In this document: positions 1-64,000 of the stretch, one piece after another
How the letters are laid out: every line of letters begins with the position of its first letter
How positions within the stretch are numbered: position 1 is the first letter of the stretch
Assembly (NCBI GenBank): GCA_018992685.1
Contig: JACVGT010000007.1
Location: 1-64,000 of the forward strand
Length of the DNA: 64,000 nt
Reading direction: 5' to 3'
From: Theionarchaea archaeon
GTDB lineage: Archaea; Methanobacteriota_B; Thermococci; Methanofastidiosales; SZ-28-30
The notes under the pieces: model-generated
The model's input: the letters and a program-made list of their open reading frames with translations, nothing else
What the model was told of the DNA's origin: nothing
The model's database searches: none
Program-made: the position numbers and the translations under genes

Positions 1-186
1 CAGCACCTAATAAGACAGCTCCTATTTTTTTAAGCTTCATTTCTATAATCCTCCTACCTGTTTTTGTGATTTGTTTAGGGTCCCATCTGGTATGTTATTA
101 TATCATTAACACAAGCTACTATATAAGCTTTTCGGTATTGCTAATCAATAATACTAATCATCAGTAGTTAAGATTCGACAGTTGTC

Positions 187-906
187 TTATATGTGTCTGG
201 CAATTGACTCAGAAACAAAGCTGTGAACCACTTCAGACAGATCCATGCCAATATTTTGGATTTCCCGCAAGGACAATGAAATGGTATCTGGCTCTACAAT
301 GCTCATGGCAACAGGAACTAGCCTGACTACAGCCAGAAAAACATCCTCAATATCCTCGAAGAGTACTTCAACGCCCACCACACCGGTCCAATCAGGCCCT
401 TCTGTTCTTCTTGAGTTTATCTTGTTGATGTAGGCCCCTGCTGAGTTGACAGTTTCCATGACTGTTTCTTTCAGCCTTTCTTCAGTGTCTGAGCGGCCTT
501 CAAATACCATCTTCATGAGGATCCCCCCGTAGCTTATGGTCTCATCAATGAAATCAGGGTCCACACCAGGAGCCTCCTGGAATCTCCTGCCAGCATTCTG
601 GATGGCTATTCCGAGTTTCTGGCTGAGTTTGCTGATTCGCGAAGAGATGTCTCCGAACACAGGAAGGAGCTCTCTTGGTTCAAGCGATACCGAGCCACTG
701 CTGACATCAATGGCCGTGGGAGTGAGACGCATGCATAGATTGATATACGCTCTGAAATCAGCTTTCAGCCTGATCTGCAACACGCCTGAGTAGTATCGGG
801 TTCCTTCGACTTCATGCTCAATAATCTCTTCGGACTTGGATGTGATGACAGTGGCGTTGGTTTCCACATCAGTAAGAAGTTCACGGAGAGAGCTTTCTAC
901 CGCCAT
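187..906 (-). CDS. hypothetical protein (start ambiguous; ORF is open up to 1107)
   Basis: ~240-aa ORF from ATG at 904-906 (MAVESSLRELL...ESIARHI). The upstream extension to 1107 is odd in composition and Cys-rich and is probably not coding. No motif I can name. Confidence 0.4.
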   Translation of the reverse strand: MAVESSLRELLTDVETNATVITSKSEEIIEHEVEGTRYYSGVLQIRLKADFRAYINLCMRLTPTAIDVSSGSVSLEPRELLPVFGDISSRISKLSQKLGIAIQNAGRRFQEAPGVDPDFIDETISYGGILMKMVFEGRSDTEERLKETVMETVNSAGAYINKINSRRTEGPDWTGVVGVEVLFEDIEDVFLAVVRLVPVAMSIVEPDTISLSLREIQNIGMDLSEVVHSFVSESIARHI

Positions 907-1192
907 GCTACTATTACTCTGTGCCTCTACGAAGAAGGTACAGTCAATCATACATGGACTGCAGTAAAAACACTTATAAATGTTTGGAGATTGATGCCAT
1001 TTGTACGAGTTCATGTGCGTGCCTGATTTTGGAGATAAGCCCAGCCACACGAAACAACCCAAGGAGGGACAGGGTTGCTGTCTGAGGGGAGAAGATGTCT
1101 TCAGCACGAAAAGAAGGCAGACCTAGGAGTCAGGGATGAGCATCGACCTGTAGATTCTTCCGGATGAATCTTTCTTGCTCTTATCCTCGTTG

Positions 1193-1645
1193 TTATTGAG
1201 TGATTGTAACTTTTCGTATTCTTATCCCCGCATTTCGAAGAAGCTGCATCTTTATTTGGTTATCTACATCGTATTCTTCTTCGTACACGATTTCCCTCAC
1301 TCCTGCGTTGATCAGGATTTTTGTACAACTCATACAGGGGAAGTGAGTGGTATAAATGACCGAATTCTCAGTGGAGGTTCCATGGAGTGCAGCCTGCACT
1401 ATTGTATTCTGCTCTGCGTGGACTCCTCGACAGTGATGGGATTCTTCCAGAGACCTTGACTCCAGGCGTAGACAAGTTTCCGTGGTGCAGTGGGGGATCC
1501 CTCTTGGTGCTCCATTATACCCTGTGGCGATGATATGGTTGTCTTTTACGAGGACTGCACCCACATGTTGTTTGACGCAGGTTGATCGTTCAGAAACTAG
1601 TCGGGCAATTTTCATGAAGTATGTGTCAACATCGATTCTCATCAC
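1193..1645 (-). CDS. dCMP / cytidine-deoxycytidylate deaminase family protein
   Basis: 150 aa. Zinc-binding deaminase signature H-A-E-Q-N (GVHAEQNTIV) and PCMSC. Size typical of ComEB/dCMP deaminase. Confidence 0.85.
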   Translation of the reverse strand: MMRIDVDTYFMKIARLVSERSTCVKQHVGAVLVKDNHIIATGYNGAPRGIPHCTTETCLRLESRSLEESHHCRGVHAEQNTIVQAALHGTSTENSVIYTTHFPCMSCTKILINAGVREIVYEEEYDVDNQIKMQLLRNAGIRIRKVTITQ

Positions 1646-2117
1646 GTTGGGAAGGTACAGTACCTTAAAAGCTCACCGGTTCACGAAGGCGATGTACCAG
1701 AATCTCTGAAAGACCCTGAGTCTGCATGGGTCTCCTTCTAATATAATATATAAAGCATACGTGGGAGACGTCACCGGGGTCAGGGCGATTTCATCTATGT
1801 CTCTTTCCTGTGTGAATGTGCAGAGGGCAGCTTCTGGCATACCCTTTCCTTTCAGCAGGCTAGGTCCTTCATGGCCCAGGCAGGCTGGAACTTCTCTGTG
1901 TAGACGGATACGTCGAAATTCAACCTAAATTTCGAGGAAGGGTACTCTGTATTCACTGTATTTCGGAAGTCCCTCCCTGCTACGGTGGGTACATCGTGAG
2001 AAGAGAGGCAAAGGAGTAGACCAGGCAGGAGCGTACCCTGATCCGCCTGCCTTGCAGCACGTGTTCTCCCCTTGAAAACTGCAAAACCTTTTTAAACTAT
2101 ATAAGAACAACACTGAC

Positions 2118-2771
2118 ATGGAAGATAAAACCAAGGTATCGCTGCTGTTTATGCTGATCGGTGGATTGTTGGGGATTCTTTCCGCCTTCCTGAGTATCCT
2201 AGGGATTCCCAACACGGTGATTCTCCTCTTGTATGCGGTAATTCTGTATGGGACGACGTATCTGTATCCTCTGATAGGCGTGAAGCTTGAAAAACTGGGA
2301 GAAAGTCGCCCCAGATCAGCTCTGGGGGGCGTGTGGTCGTCGCTCCTGTCCTGGCTTGTGATCTGGACCATGGTCTTCTATGTGATTTCTCCAGTGATCA
2401 TTCTGGCGGGCCCGGATCATGCAGAAGCTGCTCAAGACCTTGGGACGTTCCTGGAATCAAGTGGGGTCCGTGTGTCTATTGCTGATGATTATACACGCTA
2501 CTTGTTTGCTCACCAGGTCATTGTAGTGGGCTCTCGGGTCAGTCTCCCTGTCGGAACAAGTTACGGGGTAACAGTTTTCCCTGACGCTGTCCAGCAGTTA
2601 ATCAGGGCAGAACAGCCCAAGGGAACTGTGACCAGAGAGGAAATTGACTCTGGCGAGCTGATTACGATTAACAAGACTGGTAGGACTATACTTGTCATTT
2701 CAGGAACTGACGCAGCAGTTGACAGGATAGCGCAGGAACAACAGGAGAAGATACTTAATTTGGTGCAGTAG
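2118..2771 (+). CDS. membrane protein with N-terminal TM helices and soluble C-terminal domain
   Basis: 217 aa. Three hydrophobic helices at the N-terminus. TATA-like aactatataag about 20 bp upstream of the ATG, suggesting a leaderless transcript. The C-terminus is weakly similar to the CWB2-like protein at 19939-20694. Confidence 0.5.
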   Translation: MEDKTKVSLLFMLIGGLLGILSAFLSILGIPNTVILLLYAVILYGTTYLYPLIGVKLEKLGESRPRSALGGVWSSLLSWLVIWTMVFYVISPVIILAGPDHAEAAQDLGTFLESSGVRVSIADDYTRYLFAHQVIVVGSRVSLPVGTSYGVTVFPDAVQQLIRAEQPKGTVTREEIDSGELITINKTGRTILVISGTDAAVDRIAQEQQEKILNLVQ

Positions 2772-2779
2772 GTGATAAA

Positions 2780-3409
2780 ATGACTGGAAAGGATGTGGCT
2801 TTCATCATGCTCTTCATGCTCTTTATCCTTTCAGTTATGGGAAATGCCTTCTTGCTGTATTATTCTATTGAGTCTGATCAGGATGACAGGACTTTAGAGC
2901 AGAAAATAGCTTCCCTGGAGGCTGAGAAGAACAACCTGTACTACCAGTACGATCGACAGAAGCATGAGCTGGAAGAGGAAAACGAGGATCTCCAGAAGGA
3001 AATCGATTCACTGAATTCCAGCGTCAGAGAACTTCAGAGAGAACTGGAGTCACAAACAGGAAATACCATTTCATACGAAGGACTGGTGGATTCTCTGAGA
3101 ATGCGAGTGTATGATCTGGAGGCAGAAGCCCAGGAACTGGAAAACGATCTGAATGAATGTAGGTCACACCAGGTGCACTCTGATTGTTCCTACTGGGCTG
3201 ACCCTTACTGTTCGTGCTATCCATGTCAGAGTTGTGGCACCTGCCATCATTCAGTGTCTGTTTCAAATGTTTCGGGCACATTCAAAGGAAACGCGTATGA
3301 CGCTATAATTTTCGTGTATCTCAATTACTATCCGTGCAATGCTTTGAGGATTTATGTGGATATTCTAGACATTGATACAATACAGATCGTGGGAGTGGAC
3401 TGGGATTAG
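2780..3409 (+). CDS. membrane-anchored coiled-coil protein with Cys/His-rich C-terminus
   Basis: 209 aa. N-terminal TM helix, a long heptad-like acidic coiled-coil stretch (EQKIASLEAEKNNL...), then CSYWADPYCSCYPCQSCGTCHH. Stop is 2 nt before the ABCE1 start. Confidence 0.5.
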   Translation: MTGKDVAFIMLFMLFILSVMGNAFLLYYSIESDQDDRTLEQKIASLEAEKNNLYYQYDRQKHELEEENEDLQKEIDSLNSSVRELQRELESQTGNTISYEGLVDSLRMRVYDLEAEAQELENDLNECRSHQVHSDCSYWADPYCSCYPCQSCGTCHHSVSVSNVSGTFKGNAYDAIIFVYLNYYPCNALRIYVDILDIDTIQIVGVDWD

Positions 3410-3410
3410 C

Positions 3411-5171
3411 ATGAGGATTGCAGTATTGGACCTAGACAAGTGCGAACCTAAAAAATGCCATTATATGTGTATCAAATTCTGTCCTGGAGTGAGAATGGGT
3501 GAAGAGACAATCATTATGGACGAAGATACGAAAAAACCCGTGATCAGCGAGGTGTTGTGTACAGGGTGTGGCATCTGCATTCACAAGTGTCCCTTTGATG
3601 CAATTACTATTGTGAATCTGCCTGAGGAACTGGACCAGCCAATTCACCAGTTTGGACCCAACAGTTTCAGACTGTACAGACTTCCCATTCCCAGGGAGAA
3701 CCAGGTGTTGGGGTTACTGGGTGCCAATGGGGTAGGCAAGACCACAGCAATCCGGATACTATGTGGAGAGATTACCCCTAACCTGGGCGACTATGGTGGG
3801 TCTGAAGGCAAGCCTGATCTGTCTCAGTATTTCAGAGGCTCAGAACTGCAAACGTATTTTGAACGGCTGGAATCCAAAGAACTGAAGGTTGTGATGAAAC
3901 CGCAGCAAATCACCAGGATACCTGCTGTGGTCAAAGGAACAGTAGAGGACGTCATTGGGAAAATAGATGAGAGAGGGGTTTCCAATACACTGTATGAAGC
4001 CCTTGGCATGCAGGAGGCTCTGTCCAAGGATATTTCAAGTCTATCTGGGGGAGAATTACAGAGACTCGCTTTGATTGTGGCCATGTGCAGGGAAGCAGAC
4101 GTGTACTATTTTGATGAGCCTTCCAGTTACCTGGATATTACCCAGAGGCTGAATGCTTCCAGGGCAATCAGGGACTTATCTGAATCTAAGAGTGTCATTG
4201 TCGTGGAGCATGACCTGGCTCTACTGGACTATCTATCTGACTATGTGCATGTATTGTATGGGCAGCCGGCGGTGTACGGTGTCTGTTCTGTTCCATACGG
4301 GGTGAGAGTGGGTATCAATTCATATCTGAGAGGGTATTTGAAAGAGGAGAATGTACGATTCAGAAAGGAAGAGATTATATTTGATACAGCAGGCAAGGTG
4401 TGGAAGGGTGAGGAGATCATGTTGGCATATCCTCCCCTGAGGAAGGAGTTTGAGGGGTTTGTGTTCCAAGGGAGTCAGGGTGAAATCCATATGGGAGAGG
4501 TTCTGGGTATTATTGGGCCAAATGCTATCGGGAAGTCCACATTTGTGAAGATATTGGCAGGCGTAATTGAGGGTGAGGAGAAGTTTGAGACAACATTGAA
4601 GATTTCGTACAAGCCGCAGTATTTGCAGTCTGACTATGAAGGGAGTGTTGAGATGGTGCTGATGCAGGTAAACAAAAAGCCCCTGAGTTCGTTACAGATG
4701 ACGGAGATTGTGAAACCACTGGGGTTGGAGCGATTATTGGAGAACGTCGTATCAGAGCTGAGTGGAGGGGAGCTACAGCGGGTGAGCATTGCGGTATGTC
4801 TGCTGCAGGAGGCCGATATGTATCTACTGGATGAACCTACTGCACATTTGGACGTGGAGCAGAGGCTGGCCATGGCAAAGGTTGTGAGGCGGTTTGTGGA
4901 GAAGAATGAGAAAGCTGCCATGGTGGTCGAACATGATATTGTGTCTGTAGACTATCTGTCTGATAGGTTGCTTGTGTTTTCAGGTGTGCCAGGTGTGGAG
5001 GGAGAGACTTCCGAACCTGTAGGGTTAAAGGATGGGATGAATGCGTTTCTGAAGAGTATTGGGGTGACCTTTAGAAGAGAGCCTGAATCAGGAAGACCGC
5101 GGGCTAACAAGGAAGGTTCGTTACTGGACAGGGAACAGAAATCCCGTGGGGAGTACTACTATAGCAGATAG
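3411..5171 (+). CDS. abce1: ABCE1 / RNase L inhibitor-type ribosome recycling ATPase
   Basis: N-terminal 2x[4Fe-4S] ferredoxin domain (CEPKKCHYMCIKFCP...CTGCGICIHKCP). Two ABC NBDs with Walker A (GANGVGKTT, GPNAIGKST) and LSGGELQR signatures. True start is MRIAVLDLDKC at 3411; the ORF track start at 3372 is an upstream extension. Confidence 0.95.
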   Translation: MRIAVLDLDKCEPKKCHYMCIKFCPGVRMGEETIIMDEDTKKPVISEVLCTGCGICIHKCPFDAITIVNLPEELDQPIHQFGPNSFRLYRLPIPRENQVLGLLGANGVGKTTAIRILCGEITPNLGDYGGSEGKPDLSQYFRGSELQTYFERLESKELKVVMKPQQITRIPAVVKGTVEDVIGKIDERGVSNTLYEALGMQEALSKDISSLSGGELQRLALIVAMCREADVYYFDEPSSYLDITQRLNASRAIRDLSESKSVIVVEHDLALLDYLSDYVHVLYGQPAVYGVCSVPYGVRVGINSYLRGYLKEENVRFRKEEIIFDTAGKVWKGEEIMLAYPPLRKEFEGFVFQGSQGEIHMGEVLGIIGPNAIGKSTFVKILAGVIEGEEKFETTLKISYKPQYLQSDYEGSVEMVLMQVNKKPLSSLQMTEIVKPLGLERLLENVVSELSGGELQRVSIAVCLLQEADMYLLDEPTAHLDVEQRLAMAKVVRRFVEKNEKAAMVVEHDIVSVDYLSDRLLVFSGVPGVEGETSEPVGLKDGMNAFLKSIGVTFRREPESGRPRANKEGSLLDREQKSRGEYYYSR

Positions 5172-5174
5172 ATG

Positions 5175-5280
5175 GCTTCAATACTTGTTGAAGTTAACGA
5201 TTATTGACGTTGTTAATTGATATCGGAAAGAGATATTCTTGAACAACAATAAATATTGACTTCGATCAGTGTTGAAGTTA
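5175..5280. repeat. ~110-bp module with two palindromic CTTCAA-N6-TTGAAGTTA motifs 84 bp apart (copy 1)
   Basis: tgttgaagtta at 5186-5196 and 5270-5280, each preceded by an inverted cttcaa/cttcga half-site. A second copy with the same 84-bp spacing lies at 7296-7401. Confidence 0.6.
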
Positions 5281-5334
5281 TGGAATTATTGTCGTGATAG
5301 CAATAAACAAAGAAATCAGAAAGAATAAACGATA

Positions 5335-6769
5335 TTATTCTTGATTAGAGGAGGAGCTGTGTTTAAGATAGTGTAGAGACCTCTTGGTGGATAGAGTGTA
5401 TGGGTGATCAGGTCCAAGGATTTCATGAAATGTCCGGTGAGCTTTCTCAAAACACTCCACCATCTTCCTGGAATCTCCCAACGACTTCCAGGCAGATCCC
5501 AGGTTGTTGAGTCTCGTGGCCACAGAAGGATGCTTTTCTCCATATACTTCCCTGTCAATAGCCAGGGCTTTCTCATAATACTCCACCGCTTCCTTCAAGA
5601 AACTCATATCCTCAAGTACCCATCCGAACTCAAGATAAAACTCTGAATAATGCTCATCTCTCATTTCCTGCGAAATACTTTTCACAATACGCAGTCCAGT
5701 GATCAGAGCTTCTTTGTATGCGAGATAATTCTTTAGGAAACGCAGCAGTTCCCCTCTTTTTCAACAGCCAGATCCTGCATCCCACACTGTGTCGCATGGC
5801 CAATCAATTCAGACGCAAATATGGGCTCATAATCCTCAGAAGATGATAGCAGTCTTTGGTAGAACTCTGTGGGGGCATGGTGGCACTTCCTTCGAACTTC
5901 CTTATCAAAACTGTTAGAAATCACATCCCGAAAAAGGGGAGTCACCCAATAGTACACATTCTTTCCTATATCTTCTTCCACAAGGCTCAACCTGACAGCC
6001 AACTTCAACTCCTGTTCCCATTCTCATAGGTCTCTGCAGACCAGGCAAATTCCCTCCCTTACAACAGGCAGACGAAACACAGATGATCTCCCCAATACCC
6101 TTTGAAATTCGTGGTACTGACTTTTCAATATCTCTTTCAAAATGAGTTTCTGAACGAATTCTTCCTGTCTTCCTTCAACTTTCTTCAATAGTGACTGTAC
6201 ATCCAAATCCTCTTCTACTTCCAGTAGCGTATTTATATCTTCCATCGGTCTGGGATTTCTCCGTCCAGCTTGAATCAATTTCTCTCTAGTCCCTGCGTCA
6301 GGATAATTCTCGATCTGGCTGTTTTCCAGGTAGATATACTGAATATTTCGCCGCTTTGGCCTTGCCTTCTGACCATTTTCAACCAAGGATATCAGAGGTG
6401 TCCCATCTGAAGAGAGGCGGAGTGCGTACCATTCCGAAGAACTATCCTTTGCCATTTCTTTCCTGGCAGTAGAGACGGCATCAACAACAGACTTTCCCCT
6501 GTTCAGTTCAACGTACACTTTATTAGCAGCTTCAGTGGCCCCATGATCTGAAATTGAACTAGCACCTAAAGACGCTAACTATGAGCATTAGCTTCCTGAA
6601 GAGCACGCTTCAATAGCTGTCTGTCGCCATTTATGAGGGAAAAAAGTTTCCCACCAACTTGCTCCAGCAGAGAGTCAACGTGATGGATTTTGAAATCCTC
6701 CCACATCTTTGAGATCCCAGAGATAGATTGGGATTCACACACATTCGTGTCTCTACTGCCGTCTGGCAT
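5335..6769 (-). pseudogene. degraded TPR-repeat gene (four ORF fragments: 6769-6575, 6518-6024, 6008-5733, 5685-5335)
   Basis: Four consecutive same-strand ORF fragments. 6024..6518 and 5733..6008 are in the same frame, separated by one in-frame TGA at 6024-6026. The other junctions are frameshifts. The last fragment carries TPR repeats (EKALAIDREVYGEKHPSVATRLNNLGSAW...). Confidence 0.4.
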
Positions 6770-7295
6770 TGTCTCAGTCAGGGATATTCTTTCCTCCTCT
6801 GATCAAGGATCACTCCAAAGCACACTACCATGTAACCCCTCTATTGCAGCAGAATAACCTCTCGTGAAGAGAGCTGTCAGCTGCGCGATTTAGCATTTCA
6901 ACATTTCTTGTTTGAGTCAGCAGTGATTTAAGGTTTTCGGAAATCATCTTTTTTTCTCTTTCTTGTGCCAAATAAATGCTAAATTAACAATAATCTGATA
7001 ATTGCCAATTCTCATTATAGATGATCACATCCTCATATTGAACTATAAAAGGAAATCTATGATCGGCAAATTTCCTCACCTTTAAAATCCCATTTTAAGG
7101 AGGGATTTTTCTCCTCCCGTTGAAGTCAGTAGTGACACAAGTGGAGTTCTCCGTAGTGGCACCTGACATCAAGCCCCCATACTCCATCTCTACGTTCTGA
7201 GAGTTCCCTTTGTGTTGTAAGCCTGATAAAGATTCATGTACTCTCTTGTTACTAGACCAGGTACTCACATACTTCTTTCTTTTCTTATCACATTG

Positions 7296-7401
7296 GTTTC
7301 AATATATGTTGAAGTTAAAGTTTACCAATAGCGGTTATCAATAGAGCATAGATATAATTTGAAACAGCAAAGAATAATAGCTTCAATTAATGTTGAAGTT
7401 A
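7296..7401. repeat. ~110-bp module with two palindromic TTCAA-N6-TTGAAGTTA motifs 84 bp apart (copy 2)
   Basis: tgttgaagtta at 7307-7317 and 7391-7401 (cttcaattaatgttgaag is a perfect palindrome). Same orientation and spacing as the copy at 5175-5280. Confidence 0.6.
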
Positions 7402-7882
7402 TTTAACATTGATTTATATTCTCTTATATTCAAAGAACAGGAATAAAAAGACAAAACCTTACTTTTACTCTACAACAGGAAATGAATAATTGCAGAAGGT
7501 CGTTGCTTGATGTCTCCTACCATTTCAGAATCTGACAGTCACATCGTATGGAAGATGATTCTCTCCAGCAGAGGCCTACCACTGTCATAATCTCCTTTGA
7601 GTAACATGGATTGATCTCACACTCTGGATCAGGTTGTCTCTTCGGGAGAGAAATGTGTGTGGCAAAATCTGCAGTTCCAAAGCCCTGCACGACCTCAGGG
7701 TGAGGCACCTGACAGGAAGACTACAGTGCAAGAAGAGAATTCGGGTCACTTTTCTGGTAAAAAATCCCCTGACACTCTTTGATAGAAGAAGTACTCCTTC
7801 CTTTTTGGAATGAGACAAATTCCTAAATAAGATTGCCTGATGAAACCGAAAAGTATAAAGTGTGAAGGGATGGAGTACCACC

Positions 7883-8545
7883 ATGTCTCAAGCATATGAA
7901 AAGAGAGACCTGGGAGTAACAGCTTCCAGAATGATAAAGGATGGGATGGTTGTTGGACTGGGCACAGGATCCACTGCAGCGGAATTCATCAAGGCTCTTG
8001 GGGAAAGAATCCGCACAGAGGGCATAACCGTGTACGGGGTTCCCACTTCGTACCAGGCCCACCTTCTGGCGGAGCAGCACAACATTCAGATAGTCACCTC
8101 TCAGACCATCGATATAGCGGTGGACGGAGCGGACCAGGTGGACCACCACGACTTCATTTCCAAGGGAGGCGGAGGTGCTCTCCTCAAGGAGAAACTGGTA
8201 GACTACAGGGCAGATCGGCTGATGATTCTGGCCGATTTTCACAAATTCGTGGAGAAGATAACAAAGGTTTTTGTCGAAGTTCATCCTCAGGCCATTCATT
8301 CAGTTCAGGAAGAGCTGTCACAGTACGGGACATGTGTCCTGCGTACTGTCCATGGACACCCTATTGAAGAGGGCGACCAGGTATTCATCACAGAATCAGG
8401 AAACGTGATCTTTGATGTAAAGACCACGGTTGAGGATCCTGTCAGGATGGAACGCGAGCTCAATGCAATCCACGGAGTTATGGAGAACGGGCTGTTCACC
8501 CGGACGTGTATAGTTATTCAAAGACCAAGAGGAATTCCCGGATAG
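7883..8545 (+). CDS. rpiA: ribose-5-phosphate isomerase A
   Basis: GLGTGSTA, VDGADQVD and KGGGGALLKEK motifs of RpiA. ATG at 7883 sits about 25 bp downstream of gtataaag, so the transcript is probably leaderless. The ORF track begins at GTG 7862. Confidence 0.85.
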   Translation: MSQAYEKRDLGVTASRMIKDGMVVGLGTGSTAAEFIKALGERIRTEGITVYGVPTSYQAHLLAEQHNIQIVTSQTIDIAVDGADQVDHHDFISKGGGGALLKEKLVDYRADRLMILADFHKFVEKITKVFVEVHPQAIHSVQEELSQYGTCVLRTVHGHPIEEGDQVFITESGNVIFDVKTTVEDPVRMERELNAIHGVMENGLFTRTCIVIQRPRGIPG

Positions 8546-8655
8546 GTCTCATGCAGTATGACATGCACATGTATGTGATGCCAGAAGAAGTAAGAGACAG
8601 GGAGTCTGTTATCACGGGCAAGACCATCAATTCTGATATTCTTCCCGCCATTATC

Positions 8656-9063
8656 TCAAGGTTGTTTTTCTCGGAAGACTTTCATCATTTGCTTTCTCAG
8701 TCTGCGAAACTCTGTTTCATCATTGGCTTCCTTTGCCACTCTCATGGCATCCAGAATCTCAATGAGAAAATCAATTGTCTCCAACGGTATGACGTTGCAG
8801 TAGACAGCCAGCAGAAATGTTGCCATTGCTCTGTCAATATTCTCTCGTGCCAATCGAATGTTCTCCGCAACTCCCTGCTTGGTGATGTTCCGCCTGGCGG
8901 CGATCTCTTCATAGGTAGTCTTCTCTCCCATGTCTTGGTTCCACACGTAGGTCACGTAGTCCTTTATTTGCCTCTTTGTGAAGTAACTCGTTTCAAGCAG
9001 TCTTTTGGCAAAAGAGTCACTGTTCAGCCACCTTTCTACATAGGTTAAAGTGAACTGCATCAT
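8656..9063 (-). CDS. HTH DNA-binding protein (sigma-70 region-4-like helix-turn-helix)
   Basis: 135 aa. TYEEIAARRNITKQGVAENIRLARENIDRA resembles the sigma-70 r4 / LuxR-type HTH. The overlapping plus-strand ORF 8506..9048 is low-complexity and was rejected. Confidence 0.55.
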   Translation of the reverse strand: MMQFTLTYVERWLNSDSFAKRLLETSYFTKRQIKDYVTYVWNQDMGEKTTYEEIAARRNITKQGVAENIRLARENIDRAMATFLLAVYCNVIPLETIDFLIEILDAMRVAKEANDETEFRRLRKQMMKVFREKQP

Positions 9064-9211
9064 ATCACCAAAGTCAAGTCAAATTACTTGACGAAATTCA
9101 CCTATTTAAAGGTTGTGGTTAGAAGTACCATCTAATACTATTGCTCATTAAAACTATATAAAACTATCGGTTTACCATAAGCTTTAAATATGTAAGTTTC
9201 AAGAATAGGTT

Positions 9212-10069
9212 ATGAAATTAGTAGTAGTCGTTGTACTCTTGTTGATCAGTGGTCTTTGTGTTGACACACAAGCTGCAACCCGCCGAGTCATGGTTGATCT
9301 CTCACATAGTGAGGAAAACGTCAATGCTGAGAACAACATGGTTGCATTACAGACACTGCTGCCGGATTTCTCTCTCAGCTTCAACTATCAGCCTTTGAAC
9401 CTGGACACCCTCAGGGGATTTGATGCAATTATGCTCTATCATCCTTTTGCATTGTTGACTAATTCTGACATGGACATTCTGAAGAAATTCGTGAAAGATG
9501 GCGGTGGACTTATCATTTGTGGAGAGCACGATATAGGATGGGAAGATGAGTCCAGATTGTCCTATAATGAATTTACTTCAACGTTCGGCGTGACATTTCA
9601 GTCCAATGCAGTGGACGATCCCACAGACAAGAAAGGGTGTTACTGTACTCCTGTGATTCACAACCTCGTAGAACATCCCCTGACACTGGGTGTTCAGCAA
9701 ATAGTCATGTACAAGCCATGTTCACTTCAGGTATCTGAAGATGCAACAACCGTTGCTTGGGGTGACGATGACACGAACACCATTGGGGCAGACATGGTCC
9801 AGGGAGAAAGTGTAGTGGTAGTTGCGGTGGTTGAATACGGCAAAGGAAGGATAATTATACTGGGGTCGAATACGCCCTTCTTGGATTCCTTCATTAACCT
9901 GCCAAACAACCAGGAATTCTCCATAAATTGCTTCCAGTGGGTGTCTGAGAATGCACTTCCGAGCTCCGGACTGTGGAACACAGTTGTTGTTGTCGTGGTA
10001 GTAGCAGGAGTTCTTTTGATTCTTGGTGCAATAACTGGACTCAGGGGTCGAAAGAGAACTGAAGAATAA
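9212..10069 (+). CDS. secreted, C-terminally membrane-anchored protein (DJ-1/ThuA-like fold suspected)
   Basis: Signal peptide MKLVVVVVLLLISGLCV, a soluble domain with GGLIICGEHD, and a C-terminal hydrophobic helix plus RGRKRTEE basic tail. Shares a divergent AT-rich promoter region with 8656..9063. Confidence 0.6.
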   Translation: MKLVVVVVLLLISGLCVDTQAATRRVMVDLSHSEENVNAENNMVALQTLLPDFSLSFNYQPLNLDTLRGFDAIMLYHPFALLTNSDMDILKKFVKDGGGLIICGEHDIGWEDESRLSYNEFTSTFGVTFQSNAVDDPTDKKGCYCTPVIHNLVEHPLTLGVQQIVMYKPCSLQVSEDATTVAWGDDDTNTIGADMVQGESVVVVAVVEYGKGRIIILGSNTPFLDSFINLPNNQEFSINCFQWVSENALPSSGLWNTVVVVVVVAGVLLILGAITGLRGRKRTEE

Positions 10070-10236
10070 GGACACAGAATCAACGAACCCTGGACAAAAA
10101 GTGCAGGAGTCAAAGCAACAGAGTAAGAGTAAGAGTAATTCCTGGAGACTAGGTCACAACCAGGAGAGCAAGTGCCATCAGGTGAATGAAAAAAAGAGAA
10201 ATCAGAGTCGCAAGGACTCTAGAACATAATATAGGA

Positions 10237-11214
10237 TTATATTTTTTCTCCGCAATTTTGGCAGAACTTACTTCCAGCAGGAATTTCAGACCCGCACTTT
10301 GGGCATTTAATGCCTGCAGACACTGTGCCCATGGCATTTCCGCAGCTTGGGCAGAATTTGGCATTTCGAGGCACCTGCATTCCACAGTTTGGGCACTGGA
10401 CCAGCGCTGCCCCTGGACCGGTCATCATCTGAGTTGCTCCCTGAAGTGCGTAAGGAATTGCCATGAATCCAGCACCCAAAGCAGCTCCTCCTCCTTTAGT
10501 ATCTCTGATAGCCTCTGCAAACTTCTCTGCCACCTCTTTGCCCATCAGTTGTTCGGCATTAACTCCTCTTTGAAGGTAGAAGAGTTTGTTCTTGTAGTCA
10601 TCGGGAATGGTTACTCCTTCAATTCGCATATCCACCATTTCCAGACCAAAGCGGTCCAGATCTGTCCGCAGCTGAGCCCTGATCTTCGTGGATGTTTCCT
10701 CCGTTTGTCTGTAGACTTCGAAGGATGTGTAATCAGCCAGTGTGTCGATGAATTTCTCGATTATAAAGGATTCAATAAAATCCTTTACTTCCGCCTCTGT
10801 AAAGCGGGACAGGTTGCCTACTATCTCAATGACAAACAGCTTTGGATCTCCTATCTGCAGGAATGTAGTGCCGAAACTTCCCACGGGAACCATGTCCTTG
10901 AGCATCACCTTCTGTTTTGTCCCAAACTTGATGGTGAACTTTGAGGTGTTGACGAAGACAACCTCTGCTGTAAATGGCGTGCGTCCATCAAAGAAAACTT
11001 TGTACGCCCGATACAGAAGAGGTATATTGAGCGTGGTCAAAGTATGTCTGCCAGGGCCAAGTGCATCGTATGCTTTTCCATCCCTGAAGAAGACGGCCTG
11101 TTGGTTTTCTCGGACAATGCATTGATCACCGAGTGTCACTTCTCCCCTGTATGCATTTACCAGATCGTCTCCTCTGTAATCTATAACGTGCATAACTCTT
11201 CCCTCTTGTCCCAT
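10237..11214 (-). CDS. SPFH/Band-7 domain protein fused to C-terminal double zinc-ribbon
   Basis: 325 aa. Core resembles the SPFH (stomatin/prohibitin/flotillin) fold. C-terminus has CPNCG..CPSCG..CPKCG..CQNCG, four CxxC pairs forming two zinc ribbons. Confidence 0.7.
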   Translation of the reverse strand: MGQEGRVMHVIDYRGDDLVNAYRGEVTLGDQCIVRENQQAVFFRDGKAYDALGPGRHTLTTLNIPLLYRAYKVFFDGRTPFTAEVVFVNTSKFTIKFGTKQKVMLKDMVPVGSFGTTFLQIGDPKLFVIEIVGNLSRFTEAEVKDFIESFIIEKFIDTLADYTSFEVYRQTEETSTKIRAQLRTDLDRFGLEMVDMRIEGVTIPDDYKNKLFYLQRGVNAEQLMGKEVAEKFAEAIRDTKGGGAALGAGFMAIPYALQGATQMMTGPGAALVQCPNCGMQVPRNAKFCPSCGNAMGTVSAGIKCPKCGSEIPAGSKFCQNCGEKI

Positions 11215-11624
11215 TCTTCTTCGATTTCCAGGATTCTTGTCTTCAGAATCTCTAGTTCTTCAATTCCCTTAACTCGACTTATGAGATCAAACACTTTTAG
11301 GTCGTGCTCGTAGATCAAGTCAAGTGTATCTTCATCGATATGATTGAGGTCGAAGAATCCTGCATAGCCGTAGTCTGCGTGCTCAATCTCGTCTTTCAGT
11401 TTCTGGATGCGAGCAATGAAAGTCTCAAGTTCCTTGACTTTCTTCAAATCGTCAGGATATTCCTCTTCCATACCGATCAGATCATACTTGAGACCATCCA
11501 AGGCCCGAACTAGCCGCATTCTCAGGGCTTTATCCTGTTCTCTTCGAATTTCCTTTTCCTTGTAGCCCTTGAATCCAGGAACAATCAGCTCGAGTCTTTC
11601 CAGAAGTCTTAGCTTCTTGGGCAT
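11181..11624 (-). CDS. hypothetical charged coiled-coil protein, co-oriented with and overlapping the SPFH gene
   Basis: 147 aa, K/E-rich. 3' end overlaps the SPFH start by about 30 nt, so the two are probably co-transcribed. Confidence 0.45.
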   Translation of the reverse strand: MPKKLRLLERLELIVPGFKGYKEKEIRREQDKALRMRLVRALDGLKYDLIGMEEEYPDDLKKVKELETFIARIQKLKDEIEHADYGYAGFFDLNHIDEDTLDLIYEHDLKVFDLISRVKGIEELEILKTRILEIEEEWDKREELCTL

Positions 11625-11815
11625 AGCCTCACCATCTTTAGGTAGTCATTGCGGGTATAAAAAGATTTCTCAATTCTTTACCTTAGCAAAGTGAACAAAT
11701 ATTGCTTTCAGGCTTTCTGTGGGGTTCGTGGCAGGAAGACAGTGACATGCTGTCACCTCATGAGTGGAGAAGAGAAAAACGGGAAATCAGTGATAGCAGT
11801 CAAAAAAGGGAGAGG

Positions 11816-12676
11816 TTATAACATGTCTTGGAGCAGTTCTGCAATGTTATCTGGGGTATCAGCTACAGGCACCTTCGCTTTCTTGAATGCTTCCACCTTG
11901 GATTCCACTGTACCTGTTTTGCCAGAAATGACAGCACCTGCATGTCCCATACGTTTTCCCTTGGGCGCAGTTTTCCCCGCCACGTACGCCACCACTGGTT
12001 TGTCAATAAATTCTTTGATGAATTCTGAAGCCAGTTCTTCAGCATTTCCTCCGATTTCACCAATCAATACCACAGCCTGTGTCTCCTTTTCCCTCTCATA
12101 TTTCTTCAGGGCATCAATGAAATTAAACCCTACCACAGGATCTCCCCCTAGTCCCACGACGGTTGACTGTCCAAGGCCATTTCTGGTGAGATCTGTCACG
12201 ATCTCATACGTTAGGGTCCCGCTCCGTGAGGCTACCCCCACGGGCCCCGCTTTGAATATATGTGAGGGCATGATTCCCAGTTTACATTTCTCGGGAACCA
12301 TCATTCCTGGCGTGTTGGGGCCAATAACGCTAATCTCTTTGGAAACGGCCAGCTGGATGAACATGATTGAGTCATGCACAGGGACATGCTCTGTGATTAC
12401 TACGATAGGGTTCAGTCCAGAGCCGATGGATTCAAGAACCGCATCCTTGGCAAAAGGGGCAGGAACAAAAATAATGGAGGCTGTGACCCCCGTTTCTGCT
12501 TTTGCTTCAGCAACTGTGTCATACACGGGGATATTATGAACAGACTGACCGCCTTTTCCTGGAGTAGCTCCTGCAACTATCTTTGTACCGTAGTCCAGCA
12601 TGGATTTTGCATGGAACTGGCCCTGCGTCCCAGTGATATTCTGGACCACGATTCTTGTGTTCTCATCGATAAGCAT
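11816..12676 (-). CDS. sucD: succinyl-CoA synthetase alpha-subunit-like CoA-binding protein
   Basis: CoA-binding Rossmann N-terminus, phosphohistidine loop MGHAGAVISG, and GxGG motifs. No beta subunit gene adjacent. Confidence 0.8.
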   Translation of the reverse strand: MLIDENTRIVVQNITGTQGQFHAKSMLDYGTKIVAGATPGKGGQSVHNIPVYDTVAEAKAETGVTASIIFVPAPFAKDAVLESIGSGLNPIVVITEHVPVHDSIMFIQLAVSKEISVIGPNTPGMMVPEKCKLGIMPSHIFKAGPVGVASRSGTLTYEIVTDLTRNGLGQSTVVGLGGDPVVGFNFIDALKKYEREKETQAVVLIGEIGGNAEELASEFIKEFIDKPVVAYVAGKTAPKGKRMGHAGAVISGKTGTVESKVEAFKKAKVPVADTPDNIAELLQDML

Positions 12677-12832
12677 ACGTCACCTTCTGGTTTCTTCTTA
12701 TAAGTCTTGTGGATTCTTTTCGATCAGCAACAGTTCTCTCAACTTGTGGAAAATCCGGTCAAGACACACAGGTTCCGGGTGGTAGAAGCGCGAGTCCGAA
12801 ACCCTTAAATCGTATTACTCACAGGGTATGAA

Positions 12833-14491
12833 ATGGAGAAAATCTGGCTTAAGCACTATCCCGAGGAAGTGCCTGAAGGTGCAGACTATCCTGACGTGCC
12901 CATGTTTTACTTCTTGGACGAAGCCACCTCGAAATTTCCTGAAAAGACATCCATGATTTTTGTGGGGAAAAAGATAACCTATTTTGAGTTGTATGATGCG
13001 GTTCTCAGACTGGCAAATGGACTTATTGATTTGGGAGTCGAGAAAGGCGACAGGGTTTCTGTTTTCATGCCCAACTGCCCCCAGGCAGTAATCTCGTATT
13101 TTGCCATCCAGAAAGCTGGAGGCATTGTGGTAGAGACAAATCCATTGTACGTGGAACGAGAGCTTGAATATCAGCTGCAGGACGCGGGAGTGAACACTGT
13201 GGTTACCTTGGACTTGAAGATGTTGTTTCCCAAGGTACAGGCCGTCCGCGACACTGTTCCCCTCAAGACCGTTATTGTCAGCAGTCTTTCTGAATATCTT
13301 CCTTTCCCAAAAAATGTCCTCTATCCTGTAGTGAGAAGACGGGACTGTGTCCCAGTCGAGAGAGGTGAAGGTACATTCCTTTTCAAGGACGTGCTCTCCA
13401 CCCACCCCCGACGTGACCCTAAGATTGCCGTGGATGCTGATGAATGTGCTGTTCTCCTGTATACAGGAGGAACCACAGGAGTTCCCAAAGGAGTCACTCT
13501 CACTCACAAGAACCTGGTGGCTAATTGTGTCCAGGGATTCCACTGGCTGTACAAGGCAGAATATGCGGGAGAAATAATATTAGCTGCCCTCCCCCTGTTT
13601 CACAGTTTTGGACATACATGCTGCCTGAATTTTGCCGTGTACGCAGCTTCTACGCTTGTCTTGATCCCGGATCCTAGAGATACCAAGGATATCCTGGAGA
13701 ATATTCAAAAGCATCGAGGGACTATGGTTCCTGGCGTCCCAGCCATGTATGTCAACATGATTAACTACCCTGGGCTGACGAGGTATGATCTCTCCTCCGT
13801 CAAGTACTGTTTCAGTGGGGCAGCTCCCATGCCAGTGGAGGTTCTTGAGAGATTTGAGGCACTGACTGGAGGGGTGATACTGGAAGGGTTCGGCATGACA
13901 GAAACTAGTCCCGTCACCCACATCAATCCGTTGACTGGCCGAAGAAAAGTGGGCAGCATAGGACTCCCTATTTCTGACACTGACTGCAAGATTGTTGACC
14001 TGAAAGAAGGAGAGAGAGAAGTTCCCGTGGGTGAGGAAGGTGAGATGGTGGTTAGAGGGCCCCAGGTAATGAAGGGATACTGGAATGATGCTGAAGAAAC
14101 AGGAAAAGTACTGCGCGAAGGCTGGATGTACACAGGAGACATTGCCACAATGGATGAAGAAGGATACTTCTATATTGTAGGTAGAAAGAAGGACATGATC
14201 ATCTCATCCGGGTTCAATGTCTATCCCAGGGAAATAGAGGAAGTCCTTTTTGAACATCCAAAGATCAAGGAAGCTTCAGTCATTGGCATTCCTGATGAGA
14301 AGAGAGGAGAGACTGTCAAAGCTTTCATTGTACTAAAAGAAGGAGAACAGACCACTTCAGAAGAAGTAATTGAGTTCTGCAAGGAGAATCTGGCAGCTTA
14401 TAAAGTTCCGACTTCCATCGAGGTGGTGGAAACTCTTCCAAAGAGCATGGTGGGAAAGGTACTGAGGAGAAAACTGAGAGAGCCACAATGA
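12833..14491 (+). CDS. long-chain acyl-CoA synthetase (AMP-forming)
   Basis: 552 aa. AMP-binding motif LLYTGGTTGVPKGV. C-terminal motifs of the ANL superfamily (GWMYTGDIA, VGRKKDMIISSGFNVYP). Confidence 0.9.
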   Translation: MEKIWLKHYPEEVPEGADYPDVPMFYFLDEATSKFPEKTSMIFVGKKITYFELYDAVLRLANGLIDLGVEKGDRVSVFMPNCPQAVISYFAIQKAGGIVVETNPLYVERELEYQLQDAGVNTVVTLDLKMLFPKVQAVRDTVPLKTVIVSSLSEYLPFPKNVLYPVVRRRDCVPVERGEGTFLFKDVLSTHPRRDPKIAVDADECAVLLYTGGTTGVPKGVTLTHKNLVANCVQGFHWLYKAEYAGEIILAALPLFHSFGHTCCLNFAVYAASTLVLIPDPRDTKDILENIQKHRGTMVPGVPAMYVNMINYPGLTRYDLSSVKYCFSGAAPMPVEVLERFEALTGGVILEGFGMTETSPVTHINPLTGRRKVGSIGLPISDTDCKIVDLKEGEREVPVGEEGEMVVRGPQVMKGYWNDAEETGKVLREGWMYTGDIATMDEEGYFYIVGRKKDMIISSGFNVYPREIEEVLFEHPKIKEASVIGIPDEKRGETVKAFIVLKEGEQTTSEEVIEFCKENLAAYKVPTSIEVVETLPKSMVGKVLRRKLREPQ

Positions 14492-14508
14492 CCGGCACTG
14501 TAGCAGGA

Positions 14509-15441
14509 TTACTCTGTCAGTGTAGTCCTAATCTTTTTGGCGTGGGCCAAGAAATGCTGCTCAATCTCCTCACGAAGTTCATCAACCCCCTTGTGTGTCT
14601 CAGTGGAGATATTGGAGTACGTACTTTCTCCAAGGTCACACTTATTGTTGACAACAATCAGGGGGATACCCATTCCTCTGATTTCCTCGAGTAATCGTTC
14701 TTGCTGATTGACAGAGTATCCACACGTTTCTGATACATCAAAGATATACACGATGAGATCTGCCACGTTGGTTAAGGCACTTATTGCCTGCCTTTCAATC
14801 CAGTTTCTTCGAGAAAGGGGACGATCGAGCAGGCCTGGAGTATCAACCACTTGTATGTCTGTGTGGTGGTATTCCATGTGACCAATGTTTATGCCCTGAG
14901 TGGTGAAAGGGTAAGCCTGAATTTCGGGTTCTGATCCTGTCAACTCTTTCAGTAATGATGTCTTGCCCACATTGGGAAGTCCAGCCAACACCACGGTGAA
15001 TGAATCGGGGTTAACAGAGGGCAGAGATACAAGCTTACTCCTCACCTCTATGAGGAAAATGAGATTTTCTTCAACCTGATCGAGGACAGAGACGTAACGG
15101 GCGTAACACTGTTGTAAGAGCTGCAGCCGCAGGTCTCTGTTCTTTCTCATTTTGGACAGATATTCTCTCTTGATCTTCTGGATTGTGTTCAGAGCCCATT
15201 GCAGGGCACCAAGGTTGTGCCTGACAGCATCTTCCCCCACCAGGATATCAATGAGTTCCCGTTGAAACGTGTCAAGATGCTGAAAAGAAGGGTATCTTTT
15301 TATGATCTTCTCAAGCATTGACGCGATGGTATCAGCTGCCATAGTTACCTTTTCCAGGTCGTTCTTTCCCTTTCTGGATGCCTTCTTGAAAGCGACGTCG
15401 ACAATTTCCTGCTTGGTGAACGGTGGGATTTCTTTGAACAT
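14509..15441 (-). CDS. NOG1-family GTPase
   Basis: N-terminal helical NOG1 domain followed by G-domain motifs GLPNVGKTS (G1), DTPG (G3) and NKCD (G4). Confidence 0.8.
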   Translation of the reverse strand: MFKEIPPFTKQEIVDVAFKKASRKGKNDLEKVTMAADTIASMLEKIIKRYPSFQHLDTFQRELIDILVGEDAVRHNLGALQWALNTIQKIKREYLSKMRKNRDLRLQLLQQCYARYVSVLDQVEENLIFLIEVRSKLVSLPSVNPDSFTVVLAGLPNVGKTSLLKELTGSEPEIQAYPFTTQGINIGHMEYHHTDIQVVDTPGLLDRPLSRRNWIERQAISALTNVADLIVYIFDVSETCGYSVNQQERLLEEIRGMGIPLIVVNNKCDLGESTYSNISTETHKGVDELREEIEQHFLAHAKKIRTTLTE

Positions 15442-15593
15442 TAGGTTCCCTCTGCTTTGAAGGTTAAAGAAGGTTTTGTTTCAGCTTCTTTTCCTGCAAG
15501 AAGAGAAATGAAAGTGCCCTTTGAGGCAGAATGCACAGGCCGGAGCTCAGATCCACCGAAAGCCTTATAAGATTTTTTTTCACTACTCTTTTC

Positions 15594-16043
15594 ATGGCTA
15601 TTACATTCAGGGTTGAAGACCACAAGGATATAATTGACGAGAACAACGTGTATTACATCCTCATGAAAAGTTCGTCTCAGTTGGGAACTGTTTATGCGAT
15701 TCCTTCTGGTAATCATCCTATCCGCAGTTTTAGAAAAGAAATGACCTACATGGAGAGTACGACCATTCCTTATCTGGAGGAGATGGGCGTCCAGCTGATC
15801 AAAGTATCGAATGTAGTTTTCGAAGGTGACAGGATGATTGTTCGTTTGGACAACCCTGAAGATCTCAAGTTTTTCTACAGAGAGTTCTTCCTGACCGGTG
15901 AGAAATATAACTACACCTATGTTGCTTCTCTGATTTTCTCTCCACCTGTGATTTTCTCTTTTTCTGGACCGCACAGAACCACCAGAGAATTTGCAAAGAA
16001 ACTGGAGGAAGAAGGGTATAAGGTAATCAGAGGAGAAATTTGA
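15594..16043 (+). CDS. hypothetical protein
   Basis: 150-aa ORF from ATG 15594, about 23 bp downstream of cttataag. The opposite-strand ORF 15441..16067 is low-complexity and was rejected. Confidence 0.45.
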   Translation: MAITFRVEDHKDIIDENNVYYILMKSSSQLGTVYAIPSGNHPIRSFRKEMTYMESTTIPYLEEMGVQLIKVSNVVFEGDRMIVRLDNPEDLKFFYREFFLTGEKYNYTYVASLIFSPPVIFSFSGPHRTTREFAKKLEEEGYKVIRGEI

Positions 16044-16150
16044 TGATTCAAGCAGTGAGAGCGGCATCCTGTTTTCCTCTTCAGTTCGAAGGAGCTTCTT
16101 GTCAATTTTCCGGTCGTATTTGGAGGCAGTCCTGATTTCATGTACATGTA

Positions 16151-19100
16151 CTATGAGGATCGCATGTAGATGAAGAGTAGTGCTGCTGCCACTGCTATGA
16201 GAACTCCTGCACCAGCTGCAACCATCAGCAGCGTCGTCCTCGTGTCCAGTCCTTCCAACAACCCTCGCCCAGTTGCTTGCCCCACAATTAGCTGGATCTG
16301 AGCTGAGGTTTCAAGCCCTGCCCTGTCTCTTGCCGTCACCGCAATTGTGTAGGTTCCCTCTGCAGTTGGGACTATCCATTGATAGGTCCAGGACTCAGTA
16401 CCCTGGGCTTCCTGTGGGGGTTCGCCATTCACAGCCACTTCTACAGTGGCTATTCCATTGAGATCATAGGCAGTTCCAGTGATCAGGAAGGAATCTCCTG
16501 TGACCGTGCTCCTGTCAGGAGTGGTGATGTATAGCTCAGGAGGTGTGGTGTCAATGATCACTGAGATTTCTTCAGAGTACCCGGCCTGGCCAAGGTCATC
16601 CCAGGCTCGTGCTTGCAAAGTGTATTCGCCATCCACAGGATACCAGGAGAAGGTCCATGTTCCCACAGGTCCCTCAACAGGCTGCCACGTGTCGCCTCCA
16701 TCGGTGGTGATCTCGATCCGTCTCACCACATCATTGTCAAGAGCAGTTCCCTTCAGTTCAAAACTGGTCTGAGACTCAATCTCCTTCAGCTGTAATCCTG
16801 GATCAAAAGCCACCACTGGAGGAGTGTTATCAACAACAATCATCACTGCATCCCCTACCAGCTCGGTGTTACCTTCATCATCGATGGCTCTGGATCGTAT
16901 GGTGTAGATTCCGTCTGATGGAAGTCTCCACCTGTAGGACCAGCTGACCGTTCCTGAGGCTGCACGCCAGGTTACCCCATTGTCAAAAGATACCTCCACT
17001 TTCGTCACCTCATTATTGTCAGAAGCCGTACCTCTAACGGTGATGTAGGTTCCTTTGTGCTTGGTGTTTGTCTGGGGATAGGTAATAATGGAATTGGGAG
17101 ATATTGTATCTGTGGGGGGCTGAGCGCTGGGTGGAGGCGGATGTGGAGGGAGGGGCATTGCAAGAACTGTAAAGGTCTTATTGGGCACACTGGAAGCAGG
17201 AGTGGAAGCACCAGAAGCGTCAACCTGCTTGATCCCCGGGCTGGATGGGGGCACTCTGAACTTGGCAGAAAAGTTCCCCGTGCTGTTCGCTTTCACTGTC
17301 CCTGCAGACGTTCCAGGCACTGTGGATCCCAAGGGAGTGAGGGAAACGGGGACCCCTGCAAAGGTCACCTTAATATTATCTTCATTGGCAGAGAATCCTG
17401 TCCCAGATACAGTCACCCAGATGCCTGAGGGACCAGCAATGGGGAAAATACTGATCCGCGGAGCAGGTGGAGGTGTGGGCGGTGCACAATCACCTACAGG
17501 GATCTCTGGTCCTGTGCCTCCCACAGAGGTGGTGTCAGTCCCATCATCTGCTGTTACGGTGTAGCTGTGGGTTCCTATGGGGAAGCCCCCAGAATACACG
17601 TAGAAATAGACTTTTCCGTTCTTGTAGTACGTGTCTCCAGGATCCAGTTCTGACATTGCAAAGGTGCCAATTCCCGTTATGGTAATGGTAAGAGAGACAG
17701 GATCATCATTATCTGTATCTGTGTAGGTGACCTGGTATACGAAAACGGTCGAGGTGTTGCCACATGCGGGAGTCACAGAGTAACTGGTGAGAGTTGCGGG
17801 TGTATTGGGATCTGCTGTTACCGTCGGCCCCGTACCTCCCACAGAGGTGGTATCAGTCCCATCATCTGCTGTTATGGTGTAGCTGTGGGTTCCTGGTGAC
17901 AGGCCAGCTGTGTAGTCATAGTAGTACAGCTTCCCATCTTTGTAGTACGTGTCTCCAGGATCCAGTTCTGACATTGCAAAGGTGCCAATTCCCGTTATAG
18001 TAATCGTCAGAGAAGCAGGATCATCATTATCAAAATCTGTGTAGGTGACAGTATATCTGAAGTTGGTGGTTTGAGTGCCTGAGGATGGAGTCACAGAGTA
18101 ACTGGTGAGAGTTGCGGGTGTATTGGGATCTGCTGTTACCGTCGGCCCCGTACCTCCCACAGAGGTGGTATCAGTTCCATCATCTGCTGTTATGGTGTAG
18201 CTGTGGGTTCCGGGTGACAGGCCAGCTGTGTAGTCATAGTAGTACAGCTTCCCATCTTTGTAGTACGTGTCTCCAGGATCCAGTTCTGACATTGCAAAGG
18301 TGCCAATTCCCGTTATAGTAATCGTCAGAGAAGCAGGATCATCATTATCAGCGTCTGTGTAGGTGACAGTATATCTGAAGTTGGTGGTTTGAGTGCCTGA
18401 GGACGGGGTAACTCCCAGAGAAAGGAGGGTGGGTGCAGTGTTTGTGCCAGAGACGGAAGGGCCAGTTGCACCGATGGATACGGGGTTCGTTCCATCACTG
18501 GCCGCTATTGTATAACTATGAGTCCCCGCCCCCAGACCTGAATATTCGTAATAGTACTGATTACCATCCACATAATTGTAATCATCTGGATTGCTTTCTA
18601 TCATGTTAAAGGTGCCTACACCTGTAATGGTAAGACTAACATACGTGGGTGCATTGTTGTCCTGATCTGTGTAGGTGACAGTATACCTGAAAATAGTAGT
18701 GGACGTTCCTGAAGAGGGAGACACCTGATAGTTGACGAGTTGAGGAGGGTTGTCAGGAGGATCTTCTACCACAGTGATGGTCACAGAACTGGTGTCCCGT
18801 GCTCCAAAATCGTCTTCAGCCACTACCTCAAGGGTGTATGTACCCTCAGGAGTTTCTTTGGATATCACAGTTTGTACAGTGTATACGGAGTCTCCTGCAA
18901 CCTTGTCAGGAATTACTCCATCATCTTTCATTGCGGTCATAGAGCCATTAAAAGGGGAAAAATCAATGAGGACTGTCTCAATATTGTCATCGCTGTCTTC
19001 AACATGGGCTGACAGTATGAGGGTGGTGGTTCCATTGTTTGGTACGAATTGAGGAACTGCACTGACATCAACAATAACAGGCGGACTGTTTGGTTCAAAA

Positions 19101-19936
19101 CTGAGAAGACCACTCTCCAAGGTGTCTGATTTTCCATCGGGATTAACAATAGTGACATCATACCTGCCGGGGTTCAAAGCCGGAATGGTCACGGTCAGAG
19201 CTGTGTCTGAAATGAACGAAACACTGCAGTGGATCGCCCCCACCAGAACCTGTGGAGTTTCCACAAAGTGATTGCCTGAAATCTCCGCTGTGTACTCCTT
19301 GTCAGACTCAATTTCATCTGGCTGAATAGATTCTATGTGGGGAGGAACTGATTCTACGAAAACTGTAATCTCTGCACTTTCTATGCTATTCCCTGCCATA
19401 TCCTGGGCCCGGCAGCATAATACAACCTTCCCCTGAGGAGGGGAAGTGATTGATAAGCGCCAGGTGGAAGTGCCTGATGCCCGGTACCACGTTCCGTTAA
19501 CACGCACCTCCACCTGGTTGACACCAGTTTCTCCGTCTGATGCTGTCCCTTCAATGTTGAGAGTTCCACTGATACGGGCTCCATCACTTGGTGATGCAAT
19601 ATTCAGGAGAGGAGCCTCGCGATCGCACACTGCGCTTGCTGGGAGGGAGGGAGGACTCTCAGTGTCACCTGAAAGGGCAGTCACCCAGTAGTAGTAAACG
19701 TTACCATTTGTGTCTGGATAATCGGTATATGCAGTACCTTTGATTCTTGCTATTTCCTCTGCTACCTGGAATGATTCCTTTTCTGCTCTGTATAAAACAA
19801 AGGAATCCCCAGATCCGTCCCATTTCAGCAGGATAGCACCTTCAGGGCCAGATCGCGCTTCCAGCACGGTGGGGATTTCTGTTTTTGTGGCAAGTGATAA
19901 CATAATACAGAAGAGGATGAGAAGGAATCGATTCAC
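16151..19936 (-). CDS. giant cell-surface protein with signal peptide, FN3/Ig-like/TIG-like domains, four ~106-aa tandem repeats and C-terminal TM anchor
   Basis: 1261 aa. N-terminal signal peptide. Repeated TVTYTD.DNDDP..LTITITG.GTFAM modules. Pro-rich linkers (PPTPPPAP, PPHPPPPSAQPP). C-terminal hydrophobic helix LLMVAAGAGVLIAVAAALLF. Confidence 0.85.
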   Translation of the reverse strand: MNRFLLILFCIMLSLATKTEIPTVLEARSGPEGAILLKWDGSGDSFVLYRAEKESFQVAEEIARIKGTAYTDYPDTNGNVYYYWVTALSGDTESPPSLPASAVCDREAPLLNIASPSDGARISGTLNIEGTASDGETGVNQVEVRVNGTWYRASGTSTWRLSITSPPQGKVVLCCRAQDMAGNSIESAEITVFVESVPPHIESIQPDEIESDKEYTAEISGNHFVETPQVLVGAIHCSVSFISDTALTVTIPALNPGRYDVTIVNPDGKSDTLESGLLSFEPNSPPVIVDVSAVPQFVPNNGTTTLILSAHVEDSDDNIETVLIDFSPFNGSMTAMKDDGVIPDKVAGDSVYTVQTVISKETPEGTYTLEVVAEDDFGARDTSSVTITVVEDPPDNPPQLVNYQVSPSSGTSTTIFRYTVTYTDQDNNAPTYVSLTITGVGTFNMIESNPDDYNYVDGNQYYYEYSGLGAGTHSYTIAASDGTNPVSIGATGPSVSGTNTAPTLLSLGVTPSSGTQTTNFRYTVTYTDADNDDPASLTITITGIGTFAMSELDPGDTYYKDGKLYYYDYTAGLSPGTHSYTITADDGTDTTSVGGTGPTVTADPNTPATLTSYSVTPSSGTQTTNFRYTVTYTDFDNDDPASLTITITGIGTFAMSELDPGDTYYKDGKLYYYDYTAGLSPGTHSYTITADDGTDTTSVGGTGPTVTADPNTPATLTSYSVTPACGNTSTVFVYQVTYTDTDNDDPVSLTITITGIGTFAMSELDPGDTYYKNGKVYFYVYSGGFPIGTHSYTVTADDGTDTTSVGGTGPEIPVGDCAPPTPPPAPRISIFPIAGPSGIWVTVSGTGFSANEDNIKVTFAGVPVSLTPLGSTVPGTSAGTVKANSTGNFSAKFRVPPSSPGIKQVDASGASTPASSVPNKTFTVLAMPLPPHPPPPSAQPPTDTISPNSIITYPQTNTKHKGTYITVRGTASDNNEVTKVEVSFDNGVTWRAASGTVSWSYRWRLPSDGIYTIRSRAIDDEGNTELVGDAVMIVVDNTPPVVAFDPGLQLKEIESQTSFELKGTALDNDVVRRIEITTDGGDTWQPVEGPVGTWTFSWYPVDGEYTLQARAWDDLGQAGYSEEISVIIDTTPPELYITTPDRSTVTGDSFLITGTAYDLNGIATVEVAVNGEPPQEAQGTESWTYQWIVPTAEGTYTIAVTARDRAGLETSAQIQLIVGQATGRGLLEGLDTRTTLLMVAAGAGVLIAVAAALLFIYMRSS
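17440..18720. repeat. intragenic tandem repeat array, period 318 bp, about 4 copies; the two central copies (~17776-18411) are ~98% identical
   Basis: Nested ORFs 17794..18000 and 18112..18318 translate to peptides differing at 2 of 68 residues. The DNA repeats verbatim with 318-bp offset. Confidence 0.8.
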
Positions 19937-19938
19937 GG

Positions 19939-20694
19939 TTATTCCTCCTGCAGCTCACTGAGGAGTTTTTCTAATTCTGTCAGATGTTGGAGACAAAGGA
20001 GGTAGTTTCCATCTTCGAAGGATTCTGTAGCTTTTTTGAGTAGCTTCTCGCACTCCTCCTTGAGCTCTACATCCTCTTCTGCAAACTCAATGCCTGCCAG
20101 TCGTTCGGAGGCTTCTTTGAGTCTCTTCTCGCATATAGTCCTAAGATCATCTTGTCGGTTGCTGGTGATTATCTTTATTTCTTCGATTCCCAGCTGGTTA
20201 ATTTGCTCAAGCATGTCATCAAGTTGGGAAACATCACAAAAGAACAGAGGAACACTATTCTCGATAGCTAGTTTCTTTCCTCTGACAATACTTGCCCTGC
20301 TGGTATCCACAACAACTACTGCAAACTCATTGTTGAAGTGCTCTTGAAACGCTTTGTACAGCTCAAGAGACGTCTGTGCTCTGTCTCTTCCCGCCACCCT
20401 GAAGACACTGAATCCCATCTGGTCCAGCATCTGCTGGATTTGTTCCACAACGGCCATGCTTCCGCCTATAATTATAATATTGTTGGGATCTGATTCCACA
20501 ACCTCTAAGAGTATATTCTCGTCGAACTGACCCCATTCCACTTCCACAATCTTTGCCTCAGTAACCGAGGCCAAGAGCTCTGCCATGGCTACATCACAAT
20601 CTGAATCCGATACAATGACTACTGTACCCTGCGCTGCTATTGGTGCAGCGAGGACAAGTGAAACAGCGATTACCAGCCATCTCTTAGGTGTCAT
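19939..20694 (-). CDS. secreted CWB2-like (cell-wall-binding repeat 2-like) domain protein
   Basis: Signal peptide, then a domain with RVAGRDRAQTSLELYKAF matching the RxxGxDRYxTxxxIA signature of CWB2 repeats. Stop is 2 nt before the giant surface protein gene. TATA gcttataaatg about 20 bp upstream. Confidence 0.55.
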   Translation of the reverse strand: MTPKRWLVIAVSLVLAAPIAAQGTVVIVSDSDCDVAMAELLASVTEAKIVEVEWGQFDENILLEVVESDPNNIIIIGGSMAVVEQIQQMLDQMGFSVFRVAGRDRAQTSLELYKAFQEHFNNEFAVVVVDTSRASIVRGKKLAIENSVPLFFCDVSQLDDMLEQINQLGIEEIKIITSNRQDDLRTICEKRLKEASERLAGIEFAEEDVELKEECEKLLKKATESFEDGNYLLCLQHLTELEKLLSELQEE

Positions 20695-21155
20695 GGTTTA
20701 CCCTGTAAAAGCTCATTTATAAGCTTTTCGCTCGCCATTTAGGGACTGATAAACGTTTATCGCAATTTTAGCTTATAATTTCGTTCTGATCCGTTACTGA
20801 AAGTTCCTGAACGTTTCTGAACGTTTATAGTGTCATGAAAAGCGACTAGTTACAGAATACATTCAGGGTACAAGGGTAAAGAAATCGTGAGTTCAGCCCC
20901 CCCGATTCTGGGATATGAAGTGACTTTCTCAGGACTATCGAATCACTTCTAACTGTTGCTAATCGTTTCTTTGCAGTCTGATATGATCAATGTCTTCTCT
21001 GAGGAGTCTATTTTACCATAATTGCCCTCTTGACACTTTTTTCCGTTTTCCTGGTGATACCAGAACTCTCACGGGTTCGTGTCAGAGTGACCAGAGAGGA
21101 ATCTAAGAATGACCATGAGAAATCTATTTATGTAATCTATCAACAAGAACATTTC

Positions 21156-22202
21156 ATGAAGGCTGCTCTCACTACGTTGGATCTCCAGAAATATCTTGAC
21201 CAGAAGAAGAAAACCATGAGGATCTTTGCTCATTTCTGCTCATTTACGCCGGAAGAGGTTTTGCATGCAGCAGGTATCCTGCCAGTACGCATCTTTGGCT
21301 CGAATATCATAGAAAAAGCCAGCGCCCACTTGCAGTCCTACTGTTGCTCATATGCAAAGAGGGTCCTGGAAGCAGGACTGACCAACCCTTTTGATGGTTC
21401 TGTGTTCGTTCACAGTTGCGACACCATGCAGAGACTTTCTGACATCTGGGGATATTCGATTGATGATGGCTTCCATGAGACTCTGGTCCTTCCTGTGGCC
21501 GTTGATAAGGGGATTGAATACCTCACGAAGGAATTGAACCGGTTCACAAGGGGATTGGAGGTCTATGCGGGAGAAATATCTGATACTGCTCTGAAAGAAA
21601 GCATCTCTGTCTATAATGATAACAGGAACCTACTTCAGGAGTTATATGAAAAAAGAAAAGGGGGCCATATCCTTGCCGTGGTAGTAGACAAGGTGATGAA
21701 AGCCAGTATGAGCATGCTGAAGCAGGAACATACCGTGTTGTTGGAGGAATTCCTGGAGGAGGTGGAACTGGGAGAGTATTCTCGGCCTCGTCTCATCCTC
21801 TCAGGAAGTGTTGTTGAAGACCCTAGCATACTGGAGATTATTGAAGAATATGGGTTAATCTGCTATGATGATCTCTGCACAGGTTCTCGATATTTATCCC
21901 TGGCAGAGGAACAGTCACTACGAGGAATTGCACGACGATACCAGGGCATGTGGTGCCCCTGCAGAACTGCTTCTGCTCCCAGAGGACAGTACCTCGTTGA
22001 GAAGGCAGGAGAATACGATGCAGACGGAGTCATACTTCTTCTTCACAAGTTCTGCGAGCCACATCTTTTTGAAGCAGTCTCAATCAGGAACAGTCTGAAA
22101 GAGCACGGCTACCCGTGTCTACAACTGGAGCTCGAAGACCAGACCTCACCAGAGCAAGTACGGACCAGGATCCAGGCGTTCTGCGAAATGCTGGAGGGAT
22201 AG
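21156..22202 (+). CDS. 2-hydroxyacyl-CoA dehydratase family protein (HgdA/HgdB-like subunit 1)
   Basis: Conserved Cys ligands typical of the HgdAB/BcrBC/BadDE family. ATG 21156 is about 25 bp downstream of tatttatg. Confidence 0.75.
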   Translation: MKAALTTLDLQKYLDQKKKTMRIFAHFCSFTPEEVLHAAGILPVRIFGSNIIEKASAHLQSYCCSYAKRVLEAGLTNPFDGSVFVHSCDTMQRLSDIWGYSIDDGFHETLVLPVAVDKGIEYLTKELNRFTRGLEVYAGEISDTALKESISVYNDNRNLLQELYEKRKGGHILAVVVDKVMKASMSMLKQEHTVLLEEFLEEVELGEYSRPRLILSGSVVEDPSILEIIEEYGLICYDDLCTGSRYLSLAEEQSLRGIARRYQGMWCPCRTASAPRGQYLVEKAGEYDADGVILLLHKFCEPHLFEAVSIRNSLKEHGYPCLQLELEDQTSPEQVRTRIQAFCEMLEG

Positions 22203-22205
22203 CCA

Positions 22206-23396
22206 ATGAAAAAACTCAATTCCTATGAAAATCTTAAAAAACTCGTTGGGAGCCATTACATGCAGGCCAAAACTGCCCATTTTTTCAATCAGAAGATTGG
22301 CTGGGTCTCAAGTGGGGCTCCTGTGGAAGTGCTTCGTCCTTTTGACATCGTCACTGTCTACCCGGAAAACCATGCTTCAATATGTGGAGCAGCAAAACAG
22401 GGTTCTGAACTCTGTGAAGCAGCTGAGGCTGAAGGCTTTTCCCGTGATCTCTGCAGCTATTTCAGGTGCGATAGGGGATCCACCCTCCTGGGCACGAGCC
22501 CCATCGGGGGATTACCTCGCCCAGATTTCCTCTACGGGTGCAATAATATTTGTGGAACTATATTGAAATGGTATGAAATTGCATCCAGGCACTTTGACGT
22601 TCCCTTTCTCTTTGTGGATACCCCATTTGTTCACACCACCATGACTGACCATGCTGTAGAGTATGTTGCAGCTCAGCTAGAGGAGATTGTACCGTATCTA
22701 GAATCATTGACGGGAAGAGAATTCGATGAGCAGAAATTCACGGAGACACTGGAACTTTCCAAAACATGTGTGGAATTGTGGAAAAAGACTTTGCAGTTCG
22801 GTGCACATAAACCCTCTCCTCTCACGTGCTTTGACGCTTTTACTCAGATGGCCGCTATTGTGTCTCTGAGGGGAACGCAGGAAGCAGTGACCCATTACAA
22901 GACTTTAAATGAGGAACTGGAATCACGGATTCAGAAAGGGATTGCTGCAGTGGACAACGAGAAAATTCGGCTTTTATGGGACAATATTCCTGTGTGGTAT
23001 GCCATGAGGGGACTGTCTGAATTGTTTGAGAATCATCAAGCCTGCCTGGTGGCAGATACCTATACGAACGCCTGGGCTTCAGCTGCATTGGATACGGGTA
23101 ATCCCATGGAGAGTCTTGCTCGAAACTATCTGGAAATCTACCTGAACATCTCCATGGATCTTATGCTCGAACGGATTATCGCCCTCATTCACCAGTTTGA
23201 TGTGGACGGTATGGTAATGCACAGCAACAGATCCTGCAAACCATACTCTCTGGGACAGTATGATCTTGCCCGCTGCATAAAAGAGGAAACAGGTATACCT
23301 GTGGTGATAATTGAGGCAGACATGGTGGATTCACGCACATATGCGGAGGAACAAGCGCGAACGAGGATAGAAGCGTTTCTGGAATCTCTTGGGTGA
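22206..23396 (+). CDS. 2-hydroxyacyl-CoA dehydratase family protein (subunit 2)
   Basis: Paralogous to the upstream gene. GGAGGG SD 9 bp upstream. Begins 4 nt after the subunit-1 stop. Confidence 0.75.
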   Translation: MKKLNSYENLKKLVGSHYMQAKTAHFFNQKIGWVSSGAPVEVLRPFDIVTVYPENHASICGAAKQGSELCEAAEAEGFSRDLCSYFRCDRGSTLLGTSPIGGLPRPDFLYGCNNICGTILKWYEIASRHFDVPFLFVDTPFVHTTMTDHAVEYVAAQLEEIVPYLESLTGREFDEQKFTETLELSKTCVELWKKTLQFGAHKPSPLTCFDAFTQMAAIVSLRGTQEAVTHYKTLNEELESRIQKGIAAVDNEKIRLLWDNIPVWYAMRGLSELFENHQACLVADTYTNAWASAALDTGNPMESLARNYLEIYLNISMDLMLERIIALIHQFDVDGMVMHSNRSCKPYSLGQYDLARCIKEETGIPVVIIEADMVDSRTYAEEQARTRIEAFLESLG

Positions 23397-23400
23397 GTAG

Positions 23401-24189
23401 ATGTGGTGTGGTATTGATATTGGGGCAGCTACTGCCAAGCTGGTGCTGCTTGAGAACACAGTAGTTGCGGGCATCATTATCCCCAGCGGATTCGACACGG
23501 TGAAGACCGCTGAAGAGCTGGTGGAGCACGGGTTGGAGAAAGCAGGTATTCTCCGGAAAGATATCCAATGCATAGTGGCCACAGGTTATGGGAGAAGGAT
23601 GGTGCCCATGGCTGACAGGACAGTAACTGAGATCACCTGTCATGCAAGAGGTGCTCATTACCTAGACAATGAGGTAAGGACCATTATTGACATTGGGGGG
23701 CAGGATTCCAAAGGGATTTCCCTTGATGCTACGGGGAAGGTGACGGATTTTGTGATGAATGACAAGTGTGCAGCTGGAACAGGGAGGTTTCTGGAGGTCA
23801 TGGCTCGCGCTCTTGAGGTGGAGCTGGGTGAATTGGGAACCCTCTCTTTGAAATGCGAGGAGAAAGTTGCGATATCCTCTACCTGTACTGTTTTTGCAGA
23901 GTCTGAAGTTATCTCTTACAAGAATCAGGGAAAGAAGAAAGAAGACATCATTGCAGGGGTTCATGAAGCCATTGCGTCACGGATCTATGCCATGGTGCAT
24001 CAGATACCCATACAGGAGAAGATCATGGTAACAGGTGGAGTTGCCTTAAACAGAGGAATGGTTCGTGCTCTAGAACGAAAGATGGAGAAAGAAGTGGAGA
24101 TACCGGGAGATCCGCAGATTGTGGGTGCACTGGGTGCAGCACTGCTGGGGAGAGAATCACAGTCCATCAAGAAGGGTTCTTTTTCATAA
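23401..24189 (+). CDS. CoA-substrate-specific enzyme activase (HgdC/BcrAD/BadFG ATPase family)
   Basis: Acetate/sugar-kinase fold ATPase with N-terminal GIDIGAATAK and the Cys pair of the [4Fe-4S]-bridging helix. Confidence 0.8.
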   Translation: MWCGIDIGAATAKLVLLENTVVAGIIIPSGFDTVKTAEELVEHGLEKAGILRKDIQCIVATGYGRRMVPMADRTVTEITCHARGAHYLDNEVRTIIDIGGQDSKGISLDATGKVTDFVMNDKCAAGTGRFLEVMARALEVELGELGTLSLKCEEKVAISSTCTVFAESEVISYKNQGKKKEDIIAGVHEAIASRIYAMVHQIPIQEKIMVTGGVALNRGMVRALERKMEKEVEIPGDPQIVGALGAALLGRESQSIKKGSFS

Positions 24190-24607
24190 GGAGCAGCGCA
24201 TCACAGATCATGACGTTCTCACCTTTTTCATTCACTACTGAGTTTCGCAAGGTTACAATTCCATTGTCTCCTCTGTCTCTCTTTTCTACAATTTCCACTA
24301 TCAGATGAATTGTCGTCCCAATGAGAACAGGTCTCAAGAATCGCATTGTATCCACACCGTAGAAAGCAACTACTGTCTCGCGGATGATTCCCAGTTGGTC
24401 CCAAAACCCTGTCATGATGGAGAAAGTCAGGGCTCCATGGGCTATTCGCTGGCTGAACTGTGATTGTTCTGCGAATGTCTTGTCTGTGTGCAACGGGTTA
24501 TAATCTCCACTTAGTCCAGCAAACCGGACAATATCAGCTTCCGTTACAGTTCTTCCAGATGAGACGTATTTCTCACCAAGGGCCAGGTCCTCATAGTATT
24601 TTCCCAT
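24167..24607 (-). CDS. MaoC-like (R)-specific enoyl-CoA hydratase/dehydratase
   Basis: 146 aa with FAGLSGDYNPLHTD hot-dog-fold motif. Confidence 0.8.
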   Translation of the reverse strand: MGKYYEDLALGEKYVSSGRTVTEADIVRFAGLSGDYNPLHTDKTFAEQSQFSQRIAHGALTFSIMTGFWDQLGIIRETVVAFYGVDTMRFLRPVLIGTTIHLIVEIVEKRDRGDNGIVTLRNSVVNEKGENVMICDALLLMKKNPS

Positions 24608-24780
24608 TCACTTCACCTTGCTGCCCTGGCGAGTTCACTGCTATAAGCGTTTTGCTGCCCCAACATTGTGGGAGAACCTTTTTCAATTCGTACTGTCAGG
24701 ATTATCTAGCCGAGGTGTTGTTGCTTATTGGCATAGAACTATCTGTTGTTCATTGCGGTCCAGAACCAAGGAGGTCTTTC

Positions 24781-25647
24781 ATGTGTGAATGGTGTATGAA
24801 ACATGGAGCAGGAAAGAAATGGTACCTGAATGCCAAGAACTACTCTGATGAGCTGGCCAGGGAACTGGAGGCAGAAGCCTATCTTACAGAACAGTGGAGG
24901 AATTTTGAACAGGTTTTCATCCGAAAAATTGCTGGATTCAGCTCTATTGGTCTCGGCTACAAACTGAGAATGCCCTTGATTGGGAGGGTTCTCAGGTGGA
25001 ATGCAGAGAAAATGATCCACAGTGAGAGCAGAAACAGAGATCCCATAAGAGCTGATGGTCACTTTGGGCAAGTTATCCCCCTGGAAGATGCTAGAATCAT
25101 CCTTTCAGAACTGGCAGCCGAACCCATTATTGAAAACTATTGTATGTGTCGGTGGATGCAGAGAAATGTAAAAGATGTGTGCTGCATCAACTTCGGAGTG
25201 CTGTCAGGCGTGATTGAGAAGCTTCCCCGGTTCGTTCCCGAAGGAATGCAGCACCTTGACAGGGAGAAAGCCATGAATCGGCTCACAGAACACAATGAAA
25301 AGGGATATGTGGCAACTGTGTGGTTTCAACCGGTTCCTTACATCAATGCCATCTGTTCCTGTGAGAGCCCAGAGTGCGGAGGGCTGCGTCTGAGAAAAGA
25401 TTTCGGCCTGCATTCTGTATACAAGGCAGAGTACGTCATTCTCCTGGATCCGGACAAGTGCCAGGGCTGCAAGTCCTGTGTAACCATGTGCCAGTTTGGA
25501 GCTATCAGGTATATTCCTTCGCTAAAACGAGTCATCGTTGACTATAACGCATGTTTTGGGTGTGGCTTGTGCAGGCATGCATGCATTCACGATGCACTCA
25601 AGCTTATTCCCAGAGAGGACTTTCCGGGGCTGCGAGGTATGTATTGA
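24781..25647 (+). CDS. Cys-rich ferredoxin-domain protein (paralog family A)
   Basis: ATG 24781 preceded by AAGGAGGT. C-terminal 2x CxxCxxCxxxCP ferredoxin motifs. Paralogous to 27175..27981 and 31647..32201. Confidence 0.6.
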   Translation: MCEWCMKHGAGKKWYLNAKNYSDELARELEAEAYLTEQWRNFEQVFIRKIAGFSSIGLGYKLRMPLIGRVLRWNAEKMIHSESRNRDPIRADGHFGQVIPLEDARIILSELAAEPIIENYCMCRWMQRNVKDVCCINFGVLSGVIEKLPRFVPEGMQHLDREKAMNRLTEHNEKGYVATVWFQPVPYINAICSCESPECGGLRLRKDFGLHSVYKAEYVILLDPDKCQGCKSCVTMCQFGAIRYIPSLKRVIVDYNACFGCGLCRHACIHDALKLIPREDFPGLRGMY

Positions 25648-25661
25648 GGCGAGGTGCTACA

Positions 25662-25913
25662 ATGAATGCTACGAGAATTGCCATTGATTATTCAAAATGT
25701 GGAGAAGTGGGAAAAATAGACCCTAGAAAATGTGGAAAGTGTCTGAAAATATGTGACCCTGCCGTTTTCTTAATGCACCAGCCGCTTCACACGCAACAAG
25801 ATCCCTTTGATCCTCAAGTGTGGCGGATTACTGCAGTGTGGCTCTCTTTGTGTACACGATGCATGAAATGTGTAAATGCTTGTCCGGAGAAGGCGATTAC
25901 CGTTTCCTGGTAG
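25662..25913 (+). CDS. small ferredoxin-like Cys-rich protein
   Basis: 83 aa from ATG 25662 (GAGGTG 7 bp upstream). CGKCLKIC...CTRCMKCVNACP. Confidence 0.45.
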   Translation: MNATRIAIDYSKCGEVGKIDPRKCGKCLKICDPAVFLMHQPLHTQQDPFDPQVWRITAVWLSLCTRCMKCVNACPEKAITVSW

Positions 25914-26703
25914 GAAAAAGCAGATTCTGAGATTCTCTCCTGCTGTTTATCAGGGTTCGCACCTGAGCAATGATTTCCAGACCTATCAACAGGATAGCAG
26001 AGAACGCCATGAGACCAGGGACCCAATATCGAGACATAACGAGCGCAGTGAGCACGAACGCAGCTATGATCAAAGCAGTGTACTTGAGGTACCCCACTGA
26101 TTCATCAACATAGCGAGGCAACCCTTTCTGGACGACATAAAAAGCCACCATCAGCCCAACAAAGAATAACAAGAATTCCCCCATGAAAAACAGGAACAAT
26201 ACCTGGTAGTTCCATTGTACGAACTGTTCGTTAAACTTCACAAACCAGGTTCCCTCCCGGTAATTAATGAAGGTGGGGGGGGTGTCTCGCACCTCAACCC
26301 AGGAGTGGTAAGGGCCGATCACCGCAACGGCATCATATCCAGCATACCGTAGAACCGAACACAGCACCACAGCCTGGCCATCGCAATCATCTCTACCTCT
26401 CAGCAGGACTTCTTCTGCATTCGCCAAGTGGTTGAGGGCTCCGTAGTTGAACAGGTCGGTGGCATACTGGACTTTCCATTCAATAACAGAAAACATTTGA
26501 GCAGGGTCGTCCTTGACATTCTCTTCCATTTCGTGAAATAGATCGGCAGTGGTTTCAGGGAGAATGAGCTGCTGAGGAAAGAAAAACCTGTTAGCCTGTG
26601 TTTTCCACGCCAGCGGGTTCATGTTGCCCCCCAGCCCAATTACAAATACAACGCTGACTGTGGAGATCAAGAGCGACTTCCTAACATGTGATCTGAGGGG
26701 CAT
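25897..26703 (-). CDS. transglutaminase-like cysteine protease domain membrane protein
   Basis: GRDDCDGQAVVLCSVLRYAGYDAVAV...H.W.E is the Cys-His-Asp core of the transglutaminase-like superfamily. Three C-terminal TM helices. Confidence 0.65.
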   Translation of the reverse strand: MPLRSHVRKSLLISTVSVVFVIGLGGNMNPLAWKTQANRFFFPQQLILPETTADLFHEMEENVKDDPAQMFSVIEWKVQYATDLFNYGALNHLANAEEVLLRGRDDCDGQAVVLCSVLRYAGYDAVAVIGPYHSWVEVRDTPPTFINYREGTWFVKFNEQFVQWNYQVLFLFFMGEFLLFFVGLMVAFYVVQKGLPRYVDESVGYLKYTALIIAAFVLTALVMSRYWVPGLMAFSAILLIGLEIIAQVRTLINSRRESQNLLFPTRKR

Positions 26704-27174
26704 TACTTCATGTTTGAAGCGGTGCTTAAAGAGGTTTCTGCTCCAGCACTCCCTATGAGGAGACGGACAGATCGTAAGCAGCTTGTCGGTGTGATCCGTA
26801 AGTCATGTGTTGAAGCCAGGAAAAAAGAGAGAGAGGACCATGAATCACATGGGTAGAGAGGCTAAGCCTGCTCCTGGTCCTCTATGAGGGACAATAACCC
26901 AGAGGGACTGCATCTCTGGATATTTAGTCCCTGTCTGAAGGGGGTGAAAGATTCGTGTTTGTCCACTCGAATTACCTGTGGAAAGTTCTGCGGAGGACCG
27001 GTGTGCTCGAGGTGAGAACTCTAGGAGCACACTCCAACAGCATCCTCACCCGGTCTTCCATTCTTACTGAGCTGACGAAACTTTATTAACCTGATGACGA
27101 TTTAACCAGGAATATCCCCATATTGACATATTCTTAATAGGACTACGCAATAATAGCGGGTATCATCTCAATAA

Positions 27175-27981
27175 TCAGGTAATATCCACTAAATCAGATA
27201 TGAAGTTGATTGATCGCTCTGCAAAATCCTTTTCCACGACGACCCTGATCGCATGTCGGGGACAAGTGGTAGCACAGCGACCACAACCCCTGCACCCTTC
27301 ATCTATCTCGGCCCGGCCATCCTTCACAGCAATTGCATTGACAAAACACACAGATTCACAGGTTCTGCACCCCAAACATGCATCAGTGACAACCATGTTG
27401 ACGCCAGGCATCTTTGTTACCTTTCTTCCAATTCCAGGTGCTAGGTTGGGAAGCATGCGCCACAGACAACAACAGGGGCAGCAATTGCATACCGTTAGAA
27501 GTTTGCTGCCAGGGCCCACATTGAGCCAGACAGTATCCAACTTGTTTCTACCGATCAAATGGATCAATCCTGCTTCTCTGCACTTTTTAATATGTTCTAG
27601 CGCTTCTTCCTTGGTTACTCTTCTTCCCAGTTCAGGGTTGATTTTCATGGCAGCCTCCCCCATGAAGAGACAACCAAGATCAATGGGGTAGTCTTTACAT
27701 GTGGCCGCATCGCGGCAGATGCAGAAGTTCATAATCCAGTGATACGCAGCATTCTGGATGAAGTGCTCAACCACGCTGGAGGGGAGCACCAAGCTTTCTG
27801 GTACAAGTGATTCGTCAATTGTGATAATCTGGTCAGCAGGCAGGTATATGATTCCATCATCCTTGAAAACCAAGTTGTCAATGATCCTCCCGAGAAGTGG
27901 TACTCTGGTTAGCCGGGCTAAAAAGAACCGCAGTGAGAATCCTTTCTTTAGAATTCCGACTAGCCATATGGACCAGCTCAT
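27175..27981 (-). CDS. Cys-rich ferredoxin-domain protein (paralog family A)
   Basis: NFCICRDAATC, CNCCPCCC, and 2x ferredoxin CxxCxxCxxxC motifs. Alignable with 24781..25647. Confidence 0.6.
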   Translation of the reverse strand: MSWSIWLVGILKKGFSLRFFLARLTRVPLLGRIIDNLVFKDDGIIYLPADQIITIDESLVPESLVLPSSVVEHFIQNAAYHWIMNFCICRDAATCKDYPIDLGCLFMGEAAMKINPELGRRVTKEEALEHIKKCREAGLIHLIGRNKLDTVWLNVGPGSKLLTVCNCCPCCCLWRMLPNLAPGIGRKVTKMPGVNMVVTDACLGCRTCESVCFVNAIAVKDGRAEIDEGCRGCGRCATTCPRHAIRVVVEKDFAERSINFISDLVDIT

Positions 27982-28045
27982 TCAATCACATGTTCTCGAC
28001 GTTGGGCTTCAATATAAATCGATGCGTTTTCAATGTGAGCAGTTC

Positions 28046-28453
28046 TCATCCATGGATTCTTCTGCACTCGGGACACACCTTCAGATTCATCAGGGAGGTT
28101 CCAACTGAGAAGGGAGAGCACTCCAGCTCTTCCTTGCTTCCACAGAGGGGGCACTGTTCCCAAGCTGTAATCCTGAACTTCACTACTCTGCTGGGACAGG
28201 TGTACACTCTTGAATTCCTGTTGGGGGAGCCCAGCATCTGCATGTCTCCGCCTGTGCGCAGCGCGAAGAGAATGGGATACATGCCTGCAAAAGATTCACC
28301 ACATATACCCTTGGGCGTATTCCAGTCGAAGGTGAATGTCTGCCCTTTTTCGTGTTGAGCCCTGCATGCTGAAGCGACCTCAAGAATTTCAACCTCGAAC
28401 TTGATGGGTTCTTTCCACAACTTGACAAATTCGTCAAAATCCATGACTGTCAC
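28046..28453 (-). CDS. hypothetical Cys-containing protein
   Basis: 135-aa ORF with CPLCG...CPEC pairs. Stop overlaps the next gene's start. Confidence 0.4.
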   Translation of the reverse strand: MTVMDFDEFVKLWKEPIKFEVEILEVASACRAQHEKGQTFTFDWNTPKGICGESFAGMYPILFALRTGGDMQMLGSPNRNSRVYTCPSRVVKFRITAWEQCPLCGSKEELECSPFSVGTSLMNLKVCPECRRIHG

Positions 28454-28650
28454 CTTGATGGGTTATCTCTCATTCTTTTTTCTAGTGTTCTGAGTTTTTC
28501 TTTCTCCTTCATTTTCTTCAACGATTCGTCAGGAAAGTCCACTACAAACCAGTCTTGATAGCCACATTTCCTGCACAGCCAGAGTCTTCCCAGTCTCCCA
28601 CCATATCGCAAGACAATATCCGTACTTCCGCATTTTGGACAGCATTTCAT
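28450..28650 (-). CDS. small zinc-ribbon protein
   Basis: MKCCPKCGSTDIV...CRKCGYQD; two CxxC pairs in about 66 aa. The longer ORF to 28827 would overlap the peptidase gene. Confidence 0.4.
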   Translation of the reverse strand: MKCCPKCGSTDIVLRYGGRLGRLWLCRKCGYQDWFVVDFPDESLKKMKEKEKLRTLEKRMRDNPSR

Positions 28651-28741
28651 TTTCTCGACCCCTTGCAGTGAGCAATGTCGTTCTCCAATATCAGGCAGTC
28701 TGTCTGCCAGTCTGAAGATCTTGCGGGGGTACACATATGAT

Positions 28742-30202
28742 CTACTGTGCTGAATTCTTGATGAGCTGGATATAAAACTGTATGCACTCTGTATAGTTTT
28801 CAACAGATATCCGTTCATCAGTTCCATGAATGCGTTTCAAATCCTCTGAAGTCACCACCAATGGAACGATCTTGAATACATTTCGCGTCAACGGTAGATA
28901 GTGACGGGAATCCGTTGCTCCGGTGACCAGGTAGGGAGCTACAACTGTGCTTGGAAAAATCTGTCGGATTGTTCTCTGGATGGCAGCGAAGCTCTGTGAG
29001 TTCGTGTCTGATATCTGAGAAGGATTCCAGGCCTGGGTCATTTGAGCTATTTCTACCCTCGAATCATTGATAACGTCAGCCACTCTCTTCATGACTGTTT
29101 CTGTGGTTTCTCCAGGGAGTATTCTGAAGTTGACTACTGCTCTGACTCTCTTGGGCAGGATATTCTCCTTTGTACCCCCTTCCAGTATTGTGGGGGCCGT
29201 GGTGGTTCGAATTAATGAATCTGTGTTGGGAGATTCGGAAAGTTGGCTGACTACCAGCCCCTTGAACAACCACAGATTGGCAAAGAGGATTTTTTTGATG
29301 AATGTCATTTCAGGCCCAGTGTACTCAACCAAATCCCTGACTACTCCCTTGAACTTGGATGGGAATCTGTGTCTCTCCAGGTTGCTGATGGCTCTGGACA
29401 GAATGCCTGCAGCTGTCTCTCTGGGAGGCATGGAAGAGTGGCCCCCTTCTGATCGTACTGAGAGTTCGAGGCTGATGTACCCTTTTTCCGCTACGCCCAC
29501 CAGAGCTACGGGGACATTGACACCGGGGATTATCCCTATAGTATTCGTGCCGCCTTCATCCAGTATGTATTCCAGAGCGACACCTCTTTCCTTCAGCAAA
29601 GCAGCGATAGAAGAAGCTCCCCGTGGTCCACCCACTTCCTCATCATGACCAAAGGCAAGGTGGATAGTGCGTTCTGGTACAAAGTCTTCCTGCAGTAAAG
29701 CTTCCACAGCTTCTAATATACCCAAGACTCCTTCTTTGATGTCCATGGTACCTCTGCCCCAGATATATCCATCTTTGATATCTCCTGAGAACGGTGGGCA
29801 TGTCCATTCTGATTCGGTTCCAGGTTCAATGGGTACTACATCAAGGTGGGACATCAGCAGGATGGGCGAGACGTTCAGGTTCTTGCCTTTCCATGTGTAA
29901 AGCAGACTGTAGTCTGCAACCACTTCCCTTGTCAGGGTGGAATGCGTTTTGGGAAAGGCTTCCTTCAGGTACTCGTGCAGTCCTTGAAACTGTTTTCTGT
30001 CACATTCGGTCTCCTCCTGGTATGATATCGTCCTGAACTGGACAGCCTTGGACAGACGTTCAGGTGCTTTCTGGTCTATCACTTGGCGCGTCACGGGTTC
30101 AACAGAAAGCTGTCTGGACTTGAAGAGGCCGGCTCGGACGAGCATGACTACAAAGAGAAGTACAATCAACAGTACAACCAATTCTCTAAACATATGAATC
30201 AC
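28742..30202 (-). CDS. M20-family metallopeptidase (carboxypeptidase/aminoacylase-like), N-terminal membrane anchor
   Basis: 486 aa. N-terminal TM helix. SHLDVVP and the GRGTMDIKEG pattern of the M20/M25/M40 family. Confidence 0.8.
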   Translation of the reverse strand: MIHMFRELVVLLIVLLFVVMLVRAGLFKSRQLSVEPVTRQVIDQKAPERLSKAVQFRTISYQEETECDRKQFQGLHEYLKEAFPKTHSTLTREVVADYSLLYTWKGKNLNVSPILLMSHLDVVPIEPGTESEWTCPPFSGDIKDGYIWGRGTMDIKEGVLGILEAVEALLQEDFVPERTIHLAFGHDEEVGGPRGASSIAALLKERGVALEYILDEGGTNTIGIIPGVNVPVALVGVAEKGYISLELSVRSEGGHSSMPPRETAAGILSRAISNLERHRFPSKFKGVVRDLVEYTGPEMTFIKKILFANLWLFKGLVVSQLSESPNTDSLIRTTTAPTILEGGTKENILPKRVRAVVNFRILPGETTETVMKRVADVINDSRVEIAQMTQAWNPSQISDTNSQSFAAIQRTIRQIFPSTVVAPYLVTGATDSRHYLPLTRNVFKIVPLVVTSEDLKRIHGTDERISVENYTECIQFYIQLIKNSAQ

Positions 30203-30404
30203 CTCTAGTTCATCATGGAGCGGTTAGGCTTCCTGATCGATTTTTCTTCGCTTGAACTACATAAATATTTGTGTGTCCAGAGCTACACGACAGGCTGTAA
30301 GGTCTGGCCTTGCTCGACTTTTCGAGGTTGTTGGTAGCCAGGACTGAAAAGAGGGGGTTTGGATCCTGAACATCACCGTCTGCTCAGGTCTTCTGCCTTG
30401 ACCC

Positions 30405-30725
30405 CTAGCGATAGTCCTCCCTTACAGGATAGAATACGTCAATGACCCGTGACCTGGTGACTGCCCTCCCAGCATGAGGGACTCCAGCTGGGATCACCAT
30501 TACTGAACCTTCTTCAAGCAGATGGGGTTCACCTTCCATAATCAATTCCATGGTACCCTCAAGCACATTCACCACCTGTTCATGAGGATGAGAATGTTCG
30601 GGCAGGGGTGCACCGGCAGCAATATTCCAGTAGGCTATCGTCATATTCTCAGTATGTATGAATTTACCATGATATCCGGGGATGATTTCTTTTTCCTTGA
30701 CTTCACGCAAATTGTATGTGTGCAT
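30405..30725 (-). CDS. cupin domain protein
   Basis: 106 aa with the two-His cupin motif (PEHSHPHEQ...VIPAGVPH). Confidence 0.75.
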   Translation of the reverse strand: MHTYNLREVKEKEIIPGYHGKFIHTENMTIAYWNIAAGAPLPEHSHPHEQVVNVLEGTMELIMEGEPHLLEEGSVMVIPAGVPHAGRAVTRSRVIDVFYPVREDYR

Positions 30726-30932
30726 AGGTTCTTCCTCCTTTCATGCTTTCTTTGAGGATACCATTTATACCTTTTCCCCGGGCACAATACGTGGAGTCTC
30801 TTTGGAATTGCTTTGCAATCCTTCACTCCACACGAAACAAGGGCAACCAGAACCTCAAACCTTACATTTTGTAGTATCATCTGCAGCAGTCTGTTGATTC
30901 GAGACGAGTGGAAAATGAGCACAATCTGTTTC

Positions 30933-31607
30933 CTAGACATCATGCTGCCATTTTTCTATGAATCTTCTTGCTGCCTTCTGTGTCCGGGGGCTGGTGCTGG
31001 TTAGCTGTTTCCTAACGAATTCCATGATTTCCTGTTTTTCTTTTGACTGTTCGAAATACTCATCAAATGCCTGGATAGCATACGATTTCACCAGTTCCTT
31101 CTGTCTGCCAGCGTGATCTCTATCAATGTGCAGCAGCTTTTCTGTTATTCTGGACTCCAGGGCGGGATTGTTTCCAGCAATCCTGCCCGAGACTGCTGCT
31201 ACATGTGATGCTGTCATGGTCTTCTTACCACGTAATATGTTGTAGAATGTGTCGAACAGGTTTTCAAATTTCCCCTCCGAATCGACATTGGTGAGGGCTG
31301 CTATCATGTATATCCCGATGTATTGTGAATACGAGTTGCTGCTGGACAGCAGTTCTGCAAAGAAGTCCCAGCTGGGATAGAGTATTTCCGGGTGATTTTC
31401 GCTTATATGTAGCAGGACGTTGAAACTGTTGAACCTGATTACGTCCGTCTTTGACCTTAGGCATTCAAGCAGTTTTGAGAGTATTTCTCTGTCCCTTAGT
31501 GCTTTTTCAGCCATGTTCTTAACATCAATTTCCTTTTTTTCAAGTTCAGGTATCATAAATCTGCCTCCGTCGCCGGTCAGCCCCAGCAGGCATTCTGTTC
31601 CAGCCAC
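30933..31607 (-). CDS. hypothetical alpha-helical (HEAT/ARM-like) protein
   Basis: 224-aa helical repeat-like sequence. Start could instead be the internal Met at 31556. Confidence 0.45.
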   Translation of the reverse strand: MAGTECLLGLTGDGGRFMIPELEKKEIDVKNMAEKALRDREILSKLLECLRSKTDVIRFNSFNVLLHISENHPEILYPSWDFFAELLSSSNSYSQYIGIYMIAALTNVDSEGKFENLFDTFYNILRGKKTMTASHVAAVSGRIAGNNPALESRITEKLLHIDRDHAGRQKELVKSYAIQAFDEYFEQSKEKQEIMEFVRKQLTSTSPRTQKAARRFIEKWQHDV

Positions 31608-31646
31608 AGACCCACAGTACTCTCTGCCTGTGAGGGTTTTCCTGTG

Positions 31647-32201
31647 CTACCGTCTCACCATCTGTACGCAGTCTGCACTGCACACATCAGCACACAACCC
31701 GCATCCGTAGCAGTTCTCCCTGGAAATTTCAAGACACCCTTCTTGGATTTTTCGAGCACCAAAGTAACAGACCTCCGCACAGTCACCACACCCAGTGCAG
31801 GATTCGATATCCGTCTTTTCCATAAATGTTCCCTTATCACATGATTCAGCTGCCTCTCCAAAGTAATAGCAGCAGTCATCACAGCAAAAGCAGATCCCTT
31901 GGATGCGAGTTTTTTCGGTTTCATAACGGAAGGGACGAGTAACGAGATGGGTTTGCTCTGCTTCTTTGAGGATGCCTTCCACGAAATTCCTCTCTACTTC
32001 CTTCAGCCCTGAGCCCGTTCCGCCCATTTCAGGATCGAAGAACAGACATACATCCATTCGAGAGCGGCTACACCCTGATCCACGTTCTCGGCATCCGCAG
32101 TTGGAAACCCAAAACCTTTCCTGGTGCGCTATTATTTCGCGTGCTTCATCTCTGGTGCAAACAAAATGAAAATGCAAATCTTCGTTCATAATGCCTTTCA
32201 T
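31647..32201 (-). CDS. Cys-rich ferredoxin-domain protein (paralog family A, short form)
   Basis: VSNCGCRERGSGCS, CFCCDDCC, CTGCGDCAEVC...CYGCGLCADVC. Same Cys spacing as 27175..27981. Confidence 0.6.
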   Translation of the reverse strand: MKGIMNEDLHFHFVCTRDEAREIIAHQERFWVSNCGCRERGSGCSRSRMDVCLFFDPEMGGTGSGLKEVERNFVEGILKEAEQTHLVTRPFRYETEKTRIQGICFCCDDCCYYFGEAAESCDKGTFMEKTDIESCTGCGDCAEVCYFGARKIQEGCLEISRENCYGCGLCADVCSADCVQMVRR

Positions 32202-32225
32202 CTCCTACTGCTTCATAAAGATTTG

Positions 32226-33026
32226 TCACTGCTGGCAAGATGGACACAGATACGTGGTAGAACCCAGAACATTCATTTTCTCAATGGACGTGCCACACAC
32301 AGGACAGGCTCTTCCCAGACTGTGAGCGCCCAGAACCTTATGGTATCCTCCTGAATTTCCATACAGGTCAGTAATATCATCTTTTCCTCCCGATATTACA
32401 GCATCAGTGATTATTTCTCTTATTGTGGTATAGAGTGTTCTCTTCTCCTTCTCGGTGAGATCTCTTGCCTTTCTTTTTGGATGTACTCCCGCCCTGAATA
32501 CAATTTCTTGAAAATAGCCATTGCCTAATCCTGCAAGGATACTCTGATTCAGGAGAATGGCTTTCACGATCTTGACACCATTCTGCTCAAGGATCTCATT
32601 GAAGGATTCAATCGTGAACGTGGTGTCAAGAGGGGAAATCCCCAATACTCCTGGATACTTGAACGTTCCCAGTTCATCCTTTTGAACTACTCGCAGAAAA
32701 CTCATTCCATGGTTGCGAATGGTCAGTACTGTCCTGTCGGAAAAATCCACTCTCAGAGTGTAGACCTGGGGGATAGTTCCCGTGGTAGCATGGTATAGTA
32801 CATGCCCAGTGTGTTCGCCAACCTGCAAATACGTTTCAGAGGACATTTTCACAGAAATCCATTTTCCTTTTCCTTCAACTGACTCAATAGTCTTTCCGGT
32901 TAATGCAGCTTCGAAATCCTTCTTTGGCAGGTTGAAGTATCCCTTCTCGTTGAAATCAGCACTCTTTATCGTTTTTCCTATTAGTTCCTTATTCATTTGC
33001 TGGACCAACGCTAGTATGTCTGGCAA
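32226..33026 (-). CDS. Fpg/Nei-family DNA glycosylase
   Basis: N-terminal MPD (catalytic Pro2). H2TH region. C-terminal zinc finger CPVCG...CPSC. Confidence 0.85.
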   Translation of the reverse strand: MPDILALVQQMNKELIGKTIKSADFNEKGYFNLPKKDFEAALTGKTIESVEGKGKWISVKMSSETYLQVGEHTGHVLYHATTGTIPQVYTLRVDFSDRTVLTIRNHGMSFLRVVQKDELGTFKYPGVLGISPLDTTFTIESFNEILEQNGVKIVKAILLNQSILAGLGNGYFQEIVFRAGVHPKRKARDLTEKEKRTLYTTIREIITDAVISGGKDDITDLYGNSGGYHKVLGAHSLGRACPVCGTSIEKMNVLGSTTYLCPSCQQ

Positions 33027-33686
33027 CTCATACAGGAAGCATACCTCCCTCTTCTCCTTAGGTGATTACGTCTCATCCCTTCCTCAGGGAGATTGTATGA
33101 GCATATGGGTCATCCTATTTATACTTTCCTTCAAGATACCGCCTTTCCTGACTTATTCTTCTTCCCAGTGGGAATCTGAGACTCTCATCACACGCTATCC
33201 ATCGCTTTCCGCGTTCCTTCAATACGTAACCAATTCCCCCCCAACCTGACATCTTACGGGAAGAGAGCATACTGTTTCGGAAGGCTCTCTGAATCTTTTG
33301 CAGATAGTTCTTCGGTTCCAAGTTTCGACCTCTTACTCGTGTTATACACCTCCTTACTTGGCACATTTCTTTGTGCAGTGCTTTTGCTCTATAACAGGCA
33401 GAGATTCCTCTTATATAAATTCTTCGATAGATTCGTTACAATTCGCACTGACAGAAAGATCTTATATGGGAATGACTCATAAACCGTTGAGCTGCAATTA
33501 TTCCAGGTACATATCTCATTCTATTACGGAGTTCTGGCAGGGGCATAATTCACGCAAATTCTATGTCTGCGAACGGAAGGAATACAAGCATGAATGGAAA
33601 CCTTTATATATTCACATACACATATAAAATCAATATTCGATGTGAATAATTAATGTGATAGATAACAATCTCATGAGATGAAAAAA

Positions 33687-33728
33687 GTGCAGATGAGCTG
33701 GATTCATTCTCATGGTTGATATCTGCAC
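33687..33728 (+). promoter_or_regulatory. interleaved inverted repeats (tcatgaga/tctcatgg and gtgcagat/atctgcac) immediately upstream of the flavodoxin SD
   Basis: gtgcagat at 33687-33694 pairs with atctgcac at 33721-33728; the partner half-sites tcatgaga at 33671-78 and tctcatgg at 33708-15 fall outside/within this span. The SD AGGTGA follows. Confidence 0.3.
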
Positions 33729-33744
33729 AACTAAAGGTGATAAT

Positions 33745-34290
33745 ATGTCCAAGAAAGGAGGAAAGAAAGTGCTTGGAATTGTAGGAAGTCCACATCTTGA
33801 AGGAAATACTGATAGGCTTGTAGCAGCAGTCCTGAAAGGCGCAGAGGAAGCCGGCGCTGAAACGGAAAAAATCATACTCAATACGCTGGAGATTTCTCCC
33901 TGCCAGGCCTGCAACACCTGTCACAAGACTGGTCGGTGTGTGCAGGAAGACGACATGCTCACAGTTCTGGACAAGATGGAGCGGAGTCATGTGTGGGTCT
34001 TGGGTACTCCGGTCTACTGGTGGGGACCTTCTGCACAGTTCAAAGCCTTTCTGGATCGATGGTATGGTGTTGATCGGGCAGTTTTCAAAGATAAGAGTGC
34101 TGTCATCGTAATTACTCTGGGGGGCAGTGAAAGTTATGCAAAGTACACCGTGGGGATCTTGACAAGTGTTCTTCCATATCTTAATATTGAACACATTGGA
34201 ACAGTGCTTGCTCCCGGGGGCATACCTGGTACCCCCCACATACTGGAAAAGGCTTTTCACGTCGGGCTAGAATCCATTGAGAGGCGGTGA
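33745..34290 (+). CDS. flavodoxin-like / iron-sulfur flavoprotein (NADPH-dependent FMN reductase family)
   Basis: KVLGIVGSPHLEGNT flavodoxin-like N-terminus. CQACNTC cysteine cluster typical of Isf. SD AGGTGA 5 bp upstream. Confidence 0.75.
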   Translation: MSKKGGKKVLGIVGSPHLEGNTDRLVAAVLKGAEEAGAETEKIILNTLEISPCQACNTCHKTGRCVQEDDMLTVLDKMERSHVWVLGTPVYWWGPSAQFKAFLDRWYGVDRAVFKDKSAVIVITLGGSESYAKYTVGILTSVLPYLNIEHIGTVLAPGGIPGTPHILEKAFHVGLESIERR

Positions 34291-34306
34291 TCACGTGCTC
34301 TGCAGA

Positions 34307-35467
34307 ATGCTGGGAAGTACTGGAATAAGAACATCTATTCTGGGATTTGGATGCATGCGGCTGCCAACTGTGGCCTGGGATAAGGCAGAAATAGCCGAAA
34401 AGGAAGCAATTAAGATTATCAGAAAAGGAATTGACAATGGGATAACCTATGTTGATACTGCAGAGCCCTACCACATGGGTGAGAGTGAAATAGTACTGGG
34501 CAAGGCACTCAAGGACGGATACAGGGATAGAATCACTCTAGCTACCAAGTCTCCAGTATGGAAAGACGACTTTGATAGACCCGATCAGTTTGAGAACTAT
34601 TTGAACCTTCAGCTCAAACGGTTGGGCGTGGATTATGTTGACATATACCTTTTTCATTCTCTCAACCAGAACTTATGGAAGGAAAAAGTTCTGGAGTTCG
34701 ATCTCATTGAAAGAGCAGAAAAAGCAAGGGATGAAGGAAAGATCAGGCATATAGGGTTCTCTTTCCATGACAGTCCTGAGGTCTTGAAAGAGATCATTGA
34801 TTCCAATGCATTCAAAGTCATGCTGGTTCAATACAACATCCTCAATCCTGTAAATGAAGAAATGATCTCCTATGCTGCGGAAAAGGGTCTCGGAGTGGCA
34901 ATCATGGGTTCAGTTGCTGGCGGCCGCCTGGCGGGTGAACCTCCAGCTGAAATGCGTCAATGGCTGAGCACAGGCAGGAAGAATTTTGTGGATCTGGCAT
35001 TGAAATTCGTGTGGACCCACCCTAATGTCTCGGTCGCTCTCTCTGGCATGGGTTCTGAACAGATGGTTGATGACAACCTGGGCATTGCTTCGGGTAGCTC
35101 GTGTACGTTGAGTCCAAAGGAGACGGAAATTGCTCAAGACATCAGACAGAAATTCAAAGAACTGACGAACAATATCTGCACAACCTGCGAATACTGCATA
35201 CCCTGCCCAAATGAAGTCAATATTCCCTTTATTTTTACAGCACTCATGTATTACCAGGTCTACAGCCAGAAAGAAAGAGCTCGCCTGTATTACAAGAACA
35301 TAGGGAATGTTGAGGCGTACTATCCTCCGGGAAAAGATGCTACCGGTTGTGTTGAATGTGGAGAATGTGAAAAGAAGTGCCCTCAGAAGATTTCGATTAT
35401 AGAACAGCTGAAGAAAGCACATCAGATTCTCAGCGAAGATGAAATCGAACGGAGAGATGAAAAATGA
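34307..35467 (+). CDS. aldo/keto reductase with ferredoxin-like Cys-rich C-terminus (paralog 1)
   Basis: AKR N-terminus (GFGCMRLP, D..Y..K..H catalytic pattern). C-terminal CTTCEYCIPCP...CVECGECEKKCP. Confidence 0.85.
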   Translation: MLGSTGIRTSILGFGCMRLPTVAWDKAEIAEKEAIKIIRKGIDNGITYVDTAEPYHMGESEIVLGKALKDGYRDRITLATKSPVWKDDFDRPDQFENYLNLQLKRLGVDYVDIYLFHSLNQNLWKEKVLEFDLIERAEKARDEGKIRHIGFSFHDSPEVLKEIIDSNAFKVMLVQYNILNPVNEEMISYAAEKGLGVAIMGSVAGGRLAGEPPAEMRQWLSTGRKNFVDLALKFVWTHPNVSVALSGMGSEQMVDDNLGIASGSSCTLSPKETEIAQDIRQKFKELTNNICTTCEYCIPCPNEVNIPFIFTALMYYQVYSQKERARLYYKNIGNVEAYYPPGKDATGCVECGECEKKCPQKISIIEQLKKAHQILSEDEIERRDEK

Positions 35468-36516
35468 AAACCATTGTCTTGGGTAAGACTGGACTGGAAG
35501 TGTCCAGAGTCGGGATAGGTGGCATTCCTCTGAACCGTCCCTCCGAAGAGAAGGCAATCAAGGTGGTGCAGCGTGCTCTGGACCTGGGAGTCAATTTCAT
35601 CGACACTGCCAATGGATATTCAGAGAGTGAGAATCGCATCGGAAAGGCAATATCAGGACGCCGAGAAGAAGTAATCATAGCAACCAAGACAGGAAGACGG
35701 GATAAGGACGCAGCACTACAGGAACTGGAAGTCAGCCTAGAGAGGCTTCGCACTGATTATATTGATATCTGGCAGTTTCACGGTATCAACACTGCTGCGA
35801 TTCTGGAAAAAGTGTTAGAACCGGGTGGAGCAATGGAAGGAGCACAGGTTGCGTTGAGGAAAGGTAAAGTCAGGCATATTGGATTCAGCAGCCACAATCT
35901 GGAGATCGCTATGAAAGCGGTAAGTTCTGGTCAGTTTGAGACGGTTCAATTCCCCCTCAACTTCGTCTCCGATGAAGCTGCACCAAGTTTGGTCCCGCTG
36001 GCGAGGCAGGAAGACATGGGATTCATTGCAATGAAGCCATTTGCTGGAGGAAGGATACGAGATGCTGATCTTGCCATCAAATATCTGCTCCAATTTGACA
36101 CTGTTGTTCCAGATCCGGGTGTTCAGAAAGTCGAGGAAATTGAAGAAATTGTTGGAATTGTGGACAGTGAGTCATGGGAAGTGTCATCTCAGGACTTAGA
36201 AAGAATAGAAAGCATTCGTGAGAAAGTAGGGAAAAGATTCTGCCGGCAGTGCACCTACTGTATGCCCTGTCCTCAGGAGGTCTTCATATGTGGTGTCCTG
36301 TACTTGCCGATTTTGTGGGAGCTGTGGCCGTCTGATTGGTTTTTTAACTGGGACTACGTTAACCATTCGGTGAAAAGTGCGAAGAACTGCATAAGATGTG
36401 GCGAATGCGAAGAAAAATGCCCGTACTTATTGCCTATCAGAGAAATGATCGAGGAGAGTGTCAATTTCTTCGAACAGAAGGCAAGAGAGTATAATAGGAA
36501 GGAGATTAAGAACTAG
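35464..36516 (+). CDS. aldo/keto reductase with ferredoxin-like Cys-rich C-terminus (paralog 2)
   Basis: Overlaps the previous stop by 4 nt (ATGA). AKR core plus C-terminal CRQCTYCMPCP...CIRCGECEEKCP. Confidence 0.85.
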   Translation: MKTIVLGKTGLEVSRVGIGGIPLNRPSEEKAIKVVQRALDLGVNFIDTANGYSESENRIGKAISGRREEVIIATKTGRRDKDAALQELEVSLERLRTDYIDIWQFHGINTAAILEKVLEPGGAMEGAQVALRKGKVRHIGFSSHNLEIAMKAVSSGQFETVQFPLNFVSDEAAPSLVPLARQEDMGFIAMKPFAGGRIRDADLAIKYLLQFDTVVPDPGVQKVEEIEEIVGIVDSESWEVSSQDLERIESIREKVGKRFCRQCTYCMPCPQEVFICGVLYLPILWELWPSDWFFNWDYVNHSVKSAKNCIRCGECEEKCPYLLPIREMIEESVNFFEQKAREYNRKEIKN

Positions 36517-36535
36517 CACATAAGGAGGTTTGTAA

Positions 36536-37081
36536 ATGAACATGATTGAGAGAAAAGTCAGGTACTTCCCGAATTATGGAGCACAGAATACAGATCAAGT
36601 CATTGAAATTGTAAAGAATCGAGCAACAGAGGGTGATGTGAGGACAGTCGTGGTTGCCAGCACTTCTGGAGAAACGGGTGTCAAATTTTTAAGAGAACTC
36701 GGAGACATTGCAGCTGTTGTCGTCGTCTCACACGAGAAAATGAATCCCACCCACAAACAGCGCATTACTGAACTGGGTGGTATCGCACTGGACACGACTC
36801 ATCTACCTCTGCACACGCCAGGAATGGATCCTATCAGAGAGGCGTTTCGAACTCTTGGCCAAGGATTTAAAGTCGCAGTCGAAGTTATTCTTATTGCTTC
36901 CGACAAAGGAGAAGTTGCCGTGTACGAAGACGTTATTGGGGTAGGCGGAACTGGCCGAGGGGAAGACACTGCAATACTTGCCAGAGCAACCCCCACCCAA
37001 GATGCATTTGGCAGTGATGAGACGAAGAAACTGGAAATCAGGGAAATCCTTGCCATGCCACTGAAGAAGAAATGGTGGTAG
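36536..37081 (+). CDS. hypothetical protein
   Basis: 181 aa. Strong SD AAGGAGGT 8 bp upstream. Located between AKR paralogs 2 and 3. Confidence 0.5.
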   Translation: MNMIERKVRYFPNYGAQNTDQVIEIVKNRATEGDVRTVVVASTSGETGVKFLRELGDIAAVVVVSHEKMNPTHKQRITELGGIALDTTHLPLHTPGMDPIREAFRTLGQGFKVAVEVILIASDKGEVAVYEDVIGVGGTGRGEDTAILARATPTQDAFGSDETKKLEIREILAMPLKKKWW

Positions 37082-37095
37082 GAGAGGGTGCTGCA

Positions 37096-38310
37096 ATGCA
37101 ATACCGGGCATTTGGCAGGCTAGATTGGAGGGTATCTGCTCTTGGATTCGGGTGCATGAGACTCCCCTATCAGGAAGGAGACTATCGACGTATACGTGAA
37201 CCTGAAGCAACCCAGATGATTCACTATGCCATTGATCACGGAGTTAACTACGTGGATACTGCCTATAATTACCATGATGGGAACAGTGAGCGATTCCTCG
37301 GTCGGGCATTGAGAGGGGGGTATCGAGAGAAGGTCAAGCTTGCCACCAAGATGTTTCCTTTGTCCATTAAAGAATATGACGATTTTGACAGATTGCTCAG
37401 CGAACAATTGGAGAGACTGCAGACTGGTTACGTGGACTTCTACCTCCTACACGGGATGAATCACAGATGGTGGCCAAGGCTTCGTGATCTGGGAGTGCTG
37501 GACTGGGCCGAAGGAGCAGCTGATGATGGACGTATTAGGCATCTTGGGTTCTCCTTCCATGACGAATTTCCAACCTTCAAGGAGATAGTCGACGCCTATA
37601 GCAAATGGACCTTATGCCAGATACAGTACAACTACATGGACACAGAGCATCAAGCAGGCACCAAGGGTCTCAGGTATGCTGCATCCAAGGGGCTGGCAGT
37701 TGTCATCATGGAACCTCTGCTGGGGGGTTGGCTTGCACATGCTCCCCAAGAAACTGAAAAATTACTGGATACAGCACTTAAGACCCGTACTCCAGCCGAA
37801 TGGGGATTGCAGTGGCTATGGAATCACCCCGAAGTGTCAGTGGTGCTCAGCGGAATGAGCACGATGAACCAGGTTGAGGAAAATGTGGTCAGCGCGGACA
37901 GATCTAACACCAACCACTTGTCTGAAAGAGAGCTCGCGCTTGTGGATCAACTGCGGACAGCATTCCAGAAACTCAGTCCCATCCCATGTACAGGATGTGG
38001 CTATTGTAAGCCGTGCCCCAACAACGTTGACATCCCCTATAACTTCAAGCTATTCAATGATGGCGTGATGTATGAAAGAGAGAGTTTCTGGAGGGCCCGT
38101 CGGTGGTATCGCTTCATGAAAGAGGGGCTCAAGGGAGATTATCATTGCGAAAGAGGACAGGCTGGCACATGTGTTCAGTGCCAGGAATGTGAAGCCAAAT
38201 GTCCGCAGAGCATTCCCATCAGTCGGTTGATGCCAGTTGTCCACCAGGTGCTGGGTGAGGACATGCCGTACAGCAGCGTGAATCTGGAGAATCTCATGTT
38301 GCAGAAATAA
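37096..38310 (+). CDS. aldo/keto reductase with ferredoxin-like Cys-rich C-terminus (paralog 3)
   Basis: ATG 37096 with GGAGAGGGTG upstream. GFGCMRLP. C-terminal CTGCGYCKPCP...CVQCQECEAKCP. T8 tract after the stop. Confidence 0.85.
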   Translation: MQYRAFGRLDWRVSALGFGCMRLPYQEGDYRRIREPEATQMIHYAIDHGVNYVDTAYNYHDGNSERFLGRALRGGYREKVKLATKMFPLSIKEYDDFDRLLSEQLERLQTGYVDFYLLHGMNHRWWPRLRDLGVLDWAEGAADDGRIRHLGFSFHDEFPTFKEIVDAYSKWTLCQIQYNYMDTEHQAGTKGLRYAASKGLAVVIMEPLLGGWLAHAPQETEKLLDTALKTRTPAEWGLQWLWNHPEVSVVLSGMSTMNQVEENVVSADRSNTNHLSERELALVDQLRTAFQKLSPIPCTGCGYCKPCPNNVDIPYNFKLFNDGVMYERESFWRARRWYRFMKEGLKGDYHCERGQAGTCVQCQECEAKCPQSIPISRLMPVVHQVLGEDMPYSSVNLENLMLQK

Positions 38311-38459
38311 TACACCTGGCTATCCCGATTCGTAGATATGTGAATGCGTCTCACTCCCCTCCATGGGACAGTTTTTTTTGAGGTGCTGCAGTGCTGCCTC
38401 TCTCAAGAAAGGTGTGGTTTACTTCCAAGAAGAACTACCCTCTTTTCACGTGACATCAC

Positions 38460-39200
38460 CTACAAGAAAAGTGCTTCCATTTCCTTTTTCTTTTCGCTTT
38501 CCAGGTATTTTACTGCCTTCCTGATGAGCAACCTTGATATTCTGTCCTTCTTTTCACCCTGTGATTCGAGAAACGTGACTAGTAGATCAGGATGATGCTT
38601 TCCTATCGTCTTCAACCCCCACCCAATCCCCTTGACCACGTCCACCTGTTTTTCTGTGATATGAGGTTCAAGCGCGTCAAGCAACTTCCGAGTCTTCTCC
38701 GGCTGGTCCACTACCCGTTTGCTGAAAAAGTGGATGGCTACCCCCATACTTCGTTTTACCCATCTGTTCTCATCATCAAGGTATCTTTCAAGCCAGGGTA
38801 ACATCTCGTCGAAATGATTGACCACTGCGTGGCCCAGGCTGCGTTCTCCAATTATATCGCAAACGTACCACGTATCTCCCCTTATGATATATTCCTTGCT
38901 TTTTCTCATGACAGATTCCAGATGCGAAGGCAGAAACCAGATCAGAGCTTGACTGACAACGACATAGCTTCCCATGGTGTTGTACCTGATAATTTCATCA
39001 AATGCCGCAAAGAGTTTTTTGTGCTCATTAACACCCAATTGGCCAATCTGTTTTCCCAGCAGATCCAGTCTCGAAAAAGGGCACTTCTCATCCAGGATTG
39101 GTTTGAGAGCGTCAAGAGCGACATCATATTCTTCACAGAGACAGGCTTCGAGAACCTGGTGAGCTATGGTTTCAATCCTCTCTCGGGGCAGATGACTCAT
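38460..39200 (-). CDS. DNA alkylation repair (AlkD-like HEAT-repeat) family protein
   Basis: 246-aa all-helical protein. Pattern WVKRSMGVAIHFF typical of the AlkC/AlkD-like DNA glycosylase family. Confidence 0.6.
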   Translation of the reverse strand: MSHLPRERIETIAHQVLEACLCEEYDVALDALKPILDEKCPFSRLDLLGKQIGQLGVNEHKKLFAAFDEIIRYNTMGSYVVVSQALIWFLPSHLESVMRKSKEYIIRGDTWYVCDIIGERSLGHAVVNHFDEMLPWLERYLDDENRWVKRSMGVAIHFFSKRVVDQPEKTRKLLDALEPHITEKQVDVVKGIGWGLKTIGKHHPDLLVTFLESQGEKKDRISRLLIRKAVKYLESEKKKEMEALFL

Positions 39201-39581
39201 GTCATAGTACCCCTCTCCACCAATTTAAACTCTTTCTGACAGCGAAGCAGGCGGCCTCAGAGTTCATCCGCACGTACTCCCGAGATAGAACGAGGTGCAA
39301 TCACTGTTTTGACCTAAAATCCTCATAGGTGTGGGTCTTCGGGGAGTTTTCTCTTTTTGTGAGTATCTCAGGACGAATGAAAACCTTTTTAAATTACTCC
39401 AATTAAGGTACCATAAGCATAGCTGTTGCACACGGTGATGTAATGAAAGGCACAGAGGCGGGTTCTTCTGAGGGAACAGAAAAGAGAAGACATCACCTAT
39501 ATAGTATTGAGATGCGCACAATATCTGCCTTATATCACGTCAACCGGAGTGTCCGGATTGTACAGAGAAAGAGGGATTCCA

Positions 39582-40358
39582 ATGGAAATAATGACCAGGA
39601 TAAAACCGAATTCGGCCCGGATGTGGGATTATATCATGGGCGGAGCCCACAATTTCGCCATAGATAGGACTGCAGTGAAACTGGCCAGGACTCTGTATCC
39701 CCACTATGAAGAGTCAATGCGTGCACAGAGACGGTTTCTTCAGCGGGCAGTAACCTTTATGGTCAAGGAGAAGAACCTGAGGAATATCCTGGATTTCGGG
39801 TCAGGGCTTCCCACCAGGGGGAATGTGCATGAACTTGTCCGAAAGATCAATCCCAAGACAAAAGTCATCTACTCTGATAGAGACCCCATTGCTGTTGCTT
39901 TTGGCCAGGAAATTCTGGGAGATATCCCCAATGTTCGGTATGTGTATTGTGATGTGGAAGAGCCCCATACACTCCTTGATTCTCCAGTCATTCCTGAAAT
40001 GTTCGGAGATAGCCGTCGTATGGGTATTGGGTTTGTGGGTGTCTTCCTGTATGTACCTGATGAACCTCTGGAGCGCTTCTTTGATCTTATGTATGAATGG
40101 GTGGACAAGGGCAGCTATATTGCAGTGTCAAGTGCTGGTCTCAAAGTCAGTGAGGTAGAAGGGGTGAACGAGGCTTCCAAGAAAATGGATATGCGGTTCT
40201 ATGCACGTTCCGAGGAAAAGACTATTGATATCATCAAACCATGGAAACTGACTCAGGAGGGCCTGGCCAAAGGGTTCTACTGGGGACTTCCTGATGATTC
40301 GCCGGAAATAAATGAAGACATAAGTAAACTCAGTTATACCTTTGTTGCTTACAAATGA
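39582..40358 (+). CDS. SAM-dependent methyltransferase, DUF574-like
   Basis: N-terminal ARMWDYIMGGAHNFAIDR matches the DUF574 signature (ARxYDYxLGGKDNFxxDR), followed by a Rossmann-like DFGSGLP motif. Confidence 0.7.
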   Translation: MEIMTRIKPNSARMWDYIMGGAHNFAIDRTAVKLARTLYPHYEESMRAQRRFLQRAVTFMVKEKNLRNILDFGSGLPTRGNVHELVRKINPKTKVIYSDRDPIAVAFGQEILGDIPNVRYVYCDVEEPHTLLDSPVIPEMFGDSRRMGIGFVGVFLYVPDEPLERFFDLMYEWVDKGSYIAVSSAGLKVSEVEGVNEASKKMDMRFYARSEEKTIDIIKPWKLTQEGLAKGFYWGLPDDSPEINEDISKLSYTFVAYK

Positions 40359-40368
40359 GGTAGATGAC

Positions 40369-42384
40369 ATGCCAGGATATCGTTGCGATCTATCCGCTGA
40401 GGAACTGGAATTGCTCTCTCAGGTGGGGCAGACACTCCGTATTCATGAAGCCAGCATTGCAGCGGCTCTGAGAAAGGTGCTGGAATATAAGGCAGTCTAC
40501 CACGAGCACGTATTTTCCCAGGAGGAGCTCTCGGACATCAGCCTAGCCAATGTAAGAGGGCTGCTGGCAGCTCTGAGCTCTGGCGGGATGTATTCAGCAC
40601 CAGATTCCATCCATCAACTGGGAGCACAGTTTTCACACCATGGACTGGGAGACAAATCCACAGTTGACTTCTTGTCTGCGTTGCAGGATGTATGTCTCCC
40701 CTTAGTGATACAGGACTATCCAGACCAGGAGTGCAAAGCTGCGATGGTGACAGCACGAGGGATAAGTCGCTACGTTTCTCTATTCATGGAAGGAGTTCTT
40801 GCTGCTGGCAGGGACCGTATTCTGGATGCCCAAGAAAGGATCGTCCTGGCCCTTGAGCAGAGCCTCAGAGAGAGTGAGCAGTGGTTGGTCACCACCCTGA
40901 AGAGCATTGGGGATGGCGTGATAGCCACAGACACGAGGGGAAAGATAACCTTCATGAACAGTGTAGCTGAACAGCTCACAGACTGGAAAGAAGAAGAAGC
41001 TGAAGGGAAGCCTCTGGCTGAGGTGTTCTTTATCATTAATGAAGAAACTCGGGAACATTGCTCCAATCCCTTTGAGAAAATCATGAAGACTGGCAAGGTG
41101 GTGGGGCTTGCCAACAGTACAGTATTAATCGCTAGAGATGGCACTGAACGGATGATCGCAGACAGTGGAGCCCCCATTCGTGATGAGGAGAGCAACATAT
41201 TGGGAACGGTTCTGGTATTTCGTGATGTTACTGAGAAGAGAAAGATGGAAGATGATATCCTCAGGTTAGAGAGGGAGAAGATGGAATCCGTCAGCATTCT
41301 GGCTGGAGGGATAGCTCATGACTTCAATAACATCCTCACTGCAATCCTTGGGAATGTGACGATAGCAAAGATGCAGACCATGCCTGATAGTGAAATCTTC
41401 AGACTGCTCACTGAGGCAGAGAAGGCATCCCTCAGAGCAAAGAGTCTGACTCAACAACTTTTAACCTTTTCCAAAGGAGGTGCTCCAGTCCGGAAACCCG
41501 CTTCCTTAGCCGAATTGCTCAAGGCTACAGCTGAGTTTGCACTTTCAGGATCCAAAGCGCGATGCGAATTCCGGATTGCAGAGAATCTGAAATCTGCAGA
41601 CGTGGATGCAGGTCAGATCAGCCAGGTCATCAATAACCTCATGATCAATGCAGATCAGGCCATGCCCGCAGGAGGCATCATCACTATCCAGGCGGAAAAT
41701 GTTGAGGTCAACCCAAAGGCCGGGCTCCCTGTCAAGGACGGACCCTACATAAAAGTGAGCATTCAGGATGAAGGCATCGGTATACCTGAAGACTATCTGA
41801 AGCGGATATTTGAACCCTATTTCTCTACCAAGCAGAAAGGAAGTGGCCTGGGGTTAGCCACCAGTTATTCCATTATAAAGAACCATGAGGGGTGCATCAC
41901 GGTCTCCAGCAAGCTGGGAAGTGGTACAACCTTTTGCATTTATCTGCCTGCCTCTGAAAAAGAAGCCCCGCACGTTGAGGTACTGCCACCCAAGGGATCA
42001 GAAGGAAAGGGGCGAATTCTGCTGATGGATGATGAAGAGTGCATTCTGGAAGCTACCAGTGAAGTCCTCTCGTTTCTCGGTTATGAAAGTGAAGTGGTCA
42101 GAGATGGGGTGGATGCAGTGAAGTCATATAAAAAGGCGAGAGAGCAGAATCAACCTTTTGATGCAGTTATTATTGATCTCACCATCAAGGGCAAGATGAG
42201 CGGTCAAGAGACCATCCAGCACCTGCTGAAGATCGACGCTGATGTAAAGGCTATTGTGTCCAGTGGCTATTCTGATGACCCTGTTATGGCCAACTATGAA
42301 GAATATGGATTCAGCGGCGTGGTGGCCAAACCCTACACAATCGAGGAGCTGAAGGAGACTTTGGCTCAAGTCCTGCACAGGTAG
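40369..42384 (+). CDS. PAS-domain hybrid sensor histidine kinase with C-terminal receiver domain
   Basis: PAS region. HisKA H-box (IAHDFNNILTAILG). HATPase_c N/G boxes. C-terminal receiver (LLMDDEE...IIDLTI...KP). GAGGT 8 bp upstream of ATG 40369. Confidence 0.85.
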   Translation: MPGYRCDLSAEELELLSQVGQTLRIHEASIAAALRKVLEYKAVYHEHVFSQEELSDISLANVRGLLAALSSGGMYSAPDSIHQLGAQFSHHGLGDKSTVDFLSALQDVCLPLVIQDYPDQECKAAMVTARGISRYVSLFMEGVLAAGRDRILDAQERIVLALEQSLRESEQWLVTTLKSIGDGVIATDTRGKITFMNSVAEQLTDWKEEEAEGKPLAEVFFIINEETREHCSNPFEKIMKTGKVVGLANSTVLIARDGTERMIADSGAPIRDEESNILGTVLVFRDVTEKRKMEDDILRLEREKMESVSILAGGIAHDFNNILTAILGNVTIAKMQTMPDSEIFRLLTEAEKASLRAKSLTQQLLTFSKGGAPVRKPASLAELLKATAEFALSGSKARCEFRIAENLKSADVDAGQISQVINNLMINADQAMPAGGIITIQAENVEVNPKAGLPVKDGPYIKVSIQDEGIGIPEDYLKRIFEPYFSTKQKGSGLGLATSYSIIKNHEGCITVSSKLGSGTTFCIYLPASEKEAPHVEVLPPKGSEGKGRILLMDDEECILEATSEVLSFLGYESEVVRDGVDAVKSYKKAREQNQPFDAVIIDLTIKGKMSGQETIQHLLKIDADVKAIVSSGYSDDPVMANYEEYGFSGVVAKPYTIEELKETLAQVLHR

Positions 42385-42485
42385 CTGGAACAGTGATCTT
42401 TTGGAATTATGTAATTTATTTCTGAGAGCCCCGTTAATTCCCCGCTTACTGTAAAACTTATATAGGTGCACTTACCTTTTAAAGC

Positions 42486-45059
42486 ATGGAGATTCAGACG
42501 CAGGAACTCCTAAAGACACTTTCAAACAAGACCAACCTCGAGATCATAAACTTGTTGAGAAACGAACCATCCTATCCCCGGAAAATATCTGAGATACTGG
42601 GAATGCAGGAAGGCTATATCTCGAGAATTCTCTCAAATCTCGAAAAAATGGGTATTTTGCGCAGTCAGTGGGCATATCGAGAACGTAATGTCAAGCTGTA
42701 CTATGTTGACACAAAGGAGATCAGCATCGCCTTTGAACCTGAAGGCTTGAAGCTTCACGTGAAGACCAAAGGTGAGAAAGAGGTATCTGTGTCTTATGAT
42801 GCGTTCAAGTTTGAAATACCTGAACCGCATGGCTTCATCAATAGAAGAAAGGAGCTGCAGTTGATTGATACTCAACCCATGGTCGTCATTGAAGGATTGG
42901 CGGGTATTGGAAAGACCTTCCTGGCTGCAGAGTATGCTCAGAACGTACAGCCAAGGGGGAAGAAGATCTTCTGGCATTCATTCACCGATATTGACTCCTT
43001 TCACTATGTTATCAACAAATTATCTGTATTCCTGAATAATGTGGGCCTTTCCAATCTTCTGGAGTATATAAAACAGGAGGGTAGGGACAGCAGGGTACTG
43101 CTTTCCCTCTTCCAGCGGGGAATGACAGAGGACATGGTATTCTGTTTTGATGGGTTTCAGAAAGTGCAGGATTCTGAACTTGTCACCATGTTCAAACTGC
43201 TCAAAGACCCAGTTGCAAAAATTATTGTTACGTCCCGGGAACGTCCTTCCTTTGTTACAATATCCCGGAGTGATATTACAGAAATCAGGTTATCAGCTTT
43301 CACTGAAAAAGAAGCCAGAGAGCTCCTTCATTCCAGAGGTGTCATTCTGGGAGACAAAATGATGAAAAAGGCCCACAGAAAACTGGGAGGTCATCCTCTG
43401 ATTCTGGACATGTTCTGTGAAGCAGCAAAAGAGAAGCAGCCAAACCTCGTTTTGGAAAACCTTCCTGGCCACCAGGTGGAAGATTATCTGTGGAGCGAAA
43501 TCTTTCAGACCCTGTCAGAGGATGAACGGAAACTTGTGGAGTGCTTGTCCATGTTCAGAATACCTGCATCGGTCGATATCCTTAAGAAGGTGTACCAGGC
43601 TCCTGGGTTCTGGACCTGCCTGAAGGGACTGGAAAAACGCATGTTTATCAGGAGACAGAACGGCGGATACGTGCTCCCCTCTTCGATTGTGGAATTCACC
43701 TATCAGAGAGTCCCCGACAAGGAGGAACTGCATTCAGAAATCGCTGCCTTCTACAAATGCCAGGGCACTTCAGAGGGGCTCCTGGAATCTATGTATCATT
43801 TCCTGCAGGGTGAAAACCAGGATGAGGCTGCTCGTCTGGTAGCACAACCTCAAGATGTCGATTTGATAGAAAGGGGGTACCTGTCACCCTATCTGGACAT
43901 TCTGAATGGGTTCAGGAAATCCAAGATATCCCCGGAGCTGTGGTGCTGTATCATGTGTGCCAAAGGTAGAATTCTGTCGTTGTATGGAGATTCCAAGAGT
44001 GCACTCCGGGCATTTGAGGAGATGCAGAAAACTGCTCAGACCATCCAGTCTGACAAGTACGACGCCCGGGCTCTACATTGGATAGGAAACATCCATGCGT
44101 CAAAAGGAGACTGGAAGACAGCGCACATGTGTCTTGACACCAGCCTGTCCATACTGGAAAGACTCCAGGAGCATGAGGAAATGGTGGGTATCCATGCAGA
44201 CATTGGATTGCTCTTGATGAAAGAGGGAGTATTTGAGAAAGCACTTTCTCATTTTCGGGCAGGAAAGGACATTGCCGAAAAGAGTGGGTTCATGTACGGC
44301 CTTTCACAGATGCTGCGAGGCATAGCAAATGTGTACTACTACCAGGATCAGTTCGACACAGCTCTGGAATTTCACACGAAGAGTTTGACCCTGGCTGAAA
44401 AGGTGAGGGATGTGAGGGGCATTGCAGCAAACTACAACACGCTGGGATTGATTCACTTCTATAAGGGTGATCTTGAAAAGGCCATATCCTGCTTTAAGAG
44501 GACGCTTAATATATCAGAGAGGATTTCAGATATCAGAGATCAGATCATCTCGTGCGGAAACCTGGGGATGGTGTACGCAGAGGGAGGAGAGAGCGGCCTG
44601 GCACAGAACTATTATCAGAGAGCGTTGCATCTGGCAGAATCGCTGGAGGATCTATACTCCATTACCTATTTGAAAATGAAAATGGCAAGTCTTCTCCTGG
44701 AGAAAAAAGAATTGGAGAAAGCTCGCGCTCTCTGCGAGGTGTGCGAGAACATGTTTTCCTTGTTGGGCAAGAGCCTTCATTACGGGGAGTTCTGCAGGAT
44801 TTTTGCCATGGTATTGCAGCAGAGAGGGGAATGGGAAAAAGCGCAGGAACTCTACCTCAAAAGTATTGATGAGACCAGTGGATCACCTCTTGAACTGGGA
44901 AAGACCTATTTAGAGTTTGGACTTGGGATGAAGAGATATGGATCACTGGAAGAAGCTGAAGCGTGTTACGAGATGGCGCTTCAACTGTTTCAGCAAGTAT
45001 CAGCAGAAAGAGAAAGAGAAAAAGCACAGGAGAAGTGGGGAGCTGACAATCGGGGTTAA
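42486..45059 (+). CDS. STAND-type signal-transduction ATPase: N-terminal winged-helix HTH, NB-ARC/AAA-like NTPase (Walker A GLAGIGKT), C-terminal TPR array
   Basis: 857 aa. ArsR-like wHTH in the first ~90 aa. P-loop VVIEGLAGIGKTFLAAEYA. At least 8 TPR-like repeats at the C-terminus. TATA aacttatatagg about 30 bp upstream. Confidence 0.8.
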   Translation: MEIQTQELLKTLSNKTNLEIINLLRNEPSYPRKISEILGMQEGYISRILSNLEKMGILRSQWAYRERNVKLYYVDTKEISIAFEPEGLKLHVKTKGEKEVSVSYDAFKFEIPEPHGFINRRKELQLIDTQPMVVIEGLAGIGKTFLAAEYAQNVQPRGKKIFWHSFTDIDSFHYVINKLSVFLNNVGLSNLLEYIKQEGRDSRVLLSLFQRGMTEDMVFCFDGFQKVQDSELVTMFKLLKDPVAKIIVTSRERPSFVTISRSDITEIRLSAFTEKEARELLHSRGVILGDKMMKKAHRKLGGHPLILDMFCEAAKEKQPNLVLENLPGHQVEDYLWSEIFQTLSEDERKLVECLSMFRIPASVDILKKVYQAPGFWTCLKGLEKRMFIRRQNGGYVLPSSIVEFTYQRVPDKEELHSEIAAFYKCQGTSEGLLESMYHFLQGENQDEAARLVAQPQDVDLIERGYLSPYLDILNGFRKSKISPELWCCIMCAKGRILSLYGDSKSALRAFEEMQKTAQTIQSDKYDARALHWIGNIHASKGDWKTAHMCLDTSLSILERLQEHEEMVGIHADIGLLLMKEGVFEKALSHFRAGKDIAEKSGFMYGLSQMLRGIANVYYYQDQFDTALEFHTKSLTLAEKVRDVRGIAANYNTLGLIHFYKGDLEKAISCFKRTLNISERISDIRDQIISCGNLGMVYAEGGESGLAQNYYQRALHLAESLEDLYSITYLKMKMASLLLEKKELEKARALCEVCENMFSLLGKSLHYGEFCRIFAMVLQQRGEWEKAQELYLKSIDETSGSPLELGKTYLEFGLGMKRYGSLEEAEACYEMALQLFQQVSAEREREKAQEKWGADNRG

Positions 45060-45225
45060 CCCGGCTGAATATTCACGGCACAGTGGTAGATTCTAAGAAA
45101 GGAGAGGAAGCAGTGCCACCTCCATATATTTCCCTCATAGCGCTCCAGAGATTGGTACCTGGCTGTTGTTTTAAGAAGAGTGTAACTTCAGAATTCTGGG
45201 AGTTCCACAGATATTCGACTTCAAT

Positions 45226-46059
45226 TCATGAGGTAACCAGCGATCTCACTGTCTCCAGGTTTTGCCTGTGTCCTCTGGTTGCATCCACAGGGGTTTCCAG
45301 TATGAGAGGAAGGTCCCTAATAGCGGGATGGTTCACAAACACTCTGAATCCCTCTTCCCCTATCTCGCCCAGTCCGATGTGAGCATGTTCGTCTTTTCGG
45401 GAATTGAAAGGATACTTGGAATCATTCAGCTGTACGGCCCTGAGGTTGGAGATGCCGACAGTGCTGTCAACCTGGTTCATTGTTCTATCAAGTCCCTCTC
45501 TGGTTGTAATATCGTACCCTGCAGCAAATACGTGACAGGTATCCAGACAGATACCTGTTTCACAATTGATGAGATCTCTGAGGTGCTGCAGTTGCTGAAA
45601 GGTGTAACCCAGATCTGTTCCCTTTCCTGCAGTCGTCTCCAGCAGGATGATGACTTCCTCCATGTCAGGTTCGAGGTTGTTCAGGGAGGTGGCAATTTGC
45701 AGTAATCCCTTGTCTTCACCCTGCCCCAGATGAGATCCAGGATGAATTTTGATATATTCAATTCCCAGGGCTTTAGCTGCTGCAATTTCCTTCTCCATGG
45801 TCTCCATGGACTTCTTGTAGATATCCTCCTTGGGGGTGGCCAGATTCGTTAGATAGGACTCATGTATGAGAATAGGCCATATCTCCTTTTTCCTGTAGAT
45901 CTCTTTGAATCTGGCTGCCTCTTCATCATCTAGTTCTGGAAACCGCCAAGTACGAGGAGAATGAGTGAAGATTTGCCCGCACGTACCTCCAATTTCCCGA
46001 ATTTCATCAAATGCATGGGTTACCCCTCCTTGTATTGAGACGTGAGCTCCGATATTCAT
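45226..46059 (-). CDS. nfo: endonuclease IV (AP endonuclease family 2)
   Basis: MNIGAHVSI N-terminus and metal-binding His/Glu/Asp pattern (IHPGSH, LETTAG, DTCH, LNDSK) of Nfo. Alternative start at 46083. Confidence 0.85.
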   Translation of the reverse strand: MNIGAHVSIQGGVTHAFDEIREIGGTCGQIFTHSPRTWRFPELDDEEAARFKEIYRKKEIWPILIHESYLTNLATPKEDIYKKSMETMEKEIAAAKALGIEYIKIHPGSHLGQGEDKGLLQIATSLNNLEPDMEEVIILLETTAGKGTDLGYTFQQLQHLRDLINCETGICLDTCHVFAAGYDITTREGLDRTMNQVDSTVGISNLRAVQLNDSKYPFNSRKDEHAHIGLGEIGEEGFRVFVNHPAIRDLPLILETPVDATRGHRQNLETVRSLVTS

Positions 46060-46173
46060 GTGTAAGAAAGGTTCGACACTCATAAATAAGTTCCCATGGC
46101 GACACGGTACGCTAGTATGGCGAAAGTCCACAGATTTTTAAACAAGGTCTTCCAAAGGAAAGAGAGGGATTTC

Positions 46174-46842
46174 ATGAAAATGTCCAAGAAGGACCTGGCA
46201 AAAGTGATAGATCACACGCTGCTGGCTTCTACGGCAACGCAGGAACAGATTACAGTACTCTGTGAGGAGGGAAAAGAACACGGATTTGCTTCTGTGTGCG
46301 TCAACAGTTGCTGGGTGTCTCTGTGCAAGAGTCTTCTCGAGAATTGTGAGGTAAAGGTATGCAGCGTTGTGGGGTTCCCCCTGGGCGCCATGGCTACCCC
46401 GGCCAAAGCATATGAAGCAGAAAGAGCGGTAAAGGATGGAGCCGATGAAATCGACATGGTTATGAATGTTGGGAAATTTCTATCTGGGACTCCTGGGGAT
46501 CTGATCTATGTCAAGAGTGATATCAAGGCTGTGGTAGAGGCTGCTTCAGGAAACCCTGTGAAAGTTATTCTGGAAACTGGCCACCTATCAGATGAGCAGG
46601 TGGCGATGGCATGCAGGATCGCACAGGAAGCAGGAGCTCATTTTGTTAAAACGTCTACGGGATTTGGGCCTCCATTTGAGATGAAACATGTCACTTTGAT
46701 GAGGAAAGCGGTGGGCGATACCATGGGTGTGAAGGCAGCAGGGGGCATAAAAACATATGAGAAGGCAGTGGAAGTCATTCAGGCTGGAGCAAGCAGGATC
46801 GGAGCCAGCGCAGGAGTGGCTATTGTGAAGGCTGCTCTGTAG
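46174..46842 (+). CDS. deoC: deoxyribose-phosphate aldolase
   Basis: IDHTLL, FASVCVN, VVGFPLG. Schiff-base Lys context FVKTSTGF of class I DERA. SD-like GGAAAGAGAGGGA upstream. Confidence 0.85.
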   Translation: MKMSKKDLAKVIDHTLLASTATQEQITVLCEEGKEHGFASVCVNSCWVSLCKSLLENCEVKVCSVVGFPLGAMATPAKAYEAERAVKDGADEIDMVMNVGKFLSGTPGDLIYVKSDIKAVVEAASGNPVKVILETGHLSDEQVAMACRIAQEAGAHFVKTSTGFGPPFEMKHVTLMRKAVGDTMGVKAAGGIKTYEKAVEVIQAGASRIGASAGVAIVKAAL

Positions 46843-46851
46843 GGTGGAGTC

Positions 46852-48237
46852 ATGAGAGGGCTTTTTGGGACCTCTGGGGTGCGTGGGCATACAACCAGTG
46901 AAATCACCCCACAACTGGCCATGGACATTGGAGGTGCAGTGGGTGCACTGATTGGAAGAGGAAAGAAGGCGTGCACAGGAAGAGATACGCGTTTCGGCTC
47001 ACACATGCTGGAGCTGGCCGCACGTTCTGGATTGATGTCCCAGGGAATTGATGTCACAGAATGTGGTGTGGTTCCCACTCCCGTCCTAGCTCACATGGTG
47101 AGAGAAGAAGCCGATTGCGGTATCATGATAACAGGGTCGCACCTCCCCCCAGACATGGTGGGAATTATACCCTTGTTGGAAGATGGGGCATATCTGCCTG
47201 ATCAACAGGCCAGACTTGTGGAGGAGAGCATTTTACACCGGACATTTCATAAAACCAGAGTTGGAAATATGGGACTTGGTGGGCTGTATGAGGTGGCAGA
47301 TTCTCTTTCCCGGTATAAAGAGAGACTCCTTTCTATGGTTGATGAAGATTCTATTGCTAAGAATGGATTTAAAGTGGCTGTTGACCCTGTAAATGGCACT
47401 GCCTGTGCGTTCCTGGCTGACATTCTAGGTTCCCTTGGATGTGAGGTTTCTGAAATAAATGGAGAACCTTCTGGAATTCCAGGCCGATCTCCTGAGCCCC
47501 GAGCCTCTACGCTCACCGATCTCTGTGCACTGGTAAAGGAGAGTTCATTTGACCTCGGTGTTGGATTGGATACAGATGCAGACCGTGTGGTCTTTGTCGA
47601 TGAAAAGGGAACCCCTGTATCAGAGGATGTCATGGGAGTGATTTTTGCAGACCATGTCTTTCATGAACAGAAGGGGATTCTTGTGACCCCAGTCAATTCG
47701 TCAGGTATTGTGGAATGGTTTGCCAGAACCAGAGATGTGAAGGTGGAATACTGCAAAATCGGGCAGCCTGCTACTGTGGAGGCTATAAGAAAGACTGGTG
47801 CAGCTTACAGCTATGAGGAATCAGGTAAATACTACTTTGCTGAAGAAGTGAACTGGTGTGACGGACTGCTGGCCACCCTGAAACTCCTGGAGATCCTTTC
47901 TCTCAATGATTCTACACTATCTCAGCTGGTGAATAGATACCCCCGGTTTTACCAGGTCAAACAGACTGTTGACCTTCTTCCGGAGAAGAAAGATGCAATC
48001 ATGTCTCTTATCGAGAACCGTGTGCAGCAGGTTTTGGGAGACAACCAATCACGGATCGTAGAGATTGACGGTTACAAACTGGTTTACCCTGATGATTCTT
48101 GGCTACTCTTGAGAGGGTCTGGTACGGAGCCAGTGCTCAGGATTTACTCTGACTCTCCAAACAGGAAAAGAGCTGAAACCCTGGTGAAGAGAGGAATAAC
48201 CCTTGTTAATAAAATCATGAACTCAAAGCTCGTCTGA
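46852..48237 (+). CDS. phosphohexomutase (PMM/PGM) family protein, candidate archaeal phosphopentomutase
   Basis: Four-domain alpha-D-phosphohexomutase architecture with active-site Ser loop ITGSHLPP. Sits directly downstream of deoC. SD GGGTGGAG. Confidence 0.75.
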   Translation: MRGLFGTSGVRGHTTSEITPQLAMDIGGAVGALIGRGKKACTGRDTRFGSHMLELAARSGLMSQGIDVTECGVVPTPVLAHMVREEADCGIMITGSHLPPDMVGIIPLLEDGAYLPDQQARLVEESILHRTFHKTRVGNMGLGGLYEVADSLSRYKERLLSMVDEDSIAKNGFKVAVDPVNGTACAFLADILGSLGCEVSEINGEPSGIPGRSPEPRASTLTDLCALVKESSFDLGVGLDTDADRVVFVDEKGTPVSEDVMGVIFADHVFHEQKGILVTPVNSSGIVEWFARTRDVKVEYCKIGQPATVEAIRKTGAAYSYEESGKYYFAEEVNWCDGLLATLKLLEILSLNDSTLSQLVNRYPRFYQVKQTVDLLPEKKDAIMSLIENRVQQVLGDNQSRIVEIDGYKLVYPDDSWLLLRGSGTEPVLRIYSDSPNRKRAETLVKRGITLVNKIMNSKLV

Positions 48238-48492
48238 TTCTTGCTATTGACTACGCAAGTCCTGTTAAGTACGACTTCGCTCCATGTCTCGCCACGAAAT
48301 GCCACAATACCCCTTCTTTCGGGATTCCCTGGGAATAGAAGTGGTCATTCCTTCTTGACCTTCTGCATTGCTGAAACGTCTCCCGTGGTGACTAGTTGTC
48401 TCAAGAACCATCTGGAAAGGAGCTATCAGCGTCTTGTCGTGTCCTGGAACTGAACGCCTCGTTCAACGCCCAGGCCTTTTTCTACTCCGATA

Positions 48493-48687
48493 TCATGGAT
48501 TTCTACACTTGTACTTCCTGTACAATCCGTATCCCACCAGAAGAGGAGCTCCCACAATGCAAACAGGGCATACTGCGCTTGCAGCCACTCCAGCTACCGC
48601 GACTGCGGTCAACCCCCCACCAGCTGCCAGATAGAGAGTTCCATCATCAGTAGGATCTTTCTTTTTTTCGAGCGATTCAGCTTCCAT
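48493..48687 (-). CDS. possible small membrane peptide
   Basis: 64 aa: acidic N-terminus then Gly/Ala-rich hydrophobic stretch with CPVC. Own TATA-like attataaagattatatga about 80-100 bp upstream. Weak evidence. Confidence 0.25.
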   Translation of the reverse strand: MEAESLEKKKDPTDDGTLYLAAGGGLTAVAVAGVAASAVCPVCIVGAPLLVGYGLYRKYKCRNP

Positions 48688-48904
48688 CTTTGTCTTTTTT
48701 TAAGCTGGTTTTTAAGTATTTCCCGAGAACGTCTGGAATAAACGAAAATTAGATATAGTCTCATATAATCTTTATAATATGTCTATAAGGGCAGATACTC
48801 TGAGTCGGCAGAGGCGACCAAGAGGGCTACAGGGTTTGTCGCAGGACAGGCCTTATCACACCCGCTACCTAATCCACATTTTCAACGAGAAGAACAAAAC
48901 GGAT

Positions 48905-49825
48905 CTATTTCTTTCCCTTCTCGTAGTGTTTCCCAAGAGCTGCCGGTGGTACAGCTCTCTTCACTGCTCCAGCCAAGACCAGAATAGTCAGAACATAGGG
49001 AATCATCTGAATGAACTGATTGGCAGCCACTGTCCCCTGCAATTTCATTTGCAGAGCATCAGTAAAACTGAAGAGAAGACTTGCTCCAAAGGCTCCTGCA
49101 GGGTTCCATTTGCCAAAGATGTTCGCCGCCAGAGCGATGAATCCTCTCCCTGCAGACATGTTTTGGCTGAACAGGTTCAACCATCCCAGGGACAGGTAGG
49201 CACCCCCCAACCCCGATAGCATGCCGCTGGCTGTTACAGATAAATACTGAATCCGGTGCACGTTGATTCCCACGGTATCTGCAGCCTCTGGGTGCTCACC
49301 TACTGCCCTAATTCTCAATCCCAGAGGAGTCCTAAACATGATGACCCAGGCAGCAACAACAATCACAATCATGATGTATACCAGAGGGTTTTGCTGGTCA
49401 AAGATATCCTTGAGGTAGGGAATGTCTCTGATCAGTGGGATGGACAAGGGCTTCAATCCGGAAACAGGGTCTGACGCTCCCCTATTTCCCCAGATGATCT
49501 GGAGCAACAGCGTGGTAAGCCCAAGAGAAAGAATATTCACTCCCACTCCACTGACGACCTGATTTGCTTTGAACTGGATACATAGTACCGCATGCAGCAA
49601 TCCAAAGGCCCCGCCTGCCAGGACTGCGCACAGCACACCGATCCAGGGATTTCCCAGAAAATGTGTGCCCACTACACCAGCAAAAGCACCCATCAGGATC
49701 ATGCCTTCCAGTCCGATATTAATGATACCACTGCGTTCTGAGTACGCGCCCCCGATGGAGGCCAGGGCAATAGGGGGAGATATCCTTAAGGTTGCACCCA
49801 GCAGTATGGCAATACTAGAAAGCAT
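48905..49825 (-). CDS. ABC transporter permease (BMP-family nucleoside uptake system, permease 2)
   Basis: Polytopic membrane protein. Start MLSSIAILLG at 49825 preceded by AGGAGGG. Confidence 0.8.
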   Translation of the reverse strand: MLSSIAILLGATLRISPPIALASIGGAYSERSGIINIGLEGMILMGAFAGVVGTHFLGNPWIGVLCAVLAGGAFGLLHAVLCIQFKANQVVSGVGVNILSLGLTTLLLQIIWGNRGASDPVSGLKPLSIPLIRDIPYLKDIFDQQNPLVYIMIVIVVAAWVIMFRTPLGLRIRAVGEHPEAADTVGINVHRIQYLSVTASGMLSGLGGAYLSLGWLNLFSQNMSAGRGFIALAANIFGKWNPAGAFGASLLFSFTDALQMKLQGTVAANQFIQMIPYVLTILVLAGAVKRAVPPAALGKHYEKGKK

Positions 49826-50894
49826 TGGCAATCCCTCCTTTCCTGATTTTCTTGAAGATTCTGAACATTTCAGGAGCTGCCACAAACAGTATCACGATAC
49901 CCTGGATCACCACCACCAGATCTGTGGGGACATTGGTCATCTGTTTCATGACCATCCCTCCGTTCCGCAGAGCACCAAACAGCAAAGCACCCAGTACTAC
50001 TCCCACAGGATGGTTTCTCCCCAGAACAGCAACAGCGATCCCGTCAAATCCGTACCCCGGGGAGAATCCGAAAATAAACCGTTTGTGCAGTCCCAGTACC
50101 TCGCCTGATCCACCCAGTCCTGCCAGCATTCCTGATATGAACATCGATATGATAATGCTTTTCTGGACACTTATCCCCCCGTATTCTGCAGCTGTGGGGT
50201 TGAGTCCTACTGCTCTGATTTCGTATCCCAGGGTAGTCCTATACAGAATATAGTACGTGACACCGACGCAAATGAGAGCCACGATTATGGCTGCTGATAA
50301 CTGGGTGGAGGGTACCAACCGTGGAAGCTGGGCTGATGGTGTAACAACATCAGTCTGAGCAATCCATCCTTCAGCCTTCAAAGGATAGTTGGCCAGATAG
50401 TTGCACAGGAGCACACCGATGTAATTCATCATAATGGTGGTAATCACTTCATGGGCACCCACCCTGGCTTTCAACACACTGGGCACCAGAGACCATGCAC
50501 CACCTGCAAGGGCCCCGGCTCCCAGGGCCAAAGGAATGTGAAAGAACCAGGGAAGCCAGGCAAAGTTGATCCCTACCACGGCAGCAGTAATGGCCCCAAC
50601 GTACAGTTGTCCCTCACCACCAATGTTGAATAACCCACATCGAAAGGCGAAGGCCACGGTCAGCCCTGTAAAGATGAGGGGTGTTGCCCTTGTGAGGGTC
50701 TGGGCAAAATCATACGTACTGCCGAATGCACCTTCGTACAGTGCCTTGTATGCCTCAAGAGGCGATGAGCCTGCAAGATATACAATCACTGCTCCCACCA
50801 AAAGGGCAGCAATAACAGCAATGATTGAGATAAAAATGTCCATCAGACTTTCTTTTTGAATAACCTGAGTTATTTTTATTAATCGTGGATTCAT
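49815..50894 (-). CDS. ABC transporter permease (BMP-family system, permease 1)
   Basis: 359-aa polytopic membrane protein. Start overlaps the ATPase stop by ATGA. Confidence 0.8.
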   Translation of the reverse strand: MNPRLIKITQVIQKESLMDIFISIIAVIAALLVGAVIVYLAGSSPLEAYKALYEGAFGSTYDFAQTLTRATPLIFTGLTVAFAFRCGLFNIGGEGQLYVGAITAAVVGINFAWLPWFFHIPLALGAGALAGGAWSLVPSVLKARVGAHEVITTIMMNYIGVLLCNYLANYPLKAEGWIAQTDVVTPSAQLPRLVPSTQLSAAIIVALICVGVTYYILYRTTLGYEIRAVGLNPTAAEYGGISVQKSIIISMFISGMLAGLGGSGEVLGLHKRFIFGFSPGYGFDGIAVAVLGRNHPVGVVLGALLFGALRNGGMVMKQMTNVPTDLVVVIQGIVILFVAAPEMFRIFKKIRKGGIANAF

Positions 50895-52420
50895 GCGTGT
50901 CCACCTGCCATCAATAATCCCAGTTCTTCTTCAGTGGTCTTCTGAGGATCTCGCTCTCCCACAATTTTCCCTTCGTAGATGACAGCGATCCTGTCAGAGA
51001 GACAGCGAACCTCATCTAAATCTGCAGAAATGAGAAGTATGGCCTTGTCCTTTTTCCTCATGCTGAGAAGGGTTTCATGGATGAACTCGATTGCGCCCAC
51101 GTCGAGACCTCTGGTAGGCTGTGAAGCGATAATAATCTCGGGCTCTCTTCCCAGTTCTCTGGCCACAATCACTTTCTGCTGGTTTCCACCTGACAGATAT
51201 TTGACCTCACTGTGTACCCCAGTTCCTCTAATGTCAAAGGTCTCCACCAGCTCGGACGCATATGAATCCACCTTATCATATTCCATTCTGAACCCGCGGG
51301 AAAAAGGAGCCTTAAAGTGGGATCCCAGTATCAGATTCTCGGATAGAGAGAAATCCTGGATGAGCCCTCTCTTCTGGCGATCTTCAGGGATGTGGGATAC
51401 TCCTGCGTTGATGAAGTCCCTCGGGGAGGAATGTGTTAGATCTTCCCCGTTTACAAGAATCTTCCCCCCGCTTGGGCTTCGCAGTCCCGTTGCCGTTTCT
51501 GCCAGTTCCAACTGGCCATTGCCTTCAACTCCCGCAATGCCAAGAATCTCACCTTTCCGCAGTTCCAATGTTATCCCCTGTAGGGCTTTCACTCCTCTCT
51601 CATTGTATGCTTCCAGGTTCTGCATCTGCATCACAGCCCCCTTTGGGGGGTGAGGAGGTTTTTCCACTACCAGGCAGACTTCTCTGCCCACCATCATTCT
51701 TGCCAGACTGGCAACATCTGTTTCCCCGGTGTGAACTGTTCCCACCAGTTGTCCTTTTCTCAGCACGGTGATGCGGTCACAGGTCGCCATGGGTTCCTTC
51801 AGTTTGTGGGTGATGAAAATGATAGTCTTTCCTTCTTCTTTTAACGATTTCATAACTTTGAACAGTTCTTCCCCTTCTTGTGGGGTCAAGACTGCTGTTG
51901 GTTCATCCAGAATGAGAATTTCAGCTCCCCGGTACAATGCTTTCAGAATCTCTACTCGCTGTTCAATGCCTACTGATATATCCTGGATCTTGGCTCTGGG
52001 GTCTACAGCAAGACCATACCGTTTTGAGATTTCTTCAACATCTCGTGCTGCCTTTTCTCTGTCCATGAGGAAATGAGTCTCCGGCTCAACACCCAGGACA
52101 ACGTTCTCAGCCACAGTGAAGGGAGGCACTAACATGAAGTGCTGGTGGATCATGCCAATACCCAGTGAGATCGCATCATTGGGATTTGTTATCGCAGTGG
52201 GCTTACCATTAACAGAAATTTCACCAGAATCAGGCTGGTATAGCCCATACAAGACGTTCATTAACGTGGTCTTTCCCGCACCGTTTTCTCCAAGAAGAGC
52301 ATGAATTTCTCCTTTTCTAACTGAAAAAGTAATATCGTCATTCGCCAGAACACCAGGGAAGCGCTTGGTTATGTGTTGCATCTCCACAGCATTGATGGGT
52401 TCTGCATTCATTGCCATCAT
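50891..52420 (-). CDS. ABC transporter ATP-binding protein with duplicated NBDs (sugar/nucleoside importer type)
   Basis: Two Walker A motifs (GENGAGKTT, GVEGNGQLE-type) and two LSGG signatures in about 510 aa. The ORF is open from GTG 52489; I chose ATG 52420. Confidence 0.85.
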   Translation of the reverse strand: MMAMNAEPINAVEMQHITKRFPGVLANDDITFSVRKGEIHALLGENGAGKTTLMNVLYGLYQPDSGEISVNGKPTAITNPNDAISLGIGMIHQHFMLVPPFTVAENVVLGVEPETHFLMDREKAARDVEEISKRYGLAVDPRAKIQDISVGIEQRVEILKALYRGAEILILDEPTAVLTPQEGEELFKVMKSLKEEGKTIIFITHKLKEPMATCDRITVLRKGQLVGTVHTGETDVASLARMMVGREVCLVVEKPPHPPKGAVMQMQNLEAYNERGVKALQGITLELRKGEILGIAGVEGNGQLELAETATGLRSPSGGKILVNGEDLTHSSPRDFINAGVSHIPEDRQKRGLIQDFSLSENLILGSHFKAPFSRGFRMEYDKVDSYASELVETFDIRGTGVHSEVKYLSGGNQQKVIVARELGREPEIIIASQPTRGLDVGAIEFIHETLLSMRKKDKAILLISADLDEVRCLSDRIAVIYEGKIVGERDPQKTTEEELGLLMAGGHA

Positions 52421-52534
52421 AAGCGTATTTCCCTTAAAAAGGCTACCGGTTGCATCTCTGGTGGCAGTATTTGATGGGCGAATTCTCACGATAACAGCTT
52501 AGGCAGTTCCTGCAAAATCAGACACCTCGCCCCT

Positions 52535-54379
52535 CTACTTCCTCATGGCTGTCTTTCTTTCATGATTTTCGGTTCTAGCCTCTGCCCCTGGCACTCTTTT
52601 GTCTGCTCTCAGCACTGAGATGATGTTCTCGAGAGACTGGTCATAGTACAATACGCCCCTTTCTCTGAGAATCTCCAGTATGTGCAAAAGCTCTTTCTCC
52701 TCCAGATGGGAAAAGTGTTGCTGTACCTGGGTGAATGACGTTATGCTGTCACAGAAAACTAGAAGGTCGGTCTCGTCTCTGCTAAAGGTACAGGAAAGAG
52801 ACCTTGATCCTTTTTCCTTAAAGGCAGAACAATCGGGATATTCTGTCCACTGATAATCGCTTCCAGCCCGGGAATAAAACTGCAGAAGTCTTTGAAAGGT
52901 GTTCCACAAAAGGTAGTGGCGAATTCTCCCTGCAAAGAATCCAAAGAATTCAAATCGTTCCCCCTCTGGCAGCTGCAAGACAGATGCGATTTCTGCCCAC
53001 ATGGGGTCTTTGTTGTAGGCATCCCTTTCATGTTCTGACATCTCATTGTAATATGGTGATCCCTTGTACAGTGTGAAGTACTTGGGGACAATGGAATACT
53101 TCCTCAGGAAGAATCTCAGAAATCTCAAGTTCACACAACTCTCCAGGACGTCTTCCTCAGTTTCAGGTGGCGTCTCTGCTACAAAATTCCCTTTGATCTC
53201 GAGGTTGTGTTGATCCCCGAGCTTGAGAGCCTGTATATTGTGGGCAAAAGAGTGTCTCTTTTCCATTTTCTTCAAGAGAGCATCAGTCATTGCTTCAAAT
53301 CCGATCTGCACGATTTCAAAACAAACCTTTTTCATGGCACGTGCTGTATCGGGGTTGATGAAGATTGGAGATGCTTCTGCAAAAAGGCGGTAGGGACGTC
53401 CTCTTCTTTCAGAACTTTCCACAATCAGGGCAAGCAGATGGTGGAATCGCTTCTTGTTACCGGGGAGTTCAGTATCTACAAATACGAATGTGTCACCACC
53501 GTGTCTCTTGGACTGGAATTCCAGTTCTTCGACAATGTTCTCAGGAGATCGAGCCCGATATGAGAATTCCTCATTCAGAACGCAAAATTTGCACCTGTTC
53601 CAGGGGCAGGAGCGCGACCCCCAAATGGGGATGATGACCCGCATGTCTTCATGAATGTGGGTTTTCAGTGCCGCAAAATAGTCTGTGTGGTCTGCAAATG
53701 GGTATGAATCCAGATCACAGCTTTCAGAATGCTTGTTTGTTGAGATGATGGCGGCACCATCCCGGTACACCAGATGAGGGATCTCGGTGAACGTTCCCTC
53801 TCGTATCCCCTGAATCAGATGAACCAAAGGGTATTCTCCCTCCCCCCATACAGCGTAGTCAGCCAGCTCAAATACCTTCATAAAGGCGTGAGCCTGTTCA
53901 TCATTGCGAATCCCTCCAATGACGATCTGTATTTCGGGGTTTAATTCTTTCAGTCGCCTCATTACATAAGAGCTCAGAAGCCACTGGTAGGTCTTTAGAG
54001 TAAATCCCGCCAGAGGTTCTTTGTAGAGGCCATTTTGGTATATGTAGTCATCGATTTTTGTTCGAAGTGTGTCTACAAAGGGAGGTATTTTCCCCTGATC
54101 AAAAAAGGGTGAAAAATACTGGTCGAGAACAGTCGTCTCGTGATGGGCACCTGAGAGATGTCTCACTGTATACAGAACGGGAGTATTAAGAGAGGACAAG
54201 GATGAAAACACAGGATAGTCCCCAATGTGATCCTGGAGTTCTGACAGCTCCTCAGCAAGTATTAGATTCCAGTAGATATTTGTCACAGAGATTCCCCTTG
54301 ATTGCAGGAACCCTTTCAGATATCCCAAAGCAGGATTGGGAATATCGTAACTGTAGGGGGGCAAACAGTTTAGTATCAT
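52535..54379 (-). CDS. B12-binding-domain radical SAM protein (class B), with atypical Cx4Cx2C cluster motif and ~150-aa C-terminal extension
   Basis: N-terminal Rossmann-like cobalamin-binding region (MILNCLPPYSYDIPNPALGYLKGFL). Radical SAM core with GSRSCPWNRCKFC. Start overlaps the upstream gene's stop by ATGA. Confidence 0.8.
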   Translation of the reverse strand: MILNCLPPYSYDIPNPALGYLKGFLQSRGISVTNIYWNLILAEELSELQDHIGDYPVFSSLSSLNTPVLYTVRHLSGAHHETTVLDQYFSPFFDQGKIPPFVDTLRTKIDDYIYQNGLYKEPLAGFTLKTYQWLLSSYVMRRLKELNPEIQIVIGGIRNDEQAHAFMKVFELADYAVWGEGEYPLVHLIQGIREGTFTEIPHLVYRDGAAIISTNKHSESCDLDSYPFADHTDYFAALKTHIHEDMRVIIPIWGSRSCPWNRCKFCVLNEEFSYRARSPENIVEELEFQSKRHGGDTFVFVDTELPGNKKRFHHLLALIVESSERRGRPYRLFAEASPIFINPDTARAMKKVCFEIVQIGFEAMTDALLKKMEKRHSFAHNIQALKLGDQHNLEIKGNFVAETPPETEEDVLESCVNLRFLRFFLRKYSIVPKYFTLYKGSPYYNEMSEHERDAYNKDPMWAEIASVLQLPEGERFEFFGFFAGRIRHYLLWNTFQRLLQFYSRAGSDYQWTEYPDCSAFKEKGSRSLSCTFSRDETDLLVFCDSITSFTQVQQHFSHLEEKELLHILEILRERGVLYYDQSLENIISVLRADKRVPGAEARTENHERKTAMRK

Positions 54380-55713
54380 TCATGGGCCTCCTTTTGCTTA
54401 CTGACATATGTTTTCACCTGTGGCAGCCCGAAAACCTGCCTGGTAAAATCCACGGTGAAACAGCCAGGAGCATCCAGTGTTCCTTTCTCTCTCAATGCAA
54501 TGGCAGGGCATCCCCCCATACACCGGGGAAGCATGACGCAGGCTTTACACTCAGTAATGGCCAGGGGGTTGCGGGCCATCCACGAGTAGTATGCAGGTGT
54601 TTTGTCCAGAGAACCACGAGAGTTCAGAGACCCCACAGCATGGCGGGTGTCTCCTACCAAAGACATGCACTTGTAGACACGGCCATCCACATTGATGATG
54701 TGAAACCAATCAGTAATACCAGCACACAAGGAAAAGTACACACCAATTCCAAAAGGGAGTGTGGTGAATCCTTTGTGAGCAGCCATTTCCATGACTTCAC
54801 TGAAGAGATCTGAAGTCCCCGGATATCCGTAAGAACTGTAGTAGTGGGTACAGTAATCCATGCGGGGAGTAACCGTCCCAAAGTAGGTATGGGCCTTCTC
54901 AAGGCCAGCTTCTCTCAACATTTCAAGAAAGGTAATGATATTGTCTTCCCATACGTTAATTCGCATAATCAGATTCATGCCATGATCTTCAACACATTGG
55001 GCACCCTCTACCACTGATTGCAGGCTGCTTGTCTCATCAGGGAAAACCCTCCTGGTGTGGTGGTAGTACTCAGGTGCATCAAAAGTGATATGAATATCTG
55101 CTACCGTGAACTGTGAGAGGTTGTCGAGTCCTTCAGGAGTAAGGAGAGTTCCATTGGTGAAGAGCTTGATGAGGAGAGAAATACCTGCTTCACTACATGC
55201 CTCTTGCAGGGTTTCAGTAAGAGAGGTTATGCACTCTTGATTCAAGAGTGGTTCTCCTCCGTAAAGACTCACAAAGAGCGTGTCAATGCCTCGTACGATC
55301 TGATTCTCAGCAAAGGTTACCCCTCTTTCTGCTACCTTCTTGCTCATATGCCCAGTGCAGGCAGAAGAATTCCTGTAGCAGTACCTACAGTTCAAGTTGC
55401 ATTCGTGCGTGACAATGAAGTTCAAGAATGCAACTCTCCCAAGAGGAGAGCCCCGATATCCTGTAGAGGGGAGGCACCACTTCTTCTGTTCCAAGGAAGC
55501 CTGTATCAAGTTCATCTCTTGACCGGTGTCCTCTATGAGAAGTCCCTGCTTTGATAGTGCTTCAATAATCTCAGGGGAGCCTTTTCCGGTCATGAGGACG
55601 TCATACATTTCAGAATCAATCACTGTGAGAGACCCGTTCAATGTATTGTATACAAGGAAATCCTCTCTAAATGGGATAATAAAGCAGTACTGTGATCTCT
55701 GCATAATAATCAA
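54376..55713 (-). CDS. radical SAM/SPASM-domain peptide-modifying enzyme (anSME-like), paralog 2
   Basis: ~95-aa N-terminal domain (FIIPFREDFLVYNTLNGSLTVID). CNLNCRYC (Cx3Cx2C). GGEPLL. C-terminal SPASM cysteines (CKACVMLPRCMGGCPA). ATGA overlap with the upstream gene. Confidence 0.85.
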   Translation of the reverse strand: MIIMQRSQYCFIIPFREDFLVYNTLNGSLTVIDSEMYDVLMTGKGSPEIIEALSKQGLLIEDTGQEMNLIQASLEQKKWCLPSTGYRGSPLGRVAFLNFIVTHECNLNCRYCYRNSSACTGHMSKKVAERGVTFAENQIVRGIDTLFVSLYGGEPLLNQECITSLTETLQEACSEAGISLLIKLFTNGTLLTPEGLDNLSQFTVADIHITFDAPEYYHHTRRVFPDETSSLQSVVEGAQCVEDHGMNLIMRINVWEDNIITFLEMLREAGLEKAHTYFGTVTPRMDYCTHYYSSYGYPGTSDLFSEVMEMAAHKGFTTLPFGIGVYFSLCAGITDWFHIINVDGRVYKCMSLVGDTRHAVGSLNSRGSLDKTPAYYSWMARNPLAITECKACVMLPRCMGGCPAIALREKGTLDAPGCFTVDFTRQVFGLPQVKTYVSKQKEAHE

Positions 55714-57053
55714 ACCCAGATGATCTTTCCCGCCTTGAACCGGTCAGGAAGCTTCTTTTCGAGGTACCAACGAAGCTGATGTTTCATTTCCTGGTACGGT
55801 GCATAGCATCCAACTGCGTGGAATGTCCCATGCTTTTCATATGCAACAGCAGCACATCCTCCCCCACATGAGGGTAGCATCTGGCACTCACGACATTCCG
55901 GTATCTGCAGGGGGTCTCTGCTCATCCAGTCGTAGTAGGTCCATGTATACTCTGGTATGGTACCGTCTTCTGAAATATGACCAATGGAATGGTTTTTCTG
56001 CCCCACGAAGGTGAGACACTTGTAAAGATCTGCATGAGGATCTATGATGAAGGTTCCTTCCCCTAGGAATCCACAAAAGACGTGAGCTGGCTTGTGGGTG
56101 CGAATGACAGCAGCCGCTTGACCTTTTTGATCCACAATATCTCTGAATTCAGCAAGTACCTCACGGGCTTCTTCCTCTTTAATGCACTTGGAGTAGTCCT
56201 TACATGCTTGAGTTGATGCCCCCACTGTACCACAGCGCACAGGGACATTCTTGAATCCCCTCTCCTGAAGCTCGTCCAGCAGCTCACCGATGAACGGTCT
56301 GCTTTCAGAATCCACGTTCACCCTAAAGCTCACTCCGACGTTTTGGTCCTGCAGAATGTGAGCTGATTGCATCATGTCATCAAAGGTACCTCCTCCACTC
56401 TTGTAGAATCGTTTGGTGTCGTGGATGCGTTTGGGACCATCCAGCGTGATCTGTACGTAGTCTGTGTGGTAGCGCTTCAACGTTTCAGCTATTTCAGGTG
56501 TGACCAGAGTACCATTTGTCACCATCATTGTCACGTATGAGATGCCGTGGTCTTCTGCCCAGGAAAAGCAGGAATCCATAATGTACTCAGAATCGTCGAA
56601 TCTGAGCAGTGGTTCACCACCATACAGCGACACAGAAAATTCCCGCGCGTGAGTGTCTTCCACGTATTTCTTTATGAATTTCACAGTTCTTTCCCTGGTG
56701 TCAGCATTCATTGTCCCGCGGAATAGCTCTCCTTTTCCTTCATAGCAGTATGGACATGCTAGATTGCAGGCATATGTCGTTATGAGCATGAAATGGGGAA
56801 AATCCACCGTGTATTTCCTGTATTCATATCCTACCTTGAATTTTCGAGATTCATCAAAATCATCTTCTATGATTACCTTGAGCGCTGCAAGAGATTTGAA
56901 CAAGTCAGAATCCAGAATGTCAATATTCCCGGCTTTCAAAGCTTCCTTCAGCTCTTCATCTATTCCTATTACTGCACCACTCATCATGTTGGCCAACAGG
57001 TATTCTCCAGGAGTCTCTGTGGGGATAACTATGTTGAAGTTTGACACTTTCAT
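55710..57053 (-). CDS. radical SAM/SPASM-domain peptide-modifying enzyme (anSME-like), paralog 1
   Basis: N-terminal RRE-like segment (NIVIPTETPGEYLLANMMSGAVIGID). CNLACPYC. GGEPLL. C-terminal CRECQMLPSCGGGCAA SPASM cysteines. ATG 57053 preceded by GAGGTGA; the ORF track begins at GTG 57062. Confidence 0.85.
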   Translation of the reverse strand: MKVSNFNIVIPTETPGEYLLANMMSGAVIGIDEELKEALKAGNIDILDSDLFKSLAALKVIIEDDFDESRKFKVGYEYRKYTVDFPHFMLITTYACNLACPYCYEGKGELFRGTMNADTRERTVKFIKKYVEDTHAREFSVSLYGGEPLLRFDDSEYIMDSCFSWAEDHGISYVTMMVTNGTLVTPEIAETLKRYHTDYVQITLDGPKRIHDTKRFYKSGGGTFDDMMQSAHILQDQNVGVSFRVNVDSESRPFIGELLDELQERGFKNVPVRCGTVGASTQACKDYSKCIKEEEAREVLAEFRDIVDQKGQAAAVIRTHKPAHVFCGFLGEGTFIIDPHADLYKCLTFVGQKNHSIGHISEDGTIPEYTWTYYDWMSRDPLQIPECRECQMLPSCGGGCAAVAYEKHGTFHAVGCYAPYQEMKHQLRWYLEKKLPDRFKAGKIIWV

Positions 57054-57062
57054 GAGGTTCAC

Positions 57063-57096
57063 CTCAGGAAAAAAGAAAGGCAGGTTGAACTGCCTT
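57063..57096 (-). terminator. hairpin (7-bp stem aaggcag/ctgcctt, 6-nt loop) followed by U6 tract, placed between the small Cys-rich ORF and the first rSAM gene
   Basis: Minus-strand reading: aaggcag ttcaac ctgcctt tcttttttcc directly after the TAA of the 35-codon ORF. Candidate partial terminator/attenuator. Confidence 0.45.
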
Positions 57097-57107
57097 TTGT
57101 TATAGAC

Positions 57108-57215
57108 TTACACATAGGGGTGGCAAATTCTGCAGCACCAGGAACCAGTTCCTTCCGTGATGCACAGAGGCTCCATGATTTGCTCTTCTGCTTCGATGAG
57201 GATAGTCATGTTCAT
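57108..57215 (-). CDS. 35-aa Cys-rich peptide, candidate precursor/substrate of the adjacent radical SAM enzymes (MNMTILIEAEEQIMEPLCITEGTGSWCCRICHPYV)
   Basis: Not in the supplied ORF track (shorter than 60 aa). ATG at 57215, TAA at 57108-57110. Acidic N-terminal half, C-terminal half with 4 Cys + Trp + His + Tyr. SD-like GGAAGTGG 6-13 nt upstream. Two TATA boxes upstream. Hairpin plus U-tract downstream. Same strand as, and 46 bp upstream of, the rSAM trio. Confidence 0.55.
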   Translation of the reverse strand: MNMTILIEAEEQIMEPLCITEGTGSWCCRICHPYV

Positions 57216-57224
57216 AGATTCCAC

Positions 57225-57268
57225 TTCCTATTGCTATATAAAGTTTCTCTTTATCTTTATATACTTTT
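57225..57268 (-). promoter_or_regulatory. archaeal TATA/BRE-like promoter elements for the small Cys-rich ORF
   Basis: Minus-strand gtatataaag (57255-57264) and ctttatatagc (57233-57243), about 45 and 23 bp upstream of ATG 57215. Confidence 0.4.
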
Positions 57269-57430
57269 CTATTCATATGAATTCTACTAATTTCGTCACT
57301 CTTATAGTAATCAAATAAGAGCAAATGCAGAAGCCAGTAGTCTTTAAAGACAATATCTCTTGATATTTTGGACTACTTTCGTCCATGTGAGGTTAAATGC
57401 AGAGATTCTCAACCGAAATGCCCCCTTTTC

Positions 57431-57449
57431 TCACTTTTGTAAAAAGTGA
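57431..57449. promoter_or_regulatory. perfect 8-bp-arm palindrome tcacttttGTAaaaagtga
   Basis: Arms 57431-57438 and 57442-57449 are exact reverse complements. Lies between the SBP terminator tract and the peptide promoter. Confidence 0.4.
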
Positions 57450-57530
57450 TAATGTTCGGTAGAAGAGCTCTCCCTCACAGATTTTGCAGAATCTGGTAAT
57501 TGCACCTGCGATCATGAGCTGGCCCGAGAA

Positions 57531-57560
57531 CAAAAAAGTAAAAAGTAAAAAGAAGAAGTA
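57531..57560 (-). terminator. oligo-T terminator tract after the SBP gene (ttcttcttttttactttttactttttt)
   Basis: Immediately 3' of the TAA at 57561-57563. Archaeal termination typically occurs at oligo-T runs. Confidence 0.4.
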
Positions 57561-58601
57561 TTAATCCCAGGTGTATTCACCGGCCTCGTCAATACCAGTG
57601 GGAACCTTGATTTCGCCAGATGCGATCTGCTCCCTGTAGTCTTCAATGATGTCTCGTATGTCATTAGGCACGTGCTCGCAAGCACCAACACCATTCTCTT
57701 TTGCGCCAAAGCTCTGTATGCCGCCTGCAAAAGTCCCGTCGATTACCTGCCGTATGGTCTCGTATACAGCTACATCCACACGCTTTATCATACTGCATAA
57801 GAAGGTCGTTACCGGTACTCCCTCAATGGTGTCGCACTGATCCGCATCTACGCCAATGACCAATCCACCACGTTCAAAAGCCGCCTGGATAGCTCCCAAG
57901 CCAGATCTTCCGGCAGCAGCGAACACGATGTCTGCCTCTCCGTCATACTGAGCAAGGGCAAGCTCCTTTCCTTTTGCAGGGTCTACCCAGTCGCCCACAT
58001 ACTTCCAGGTGACCTCAACATCTGGATTGACGTACTCGGCTCCAAACTTGTAGCCAGCCAGGAATTTTCGAATCAAGGGTATGTCCATTCCACCTACAAA
58101 TCCAATCATATCAGTTTCAGTTTTCAGACCAGCAGCTGCTCCTACCAGGAAACTACCTTCGTTTTCCCTGAATACAAGAGAAGCCACATTAGGTTTGTCT
58201 ACCACCATGTCCACGATCGCAAACTTCTGGTCGGGGTATTCATCTGCAACAACAGTGATGGCATCTGCCTGATCAAATCCTATACCTATTATCAGTGCAT
58301 ATTCCCCGGACTTGGCGTACTGCCTGTGGAATCCTTCGTACTCAGCGATGGCTGTAGGTTCAACATAGTCAAATTCAATGCCGAAATCATCTCTAGCCTT
58401 CTTGATACCTACGTAACAACTATCATTGAAGCTCTTGTCTCCTAGTCCACCAGTGGCAAAGACAACAGCAATTTTCAATTCGGGGGGTGGGGGTGTAGAA
58501 GTTGGTGTCGGAGTTGTGGTTTCTTCCTCCTGTCCGATGCATCCCAATGTAAGGGAGCACAAAACTACCAGGGTGAACAGCATCTTAATACTTTTGTTCA
58601 T
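57561..58601 (-). CDS. BMP-family (PnrA/Med/TmpC-like) ABC transporter substrate-binding lipoprotein, nucleoside-binding type
   Basis: Start MNKSIKMLFTLVVLCSLTLGCIG (signal peptide plus lipobox-like Cys) preceded by GGAGGG 5 bp upstream and TTTAAA box about 45 bp upstream. Periplasmic binding fold typical of BMP proteins. The ORF track extension to 58757 is non-coding. Confidence 0.8.
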   Translation of the reverse strand: MNKSIKMLFTLVVLCSLTLGCIGQEEETTTPTPTSTPPPPELKIAVVFATGGLGDKSFNDSCYVGIKKARDDFGIEFDYVEPTAIAEYEGFHRQYAKSGEYALIIGIGFDQADAITVVADEYPDQKFAIVDMVVDKPNVASLVFRENEGSFLVGAAAGLKTETDMIGFVGGMDIPLIRKFLAGYKFGAEYVNPDVEVTWKYVGDWVDPAKGKELALAQYDGEADIVFAAAGRSGLGAIQAAFERGGLVIGVDADQCDTIEGVPVTTFLCSMIKRVDVAVYETIRQVIDGTFAGGIQSFGAKENGVGACEHVPNDIRDIIEDYREQIASGEIKVPTGIDEAGEYTWD

Positions 58602-59386
58602 ATGATTCCCTCCACGCTCACAGAGCTTGAGTAGATTTAAATACGTTTCGATGAAGCACCGAGGGTTCACTTTGATGTTAGAAGGAGCGTATGCGAGTCG
58701 TTGCTTTTCCGAAATGATGGTCCATTTGCAGGCCAATGAAGTCCTCCTCAAGAGCAACTGGGATTCGCTTTTTCTTTCTTACCCTCTTCCAGCTTTTCCT
58801 TCTTGTTTACAGGGTTCCGGTACAGTCCTTGTGTGAGAATCCCCTTTCTCATTCTTGAAGAAGTTCCTTCATTCTTGAGACCCCTCGCCCAGCCTCAAGG
58901 AAGCGTTGCTCTTCAGAACCAAAAAAGCTTTAGGGTCAAGGACTGAAAGGGAGGTGAAAGATGTGAATCTGCCCGTTTCAGTAAAACCCTCAATTTCCCC
59001 GCTCTCTCGGTTCTGGGTTCAGAAGGAAGGAGTTTTCGTGACCAACGGCGCCCGTGATTTAAGGGACCCAGAAAGCTGTAGCTCCCACTGTTAAAGTTGA
59101 AATAATTAGAACTCTTTGCTGAAGTCCCATCGGCATTCAAAATGTTCTCGTTCTCACTACCTGTTCTGGTGGGTAGGACGCCCCGGCAGCCCTGTCCCAA
59201 AGCTTCTGCTCTCACGTACATTTTGATCTCCTGGTTCTTTCAACTTCCTTCCTCTGGAGACTGAGATGGAGGTTCAGTAGCGTGGATTCCTGCAGCCTGC
59301 ATCTCAGTCCATGTGTACAATCCTGTCTGAAAAACGGGATACACCTACGGAAGATTTATATAGGGTTTATATTAATTTTCTGTTGC

Positions 59387-60280
59387 ATGGAAGCGCACCA
59401 GTTGGACATTGTCTATGCATACGTTCAGTATTGCAGCGACACGAAGGAAGTGAGGTACTCAAAATTCCATAAATGGTATAAGCCTTATAACCGTAAACAA
59501 TCTACCTTCAGACTTTTGAATAGGGCAGTTGAGGAAAAGATCATATTTCCACCACGCATTTTCTGCATACAGAAAGTTAAGGTCAACCTGGTAGAACACA
59601 AGGAAGTTCCCCTCGTTGATCAATTCGAGAAGATTAGCAGCCAAGAAGACACGTTCTATGCAGTCCTCTTGCTGGGGGCTCATTCACTTCTGTATTTTTC
59701 GGCAAGTGATACCGGGACCAACTTGACATATTCGAAATGCATCTTTCCGAGCTATCCCCCAAAGAAGGAGATACAGCATATTGATCCGTGCCTTCATGAA
59801 CCCAGAAAGCTACCTTGTATGGCCCCACCTGACTGGTCTTCTTTTGACTGGGAAGTGTTTCAGAAAAGGAGGGATCCCACTGAATCAAGTATCAAGATTG
59901 GAGGGGTGCTTGGAGTTTCCCACAGAAGAGTCCTGAATAGCTATAAAAGAATTCTAGGAGACTGTTCCGTGTGGATTCCTTTCTTTCCAAAGGGCTACGG
60001 GAATTACACACCCTACTTTGTTTCTTTTGAAACGGATTATGAGACTGGGGTTGTTGAGGAACTGAAAAAGATCGACAGATCCAGCTACGTTTACAGAATT
60101 GATGACACAATGCTTCTGAATCTGTTCTTTGAAAGGCGTCTTGAGATTGACAGCATGTTGCAGTTAGAAAAAAAGGGGATAATACACGATCTCCGTGTAT
60201 CCTCCCCAATGTATAGTTTTGAACGATTTCAATCTCAACAAGGCATTCCAGAACCAGGGCCATCTCCAGACAAAGTGTAA
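59387..60280 (+). CDS. hypothetical protein
   Basis: 297 aa from ATG 59387, 24 bp downstream of tttatatag. No recognisable domain. The last ~60 bp are re-used as a diverged non-coding copy at 60418-60480. Confidence 0.45.
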   Translation: MEAHQLDIVYAYVQYCSDTKEVRYSKFHKWYKPYNRKQSTFRLLNRAVEEKIIFPPRIFCIQKVKVNLVEHKEVPLVDQFEKISSQEDTFYAVLLLGAHSLLYFSASDTGTNLTYSKCIFPSYPPKKEIQHIDPCLHEPRKLPCMAPPDWSSFDWEVFQKRRDPTESSIKIGGVLGVSHRRVLNSYKRILGDCSVWIPFFPKGYGNYTPYFVSFETDYETGVVEELKKIDRSSYVYRIDDTMLLNLFFERRLEIDSMLQLEKKGIIHDLRVSSPMYSFERFQSQQGIPEPGPSPDKV

Positions 60281-60964
60281 GGAGCTTTGGTCTTGACAGG
60301 TTCAAATGGCCATCCCTTTAGTCCTTTCGTATCAATCACCTGAGAAAAATTTCATGAAATTAGAATATATGGTTTTCTGGGGGAACATGACATTCAAGAA
60401 TATCTCTAAAGTACGGATTTGATGGATTTCAATCTCTGCATCGCATTTGAGAGCCAGGGCCATTTCCCACCAAGGAGTGAAAACGTGTATTAAATGGGAC
60501 TAGGTGCTCATCTCCTCAGTTCTTTTCTGCAATCTTCTTCCTTTTCTTGGGTTAGGCCGGTAATACTTGGCAATAACCAGAGAATACCATGTACCTTCAC
60601 GAGCGAACATATCGAGCATTCCCTCTACTACCAACAACGGGTGGAACAATTGCAAAGCTGTCTTGGCCCATGCTACGGAATAAGCCTTTTCATGTGTTTT
60701 TAGTTGATTTCGGATCAAGGGAAGCTATCGTGTTCAAGTGATGTAGTTGCAGTATCTTGCTGCTTTTGTCTATGAGTTCAATATTCAGGAAGAGCACATT
60801 CCCTCTCATCAATTAGGAGTTCTTGGCTGCCAAGGAATTTGTGGTATCTGTCGTGGTGGAGAGATGTAGAAAACCTTTTATACTGTTGTGTGCCAGTACA
60901 ATATGTAGTGTAACGTAATGTAACACAACTCCTATCCCTCCCTCGTTTCAGGACTGGTGGAAAA

Positions 60965-61135
60965 ATGGTGAACAATAAGAAACGGATCACTGTCTATTTG
61001 GAAGAGGAACTATACAAAGAGCTTGTGCAGGTTATGGATAAGTTGAGAGAACAGGACAGCATACACTCAAAGTCGGAAAGCGCTTGCGCCAGACACTTGA
61101 TTTCCCTGGGAATTCAAAGATATCTCACAAGCTGA
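60965..61135 (+). CDS. ribbon-helix-helix (CopG/Arc-like) small DNA-binding protein, 56 aa
   Basis: MVNNKKRITVYLEEELYKELVQVMDKLRE...: beta-strand (RITVYL) followed by two helices, the RHH pattern. Not in the ORF track (shorter than 60 aa). Confidence 0.5.
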   Translation: MVNNKKRITVYLEEELYKELVQVMDKLREQDSIHSKSESACARHLISLGIQRYLTS

Positions 61136-61192
61136 AGAAAAGTTTATAAAGTAAACTAAGTGATGGGAATTCACCACATCGGAGGTGAAGTA

Positions 61193-61480
61193 ATGATTCT
61201 GTCAAGTGTGGAGAAGAAGAAGATGAAGGAGGCAATTGATGAACTGAAGGAAAGTATTATGAGAGAGGCAGAGGGGAGAAATGTCGAGATAAGCAAAGAC
61301 TCCTTGTTAGATATTGAAGAAATCGAAGATAGGTTTGATATTGAAGCAAGAAGACCCCGGTTTTCCTTTGACTGGCAGAAAAGCAGAAAAGGCTGGGATA
61401 TCCTAAAAGAGTTTATCCCGAAGGAGGACCTGGCAAAACGAAAGAGAGAGTTGGCGGATTATCTGGATAAGTCACAGTAG
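61193..61480 (+). CDS. hypothetical small charged protein
   Basis: 95 aa from ATG 61193 with GGAGGTGA 5 bp upstream. Follows the RHH gene by 57 bp. Confidence 0.4.
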   Translation: MILSSVEKKKMKEAIDELKESIMREAEGRNVEISKDSLLDIEEIEDRFDIEARRPRFSFDWQKSRKGWDILKEFIPKEDLAKRKRELADYLDKSQ

Positions 61481-61495
61481 TGGGGGGCAATATGA

Positions 61496-61783
61496 ATGGT
61501 TCTTTCTGAGAAAGTTGCTGAAACGCTGAAAGAAGTACTGGATTACCCTTTGCAGGTTTCTCAAAATGCATTCGTTTATGCTGAGGCTGTGACAGGTGAA
61601 TTGGTTTACGAAGGCATGGGAGAATTTCGAGATGCTATTACTCATATATCCAGAGCACTCTGGATAGCTGATGAAGAGGAGGCACTAAGAAATCTGGATG
61701 AGGCATTGAACACATCCGGAGAGCAGGTGTTGAAAGCATTGAGTGGGCAGCCGCAAGACAGTTCGAATATGTCAAGAGGATAA
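61496..61783 (+). CDS. hypothetical small acidic protein
   Basis: 95-aa ORF. GGGGGG upstream. Confidence 0.35.
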   Translation: MVLSEKVAETLKEVLDYPLQVSQNAFVYAEAVTGELVYEGMGEFRDAITHISRALWIADEEEALRNLDEALNTSGEQVLKALSGQPQDSSNMSRG

Positions 61784-61809
61784 TTCAGACACCTTCCTTC
61801 ATTTTCAGA

Positions 61810-62079
61810 TTGATATTCTTCAAGAGAAAGAGTGAGGTACTCGAGATTGAGCGCCAAATCAGGAGACTACTCTTAGAGGGAAGAGAAAAGAAATCTAGGA
61901 AAGACAAATGGGTTGAGGCAATTCTTGATTACAAGAAAGCCATTGAAAAAACTGACAAGCTCTATGAGATGTGTCCCTCGAAACTTGAATACCGGTATAG
62001 GATATTCATGGTGGTAACTGGCTTGGCAACACTGGCTGCCCTGGCCATAAATGTCTATCTCCTTTTCGGGACTGTCTAA
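61810..62079 (+). CDS. hypothetical small protein with C-terminal TM helix
   Basis: 89 aa, TTG start in the ORF track. C-terminus FMVVTGLATLAALAINVYLLFG. Confidence 0.3.
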   Translation: MIFFKRKSEVLEIERQIRRLLLEGREKKSRKDKWVEAILDYKKAIEKTDKLYEMCPSKLEYRYRIFMVVTGLATLAALAINVYLLFGTV

Positions 62080-62263
62080 GGGACATTTCTAATCAGTGAT
62101 CAGTGAGTGTAGGAAAATCAGAGACTTGGGATACGAAGAATTATCCCTGCTAGGAGGATAGGAAAATCCGAAATTCGCTTTCTGTTGAGTCAAGAATAAG
62201 AGAGGGTTTAGGCAGAATCATCTATTTCTTTGAGGTCAGTAGCGTTTTCAGCATGGTGACGCC

Positions 62264-63061
62264 TCATTTCAAGTTAACATAATCTACGGTAACAGCAATG
62301 ACCAGTATGGTAAGAACCAGAGAAGATCCCACCAGGAAAATCGCAAAGTGAATAGTCCCGGACACAAGATTTGAAACCAGATACACAGCTGTCAACGATA
62401 TCAACGTTACAAAGGCCAGAAGCAGTGATTCTCTCAAGTGGTTCAACACAATTCCAATGCTCAACCCGATGGCGGTGACAGAATCCAGCCCATCCACCAC
62501 AATGGCAGGAAGCATATACAGAAACAAGATCCCCAGCATGAACCCCAGCAGCACAACAAAGGCATAAAATAATGCAGACACAAGCCCTGGTTCTGATATC
62601 ATCTGAGTGACAGCCAGGATTCCTCCAACGATCAATATTCCGGAGATTACCCCTGCAATGAAGAAGGCCACGATGATAGAGAATATGTGACTCTCTATCT
62701 CCCGGATTCCCTTTCCAATGGACGATTCGCCAGTAGCTATTCCCACCTTGGTCATGCCGCAGATGACTGCAGCCCCACACACAACAATCAGGAAGATGAC
62801 AGCACATAGGACGAGCAGCTGGCTGAATCGTTCTCCCAATAAGTCTGGAATCGTCTCCACGAGTTCTGAAATCGACGAAAAGCTTCCAAAGGCTGATGAA
62901 AAGATGTACAAGCTGAACCCTATCACAGATAGAGCAGGAACAATAAGAGATGGCTGATTCTTCAAACTGTCAAGTGACAGGTAGAGTACATCCAGAAGTC
63001 CCAGCCGTCTCATAGACTGAAGGTATTCACTAAGAATAAATAGGTTTCCCCTGCTGTACAC
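62264..63061 (-). CDS. polytopic membrane protein, unknown function
   Basis: 265 aa with 6 or more hydrophobic helices. Confidence 0.55.
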   Translation of the reverse strand: MYSRGNLFILSEYLQSMRRLGLLDVLYLSLDSLKNQPSLIVPALSVIGFSLYIFSSAFGSFSSISELVETIPDLLGERFSQLLVLCAVIFLIVVCGAAVICGMTKVGIATGESSIGKGIREIESHIFSIIVAFFIAGVISGILIVGGILAVTQMISEPGLVSALFYAFVVLLGFMLGILFLYMLPAIVVDGLDSVTAIGLSIGIVLNHLRESLLLAFVTLISLTAVYLVSNLVSGTIHFAIFLVGSSLVLTILVIAVTVDYVNLK

Positions 63062-63235
63062 CCTCTCCTTTACCGTTTCGCATGCTCCCTCTCAGGCTGT
63101 TCTTGATAATCCTTCGTTGATCTTCATCACGTTCCTGTCAGGTGATTTCACGTCCTGCTTGGTGATAGTTTCTACCCCACTCTGGAAGACCAAACCTTTT
63201 TATGGAAAATTCCGACAGGAGTATCAGGTGATCAA

Positions 63236-64000
63236 ATGGATTTTAAGCAGATACTTGTGGAGAAAAAAGGTCCAATTGGTGTCATTACAGTGAATAGACC
63301 TGATAAACTGAATGCTCTTAACACAGAAGTTGTCTCAGAGATCAGATCGGGATTTGAAATTCTCGATACTGATTCTGAGGTGAGAGTTGTCGTAATTACT
63401 GGGAAAGGTGATAAAGCCTTTATTGCAGGGGCTGACATCTCTGAAATGCAGAACATCAGACCGTTGGAAGCTATGGCCTTTGCACAGCATGGCCAAGCTA
63501 CTCTGAGGGCCATGGAGAAAAGCGATAAAGTCGTCATTGCGGCGATAAACGGGTATGCCCTTGGTGGAGGACTTGAGCTTGCCATGGCATGTGACTTTCG
63601 TATTGCTTCTGACACGGCAAAAGTGGGGCAGCCTGAAATCAAGATCGGAGTGATCCCTGGATGGGGAGGGACTCAGAGGCTGGCCCGCCTGGTGGGCAAG
63701 ACCAAGGCTAAAGAATTGGTGCTGACAGGGAAGATGATGTCTGCAGAGGAAGCAGAACGCATTGGACTGCTTACCATGGTGGTCCCACTTGACACATTGA
63801 TGGAAACGGTCATGAAAGTAGCTCACTCTCTTGCTGAACTGGGAAAGTTCTCTCTTGGAGCGGCAAAGCACGCCATTGATGATGGGTGTGAAGTTGACTT
63901 TGAAAAGGCGCAGGAGATTGAACGGCAGTTCTTTGCTCTGTGTTTTGCACACCCTGATCAGAAGGAAGGAATGACTGCATTCTTAGAGAAGCGAACTCCT
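63236..64000 (+). CDS. enoyl-CoA hydratase/isomerase (crotonase) family protein, 3' end beyond window
   Basis: Not in the ORF track (no stop within the window). MDFKQILVEKKGPIGVITVNRPDKLNAL...AAINGYALGGGLELAMACDFRIAS. AGGTGA 5 bp upstream. Confidence 0.85.
   Translation, partial: MDFKQILVEKKGPIGVITVNRPDKLNALNTEVVSEIRSGFEILDTDSEVRVVVITGKGDKAFIAGADISEMQNIRPLEAMAFAQHGQATLRAMEKSDKVVIAAINGYALGGGLELAMACDFRIASDTAKVGQPEIKIGVIPGWGGTQRLARLVGKTKAKELVLTGKMMSAEEAERIGLLTMVVPLDTLMETVMKVAHSLAELGKFSLGAAKHAIDDGCEVDFEKAQEIERQFFALCFAHPDQKEGMTAFLEKRTP

Follow-up and report, generated by a model that had tools for sequence, protein, structure and literature searches.

The window analysed here, a 64,000-nucleotide stretch of a Theionarchaea MAG, contains a locus anchored by two genes on the + strand: ABCE1 on the left (3411-5171) and rpiA on the right (7883-8545), the latter preceded by its own conserved promoter-like ACCGAAAAGTATAAA at 7845-7859. 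Between them, on the - strand, lies a fragmented TPR gene (5335-6971) whose pieces occupy different frames. Pfam TPR_12 matches the fragments at 5335-5685 (E=1.5e-15), TPR_10 matches them too, and the middle fragment has no homologue besides itself. L195/L197 share this broken gene, and in L080 its decay is more advanced. A Tfx/YlxM-like small HTH gene occupies a syntenic position nearby (8656-9063), and small HTH genes of the EarA family are found upstream of ABCE1 in other loci.

The TPR gene is the cargo, in this clade, between two copies of a short module, both on the + strand. The earlier description of a frameshifted gene bracketed by two modules is accurate. Module 1 (m1; 5172-5283) begins 4 bp past the ABCE1 stop codon and is matched by a covariance model of the module, CM R1, at 5165-5300 with 115 bits. 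It contains site 1a (CTTCAA-TACTTG-TTGAAGTTA, 5176-5196) and, 84 bp after it, site 1b (CTTCGA-TCAGTG-TTGAAGTTA, 5260-5280). Module 2 (m2; 7294-7421; CM R1 match at 7286-7421, 126 bits) contains site 2a (TTTCAA-TATATG-TTGAAGTTA, 7297-7317), followed by a central palindrome CGGTTATCA at 7332-7340, which reads TGATTATCA or TGGTTACCA in relatives; its offset relative to site a is constant at +35. Next comes a conserved A-rich, BRE/TATA-like block, CAGCAAAGAATAATAG at 7365-7380, seen as CAACAAAGAATAATA in the cross-species comparison, the 3' part of which is also the outer left arm of site b. The core of site 2b (CTTCAA-TTAATG-TTGAAGTTA, 7381-7401) is embedded in a longer palindrome, AATAGCTTCAA-TTAATG-TTGAAGTTATT at 7376-7403, with 11-bp inverted arms around a 6-bp spacer; in L163 the arms of site b form a perfect palindrome. 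A conserved TATA-like GATTTATAT lies 10 bp past site 2b (7411-7419) and is restricted to m2-type copies. The interior of the module is thus not merely AT-rich, as the earlier note had it, since it holds a third conserved palindrome as well as the conserved block.

The two copies in the window are ~68% identical, with m2 representing a conserved, chromosomal-type copy and m1 a secondary, faster-evolving one. TTCAA...TGTTGAAGTTA is invariant in site a of all five m1 copies; the orthologue of site 1b is partly decayed in L080 (CTTCAG...TTGAAGCCA). As single-stranded DNA, m1 of the window folds into one long hairpin in which site a pairs with site b (-14.3 kcal/mol, z = -3.6); m2 forms no such long hairpin between its sites a and b.

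The arrangement is real. The site pattern CTTCAAT-N3-TGTTGAAGTTA occurs four times in the window (at 5176, 5260, 7297 and 7381), always on the + strand, and the distance from TTGAAG to TTGAAG is 84 bp in both pairs. TTGAAGTTA is found five times in the 64 kb against an expectation of 0.68, a count reached by 0 of 100 shuffles, and the 21-mer CTTCAATNNNTGTTGAAGTTA, with up to three mismatches, matches only these four sites, with 0.12 matches expected. Two modules in the same orientation and with identical 84-bp spacing, as first reported, are therefore well founded. The additional half-site reported at 7119 is not: it has two mismatches to the 11-mer, matches of that quality number 33 in the window versus 21 expected, and it is not conserved in L080, all of which marks it as a chance occurrence.

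Comparison across Theionarchaea places m2 in 14 lineages, always between ABCE1 and rpiA and always in the orientation of the flanking genes. The rpiA proteins of these lineages are 65-88% mutually identical, while the intergenic region is otherwise unalignable: in a five-lineage alignment, conservation is confined to two blocks, m2 and the promoter of rpiA. The module sits in the middle of a ~1 kb non-coding region, in which GC content falls to 17-24% in L189 and L191. Its length is ~105-120 bp and it consists of three dyads in a fixed register, with site a at 0, the central TGATTATCA at +35 and site b, the 11-6-11 palindrome, at +84. Sites a and b are spaced by 84 bp in all but two of 18 modules, and those two have 83 bp; the arms are invariant and the 4-6-bp spacers vary freely. 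Paired positions showed no excess of covariation over column shuffles (86.6% versus 86.3% paired; 213 of 500 shuffles equalled or exceeded the observed value), which indicates that the sequence of the arms is conserved and not merely their pairing. The module is under purifying selection in 14 lineages and looks less like a mobile element than like a site where host proteins may dock or recombination may take place.

Within ~0.41 Mb of partly redundant Theionarchaea DNA, the partial data set on which the single-locus claim rests, CM R1 matches only the syntenic copies. Searches of IMG/VR, PLSDB and phage records (by BLAST for the latter two) yielded no module-like elements. The 39 loci returned by a first IMG/VR scan were discarded, as all were coding tandem repeats without a left arm, and two further viral scans gave look-alikes only, one of them a perfect hairpin in L206. 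In genome contigs, the matches listed for the single-site pattern were mostly chance occurrences in AT-rich bacteria, with only L080 being relevant.

The second copy, m1, is present just past the ABCE1 stop in three clades, and the cargo enclosed between the direct copies differs among them. The window, L080 and L195 carry the TPR pseudogene, L174 carries radical-SAM/SPASM and unknown genes, and L207 an HxlR-like gene with a small ORF. Cargo measures 2-7 kb and comprises several genes on both strands. Four lineages (L163, L209, L189 and L191) have one module and no insert. In the search for an insert-free member of the TPR clade, the contigs found all begin just upstream of m2; the L177 locus is internal to its contig. 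The m1 orthologues in L080 and L195 are 65-81% identical to m1 of the window and 57-70% identical to any m2, so that the m1 copies of the TPR clade form a separate cluster, while m1 of L174 shares the lineage-specific spacers CACC and TAGC with its own m2. These affinities imply either separate duplications or sequence exchange between copies.

Scans against Pfam, PHROGs and NCBIfam detected no integrase or recombinase in the cargo ORFs; likewise, no recombinase was found among 30 ORFs scanned in the window, or within 10 kb of any locus examined. Cargo lacking an integrase is the pattern of elements that use a host recombinase, and the association of the module with variable inserts favours recombination over control by a simple operator. 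The reading that we tentatively favour, while rating it below even chances, is that the module is a res/dif-like multi-subsite recombination locus, maintained by the host and putatively bound by protein, whose duplication brackets inserted DNA. It would work in the manner of the res site of a transposon or plasmid, or of dif with accessory sites. A dimeric recombinase would bind sites a and b through their invariant TTCAA/TTGAAGTTA arms, and assembly of a defined synaptic complex would depend on the rigid 84-bp geometry. Recombination may have taken place between the chromosomal module and a circular element with its own copy, with site a, at the left edge, as the probable point of exchange. 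The outcome would be an element-type m1 next to ABCE1, a chromosomal m2 next to rpiA and the cargo between direct repeats; the TPR gene of the window would have decayed since its insertion, and spacer divergence between m1 and m2 would freeze the insert in place.

Several observations complicate the simplest form of this model. In two-module genomes, m1 lies 4-40 bp from ABCE1, whereas the module of one-module genomes is 400-590 bp away, and searches of the spacers of the latter for a decayed m1, with filters off, gave nothing above 7 bits; a model of simple integration into the module would thus have to be supplemented by further assumptions. A hybrid attL/attR pattern was not seen in the copies, m2 being of ancestral type and the m1 of the TPR clade divergent, each over its whole length. 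In addition, L174 and L201 share a gene relic left of m2 despite their different cargo, which shows that some cargo turnover within the islet proceeds without involvement of the module. A conserved ~200-bp block left of m2 in L174, L177 and L201 was considered as a second element and rejected, since it corresponds to the 3' end of a gene for a membrane protein, a gene that is frameshifted in L201. Neither excision products nor circular junctions nor free elements with a module turned up in IMG/VR, PLSDB or phage records.

A more specific and more speculative version, possible but rather doubtful at present, is that the module is the chromosome-dimer or multimer resolution locus of Theionarchaea and, in addition, the place where elements without an integrase insert themselves, as IMEX islands do in bacteria. 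Core site b, the second core-like site and the central accessory palindrome would then act together as a res/cer-like topological filter, which would give resolution its selectivity in an organism without FtsK.

A looped operator pair is the first of the alternatives, and we regard it as rather unlikely. Here, a dimeric or tetrameric transcription factor would occupy sites a and b on the same helix face (84 bp = 8 turns), loop out the intervening DNA and control a promoter at the conserved CAAAGAATAATA block or at GATTTATRT just past site b. The invariant arms, varying spacers and strict phasing are in keeping with such a factor, m2-type modules have conserved TATA-like elements both in their interior and 10 bp downstream, and the small HTH genes of the Tfx/YlxM-like and EarA families are syntenic nearby. 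The module shares with looping operators of the LacI O1-O3 and GalR OE-OI type two like palindromes separated by a whole number of helical turns, together with AT-rich DNA and a possible promoter, which lie between the sites or next to them. However, neither DNA nor peptide conservation appears downstream until the leaderless-type promoter of rpiA 440 bp away: a small conserved ORF was sought between m2 and rpiA and none was found, and the residual similarity there falls in several frames and is limited to the three closest genomes. The rpiA gene of L212 has no module. Moreover, the m1 copies keep both sites although they lie between convergent gene ends and lack the TATA-like element; this position between gene ends had already been taken to speak against a simple promoter role, correctly so for m1. 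A regulon consisting of a single orphan site also leaves the duplication around variable cargo unexplained. The module thus differs from known looping operators in having no identifiable regulated gene, one copy between convergent ends and a duplication around variable DNA. Of the two-operator interpretation in the earlier note, the anatomy stands, in that a multimeric DNA-binding protein would fit the invariant arms, the free spacers and a spacing of 84 bp kept by 16 of the 18 modules, but the module is not linked to any conserved gene or promoter.

An unlikely alternative is that the module is a + strand gene whose product, ~120 nt long, would be a small structured RNA folded into three hairpins; like tRNA genes, it would be a target for integrating elements, and this would account for the second copy. 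RNAalifold predicts three hairpins at -15.5 kcal/mol for the + strand against -10.4 for the - strand, and a T5-T6 run follows hairpin B by ~25 nt in four lineages, with a C/U-rich tract upstream. The constant orientation relative to the flanking genes also speaks for this reading. Arm mismatches mostly preserve + strand wobble pairing (39 G.T versus 11 A.C cells in hairpins A and B), although these counts are not phylogenetically independent. Against an RNA, Rfam gave no gathering-score match in the window and chance-level ones only at E up to 10, no conserved promoter precedes the module, and covariation does not rise above column shuffles. In L191, G to C changes in both right arms, in parallel, break the predicted pairs.

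We consider it improbable that the module serves chromosome architecture or replication, either as a dock, within a long AT-rich spacer, for an SMC roadblock or nucleoid protein or as an origin-like pair of initiator boxes around an AT-rich stretch. Archaeal origins have inverted ORB boxes flanking an AT-rich DUE and usually lie next to orc1/cdc6. In the module, by comparison, the boxes are direct rather than inverted, no orc1/cdc6 is encoded within the loci, and GC skew has no turning point at 5-7 kb. The duplication would again be unexplained. An architectural role would nevertheless suit a single conserved locus in the middle of a non-coding region of such low GC content in L189 and L191, and one independent of its neighbours' transcription. 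In Thermococcus kodakarensis, the intergenic DNA surrounding dif, and not dif itself, makes a domain boundary (PMC11840125).

A further reading, highly improbable in our estimate, treats each module as an integron-type attC site of a CALIN, composed of two simple sites with inverse cores and a variable centre, and the cargo as a cassette. The attC core consensus is RYYYAAC / GTTRRRY, to which CTTCAAY and RTTGAAG each conform at six of seven positions. The module has some resemblance to attC, in that a variable centre is enclosed by 7-bp core-like sequences, two pairs of them in inverse orientation, in a length (105 bp) within the attC range, in the co-orientation of its copies around cargo, and in that one copy, m1 of the window, can fold as a long hairpin with sites a and b paired to each other. 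However, the loci contain no IntI, array or attI and at most two copies, and their 2-7 kb of cargo, with several genes on both strands, is not cassette-like. The AAC/GTT triplets are not conserved, with AAT or ATT in many copies, no asymmetry of extrahelical bases is visible, and selection keeps a single copy as a host element in insert-free genomes. Integrons and CALINs do exist in Archaea, although the study reporting them makes no mention of Theionarchaea (PMC9668308).

The first interpretation in the earlier note, a MITE present in several genomic copies, is close to refuted. In its favour, the module combines a short length and AT-rich composition with palindromic ends, its two copies lie 2.1 kb apart and m1 of the window is overall an imperfect long palindrome. 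Against it, copies occur only at this one syntenic locus, orthologous and under selection across 14 lineages and with none elsewhere in the ~0.41 Mb searched with the CM, the interior is conserved between species yet differs between the two copies of one genome, no transposase was found, the module ends have no consistent flanking repeat that could be a target-site duplication (ATGG flanks m1 only, with nothing comparable at m2 or at m1 of L080), and the empty sites show the opposite of what a MITE predicts, as the four insert-free lineages retain one module.

If the module is indeed a rigid multi-site locus that brackets inserted DNA, it would offer a concrete, clonable substrate for Theionarchaea recombinases and a first candidate for host-recombinase-dependent islands in the uncultured sister group of the Thermococcales. 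How archaeal Xer recombination is biased towards resolution without FtsK is a question that has been raised previously (Cortez et al. PMC2958812; PMC8371274). Were the module an RNA gene or operator complex instead, it would still constitute a lineage-wide, unannotated functional element. In addition, genes turn over at this locus as at a hot spot, and assemblies break there recurrently.

Among known systems, the recombination reading can be compared with res. Tn3/gamma-delta res sites span ~120 bp and contain three dimer-binding subsites whose spacing is conserved while their sequence drifts, and they are active only in direct repeat (10.1101/2021.12.07.471667). With these, and likewise with the Tn4430 IRS and plasmid cer/psi, the module shares a length of ~115-120 bp and three dyad subsites with different internal spacers; its three inverted-repeat subsites keep their spacing in 18 modules, and subsite spacing and orientation are conserved while the module sequence drifts. 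Its centre-to-centre distances are 30.5 and 53.5 bp, compared with ~34 and 53 bp in res. The module copies are in direct repeat, like res copies that flank deletable DNA. In contrast to res, the module belongs to an archaeal host and stands outside a transposon and without an adjacent resolvase gene, no recombinase domain occurring among neighbouring or cargo genes; the half-sites of its central subsite are unlike those of sites a and b, and its recombination is putative.

The module can also be set beside dif. The best-conserved feature of archaeal dif is TAA-N6-8-TTA (PMC11840125), whereas the inner arms of the module are CAA...TTG and lack this hallmark. The sole TAA-N6-TTA reading of site b takes the variable spacer as an arm, and a dif-like register, ATAA-CTTCAA-TTAT, was rejected on the same grounds, its right arm being variable spacer. 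Site b matches the Pyrococcus abyssi dif arm at 5 of 11 positions, and in sequence the module does not resemble dif of P. abyssi or Sulfolobus. It also differs from dif in having a second core-like site 84 bp away. The likeness lies instead in layout and context. Xer/dif core sites have 11-bp inverted arms around a 6-bp spacer (PMC2958812, PMC8371274), the same 11-6-11 layout as site b (AATARCTTCAA-N6-TTGAAGTTATT). The intergenic regions that hold archaeal dif are large; the site has inverted repeats on its flanks, which are AT-rich and conserved, and sometimes a poorer second copy nearby (PMC2958812, PMC11840125). Similarly, the module occupies one conserved locus in a large AT-rich intergenic region, with conserved flanks, flanking inverted repeats and an occasional second, poorer copy, and its inserts resemble the integrase-less IMEX islands at bacterial dif in carrying no integrase of their own.

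What the earlier note had described is confirmed and extended: the element is genuine, has no annotation, occurs across the whole lineage and shows a rigid three-part architecture. All four of its palindromic sites lie on the + strand exactly where they had been placed: site 1a (5176-5196, CTTCAA-TACTTG-TTGAAGTTA), site 1b (5260-5280, CTTCGA-TCAGTG-TTGAAGTTA), site 2a (7297-7317, TTTCAA-TATATG-TTGAAGTTA) and site 2b (7381-7401, CTTCAA-TTAATG-TTGAAGTTA), and the 84-bp spacing reported for each pair was measured again as 84 bp. Allowing up to three mismatches, the full 21-mer matches only these four sites in the window (0.12 expected), while TTGAAGTTA occurs five times in the 64 kb (0.68 expected). 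The additional half-site proposed at 7119 is at chance level (33 two-mismatch matches versus 21 expected) and is not conserved in a relative. The left copy of the module, m1, begins 4 bp past the stop codon of ABCE1 (3411-5171, +) and the right copy, m2, ends 481 bp upstream of rpiA (7883-8545, +). Between them, the supposed frameshifted TPR gene does consist of ORF pieces in differing frames (5335-6971, −), with TPR_12/TPR_10 repeats in the 3'-most fragment and no homologue of the middle fragment besides itself. No tRNA genes were found in the window.

The corresponding locus in other lineages of Theionarchaea, a sister group of the Thermococcales (PMC6972569), was obtained from a DNA-pattern scan of genomes (L080), a paired-site scan of metagenomes (L163, L174, L177 and L179) and look-ups of rpiA homologues (L189-L216). 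R1, a covariance model derived from nine modules, detected a copy ahead of rpiA in 14 lineages; scores were 50-58 bits for the AT-rich L189/L191 clade and mostly 93-143 bits elsewhere, with no convincing match outside this locus in ~0.41 Mb of partly redundant sequence. The rpiA proteins are 65-88% identical pairwise across ten of the lineages, and only in L212, where synteny is broken, was rpiA found without a module. When the sequence preceding rpiA was aligned across five lineages, just two blocks proved to be conserved, the ~118-bp module and the rpiA promoter, the latter a promoter-like ACCGAAAAGTATAAA (7845-7859) that is invariant in all five and lies ~24 bp before the ATG. This suggests that the rpiA transcript is leaderless and independent of the module. 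No conserved peptide was found between module and rpiA.

Eighteen modules could be aligned almost gap-free. Site a comprises an invariant TTCAA, a free 6 bp and TGTTGAAGTTA, while the central palindrome at offset +35 reads TGATTATCA in most modules, TGGTTACCA in L174 and L209, TGATAATCA in m2 of L207 and TGATTAATA in L189 and L191. The module also includes an A-rich block (CAAYAAAGRATAATA) and site b, which in full reads AATARCTTCAA-N6-TTGAAGTTATT, its arms being 11 bp long and separated by 6 bp. The distance from site a to site b is 84 bp in all but two of the 18 modules, where it is 83 bp, and a downstream element, GATTTATRT, is conserved ~10 bp past site b in m2-type copies only. The module interior, previously described as unconserved, is so between m1 and m2 of the window genome; across the modules of relatives that description fails. 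The TGATTATCA centre is lost in m1 copies of the TPR clade (in which a decaying TPR gene separates the modules), and the same clade conserves a block, TCTCWTGTTACTAGAC, at window positions 7243-7262. Other local features include a C/T-rich tract with ACACCC in the upstream flank of m2, 24-37 nt before site a (L174, L177, L179, L195 and L163) and a T5-T6 run ~25 nt past site b (L174, L201, L198 and L207). A perfect palindrome, AACAATAACTTCAAT-AAAA-ATTGAAGTTATTGTT, in an AT-rich viral contig (L206 from IMG/VR, 3293-3333) was rejected as a module, being a single hairpin with a chance likeness to site b.

Two modules in direct orientation occur in five genomes from three clades. The cargo between them is a decaying TPR gene in the window, L080 and L195/L197, 6.6 kb with a radical-SAM/SPASM gene and three ORFs lacking a Pfam match in L174, and 2.1 kb with an HxlR-like gene and a small ORF in L207/L208; no integrase was found in any cargo. 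Other genes lie left of m2 in L179/L193/L194, L198 and L201 (among them ADI, nitroreductase, GNAT and hydrolase in one, MazE/PIN and a 633-aa ORF in another), on contigs that stop short of ABCE1, and L163, L209, L189/190 and L191/192 have one module in a gene-free ABCE1-rpiA interval. Independent metagenome contigs of several assemblies begin in or just before m2 (L196 at 1-41, L215 at 22, L214 at 245), a pattern expected of sequence that is repeated or varies within the population, and one suggesting that assemblies repeatedly break here. Among the m1 copies, those of the TPR clade group together at a distance from every m2 (57-70%) and that of L174 is m2-like, having the spacers CACC and TAGC in common with its own m2; this implies more than one origin of the second copy, or exchange of sequence between copies. 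Within the TPR clade, m1 evolves faster than m2 (65-81% versus 78-85%) with its arms kept, and site 1b of L080 is partly decayed. A 393-aa membrane-protein ORF left of m2 in L174 (7351-8532) is matched in L201 (5400-5720) by a frameshifted relic in the equivalent place, while the remaining cargo differs, and turnover therefore also takes place inside the islet.

A 135-aa ORF (8656-9063, −) with a sigma-r4/Tfx/YlxM-like helix-turn-helix (NCBIfam YlxM, E=0.0014; no Pfam family) keeps its synteny with rpiA in all Theionarchaea loci, even in the module-less L212. Every locus also conserves a 209-aa ORF (2780-3409, +) with a coiled coil, a Cys-rich C-terminus and no family assignment, whose end is no more than 2 bp from the start of ABCE1. 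Several lineages (about 5230-5700 in L189-L192, 1416-1760 in L207 and 8095-8475 in L163) have a gene for an EarA-family winged-helix protein 1.5-2 kb ahead of ABCE1; this gene is absent from the window's clade. Elsewhere, the window encodes a 1261-aa ORF (16151-19936, −) and what look like ordinary metabolic clusters: two HGD-D dehydratase subunits with a BcrAD/BadFG-type activator (21030-24189), and three adjacent aldo/keto-reductase paralogues, two with a C-terminal Fer4 domain (34277-38310).

The data favour a protein-binding host element of fixed geometry that borders a gene-turnover spot. The phasing and TATA-like elements would fit a looped operator pair or regulated promoter, but this lacks a target gene and is rather unlikely. 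A small RNA gene serving as an integration target is possible, if doubtful, and is not the best-supported reading. RNAalifold predicted three hairpins, with the + strand folding better than the − strand (-10.4 kcal/mol for the latter, -15.5 for the + strand), and most mismatches in the arms read as G.T on that strand; however, pairing was no better than in column shuffles (86.6% versus 86.3% of cells paired, 213 of 500 shuffles being equally good), so the arms are conserved as sequence and covariation gives no signal. Further against an RNA, both right arms of L191 carry a parallel G to C change, no upstream promoter is conserved and no Rfam family matched in the window. A chromosome-architecture or origin-like site seems improbable. 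As single-stranded DNA, m2 forms local hairpins (z = -2.35), and the m1 of the window (5172-5283) can form one long imperfect hairpin, unlike m2, by pairing site a to site b (-14.3 kcal/mol, z = -3.6). Integron attC/CALIN sites are very improbable: the cores match RYYYAAC/GTTRRRY at 6/7 positions and one module copy folds attC-like, but integrase, array and cassette-like cargo are all lacking, and genomes free of the insert still conserve one copy (PMC9668308, PMC8946536). The MITE, one of two readings offered in the earlier note, was not borne out: it fails on copy number in the ~0.41 Mb searched, on target-site duplication, on empty sites and on conservation pattern.

A multi-subsite protein-binding or recombination locus is a putative, unproven function, and we tentatively read the module as a res/dif-like recombination locus because of its likeness to both and its integrase-less cargo. 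If crossover took place at site a, on the left edge, m2 would be ancestral-type throughout and m1 divergent throughout, and elements would borrow a host recombinase, fitting the missing integrases. Against this reading, searches of the window and of the surroundings of the locus gave no recombinase, no excision product or free element with a module was seen, and the relic shared by L174 and L201 despite their different cargo shows turnover inside the islet. The placement of m1 is awkward for a recombination locus: it follows ABCE1 by 4-40 bp, as against 400-590 bp for single modules, which requires the spacers of single-module genomes to be relics of older inserts; no m1 relic was found in them.

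In archaeal dif sites, 11-bp arms enclose a 6-bp spacer; the sites occupy large intergenic regions, are flanked by inverted repeats and by AT-rich sequence that is conserved, and are at times accompanied by a second copy of poorer quality (PMC2958812, PMC11840125, PMC8371274). In contrast, the module lacks their TAA-N6-8-TTA hallmark and has no similarity to the Pyrococcus abyssi dif (ATTGGATATAA-TCGGCC-TTATATCTAAA). The Tn3/gamma-delta res site spans ~120 bp with three dimer-binding inverted repeats, whose spacing and orientation are conserved while their sequences differ, and is active in direct repeat only (10.1101/2021.12.07.471667). Such multi-subsite recombination loci are, in working principle, the known systems nearest to the module.

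Follow-up and report, generated by a model that had tools for sequence, protein, structure and literature searches.

Why do radical SAM genes stand between the binding protein and the ATPase of an ABC transporter in a Theionarchaea archaeon? The window, i.e. the whole stretch of 64,000 nucleotides that was analysed (contig JACVGT010000007.1, assembly GCA_018992685.1), carries on its minus strand genes for a BMP/PnrA-type binding protein, a small peptide, two radical SAM/SPASM enzymes, a B12-radical SAM enzyme, a twin-NBD ATPase and two permeases (Table 1). This content and order, initially read from the letters alone, was borne out by Pfam and NCBIfam matches. The ATGA coupling of ATPase and permease 1 and the presence of convergent deoC and PMM/PGM-family genes (46096..48237, +) were confirmed as well, and the permeases most likely overlap by 11 nt. 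The sequence-only reading had placed the ATPase 45 bp behind the radical SAM genes. This rested on an open reading frame extended to GTG 52489; the NCBIfam alignment begins at residue 34 of that frame, and orthologues share the start ATG 52411, which leaves a gap of 123 bp. The small open reading frame survived in so far as a precursor gene exists; the frame listed for it (57100-57324) had no family match, and the real gene (57215-57108) lies in another frame.

Table 1. Features of the transporter locus and of the inserted cassette; positions refer to the window.
Feature	Position	Strand	Basis and remarks
DeoC-family aldolase	46096..46842	+	convergent with transporter genes
PGM/PMM-family mutase	46852..48237	+	convergent with transporter genes
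Permease 2 (BPD_transp_2)	48905..49825	-	most likely start ATG 49825, with Shine-Dalgarno sequence (SD); 11-nt overlap with permease 1, as in L009
Permease 1 (BPD_transp_2)	49815..50894	-	ATGA-coupled to ATPase (ATPase stop overlaps permease 1 start)
Twin-NBD ABC ATPase, 506 aa	50891..52411	-	two ABC_tran stretches; conserved ATG 52411
ATPase TATA-like box TTTTTAAGGG	52431..52440	-	about 25 nt upstream of ATPase start; conserved across lineages
Inserted segment relative to empty-site relatives	52457..57533	-	5077 bp here versus 142 bp unaligned in L009
B12-binding radical SAM protein, 614 aa, putative peptide C-methyltransferase	52535..54379	-	PF04055, PF02310, TIGR03975
Radical SAM/SPASM peptide maturase 2, 442 aa	54376..55704	-	from ATG 55704; CefB, TIGR04085
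Radical SAM/SPASM peptide maturase 1, 447 aa	55710..57053	-	CefB NF038107, motifs, PDB 5WGG
Hairpin AAAGGCAG-TTCAAC-CTGCCTTT and T-run	57067..57097	-	between precursor and first enzyme gene; terminator-like match
Precursor peptide gene, 35 aa, MNMTILIEAEEQIMEPLCITEGTGSWCCRICHPYV	57108..57215	-	motif EPLCxxEGxGxWCC
Cassette TATA-like box TATATAAAG	57255..57263	-	SD GGAAGTGG at 57221-57228
T-rich tract (runs T5, T5, T6)	57527..57560	-	after binding-protein stop; likely archaeal terminator, read from sequence
BMP/PnrA-family substrate-binding lipoprotein, 346 aa	57561..58601	-	PF02608; lipobox LTLGC, Thr/Pro linker
Binding-protein gene TATA-like box TATTTAAAT	58635..58643	-	SD GGAGGG at 58608-58613; sequence inference

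Both SPASM enzymes matched PF04055 and carry the CxxxCxxC motif (CNLACPYC at residue 96 of maturase 1, CNLNCRYC at residue 105 of maturase 2) as well as the auxiliary-cluster motif CxxCx5Cx3C (CRECQMLPSCGGGC at 387 and CKACVMLPRCMGGC at 389, respectively). The best family of maturase 1 was CefB NF038107 with 383 bits; maturase 2 reached 219 bits with CefB (cutoff 600 for both) and 45 bits with the SPASM domain TIGR04085 (cutoff 27). Maturase 1 also matched PDB 5WGG (E 1.5e-22), the structure of CteB. A short Cys-rich precursor directly upstream of full-length enzymes, the N-terminal extension, both Cys motifs and a hairpin after the precursor gene are shared with sactipeptide and ranthipeptide clusters (CefB NF038107, TIGR04463, Clo7bot TIGR04334, PapB NF047865, 5WGG). 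In contrast to those, the present cluster has an archaeal host, combines two paralogous maturases with a B12-radical SAM enzyme (and YcaO in relatives), and has enzyme scores below every equivalog cutoff. A CefB ‘Cys-every-fifth’ system was rejected because of the two scores and the wrong Cys spacing; instead of that pattern the precursor displays EPLCxxEGxGxWCC. The B12-radical SAM protein is 100% identical to the NCBI Theionarchaea MAG protein P0241. It matched PF04055 with 54.7 bits and, as closest family, TIGR03975 ‘RiPP maturation radical SAM C-methyltransferase’ with 163 bits (cutoff 282; residues 6-577); the sole PDB match was weak (9CCB, E 1.8e-6). With the TIGR03975/rSAM_ocin_1 C-methyltransferases it has in common the B12-binding and radical SAM domains, the full-length alignment and the position in a RiPP cluster, whereas its cluster motif is CPWNRCKFC (Cx4Cx2C) and not CxxxCxxC. 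By architecture it is a putative class B methyltransferase in which the B12 domain alone is sub-threshold (PF02310, 25.1 bits, gathering score 32.1).

The precursor has cysteines at positions 18, 27, 28 and 31. In 10 loci representing at least five distinct contexts, the motif is conserved ahead of orthologous radical SAM genes; open reading frames of 30-40 aa with the motif precede the orthologues in the window, L006, L095-L097, L001/L094, L005, L007 and L008. Neither Pfam nor NCBIfam contains a model for this peptide family. Against L095 the precursor dN/dS was 0.05. Each precursor gene with a short MNM or MKL start (L006, L095-L097, L001/L094, L005 and L007 (3428)) is preceded by an SD and, at a distance of about 45 nt, by a TATA-like box; the first copy in L007/L008, called from an upstream ATG, is without that TATA spacing. 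The hairpin after the precursor gene is likely an attenuator or terminator. Its layout with a T-run recurs with different stem sequences in L097, L001 and L007; these hairpins were read sequence by sequence, since an RNAalifold alignment of them was out of register from one lineage to the next.

ABC transporters that use a BMP-type binding protein import their substrates. The binding protein matched PF02608 with E 4.5e-68 and PnrA (PDB 2FQW) with E 2.7e-44; its best NCBIfam match was weak (‘putative B6’, 64 bits, cutoff 400). The binding site of PnrA includes a DKSFN segment, the stacking Phe186 and the base-contacting Asp27 (PMC7093131). With the residue offset mapped by hand, DKSFN is retained here, Phe186 corresponds to Trp205 and Asp27 to Ala49. 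The DeoC and PGM/PMM pair adjoins the transporter in three lineages (L009/L010, L095/L096, L098/L099). To read the flanks as a locus for nucleoside uptake and catabolism, as had been proposed, is reasonable in view of the PnrA match and the recurring gene pair. PnrA (T. pallidum 2FQW), BmpD (B. burgdorferi) and NupDABC (T. kodakarensis), the last a demonstrated BMP-type nucleoside importer (TK0657-0660; PMC12628685), share with our locus the Bmp lipoprotein, the twin-NBD ATPase and two BPD_transp_2 permeases. Here, however, 5.1 kb of unrelated genes separate binding protein and ATPase, whereas the genes are contiguous in the L009 and L098 orthologues.

The sequence-only reading had called a radical SAM module at this position unusual and had considered acquisition of the cassette. 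In fact, not one of the 80 BMP loci listed from other genomes contained a radical SAM homologue. The ATPase gene was located at most 300 bp downstream of the binding-protein gene in 52/80 and at most 700 bp in 58/80 of them, i.e. in 58 of the 63 listed loci that have a downstream ATPase. This baseline consists of the matches listed from a scan of a genome collection with the binding-protein alignment, peptide patterns being too general; a close orthologue of the binding protein was represented among the matches listed by L014 alone, which ends at a contig end.

Empty sites with the same flanks were identified in related archaea. In L009/L010, whose binding protein is 79% identical, 214 bp lie between Bmp and the ATPase; two permeases come next, then PGM/PMM and DeoC on the opposite strand, and further AP_endonuc_2 and a TPR-STAND gene; the flanks are those of the window. 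L098/L099 (75%) have Bmp, 215 bp, the ATPase, two permeases, then PGM/PMM and DeoC. By blastn, homology of the window with L009 was restricted to 58471-57534 and 52456-48907 and stops at the T-rich tract after the binding-protein gene. Because the nearest empty-site relative is about 74% identical in nucleotides, the insertion junctions are placed to within about 50 bp. Apart from the window, a cassette at the transporter site was confined to L006, L095 and L096, which form one clade with it at about 84% nucleotide identity. Synteny among relatives had been proposed as a check for an ancestral system; the arrangement proved to be shared within the clade and absent from the next-closest lineages. 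Together with cassette homologues at unrelated, transporter-free sites, the empty sites upheld acquisition. Judged by synteny, the arrangement is a shared derived, lineage-specific insertion of about 5 kb and not an ancestral dedicated system. In L011 the same gap holds a different insert, an S8 peptidase and a metallo-beta-lactamase-fold gene on the opposite strand. By this comparison the gap is a spot that tolerates insertions and has received them on two independent occasions in Methanofastidiosia-group archaea.

The deviation in GC content or codon usage suggested as a test did not show up. GC (0.46-0.47) and GC3 (0.50-0.51) of the cassette were within background (0.474 +/- 0.018 and 0.502 +/- 0.030), and so was its codon-usage distance (0.023-0.027; background range 0.019-0.060). 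Such native composition is uninformative for detecting an insertion; it is consistent with a closely related donor, and probably the donor was a close relative. No integrase, transposase, target-site duplication, conserved terminal repeat or tRNA target was found for the insert 52457-57533. A 16-nt imperfect inverted pair (52504-52519 and 57480-57495), about 40 nt inside each end, was discarded as chance, neither arm being conserved in L095. The insert resembles accessory gene cassettes and genomic islets in its presence/absence polymorphism with conserved flanks and in the second insert in L011, yet neither a recombinase gene (integrase or transposase) nor a tRNA target or direct repeats were found, and its composition does not deviate.

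Was the cassette inserted into an operon? Its position between binding protein and ATPase holds, but footprinting favours an insertion between two transcription units. That the binding-protein gene has its own promoter and oligo-T terminator is supported by the TATA-like box and the T-rich tract in the sequence. The former, with the SD, is also present in L095, L009 and L098, the latter is conserved in L006, L095 and L009; in L011 the aligned stretch upstream of the gene contains SD and ATG alone. An independent ATPase/permease promoter in the gap had been named as evidence against an embedded module, and footprinting located a conserved TATA-like box in the 123-bp gap. CTTTTTAA is invariant in the window, L095, L009, L098 and L011, is followed by GGG except in L011, and has a fixed distance from ATGAATGC. 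The box is kept in lineages with and without insert; it implies a promoter of the ATPase's own and a leaderless or near-leaderless mRNA. A single operon of eight genes is made unlikely by the T-rich tract, the TATA-like boxes before precursor and ATPase and the hairpin with T-run after the precursor. By these signals the locus reads as three transcription units. Between the B12 gene stop and the ATPase TATA-like box there is no oligo-T run of 5 or more; as the genes are on the same strand, read-through co-transcription of cassette and transporter could still take place.

Elsewhere, relatives of the cassette occur in other company. In L001/L094 a Pyr_redox/Fer2_4 gene and DsbD_2 flank the precursor and two radical SAM genes, and L012 shows this neighbourhood with no cassette in it. 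In L005 and L007 the relatives are accompanied by YcaO and B12-radical SAM genes. The cassette of L097, 81% and 77% nucleotide-identical to that of the window, has lost maturase 2 and is in an unrelated context; its flanks matched nothing in the window or in the other loci compared, therefore relocation within a lineage and transfer between lineages look alike here. In at least five contexts other than that of the window, cassette orthologues had no BMP transporter beside them. A metagenome scan with the back-translated precursor motif yielded one locus, L094, of the same lineage as L001.

With high confidence we conclude that a single event in the ancestor of one Theionarchaea clade placed a RiPP cassette of 4.9-5.1 kb into the spacer of about 215 bp between the BMP gene and the ATPase-permease-permease genes; the transporter presumably stays an independent importer. 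Compared with L095, the cassette had dS of 0.54-0.85 and dN/dS of 0.05-0.15, the flanks dS of 0.72-1.28 and dN/dS of 0.05-0.10 (binding protein 0.054). Cassette and transporter co-diverged vertically, both under purifying selection. That the arrangement was kept intact over dS of about 0.7 counts against the insertion account.

The sequence-only reading had also envisaged a functional link. The cassette might have recruited the transporter, e.g. for import of the mature peptide as a signal or by expression tied through read-through, or the radical SAM enzymes might act on a nucleoside-derived molecule. The common strand, the 123 bp from B12 gene to ATPase without a strong oligo-T terminator, the retention of the arrangement under purifying selection in four assemblies of the clade, and the lack of a dedicated exporter or protease of the cassette's own nearby and in the window agree with such coupling. 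Nevertheless, we consider it improbable. Each part is found without the other: cassette orthologues reside in at least five other contexts lacking a BMP transporter, and transporter orthologues work without the cassette. Further, the ATPase kept an ancestral promoter-like element, the transporter genes display no accelerated evolution (dN/dS about 0.05), and the conserved, self-promoted precursor and the full-length matches to peptide maturases favour a peptide over a nucleoside-derived substrate. BMP-type transporters, moreover, are importers (PMC12628685).

Even less credence is due to an ancestral arrangement, i.e. a cassette that belonged to the transporter cluster from the outset and of which the lineages of L009/L010, L098/L099 and L011 rid themselves precisely. 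The four assemblies that have the arrangement in common, its one argument, are a single clade of about 84% nucleotide identity, and the closest cassette relative outside it (L097) is at another site. In the BMP loci listed, from bacteria as well as archaea, binding protein and ATPase are as a rule neighbours, and so they are in T. kodakarensis TK0657-0660 (PMC12628685). The cassette would have had to be deleted cleanly and independently at least two or three times, and every deletion would have had to spare terminator and promoter in a remaining spacer of about 215 bp. A chimeric contig that fused a radical SAM cluster with a transporter cluster, a concern because the source is a metagenome-assembled genome, has practically no probability left. 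It was refuted by both junctions recurring where other samples had been assembled independently (L006, Logan SRR11241199; L095, GCA_019008925.1; L096, GCA_018992855.1), by a single colinear alignment of about 84% identity across 58717-49827 and by uniform composition; the identical NCBI protein P0241 points the same way.

How would the inserted cassette operate? The pre-existing spacer would have separated two units by the T-rich terminator of the binding-protein gene and the TATA-like box of the ATPase. Because that spacer already divided two transcription units, the insertion would have left the transporter undisrupted and would have been tolerated. Hairpin and T-run may attenuate read-through into the enzyme genes such that precursor is made in excess. 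By family membership, both SPASM enzymes would recognise the short leader through their N-terminal parts and install thioether-type (sacti/ranthipeptide-like) cross-links from 3-4 core cysteines, while the B12 enzyme may methylate an unactivated carbon; attenuation is proposed on the same grounds. The transporter would continue to import a ribose-containing ligand which feeds PGM/PMM and DeoC, and the cassette would not need it.

To our knowledge, few modified peptides from uncultured archaea have been characterised. The literature searches brought up no specific account of a RiPP cluster from Theionarchaea or Methanofastidiosa. Possibly, though with low probability, the EPLCxxEGxGxWCC peptides constitute an undescribed archaeal RiPP family, whose self-promoted cassette moves between sites in Theionarchaea/Methanofastidiosia without a recognisable recombinase and whose cross-links (e.g. 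of the invariant Trp/Cys-Cys or Glu) could differ from sacti- and ranthipeptide chemistry. As a weaker addition, clade-specific read-through from the cassette could couple peptide production to nucleoside uptake. From its sequence the locus looks like ordinary genome plasticity and not like a new transporter-linked pathway. It illustrates a trap in genome scanning: biosynthetic genes ‘inside’ a transporter cluster mimicked a functional association, and synteny shows a neutral insertion. The locus also yields a clean definition of the precursor and enzymes of one radical SAM RiPP family from uncultured archaea, and the precursor motif and the cassette boundaries are directly usable for genome mining or heterologous expression.

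Every gene that the sequence-only reading had listed for 48905-58601 was found on the minus strand: two BPD_transp_2 permeases, a twin-ABC_tran ATPase, a B12-binding radical SAM protein, two radical SAM/SPASM proteins (the maturases) and a Bmp/PnrA-like binding protein. The transporter genes converge with those for DeoC and a PGM/PMM protein. ATGA overlaps join the ATPase to permease 1 and, likewise, maturase 2 to the B12 gene. Permease 2 most likely starts at ATG 49825, downstream of a Shine-Dalgarno sequence. The ATPase ORF had been listed from GTG 52489, and its NCBIfam alignment begins only at ORF residue 34. The orthologues in L009, L011, L095 and L098 (comparison loci with and without an insert) all start at ATGAATGC (MNA...), i.e. 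at ATG 52411 in the window. Thus, 123 bp separate the B12 stop codon (52535) from the ATPase start; the 45 bp given earlier presupposed the GTG start. The B12 protein was 100% identical to a protein on a 106-kb contig of an NCBI MAG, and the nearest relatives of every queried protein were labelled Theionarchaea or Methanofastidiosia. The dehydratase set and the aldo/keto reductases elsewhere in the window are ordinary chromosomal context and contain no further RiPP genes.

Features of the locus, of the window around it and of the comparison loci
Feature	Position	Strand	Remarks
Binding-protein TATA-like box	58643-58635	minus	TATTTAAAT; Shine-Dalgarno sequence present
Binding protein	57561-58601	minus	
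T5-T6 runs after binding-protein gene	57560-57527	minus	conserved in L095 and L009
40-codon ORF	57393-57515	minus	contains FCKICEGE
Cassette TATA-like box	57263-57255	minus	about 45 nt upstream of precursor ATG; Shine-Dalgarno sequence also present
Precursor gene	57215-57108	minus	35 codons; encodes MNMTILIEAEEQIMEPLCITEGTGSWCCRICHPYV
Hairpin and T-run	57097-57067	minus	between precursor and first enzyme gene
Maturase 1	55710-57053	minus	
Maturase 2	54376-55704	minus	
B12-radical SAM enzyme	52535-54379	minus	
ATPase TATA-like box	52440-52431	minus	TTTTTAAGGG; about 25 nt upstream of ATPase ATG
ATPase	50891-52411	minus	
Permease 1	49815-50894	minus	
Permease 2	48905-49825	minus	
HTH-STAND-TPR protein	42486-45059	plus	857 aa; N-terminal ArsR-type HTH, STAND/NB-ARC NTPase, TPR repeats
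Aldo/keto reductases	34277-38310		three; two with ferredoxin-type 4Fe-4S domains
2-Hydroxyacyl-CoA dehydratase set	21030-24189	plus	two HGD-D subunits, BcrAD/BadFG-type activator ATPase
Two-enzyme cassettes	L001:1368-4205, L094:3460-6297		precursor MKLKVLIRANEQVFEPLCITEGTGSWCCKICSPYF
Neighbourhood without cassette	L012:9829-12629		
Larger clusters	L005:8263-16035, L007:14-9327		precursors ...EPLCPAEGRGAWCCYV (L005), ...EPLCILEGRGAWCC(I/V)YWW (L007 and L008, two copies each)
Cassette with maturase 2 deleted	L097:6611-10295		precursor MNMTVLIEAEEQIMEPLCITEGPGSWCCRICHPYV
Different insert	L011:11084-15021		opposite strand

For the stretch that separates the first enzyme from the binding protein, the mechanical list gave an ORF (57100-57324) that matched no family; the precursor gene lies there in another frame. 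In other loci, too, a related peptide immediately precedes the orthologous enzymes; that of L006, L095 and L096 (the window's clade) differs from the window's by R29K only. All share the motif EPLCxxEGxGxWCC, for which Pfam and NCBIfam hold no model. In the junction region, upstream of the cassette promoter, the 40-codon ORF carries 'FCKICEGE', which recalls 'CCRICHPYV' of the precursor. Conservation of this region in L095 is poor, and the ORF may have arisen by chance or be what is left of a second precursor. A hairpin with T-run between precursor and enzymes recurs in other lineages with different stems (GGCAG/CTGCC, TGCAGCC/GGCTGCA, ACAGCC/GGCTGT). Such a layout is usual in RiPP clusters, for making precursor in excess of enzyme.

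Both maturases carry CxxxCxxC and CxxCx5Cx3C motifs and align end to end with the peptide-maturase families CefB, TIGR04463, Clo7bot, geopeptide and PapB, although every score stayed under the equivalog cutoff. Their best match of solved structure was 5WGG (E 1.5e-22), the thermocellin maturase CteB. The nearest family of the B12 enzyme is TIGR03975, RiPP C-methyltransferases. Its residues 258-266 read CPWNRCKFC (Cx4Cx2C) in place of the expected canonical CxxxCxxC, which is absent from the whole protein. By family resemblance, the product is likely a thioether-cross-linked, C-methylated peptide from the core LCITEGTGSWCCRICHPYV. Neither a protease nor an exporter was found in the window.

Two explanations had been offered for a cassette at this place, acquisition or a functional link to the transporter. 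The synteny comparison proposed with them was carried out, and relatives have the binding protein, ATPase and two permeases without insert. When compared by blastn with L009 (binding protein 79% identical), the window aligned over 58471-57534 and 52456-48907; between these blocks 5077 bp remained unmatched in the window versus 142 bp in L009. L009 and L010 have a 214-bp spacer between binding protein and ATPase, and their transporter is followed by PGM/PMM, DeoC, AP_endonuc_2 and HTH-STAND-TPR genes, the same flanks as in the window. L098 and L099 (75%) have 215 bp at this position, and PGM/PMM and DeoC follow the permeases. The order is the same and contiguous in Thermococcus kodakarensis TK0657-0660 (PMC12628685). 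As a family baseline served 80 BMP loci of other species, among the matches listed: the ATPase followed the binding protein within 300 bp in 52, after 300-700 bp in six and after more than 700 bp in five; nine were orphan binding proteins and eight were cut by contig ends. Homologues of the three radical SAM genes occurred in 0 of these 80 listed loci.

Only members of the window's clade have the inserted arrangement. In L006 and two NCBI Theionarchaea MAGs (L095, L096) the gene order is identical, and identity to the window is about 84% in a colinear alignment. Hence, that related genomes consistently share the arrangement holds for these three and fails for L009/L010 and L098/L099. Between window and L095, dS was 0.54-0.85 and dN/dS 0.05-0.15 for the cassette genes, and 0.72-1.28 and 0.05-0.10 for transporter and flanking genes. 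These values point to one insertion in the common ancestor of the clade and indicate vertical co-divergence afterwards, with cassette and transporter both kept functional. The proposed check for deviating composition gave no contrast: the cassette could not be told apart from the rest of the window by GC, GC3 or codon usage. A donor from related archaea, in which such cassettes are common (many Theionarchaea homologues at about 50% identity), would agree with this. A chimeric contig is excluded by four independent assemblies.

Cassette relatives were found at other sites. In L001 and L094 (maturase 1 73% identical) the precursor and two maturases, with no B12 gene, lie between a Pyr_redox/Fer2_4 gene and DsbD_2, whereas L012 has this thiol-redox/ArsP neighbourhood without cassette. 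Here the same RiPP family shows presence/absence polymorphism a second time. L002-L004 have a single maturase alone. The clusters of L005 and L007, from other Theionarchaea, are larger: they contain the precursor in two copies and three paralogous SPASM maturases, together with YcaO and a B12-radical SAM enzyme. The window cassette looks like a reduced version of them. In L097 the cassette is located in an unrelated region rich in small ORFs, with MazE antitoxin, DUF5678, GYD and YcaO nearby, and a 52-aa remnant ORF is left of maturase 2. With a nucleotide identity of 81% over 57436-55685 and 77% over 54499-52592, this cassette stands closer to the window's than housekeeping genes from the empty-site lineage do, suggesting a recent relocation or transfer. 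The transporter is absent beside all these relatives (L001/L094, L002-L004, L005, L007, L097).

The cassette had been described as embedded in an operon. Its position between binding protein and ATPase stands; a single operon is doubtful, as conserved promoter-like signals are present on both sides. At the ATPase box, CTTTTTAA does not vary among the window, L095, L009, L098 and L011, i.e. among lineages with and without insert. A spacing of about 25 nt is suited in archaea to a TATA box of a leaderless or near-leaderless mRNA, and 52440-52431 would suit this role for the ATPase. These sequence footprints suggest that the locus was never one operon. The insertion is located between the T-runs of the binding protein and the TATA-like box of the ATPase. 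In L011, from a relative in the Methanofastidiosia whose binding protein is 79% identical, the same gap is occupied by a different insert, which encodes an S8 subtilase peptidase (747 aa) and a metallo-beta-lactamase-fold protein (364 aa). The spacer has thus been used twice, independently, and looks permissive for insertion. The window's insert is marked by neither a recombinase nor a tRNA, and no direct repeats or conserved inverted repeats were found at it. About 40 nt inside its ends lies an imperfect inverted pair of 16 nt (52504-52519/57480-57495, 14/16 complementary), which is probably chance, as neither arm is conserved in L095.

The binding protein matched nucleoside-binding BMP lipoproteins, among them PnrA (2FQW, E 2.7e-44). 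In the alignment it retains the DKSFN segment, and its Trp205 takes the position of the stacking Phe186 of the PnrA pocket; the base-contacting Asp27 aligns with Ala49, with a numbering offset of our own mapping (pocket residues from PMC7093131). The pairing of the transporter with PGM/PMM and DeoC is kept in three lineages, and T. kodakarensis has a nucleoside importer of the BMP type that supports its nucleoside-dependent growth (PMC12628685). Together this makes a ribose-containing ligand likely. The gene for the 857-aa HTH-STAND-TPR protein also accompanies the transporter/DeoC/PGM block in L009 and L095, as a conserved neighbour, and its product may regulate the locus.

A functional link between cassette and transporter was not supported. 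Both are on one strand and no oligo-T run of at least five was found between the B12 gene and the ATPase promoter, so read-through could add to transporter expression. However, the transporter occurs without the cassette and the cassette without the transporter. Together with the empty sites, the latter bears out acquisition: a cassette from a donor among related archaea would have inserted once, in the common ancestor of the window, L006, L095 and L096, into an apparently permissive spacer between terminator-like T-runs and a promoter-like box. The insertion is ordinary genome plasticity, and the cassette belongs to a known kind of system with a precursor family new to Pfam and NCBIfam models.

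Follow-up and report, generated by a model that had tools for sequence, protein, structure and literature searches.

The locus belongs to an uncultured Theionarchaea archaeon (assembly GCA_018992685.1, contig JACVGT010000007.1) and was analysed within a window of 64,000 nucleotides, positions 1-64,000. Re-reading the open reading frames of this window placed four ORFs on the minus strand, at the positions claimed for them in an earlier note on this DNA. The first, conserved upstream of rSAM_A orthologues, is the gene of a putative precursor peptide of 35 codons plus stop (57108..57215), MNMTILIEAEEQIMEPLCITEGTGSWCCRICHPYV. It is followed by rSAM_A (55710..57053), whose 447 aa product consists of an RRE, a radical SAM domain and a SPASM domain according to profiles, structure and conservation; by its paralogue rSAM_B (54376..55713), which has the same three parts; and by a gene for a putative class-B (B12-binding-domain) radical SAM enzyme of 614 aa (52535..54379), assigned from profile matches, which carries a CX4CX2C motif.

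The three enzyme genes had been described as chained by ATGA overlaps. This is correct for the B12-type gene, which begins in an ATGA shared with the stop codon of rSAM_B, but not for the rSAM_A/rSAM_B junction, which reads tgg gtt TGA tta tt ATG. A TTG start at 55713 would give a TTGA overlap there; the ATG at 55704, 5 nt past the rSAM_A stop, is the more likely start of rSAM_B.

Three signals were located on the same strand. A BRE/TATA promoter (57235..57250), read from the sequence, comprises the TATA box TTTATATA at 57242-57235, 19 nt before the peptide ATG, and a purine-rich, BRE-like agagaaac preceding it. Between the precursor and enzyme genes lies a terminator- or attenuator-like hairpin with an 8-bp stem and a 6-nt loop, AAAGGCAG-ttcaac-CTGCCTTT, followed by CTTTTTT (57067..57097; dG -13.9, z -2.2). 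A Shine-Dalgarno-like GAGGTGA (57059..57065) stands 5 nt before the start codon of rSAM_A.

The peptide family and its regulatory layout

A 35-codon ORF is unremarkable by itself and takes its significance from conservation. An HMM of the peptide, run against 919 kb containing 23,665 small ORFs, returned 16 matches at E<=1e-18, the next match having an E-value of 0.02. These 16 copies represent 11 distinct sequences and are found upstream of every rSAM_A orthologue that could be fetched. The gap to the rSAM_A-type gene was 42-78 nt for the 11 copies measured, and the other five copies sit in loci of the same layout. The earlier note had made its reading depend on conservation and synteny of the small ORF; both were observed at all readable loci of rSAM_A orthologues, with enzyme identities of 56-92%. 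Between the window and the orthologous locus L002, the 14-codon core EPLCITEGTGSWCC shows 9 synonymous and 0 non-synonymous changes, and substitutions in the peptide gene concentrate at third codon positions. Judged on these comparisons, the small ORF is genuinely a gene, its reading frame being under purifying selection.

The family motif is MNMKVLVGAEE..EPLCxxEGxGxWCC, followed by a hypervariable C-terminal tail, which in many copies carries aromatic-rich residues (IYWW, VYWW, IYWY, HPYV, SPYF, FEFLF). The four-Cys core described earlier (C18, C27, C28 and C31) is partly a family feature: C18 and C27 are universal and C28 nearly so, whereas C31 is lineage-specific, leaving two to three of the four conserved. 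Trp26 is nearly invariant, one variant (P0126) having Val at this position. C-X2-E is conserved as a single occurrence and is replaced by C-X4-D in the divergent peptides of L003-5; CX3D does not occur as a repeated array. At about 14-17 residues the putative leader is very short, and conservation extends over most of the peptide, marking no clear leader/core border. No NCBIfam or Pfam family matches the peptide, and the family accounts for only 6 predicted-protein clusters in 5.8e9 and 2 representatives in 1.84e9.

The promoter and the hairpin with its U-tract, both noted earlier at this locus, recur at the orthologous ones. A BRE/TATA promoter precedes the peptide ORF in 9/9 upstream regions read, with GAAA(A/C)(A/C)-TT(T)ATA(A/T)A directly upstream of the ORF in L002, L003, L092a, L092b, L093, L094 and L096. 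A hairpin plus T-run follows the peptide stop in 8 of the 11 orthologous gaps, the background rate being 0.55 sites per kb per strand, and GAGGTG is kept at the same position before rSAM_A. The order promoter-precursor-hairpin-enzymes is preserved among orthologues with 5 different stem sequences. Archaeal termination does not require hairpins, so an attenuator role is proposed here by analogy with bacteria.

A short ORF placed directly upstream of enzyme genes and followed by a hairpin and T-tract might itself be a cis-regulatory uORF, the leader of a translational or transcriptional attenuation device, with the true substrate located elsewhere or not a peptide at all. We consider this very improbable. 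The Cys/Trp/Gly-rich motif is kept at the amino-acid level, through synonymous changes, across enzyme orthologues that are 56-73% identical, and the BRE/TATA promoter belongs to the ORF itself. Moreover, the enzymes bear an RRE, a peptide-binding domain, and the families closest to them all have small peptides encoded nearby as substrates.

Five cassette variants were found: pep+A, pep+A+B, pep+A+B12, pep+A+B+B12 and A'+pep+A+B+YcaO+2xB12. The pairing of peptide and rSAM_A is invariable, with strict co-occurrence, whereas the accessory enzymes differ between loci and the cassette is patchy among Theionarchaea contigs. Orthologues of rSAM_B directly follow A in L001, L002, L006, L012, L094 and L096-99 and are absent from L003-5 and contig xmo-LRTx. 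This modular architecture designates rSAM_A as the core enzyme, with rSAM_B and the B12-type enzyme as tailoring enzymes. In L092 the pep+A units are duplicated and have differing tails, and in L095 the precursor is decayed. Duplicated units with variant tails, as in L092, are typical of natural-product RiPPs.

In the loci compared, the cassette has no conserved neighbour encoding a protease, an exporter or an immunity protein, and in the window lineage a housekeeping Bmp-type ABC importer operon encloses it and may be co-transcribed with it. Both observations would suit a peptide that gives rise to an intracellular cofactor or a redox or metal-binding molecule, as in the PQQ and mycofactocin systems, and not to a secreted natural product; MftC- and PqqE-type enzymes are likewise RRE-dependent SPASM enzymes. 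Such a role is nevertheless improbable. The cassette comes without a partner oxidoreductase or a conserved cofactor-using enzyme, and the MftC profile scores just 66 bits. The hypervariable tail and the duplicated unit with variant tails are unlike cofactor precursors, and the variable accessory enzymes, the patchy distribution and the decayed precursor also argue against it.

Domains and family relationships of the enzymes

rSAM_A and rSAM_B are 28% identical over their full length and both exceed the SPASM cut-off (TIGR04085: 56.9 and 49.6 bits, respectively, for a cut-off of 27), consistent with their earlier description as paralogous SPASM enzymes. PF04055 gives 70 and 50 bits (GA 29.5). 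The CX3CX2C motif is CNLACPYC in rSAM_A and CNLNCRYC in rSAM_B, and GGEPLL is present in both. Among 18 rSAM_A orthologues, the three motif cysteines are invariant, as are the seven SPASM cysteines for two auxiliary [4Fe-4S] clusters (C327, C346, C387, C390, C396, C400 and C416), which bears out the claim of C-terminal auxiliary-cluster cysteines. The N-terminal extension had been taken for an RRE-type element; its 95 residues indeed adopt an RRE fold (PqqD-like winged helix, beta3-alpha3).

The best family for both enzymes is CefB (NF038107, 'Cys-every-fifth radical SAM/SPASM peptide maturase'), with 383 bits for rSAM_A, aligned over 1-437 of 444, and 219 bits for rSAM_B. It is followed for rSAM_A by TIGR04463 (215 bits), Clo7bot (202), geopeptide (184) and PapB (161). 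Lower scores were obtained with DynA (113), QhpD (96), anSME (89), YhhB (88), FxsB (67), GrrM (66) and MftC (66). Peptide-maturase scores of rSAM_A and rSAM_B are 2-4 times those for anSME, QhpD or MftC. All enzymes of the cassette stay below the curated cut-offs of the named NCBIfam families, so that equivalog rules cannot transfer function. This applies to CefB (cut-off 600), to the PapB family NF047865 (161 and 112 bits for rSAM_A and rSAM_B vs 340), to the SCIFF maturase TIGR03974 (99 bits vs 425), and to mycofactocin and PQQ enzymes (MftC cut-off 265); the C-terminal GVY or E-X3-Y of the precursors in those systems is missing from the variable peptide tails. The closest PDB entry to rSAM_A is CteB (5WGG; E 3e-31 by sequence, full-length Foldseek alignment), with TigE as second-best PDB match.

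The earlier note had also staked its reading on the SPASM enzymes grouping with RiPP maturases, and they do so (CefB 383 bits vs 89 for anSME and 96 for QhpD). The matches to the latter two, weak yet significant, and the anSME structures ranking next by Foldseek after CteB would be expected if the SPASM enzymes matured proteins in the manner of anaerobic sulfatase or quinohemoprotein amine dehydrogenase maturases, the neighbouring ORF being incidental. This is hardly credible here, as these scores are 4 times under those of peptide maturases and far below their cut-offs (89 vs 349 and 96 vs 453 bits), no sulfatase or QHNDH genes occur in the flanks of the cassette, and the peptide co-occurs strictly with rSAM_A. 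In addition, anSMEs do not have the N-terminal RRE found here, their alignments starting at residue 93-95.

The third enzyme carries CX4CX2C (CPWNRCKFC) instead of CX3CX2C, a motif invariant in 115 homologues. All but one of its 16 significant NCBIfam matches are B12-rSAM families. The best is full-length, to TIGR03975 (B12-dependent RiPP C-methyltransferase, PoyB/PoyC-like; residues 6-577 on profile positions 6-594 of 606), at 163 bits and hence below the membership cut-off of 281.85. Pfam B12-binding PF02310 scores 25.1 bits (GA 32.1) and covers profile positions 66-120 only, and precomputed Pfam annotation assigns this domain to many homologues. An NCBI protein from a Theionarchaea MAG is 100% identical to the enzyme, and its clade is large in Theionarchaea and Methanofastidiosia (at least 115 clusters, 44-56% identity). 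From these relationships the third enzyme is presumed to be an accessory tailoring C-methyltransferase.

Proposed maturation pathway and relation to known systems

The cassette combines the CX3CX2C motif, the seven-Cys SPASM domain, the RRE and the adjacent co-conserved Cys peptide of RRE-dependent radical SAM/SPASM RiPP maturases. On this gene content it is a genuine representative of the enzyme-crosslinked ribosomal peptides (RiPPs), a class already known, with predicted cross-links. The RiPP interpretation put forward in the earlier note is thus supported by the conserved, syntenic peptide, the RRE fold and the grouping with RiPP maturases. We give a probability of about 0.68 to this reading with thioethers as the leading chemistry. 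That the cassette pairs a RiPP precursor with its maturases, whatever the chemistry, is highly probable, and the thioether component taken alone has about even odds. The sub-cut-off enzyme scores, the very short leader with its indistinct border to the core, and the lack of conserved protease, exporter and immunity genes count against the reading.

In the pathway we propose, the 35-residue precursor would be transcribed from its own BRE/TATA promoter. Most transcripts would end at the hairpin and T-tract past the peptide stop and some would read through into the enzyme genes, yielding much precursor and little enzyme. The RRE of rSAM_A would bind the peptide through its N-terminal stretch, M-x-M-K-V-L-V-G-A-E-E, and a 5'-deoxyadenosyl radical together with the two auxiliary SPASM clusters would then form an intramolecular cross-link within EPLC-xx-EG-x-G-x-WCC. 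The cross-link is most likely a thioether derived from Cys, as in sactipeptides and ranthipeptides; one candidate joins Cys18 to Glu21 within the conserved C-X2-E, for which the divergent L003 peptides have C-X4-D. Thioethers of this Cys-Xn-Asp/Glu kind, with n=0-6, are formed by PapB (PMC9413430). A further cross-link would come from rSAM_B, and C-methylation of an unactivated carbon would fall to the B12-type enzyme.

SPASM/RRE enzymes also form C-C bonds, as does the cyclopropyl synthase TigE (PMC10878394), whose proximity to rSAM_A in sequence and structure counts against thioethers. The same RiPP logic could lead to C-C or C-O cross-links (Trp/Tyr cyclophane, Lys/Arg-aromatic, cyclopropane), the peptide cysteines being only auxiliary-cluster ligands or forming disulfides. 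The near-invariant Trp26, the many aromatic-rich tails and the cyclophane and C-C formers among the lower matches (DynA, YhhB, FxsB and GrrM, at 113, 88, 67 and 66 bits) speak for such bonds, which we nonetheless judge unlikely. The five highest-scoring families all mature Cys-rich peptides or form thioethers, the thioether synthase CteB is the best structural match, and Val can replace Trp26 while C18 and C27 never vary. The Gly-Tyr-Trp motif, which provides a tyrosyl ligand to auxiliary cluster I in cyclopropyl synthases (PMC10878394), is missing from rSAM_A and rSAM_B, setting them apart from TigE/TvgB (PDB 8VPO); the precursor also differs in having no TIGSVS/TVGG-type repeats.

Other known systems close to the cassette can be compared with it. 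CefB shares the three-part architecture including the N-terminal domain, and a CefB-named protein (P0119) is 34% identical to rSAM_A. The present cassette differs from it by its archaeal host, its second paralogue and its B12 enzyme, and the peptide, which no NCBIfam peptide model matches, has its cysteines at 18, 27, 28 and 31 instead of at every fifth residue. No paper was found on CefB/NF038107, a computationally defined RiPP system. PapB (freyrasin) and CteB (PDB 5WGG/5WHY) have, as here, an RRE, a radical SAM domain and a SPASM domain with two auxiliary clusters. The precursor recalls ranthipeptides in being short and Cys-containing, with a single candidate Cys-Xn-Glu/Asp motif of the kind that PapB cross-links (PMC9413430). 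However, both the six CX3D repeats and the SCIFF six-Cys pattern are missing from it (3-4 Cys, no match to the SCIFF model), its leader is much shorter, and any thioether in it is predicted. The third enzyme shares a RiPP-cluster context with TIGR03975 members but has the invariant CX4CX2C and occurs without NHLP/Nif11 proteusin precursors.

We know of no characterised archaeal RRE-dependent radical SAM/SPASM RiPP. It is doubtful that the peptide family forms a RiPP class of its own and supplies the first archaeal peptide to be modified by radical SAM enzymes, with a cross-link chemistry unlike sacti/ranthi thioethers. In that case the Trp-Cys-Cys triad or the aromatic tail may be cross-linked and B12-dependent methylation added, with YcaO chemistry in sister clusters. 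On the same doubtful reading, the lack of conserved exporter and protease genes may indicate an intracellular metal/redox role rather than an antibiotic one.

The cassette had been presented as undescribed. This stands for the peptide, which is without NCBIfam or Pfam match, and not for the kind of system: thousands of RRE-dependent radical SAM/SPASM RiPP clusters have been predicted (PMC10288494), and their abundance in archaea has already been remarked on (PMC12144867). The latter survey mentions neither Theionarchaea nor Methanofastidiosia and characterised only lanthipeptides; its automated mining yields ranthipeptide/sactipeptide-like archaeal clusters, among which the cassette would land. 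Beyond that survey, a specific precursor family and a conserved regulatory layout are defined here. These sequences are best read as encoding a family of radical-SAM crosslinked peptides that is new and restricted to Theionarchaea, probably with Cys thioethers and optional B12-dependent methylation.

A conserved precursor gene ahead of rSAM_A

The cassette lies on the minus strand (57250-52535), where the earlier note had placed it, and its ORFs were read directly. It opens with a 35-codon peptide ORF (57215-57108(-), MNMTILIEAEEQIMEPLCITEGTGSWCCRICHPYV), followed by three radical SAM genes: rSAM_A (57053-55710(-), 447 aa, radical SAM/SPASM, motifs CNLACPYC and GGEPLL), its paralogue rSAM_B (ending at 54376(-), 442/445 aa, motifs CNLNCRYC and GGEPLL, 28% identical to rSAM_A over the full length) and a B12-type enzyme of 614 aa (54379-52535(-)). 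All three had been described as chained by ATGA overlaps. This holds at the junction between rSAM_B and the B12-type gene alone; the rSAM_A/rSAM_B junction reads ...GTT TGA TTATT ATG..., and rSAM_B starts either at a TTG (TTGA overlap) or, more likely, at the ATG located 5 nt past the rSAM_A stop. We interpret the ensemble as a RiPP precursor-maturase cassette of some chemistry, with a probability of about 0.8-0.9.

The small ORF is a real gene. The rSAM_A orthologues, on contigs taken from NCBI MAGs, JGI, ENA and Logan, form a tight group sharing 56-92% identity, the next relatives reaching at most 38%. The peptide profile was run against the six-frame small ORFs of every fetched locus (23,665 ORFs, 919 kb). 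As a result, 16 matches were obtained with E-values of 1e-18 to 4e-24, the next best having an E-value of 0.02. Each of the strong matches is located directly upstream of an rSAM_A-type gene on the same strand, at a distance of 42-78 nt for the 11 copies measured, the remaining five being found in similarly arranged loci. The proposed conservation and synteny of the ORF in related genomes is thus borne out.

Counting three further predicted proteins, 11 distinct peptide sequences of 30 to 37 residues were collected. Their consensus is M-[NE]-M-K-V-L-V-G-A-E-E-x-x-V-E-P-L-C-[IP]-x-E-G-x-G-[SA]-W-C-C, followed by a variable tail (RICHPYV, KICSPYF, IYWW, VYWW, IYWY or YV); a divergent branch (loci L003-5) reads ...PICQWGHDLWCNKYCFEFLF. 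The four Cys residues noted earlier are all present in the window, but only two or three of them are kept across the family. Between the window and the related locus L002, nucleotide differences cluster at third codon positions (6, 2 and 16 at positions 1, 2 and 3, respectively), and the 14-codon core EPLCITEGTGSWCC carries 9 synonymous and no non-synonymous changes. Such conservation at the protein level contradicts a reading of the ORF as a regulatory uORF, as does the presence of an RRE in the enzymes.

A 74-aa ORF overlapping the peptide in another frame (57100-57324(-)) was rejected because only close relatives keep it open (open in L001, closed in L002 and L003); the substitution pattern, which matches the peptide frame, also disfavours it. 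The peptide is mostly overlooked by gene callers, with six clusters among 5.8 billion and two representatives among 1.84 billion. The latter two (P0122 and P0124) were the only genuine matches of the peptide profile among the 1.84e9 representatives; five others, long repetitive proteins aligned in 4-11 partial stretches, were considered spurious. No NCBIfam or Pfam model matched the peptide.

The earlier note had also suggested a layout in which the precursor has its own promoter and an attenuator-like hairpin precedes the enzymes. In the window, a TATA box (TTTATATA, 57242-57235(-)) is located 19 nt ahead of the peptide ATG. Between the peptide stop and rSAM_A, a hairpin (AAAGGCAG-ttcaac-CTGCCTTT, then CTTTTTT, 57097-57067(-)) is followed on the same strand by a GAGGTGA ribosome-binding site. 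The layout is supported by orthologous loci: a BRE-like purine stretch with a TATA box (GAAA[AC][AC]-TT[T]ATA[AT]A) precedes the peptide in all 9 upstream regions read, and a GC-containing hairpin running directly into a T-run occurs in 8 of 11 peptide-rSAM_A gaps, with five unrelated stem sequences. The background frequency of hairpins with T-runs is 0.55 per kb per strand, corresponding to about 0.03 expected per gap. A sigma-70 promoter scan, a model uninformative for archaea, gave nothing above shuffled controls. By analogy with bacterial RiPP operons, the hairpin may act by attenuation, and the conserved archaeal arrangement mirrors the bacterial control of precursor-to-enzyme stoichiometry.

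Relationships of the three enzymes

The best NCBIfam match of both SPASM enzymes is NF038107 (CefB), with 383 bits for rSAM_A and 219 bits for rSAM_B, followed by TIGR04463, Clo7bot, the geopeptide maturase and PapB, with MftC far lower at 66 bits. Neither enzyme reaches a curated NCBIfam cut-off and therefore neither belongs to a named equivalog. Both pass the SPASM domain model, and the seven SPASM Cys residues are invariant. Among solved structures, the nearest in sequence is the thioether synthase CteB (E-value 3e-31), which also aligns over the full length by fold; the cyclopropyl synthase TigE comes second. Near P0119, a protein named CefB, no Cys-rich small ORF that could be a CefA-type precursor was detected within 3 kb. 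Literature searches on CefB, NF038107, TIGR04463, Clo7bot and 'Cys-every-fifth' returned nothing relevant.

The N-terminal extension had been proposed to be a peptide-recognition element. No Pfam match to PqqD was found in the N-terminal 95 residues of seven rSAM_A and rSAM_B enzymes, and for this reason the RRE assignment is based on comparing folds. At full length, the AF2 model is of moderate quality (pLDDT 68); the N-terminal domain modelled alone with 86 sequences reaches a pLDDT of 88, and comparison of the predicted model shows an RRE fold. The possibility that rSAM_A and rSAM_B act on proteins, as anSME or QhpD do, is contradicted by this RRE, by the lack of partner genes and by far lower profile scores (anSME 89 bits, QhpD 96 bits, against 383 for CefB). 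The two enzymes group instead with peptide maturases, as anticipated.

The third enzyme has an exact counterpart (100% identity) among the NCBI proteins of a Theionarchaea MAG. It aligns over its full length with TIGR03975, the RiPP maturation B12-rSAM C-methyltransferase family (163 bits, cut-off 282). All but one of its 16 significant NCBIfam matches are B12-rSAM families, and its match to the Pfam B12-binding domain is under threshold. It belongs to a clade (P0132-P0251) of at least 115 full-length clusters sharing 44-56% identity, whose named members are all Theionarchaea or Methanofastidiosia. The radical SAM motif of the enzyme is CX4CX2C, invariant across 115 homologues together with a further Cys at position 543. 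Many members of the clade are mis-annotated by JGI as YgiQ, MiaB or BchE.

Cassette content and genomic setting

Cassette content was typed by BLAST of all large ORFs and from gene tables. The peptide and rSAM_A alone are found in L003-5. rSAM_B is added in L002 and L012, the B12-type enzyme in contig xmo-LRTx, and both in the window and L006. L092 contains two tandem peptide-rSAM_A units (290-412 and 2009-2131) with nearly identical cores and different tails (...WCCIYWW and ...WCCVYWW). L093 has the order B12, A, peptide, truncated A. An enlarged cluster is complete in L096 (8428-19968): an extra rSAM_A copy (A'), peptide, A, B, a YcaO-domain protein (TIGR00702, 127 bits), a 379-aa protein of unknown function and two B12-type enzymes. 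The same cluster is found, as far as each contig extends, in L094 and L097-99. These are sister Theionarchaea contigs whose peptide ends in ...GAWCCYV, and in L094 and L096 the region ahead of the extra rSAM_A copy yielded no convincing second precursor. In L095, the ORF preceding rSAM_A (813-971, MNISVLVGKKEGEPLYPLRGKSAWIKN...) has kept a recognisable leader, lost its Cys residues and runs on into the start of the enzyme gene; either the precursor has decayed or been frameshifted, or the sequence contains an error.

The peptide and rSAM_A are the sole invariant pair, and rSAM_B, the B12-type enzyme and YcaO behave as tailoring enzymes varying by locus. The YcaO protein suggests added backbone chemistry, thioamide or azoline.

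The SZ_28-30 MAG and other metagenomic contigs (L007 5468-8087, L009 497-3365, L008, L013-L015) encode additional CefB-like SPASM enzymes in tandem pairs or triplets, with about 33% identity to rSAM_A. These enzymes presumably have their own precursors, a candidate being MSIRKIKTGKKFKIVDTPQELDKCMMCSL (L013 590-682). Their presence suggests that such cassettes have expanded broadly in these archaea.

Over 12 kb, the window is collinear with a Theionarchaea archaeon SZ_28-30 contig, at a nucleotide identity of about 83%. The cassette sits inside a Bmp/PnrA-type ABC importer operon (48905-58757(-)), between the SBP gene (57561-58757(-)) and those of the ATPase (50891-52489(-)) and permeases (49815-50894(-) and 48905-49885(-)). 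The B12-type gene stop and the ATPase start are separated by 45 nt with no predicted terminator. Since this order is limited to the window, L001 and L006, it suggests a lineage-specific insertion with possible co-transcription with the importer. Flanks at the other loci are unrelated, hence the cassette has moved; no compositional anomaly indicative of a recent insertion is seen in the GC profile. Location in a housekeeping operon could speak for an intracellular, cofactor-like product, as could the absence of an exporter; across loci, the cassette has no conserved protease, exporter or immunity gene. Given the variable peptide tails, the duplicated units and the decayed copy in L095, we regard such a product as very improbable.

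Elsewhere in the window, an 857-aa STAND-type protein with ArsR-type HTH, NB-ARC and TPR domains is encoded at 42486-45059(+); large TPR proteins also flank L093 and L095, with no link to the cassette established. Two adjacent 2-hydroxyglutaryl-CoA dehydratase D-component genes and three genes for aldo/keto reductases, of which two contain ferredoxin domains (21030-23396(+) and 34277-38310(+)), look like ordinary anaerobe metabolism unrelated to the cassette.

Predicted chemistry and significance

Within the precursor-maturase reading, the rSAM_A RRE would bind the N-terminal segment of the peptide, and the radical SAM/SPASM core would introduce a cross-link into the conserved EPLC..EG.G.WCC segment. 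Our leading guess, at roughly even odds, is a sacti/ranthi-type thioether, because the top-scoring families and the best-matching structure are all Cys-peptide maturases or thioether formers. PapB cross-links Cys-Xn-Asp/Glu motifs with n=0-6 (PMC9413430), which the conserved C-X2-E of the peptide (C-X4-D in L003-5) resembles. A C-C, C-O, cyclophane or cyclopropane link is unlikely: it would fit the near-invariant Trp, the aromatic peptide tails and the closeness of the enzymes to TigE, but one peptide variant has no Trp, and the defining GYW motif of cyclopropyl synthases (PMC10878394) is missing. rSAM_B may add a second link and the B12-type enzyme a C-methyl group.

RRE-associated rSAM/SPASM RiPP clusters are of a well-known kind, thousands having been predicted (PMC10288494). 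In archaea, lanthipeptides are the only RiPPs validated by experiment so far; rSAM-type clusters have been recorded in bulk as predictions, none being characterised (PMC12144867), and the same survey makes no mention of Theionarchaea. What is new here is a well delimited precursor family, together with an enzyme clade that falls short of all curated cut-offs. Its overall logic is already known from bacteria, which keeps the conceptual gain moderate; the cassette is a good experimental lead and no conceptual surprise. It provides a compact test case, with a short precursor bearing a sharply conserved motif and one obligatory maturase. The accessory enzymes (second SPASM paralogue, B12-rSAM, YcaO) occur in natural combinations, and each modification is therefore assignable by comparison. 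Its practical value lies in new biocatalysts for peptide crosslinking or methylation. It also draws attention to the Theionarchaea and Methanofastidiosia, lineages in which B12-rSAM and CefB-like SPASM enzymes seem to have undergone a large and still unexplored expansion.

Follow-up and report, generated by a model that had tools for sequence, protein, structure and literature searches.

The 35-codon open reading frame (ORF) on the minus strand at positions 57108–57215 of the window, i.e., the complete 64,000-nucleotide stretch of DNA that was analysed, is almost certainly a genuine gene and very likely the separately promoted precursor-peptide gene of a radical-SAM (rSAM)-modified RiPP of a Theionarchaea-like archaeon. 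Translation of the reverse complement of this segment, with the ATG at 57215–57213 and the TAA at 57110–57108, gives a peptide of 35 aa, MNMTILIEAEEQIMEPLCITEGTGSWCCRICHPYV; the first-pass annotation had proposed exactly this product with the same start and stop codons. The composition described there is found in the peptide as well, namely acidic, Cys-free residues 1–17 (four Glu, zero Cys), Cys 18, 27, 28 and 31, W26, H32 and Y34, each at the position given. Residues 1–28 are conserved in the family described below and consist of a leader of the form MxMKVLxGAEE... followed by the segment EPLCxxEGxGxWCC, and residues 29–35 make up a variable tail. A 60-aa ORF cut-off conceals this key gene of the cluster. 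An overlapping ORF of 74 aa (57100–57324) appears in the 60-aa ORF list.

Three enzyme genes lie on the same strand in the cassette: rSAM/SPASM maturase 1 (447 aa, 55710..57053), with a CX3CX2C motif, seven SPASM Cys and an N-terminal beta-beta-beta-alpha-alpha-alpha region; rSAM/SPASM maturase 2 (445 aa, 54376..55713), which begins with a TTG that overlaps the maturase 1 stop (TTGA); and a radical-SAM protein with a B12-binding domain (614 aa, 52535..54379) that overlaps maturase 2 through ATGA. The cassette is flanked by a Bmp-family substrate-binding gene (58757–57561) and, on the other side, by an ABC ATPase and a permease of the same transporter type; a composition profile gives no clear foreign-DNA signal at the cassette. 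The order Bmp, peptide, maturase 1, maturase 2, B12 enzyme, ABC ATPase is common to the window and contig JACVGW010000007 (“Theionarchaea archaeon SZ_28-30”), with 82–92% protein identity, which places the origin of the window in a related archaeon. In every architecture seen, the constant unit is the peptide with a maturase 1 orthologue (the peptide copy is decayed in locus L095), and in the simplest case, L003–5, the peptide is accompanied by one rSAM/SPASM enzyme only. L002, L094 and L096 also carry maturase 2 (~50% identity); the B12 enzyme (48–84% identity) occurs in L006, L093–96 and the contig encoding protein P0121, and YcaO in L094, L096 and a 17.7-kb contig; some contigs, the latter among them, carry tandem peptide/enzyme pairs. 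No clean correlation between tail type and accessory enzymes was found across the family loci; the RICHPYV tail, for one, occurs both with and without maturase 2. The cassette has no conserved protease or exporter.

A protein search delineates the maturase 1 orthologues as a tight group with 56–92% identity (P0001–P0019, several of them named Theionarchaea), beyond which identity to maturase 1 falls to 38% or less. Ten distinct homologous peptides, one of them read from a TTG start, adjoin such orthologues, whose identity to maturase 1 is 57–92% in the loci that were examined. The peptides encoded beside a maturase include MNMTILIEAEEQIMEPLCITEGTGSWCCKICHPYV (L001 and L006), MKLKVLIRANEQVFEPLCITEGTGSWCCKICSPYF (L002 and L012), MKVIINPQDHVPIPICQWGHDLWCNKYCFEFLF (L003–5, TTG start), MNMKVLLGAEEKVAEPLCILEGRGAWCCIYWW (L092), MEMKVLVGAKEEVVEPLCITEGRGAWCCIYWY (L093), MNMKVLVGAEKKAVEPLCPAEGRGAWCCYV (L094) and MDMKVLVGADKKEVEPLCPTEGRGAVCCIYWW (L096–99). 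Homologues among database proteins are P0121–P0126, of which P0125 and P0121 were contributed by a profile search; P0121 differs from the window peptide by I5V and T23P. Genome and metagenome scans with the maturase profile identified only L006 and L012 as orthologous; the other matches are mostly distant anSME-like or other SPASM enzymes with 23–35% identity, and the small ORFs adjoining the 33–38% paralogues (L007–L015) include no related peptide.

A comparison aimed at relatives that lack the small ORF or carry a disrupted copy, which the first-pass annotation regarded as evidence against the gene, shows the ORF to be present and intact beside the maturase 1 orthologue in nine of the ten distinct loci. 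The exception, L095, has an intact maturase and a decayed, Cys-less peptide remnant (C18Y, CC lost, stop and hairpin lost, weak promoter). In the alignment of homologues, P16, C18, G22 and C27 are invariant and E15, E21, G24, W26 and C28 are nearly so (W26 is replaced by V in P0126), the invariant positions all lying inside EPLCxxEGxGxWCC. Past residue 28, the homologues differ in both length and sequence, and neither C31 and H32 nor the CHPYV tail is conserved across the family.

The peptide ORF is under purifying selection. Over the 28 alignable codons, pS is 0.5–0.9 and pN 0.09–0.29, which corresponds to pN/pS of 0.15–0.5, and synonymous sites are near saturation among the homologues. The window differs from L001 by three synonymous and no non-synonymous changes in these 28 codons, and from L002 by nine synonymous and no non-synonymous differences in the 14-codon core EPLCITEGTGSWCC. 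Variable columns of the alignment number 15, 8 and 22 at codon positions 1, 2 and 3, respectively. The peptide frame alone is open throughout; each of the five alternative frames, including that of the ORF at 57100–57324, is broken by stops in several homologues. Relative to L006, on a 92%-related Theionarchaea contig, 5 of 108 nucleotides of the ORF differ, whereas divergence is far greater in the distal half of the spacer upstream of it. The length of 35 codons alone is within chance; the ORF goes beyond chance because it is conserved. The peptide gene is real and is coupled to maturase 1.

The expression signals reported in the first-pass annotation are likewise present. A Shine-Dalgarno (SD)-like element, GGAAGTGG, occupies 57221..57228 on the minus strand (-13..-6, 5 nt ahead of the ATG), where it had been placed 6–13 nt upstream, and the homologues have GGAGGTG, GGAGGT or GGAAGTGG at this position. 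The two TATA boxes noted at -23 and -45 correspond to the TA-rich, TATA-box-like elements TTTATATA (57235–57242, -27..-20) and TATATAAA (57256–57263, -48..-41) of the minus strand; inspection of the sequences finds a (C)TTATA(A/T)A box 20–50 nt upstream of the start together with a GGAGGT-like SD in every homologous locus. Between the peptide stop and the SD of maturase 1 (GAGGTGA) lies a terminator- or attenuator-like stem-loop, AAAGGCAG-ttcaac-CTGCCTTT, followed by CTTTTTT (57069..57097, minus strand); the hairpin was detected independently by a terminator scan (57097..57076). A G+C-rich hairpin with a T-tract occupies this position in eight of nine distinct loci, with differing stem sequences, and RNAalifold folds them into a 9-bp consensus, four pairs of which are backed by compensatory changes; in L092, the hairpin is missing and the peptide is intact. 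An Rfam search with the whole window gave no match and a tRNA scan detected no tRNA. A separately promoted, terminator-flanked precursor gene that precedes coupled enzyme genes is a common arrangement in bacteriocin and RiPP operons, and the hairpin with its T-tract may act in attenuation. The proposal that the ORF combines a leader with a Cys-rich region that serves the flanking rSAM/SPASM enzymes stands in outline, with the amendment that the conserved block continues through residue 28; it is supported by the conserved adjacency to the maturase, purifying selection, the peptide gene's own promoter and SD, and the terminator-like hairpin.

The radical-SAM cluster of maturase 1 is represented by C96/C100/C103 and its SPASM region by C327, C346, C387, C390, C396, C400 and C416; the CX3CX2C motif and all seven SPASM Cys are invariant in 18 orthologues. 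Maturase 2, which is 27–31% identical to maturase 1, has an identical seven-Cys SPASM pattern and matches the TIGR04085 SPASM model of NCBIfam. In NCBIfam, maturases 1 and 2 come closest to models of RiPP maturases: CefB ranks first (383 and 219 bits, respectively), and TIGR04463, Clo7bot, geopeptide and PapB come next; all three enzymes of the cassette miss every named-family curated cut-off. The closest solved structure to maturase 1 by sequence is the SCIFF thioether synthase CteB (5WGG), with E-values of 1.5e-22 for the single sequence and 2.9e-31 for the orthologue profile, and the match to anSME is weaker (5e-10 and 5e-19, respectively). A Foldseek search started with an AlphaFold2 model of moderate quality (pLDDT 68, pTM 0.68, with pLDDT <50 around the cluster-binding loops) also retrieves CteB first (450–470 aligned columns) and anSME second (~390 columns). 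The flanking enzymes had been described as anSME-like, and this description does not hold: the anSME model TIGR03942 gives 89 and 51 bits for the two maturases against a cut-off of 349, CteB is closer, and the extra Cys that anSME has in the first stretch is absent. In the profile alignment, C327/C346/C400 correspond to the ligands of auxiliary cluster 1 (AC1) of CteB, C344/C362/C413, and C387/C390/C396/C416 to the AC2 ligands C400/C403/C409/C432 (CteB numbering from PMC10177961). The maturases thus belong to a CteB-like group with the CteB cluster-ligand pattern; C290 of maturase 1, invariant and family-specific, could be a fourth ligand. Residues 6–81 of the model (pLDDT 43–66) show beta-beta-beta-alpha-alpha-alpha topology, and given that no PqqD/RRE match to Pfam was found in the N-terminal 91 residues even at E<=10, the domain is designated putatively RRE-like by topology only. 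The best match of the B12 enzyme is TIGR03975 (RiPP radical-SAM C-methyltransferase), with 163 bits over residues 6–577 of 614, below the cut-off of 281.85; in Pfam, PF04055 is matched and PF02310 reaches 25.1 against a cut-off of 32.1. The cluster motif of this enzyme, CPWNRCKFC, is of the CX4CX2C rather than the CX3CX2C type.

The peptide is probably the substrate of the adjoining maturases. Under the mechanism that we propose, it would be transcribed from its own TATA-box promoter, and the hairpin with its T-tract would pass only part of the transcription into the operon in which the genes of maturase 1, maturase 2 and the B12-rSAM enzyme are translationally coupled; such partial read-through would supply the peptide in excess over the enzymes. 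The N-terminal MxMKVLxGAEE... segment might dock as a beta-strand on the RRE-like N-terminal domain of maturase 1. Se-EXAFS data point to binding of the substrate Cys to AC1 in PapB and Tte1186 (PMC10177961); in the same way, as in CteB, C18, C27 or C28 could serve as ligand to the iron left open in the three-Cys auxiliary cluster, a 5'-deoxyadenosyl radical would take a hydrogen atom from a residue close by within EPLCxxEGxGxWCC, and a Cys-S-to-carbon thioether ring of the sactionine or ranthionine type would result. Further cross-links may be introduced by maturase 2, and the B12 enzyme might C-methylate an unactivated carbon. Given that radical-SAM chemistry is not reliably predictable from sequence (PMC10288494), the modification itself is something we infer; Cys thioether cross-linking is, on balance, the most likely chemistry because the ligands and fold are CteB-like and the peptide Cys are invariant. 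The final product could be a signal, an antimicrobial or a molecule with another function. The G-[AS] pair at residues 24–25 could, speculatively, be a cleavage site of the double-glycine type, with WCC and the tail as the core; this is no more than speculation given that no protease is conserved with the cassette. There is a lesser prospect, to be viewed with some doubt, that the cross-link is neither a classical sactionine nor a ranthionine but of a type not yet described for RiPPs. It may, for example, join the vicinal Cys27-Cys28 and the adjacent Trp or an aromatic tail, and may be built by up to four enzymes, namely the two SPASM enzymes, the CX4CX2C B12-rSAM enzyme and YcaO. If so, an uncultured lineage of sediments would have supplied what is, as far as the searches show, the first radical-SAM RiPP class to be defined as specific to Archaea.

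Several other readings of the ORF merit consideration. The peptide could be a RiPP-type substrate of the same enzymes that gives rise to an intracellular cofactor or a redox or metal-binding molecule, similar to PQQ or mycofactocin, rather than a secreted product. Such a role would fit the minimal unit of a peptide and one rSAM/SPASM enzyme (L003–5) and the lack of a conserved protease or exporter, as well as the fact that every tail ends in an aromatic/hydrophobic pair (YV, YF, LF, WW or WY), which recalls the VY at the C-terminus of mycofactocin precursors. However, the mycofactocin maturase model (TIGR03962, MftC) reaches only 65.7 bits where its cut-off is 265, no other gene of the mycofactocin or PQQ systems, mftB/D/E/F included, lies near the cassette, the tails are too variable in length and sequence for a single cofactor structure, and tandem duplications of the peptide/enzyme pair, such as the 17.7-kb contig shows, are met more typically among natural products that diversify, so that this reading appears improbable. 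Even less credit can be given to the notion that the ORF is a cis-regulatory leader peptide in which rare Trp-Cys-Cys codons control the hairpin/T-tract terminator, the substrate of the enzymes being encoded elsewhere. The placement of a short ORF with WCC codons near its end directly before a conserved terminator-like hairpin and T-tract, ahead of an operon, is what would be expected of such an element, but attenuator peptides conserve the regulatory codons only, whereas here the whole stretch of 28 N-terminal residues keeps its amino acids although synonymous change is saturated. Moreover, RNAfold applied to the stop-to-start spacer alone finds no antiterminator pairing that overlaps the end of the ORF, L092 keeps the peptide and lacks the hairpin, and CteB-like maturases with an N-terminal domain of the peptide-binding type require a peptide substrate, for which there is no other conserved candidate nearby. 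Attenuation coupled to the ribosome is, in addition, not known to be an established mechanism in archaea.

It had also been suggested that the C-terminal C-H-P-Y-V resembles the sulfatase C-x-P-x-R motif, in which case anSME-like enzymes would convert the Cys to formylglycine. The closest subclade does retain C-x-P-Y-[VF], as ICHPYV in the window, L001, L006 and P0121 and as ICSPYF in L002, and anSME is the second-best structural match to maturase 1. Nevertheless, C31, H32 and C-H-P-Y-V are confined to that one subclade and the motif is absent from the IYWW, IYWY, YV and CFEFLF tails; C31 and the Pro are both missing in the IYWW, IYWY, VYWW and YV tails, and the Pro is missing in L003 as well; Arg at the last motif position occurs in no family member; and, the low anSME scores apart, the enzymes are devoid of the extra Cys that gives anSME a fully ligated first auxiliary cluster. 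The tempting analogy is thus hardly tenable, and the peptide appears unrelated to sulfatase maturation. In accord with the first-pass annotation, no sulfatase was found among the ORFs scanned, which comprised six cluster-region proteins and ten larger ORFs upstream of 44 kb. The least credible reading is that the ORF arose by chance within the long AT-rich spacer: over 500 nt, an ORF of 35 codons is to be expected, and the protein collection has no entry for the exact peptide, but the conservation, selection and signal evidence refutes it to the point of near impossibility.

Thus, the precursor peptide of an rSAM-modified RiPP is the explanation that we retain. The family appears to be uncatalogued: scans of five family peptides against NCBIfam and Pfam, up to E=10, detected no family, an exhaustive HMM search of 1.84 billion representatives yielded only two true cluster representatives along with five long repeat proteins, and literature searches returned nothing on this family. 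The two repeat proteins that were inspected, P0127 and P0131, are laid out like fungal alpha-pheromone precursors, with a signal peptide and KR-spaced DPLCLFHGQGCW repeats; these matches are taken for chance or convergent hairpin motifs rather than homologues. The description of the peptide as unannotated is accurate insofar as a look-up of the exact sequence in the protein collection returned nothing, but the orthologues P0121, P0122, P0124 and P0126 were already annotated, under the label “hypothetical protein” (JGI/NCBI). Archaeal clusters for rSAM-modified RiPPs have been widely predicted and their functional characterisation is limited (PMC12144867, a 2025 survey). The peptides accordingly form a precursor family that is absent from the catalogues, within a kind of system that is well known; cassettes of a peptide and a SPASM enzyme are routine in genome mining and no concept is changed. 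What is added is a concrete precursor family of about ten sequences with a clear motif and a minimal two-gene unit from uncultured Theionarchaea-like archaea, which is directly suited to heterologous expression.

Among the known systems, the SCIFF ranthipeptide pair CteA/CteB of Clostridium thermocellum (PDB 5WGG/5WHY) and Tte1186a/Tte1186 likewise combine a short Cys peptide gene with a single adjacent rSAM/SPASM maturase, and SCIFF units of the CteA/CteB type are, like the family described here, often bare two-gene cassettes with no protease or exporter. Of the solved structures, CteB matches maturase 1 best by both sequence and fold, along the entire length and with the N-terminal domain included, and has identical Cys ligands (three for AC1 and four for AC2), although sequence identity is only about 20%. 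The SCIFF maturase model (ScfB, TIGR03974) gives the maturase 99 bits against a cut-off of 425, and the peptides show no sequence similarity, SCIFF being longer with six Cys, whereas the peptides here have 30–35 aa and 2–4 Cys. Unlike SCIFF, the present system is archaeal and often includes a second SPASM enzyme, a B12-rSAM enzyme and YcaO. The top-scoring curated family for both SPASM enzymes, aligned end to end but below the 600-bit cut-off, is that of CefA/CefB (NF038107), a bioinformatically defined, uncharacterised RiPP family; however, a named CefB (P0119) is only 34% identical to maturase 1, and CefA has a Cys at every fifth residue, in contrast to Cys 18, 27, 28 and 31 of the peptide here. 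No CefA was found within the flank examined of the CefB locus L100/L101.

The freyrasin system PapA/PapB has a homologous CteB-like maturase, and PapB makes Cys-S to Asp-C-beta links in CX3D motifs (PMC10177961). As in the Cys-Asp/Glu thioethers of the PapA/PapB and QhpD type, an acidic residue follows the invariant Cys of the peptide (C18-x-x-E21; C-x4-D in L003), but with a single CX2E compared with six CX3D repeats in PapA the motif resemblance is only suggestive; the PapB model NF047865 gives 161 and 112 bits against a cut-off of 340, and the QhpD model 96 against 453. The rSAM/SPASM fold with two auxiliary clusters is common to anSME and the maturases here, but anSME has no N-terminal peptide-binding domain and a four-Cys AC1 instead of a three-Cys one. 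Two paralogous SPASM enzymes in one cluster, as found here, are also present in the sactipeptide clusters of thuricin CD and ruminococcin C (PMC12093266, PMC8188230), and in the B12-rSAM C-methylated RiPPs (TIGR03975 family, e.g., proteusins) a B12-rSAM enzyme is the tailoring methyltransferase. The thuricin CD, ruminococcin C and proteusin peptides have no sequence relation to the peptide described here, and the RumMC model gives 75 bits against a cut-off of 720.

The cassette that comprises the peptide gene and the three radical-SAM genes lies within an apparently single Bmp-family ABC importer operon (49815-58757 of the window, minus strand), with the gene for the Bmp-family substrate-binding protein upstream and those for the ATPase and two permeases downstream. 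The identical arrangement is found in Theionarchaea archaeon SZ_28-30 (L006, 1670-9513). At the other family loci, the cassette is located in unrelated gene contexts, and it therefore appears to be mobile between genomic contexts. According to the composition profile of the window, the GC content of the cassette (0.46-0.48) is only slightly lower than that of its flanks (0.48-0.50). A 74-aa ORF with a TTG start (57100-57324, minus strand), which comes from the list of ORFs of at least 60 aa and overlaps the peptide gene in a different frame, was rejected as a gene because homologues carry stops in that frame.

What remains of the precursor in L095 (859-972), MNISVLVGKKEGEPLYPLRGKSAWIKNSRVSIFEVNS, is degenerate and contains no cysteine: the CC, stop codon and hairpin are gone, and the reading frame continues into the SD of the maturase-1 gene, which is itself intact. 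In four loci (L096, 927-1010; L097, 7271-7354; L098, 4547-4630; L099, 1832-1915), each with two maturase-1 paralogues, a second small ORF that reads MDMEHVCIDEEYW(H/R)LY(TP/PT)YRAFLVTVM lies 5' of the first paralogue, and shares with the canonical peptide genes the CCTTATAAG box and the SD GGAGAG. It occurs in these loci in two variants only, which differ by non-synonymous substitutions. This ORF could be a second precursor type, as suggested by the C-I-D-E...W pattern that echoes C-I-T-E...W, or else a decayed copy.

The B12-domain radical-SAM protein (52535-54379, minus strand) contains, at residues 258-266, the motif CPWN[RK]C[KR]FC, i.e., CX4CX2C as opposed to the canonical CX3CX2C. This spacing is retained in orthologues with 48-84% identity (L006, L093 and L096). 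The only PDB sequence match for the protein is a weak one, to 9ccb (1.8e-6).

Large TPR-repeat proteins are identified with Pfam close to the cassette in L093 (1-735) and L095 (4100-5971). In the window, the gene of an 857-aa protein (42486-45059, plus strand), in which an N-terminal HTH, a P-loop (GLAGIGKT) and TPR-like repeats are discernible by eye, lies about 7 kb past the last cassette gene. A link of these proteins to regulation is possible.

Several additional rSAM/SPASM genes and, near or beside the cassette, PqqD and YcaO genes are present in some archaeal genomes of this family (the contig of the peptide homologue P0121, JGI 3300042731; L007 and L009 from the L006 genome; L094 and L096), which suggests that the lineage is unusually rich in radical-SAM peptide chemistry. 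The window also encodes two adjacent 2-hydroxyglutaryl-CoA dehydratase D-components and two aldo/keto reductase-ferredoxin fusions (21030-23396 and 34277-38310, plus strand), consistent with an anaerobic fermentative archaeon.

Outside the family, the peptide profile matches P0127 (499 aa) and P0131 (151 aa), which combine a signal peptide with KR-spaced (A)DPLCLFHGQGCW repeats and resemble ascomycete alpha-pheromone precursors. The pattern [DE]PLC-x3-G-x-G-x-W, common to these repeats and the peptide family, suggests that both form a similar Cys-flanked Gly-turn hairpin, a likeness that is probably convergent.
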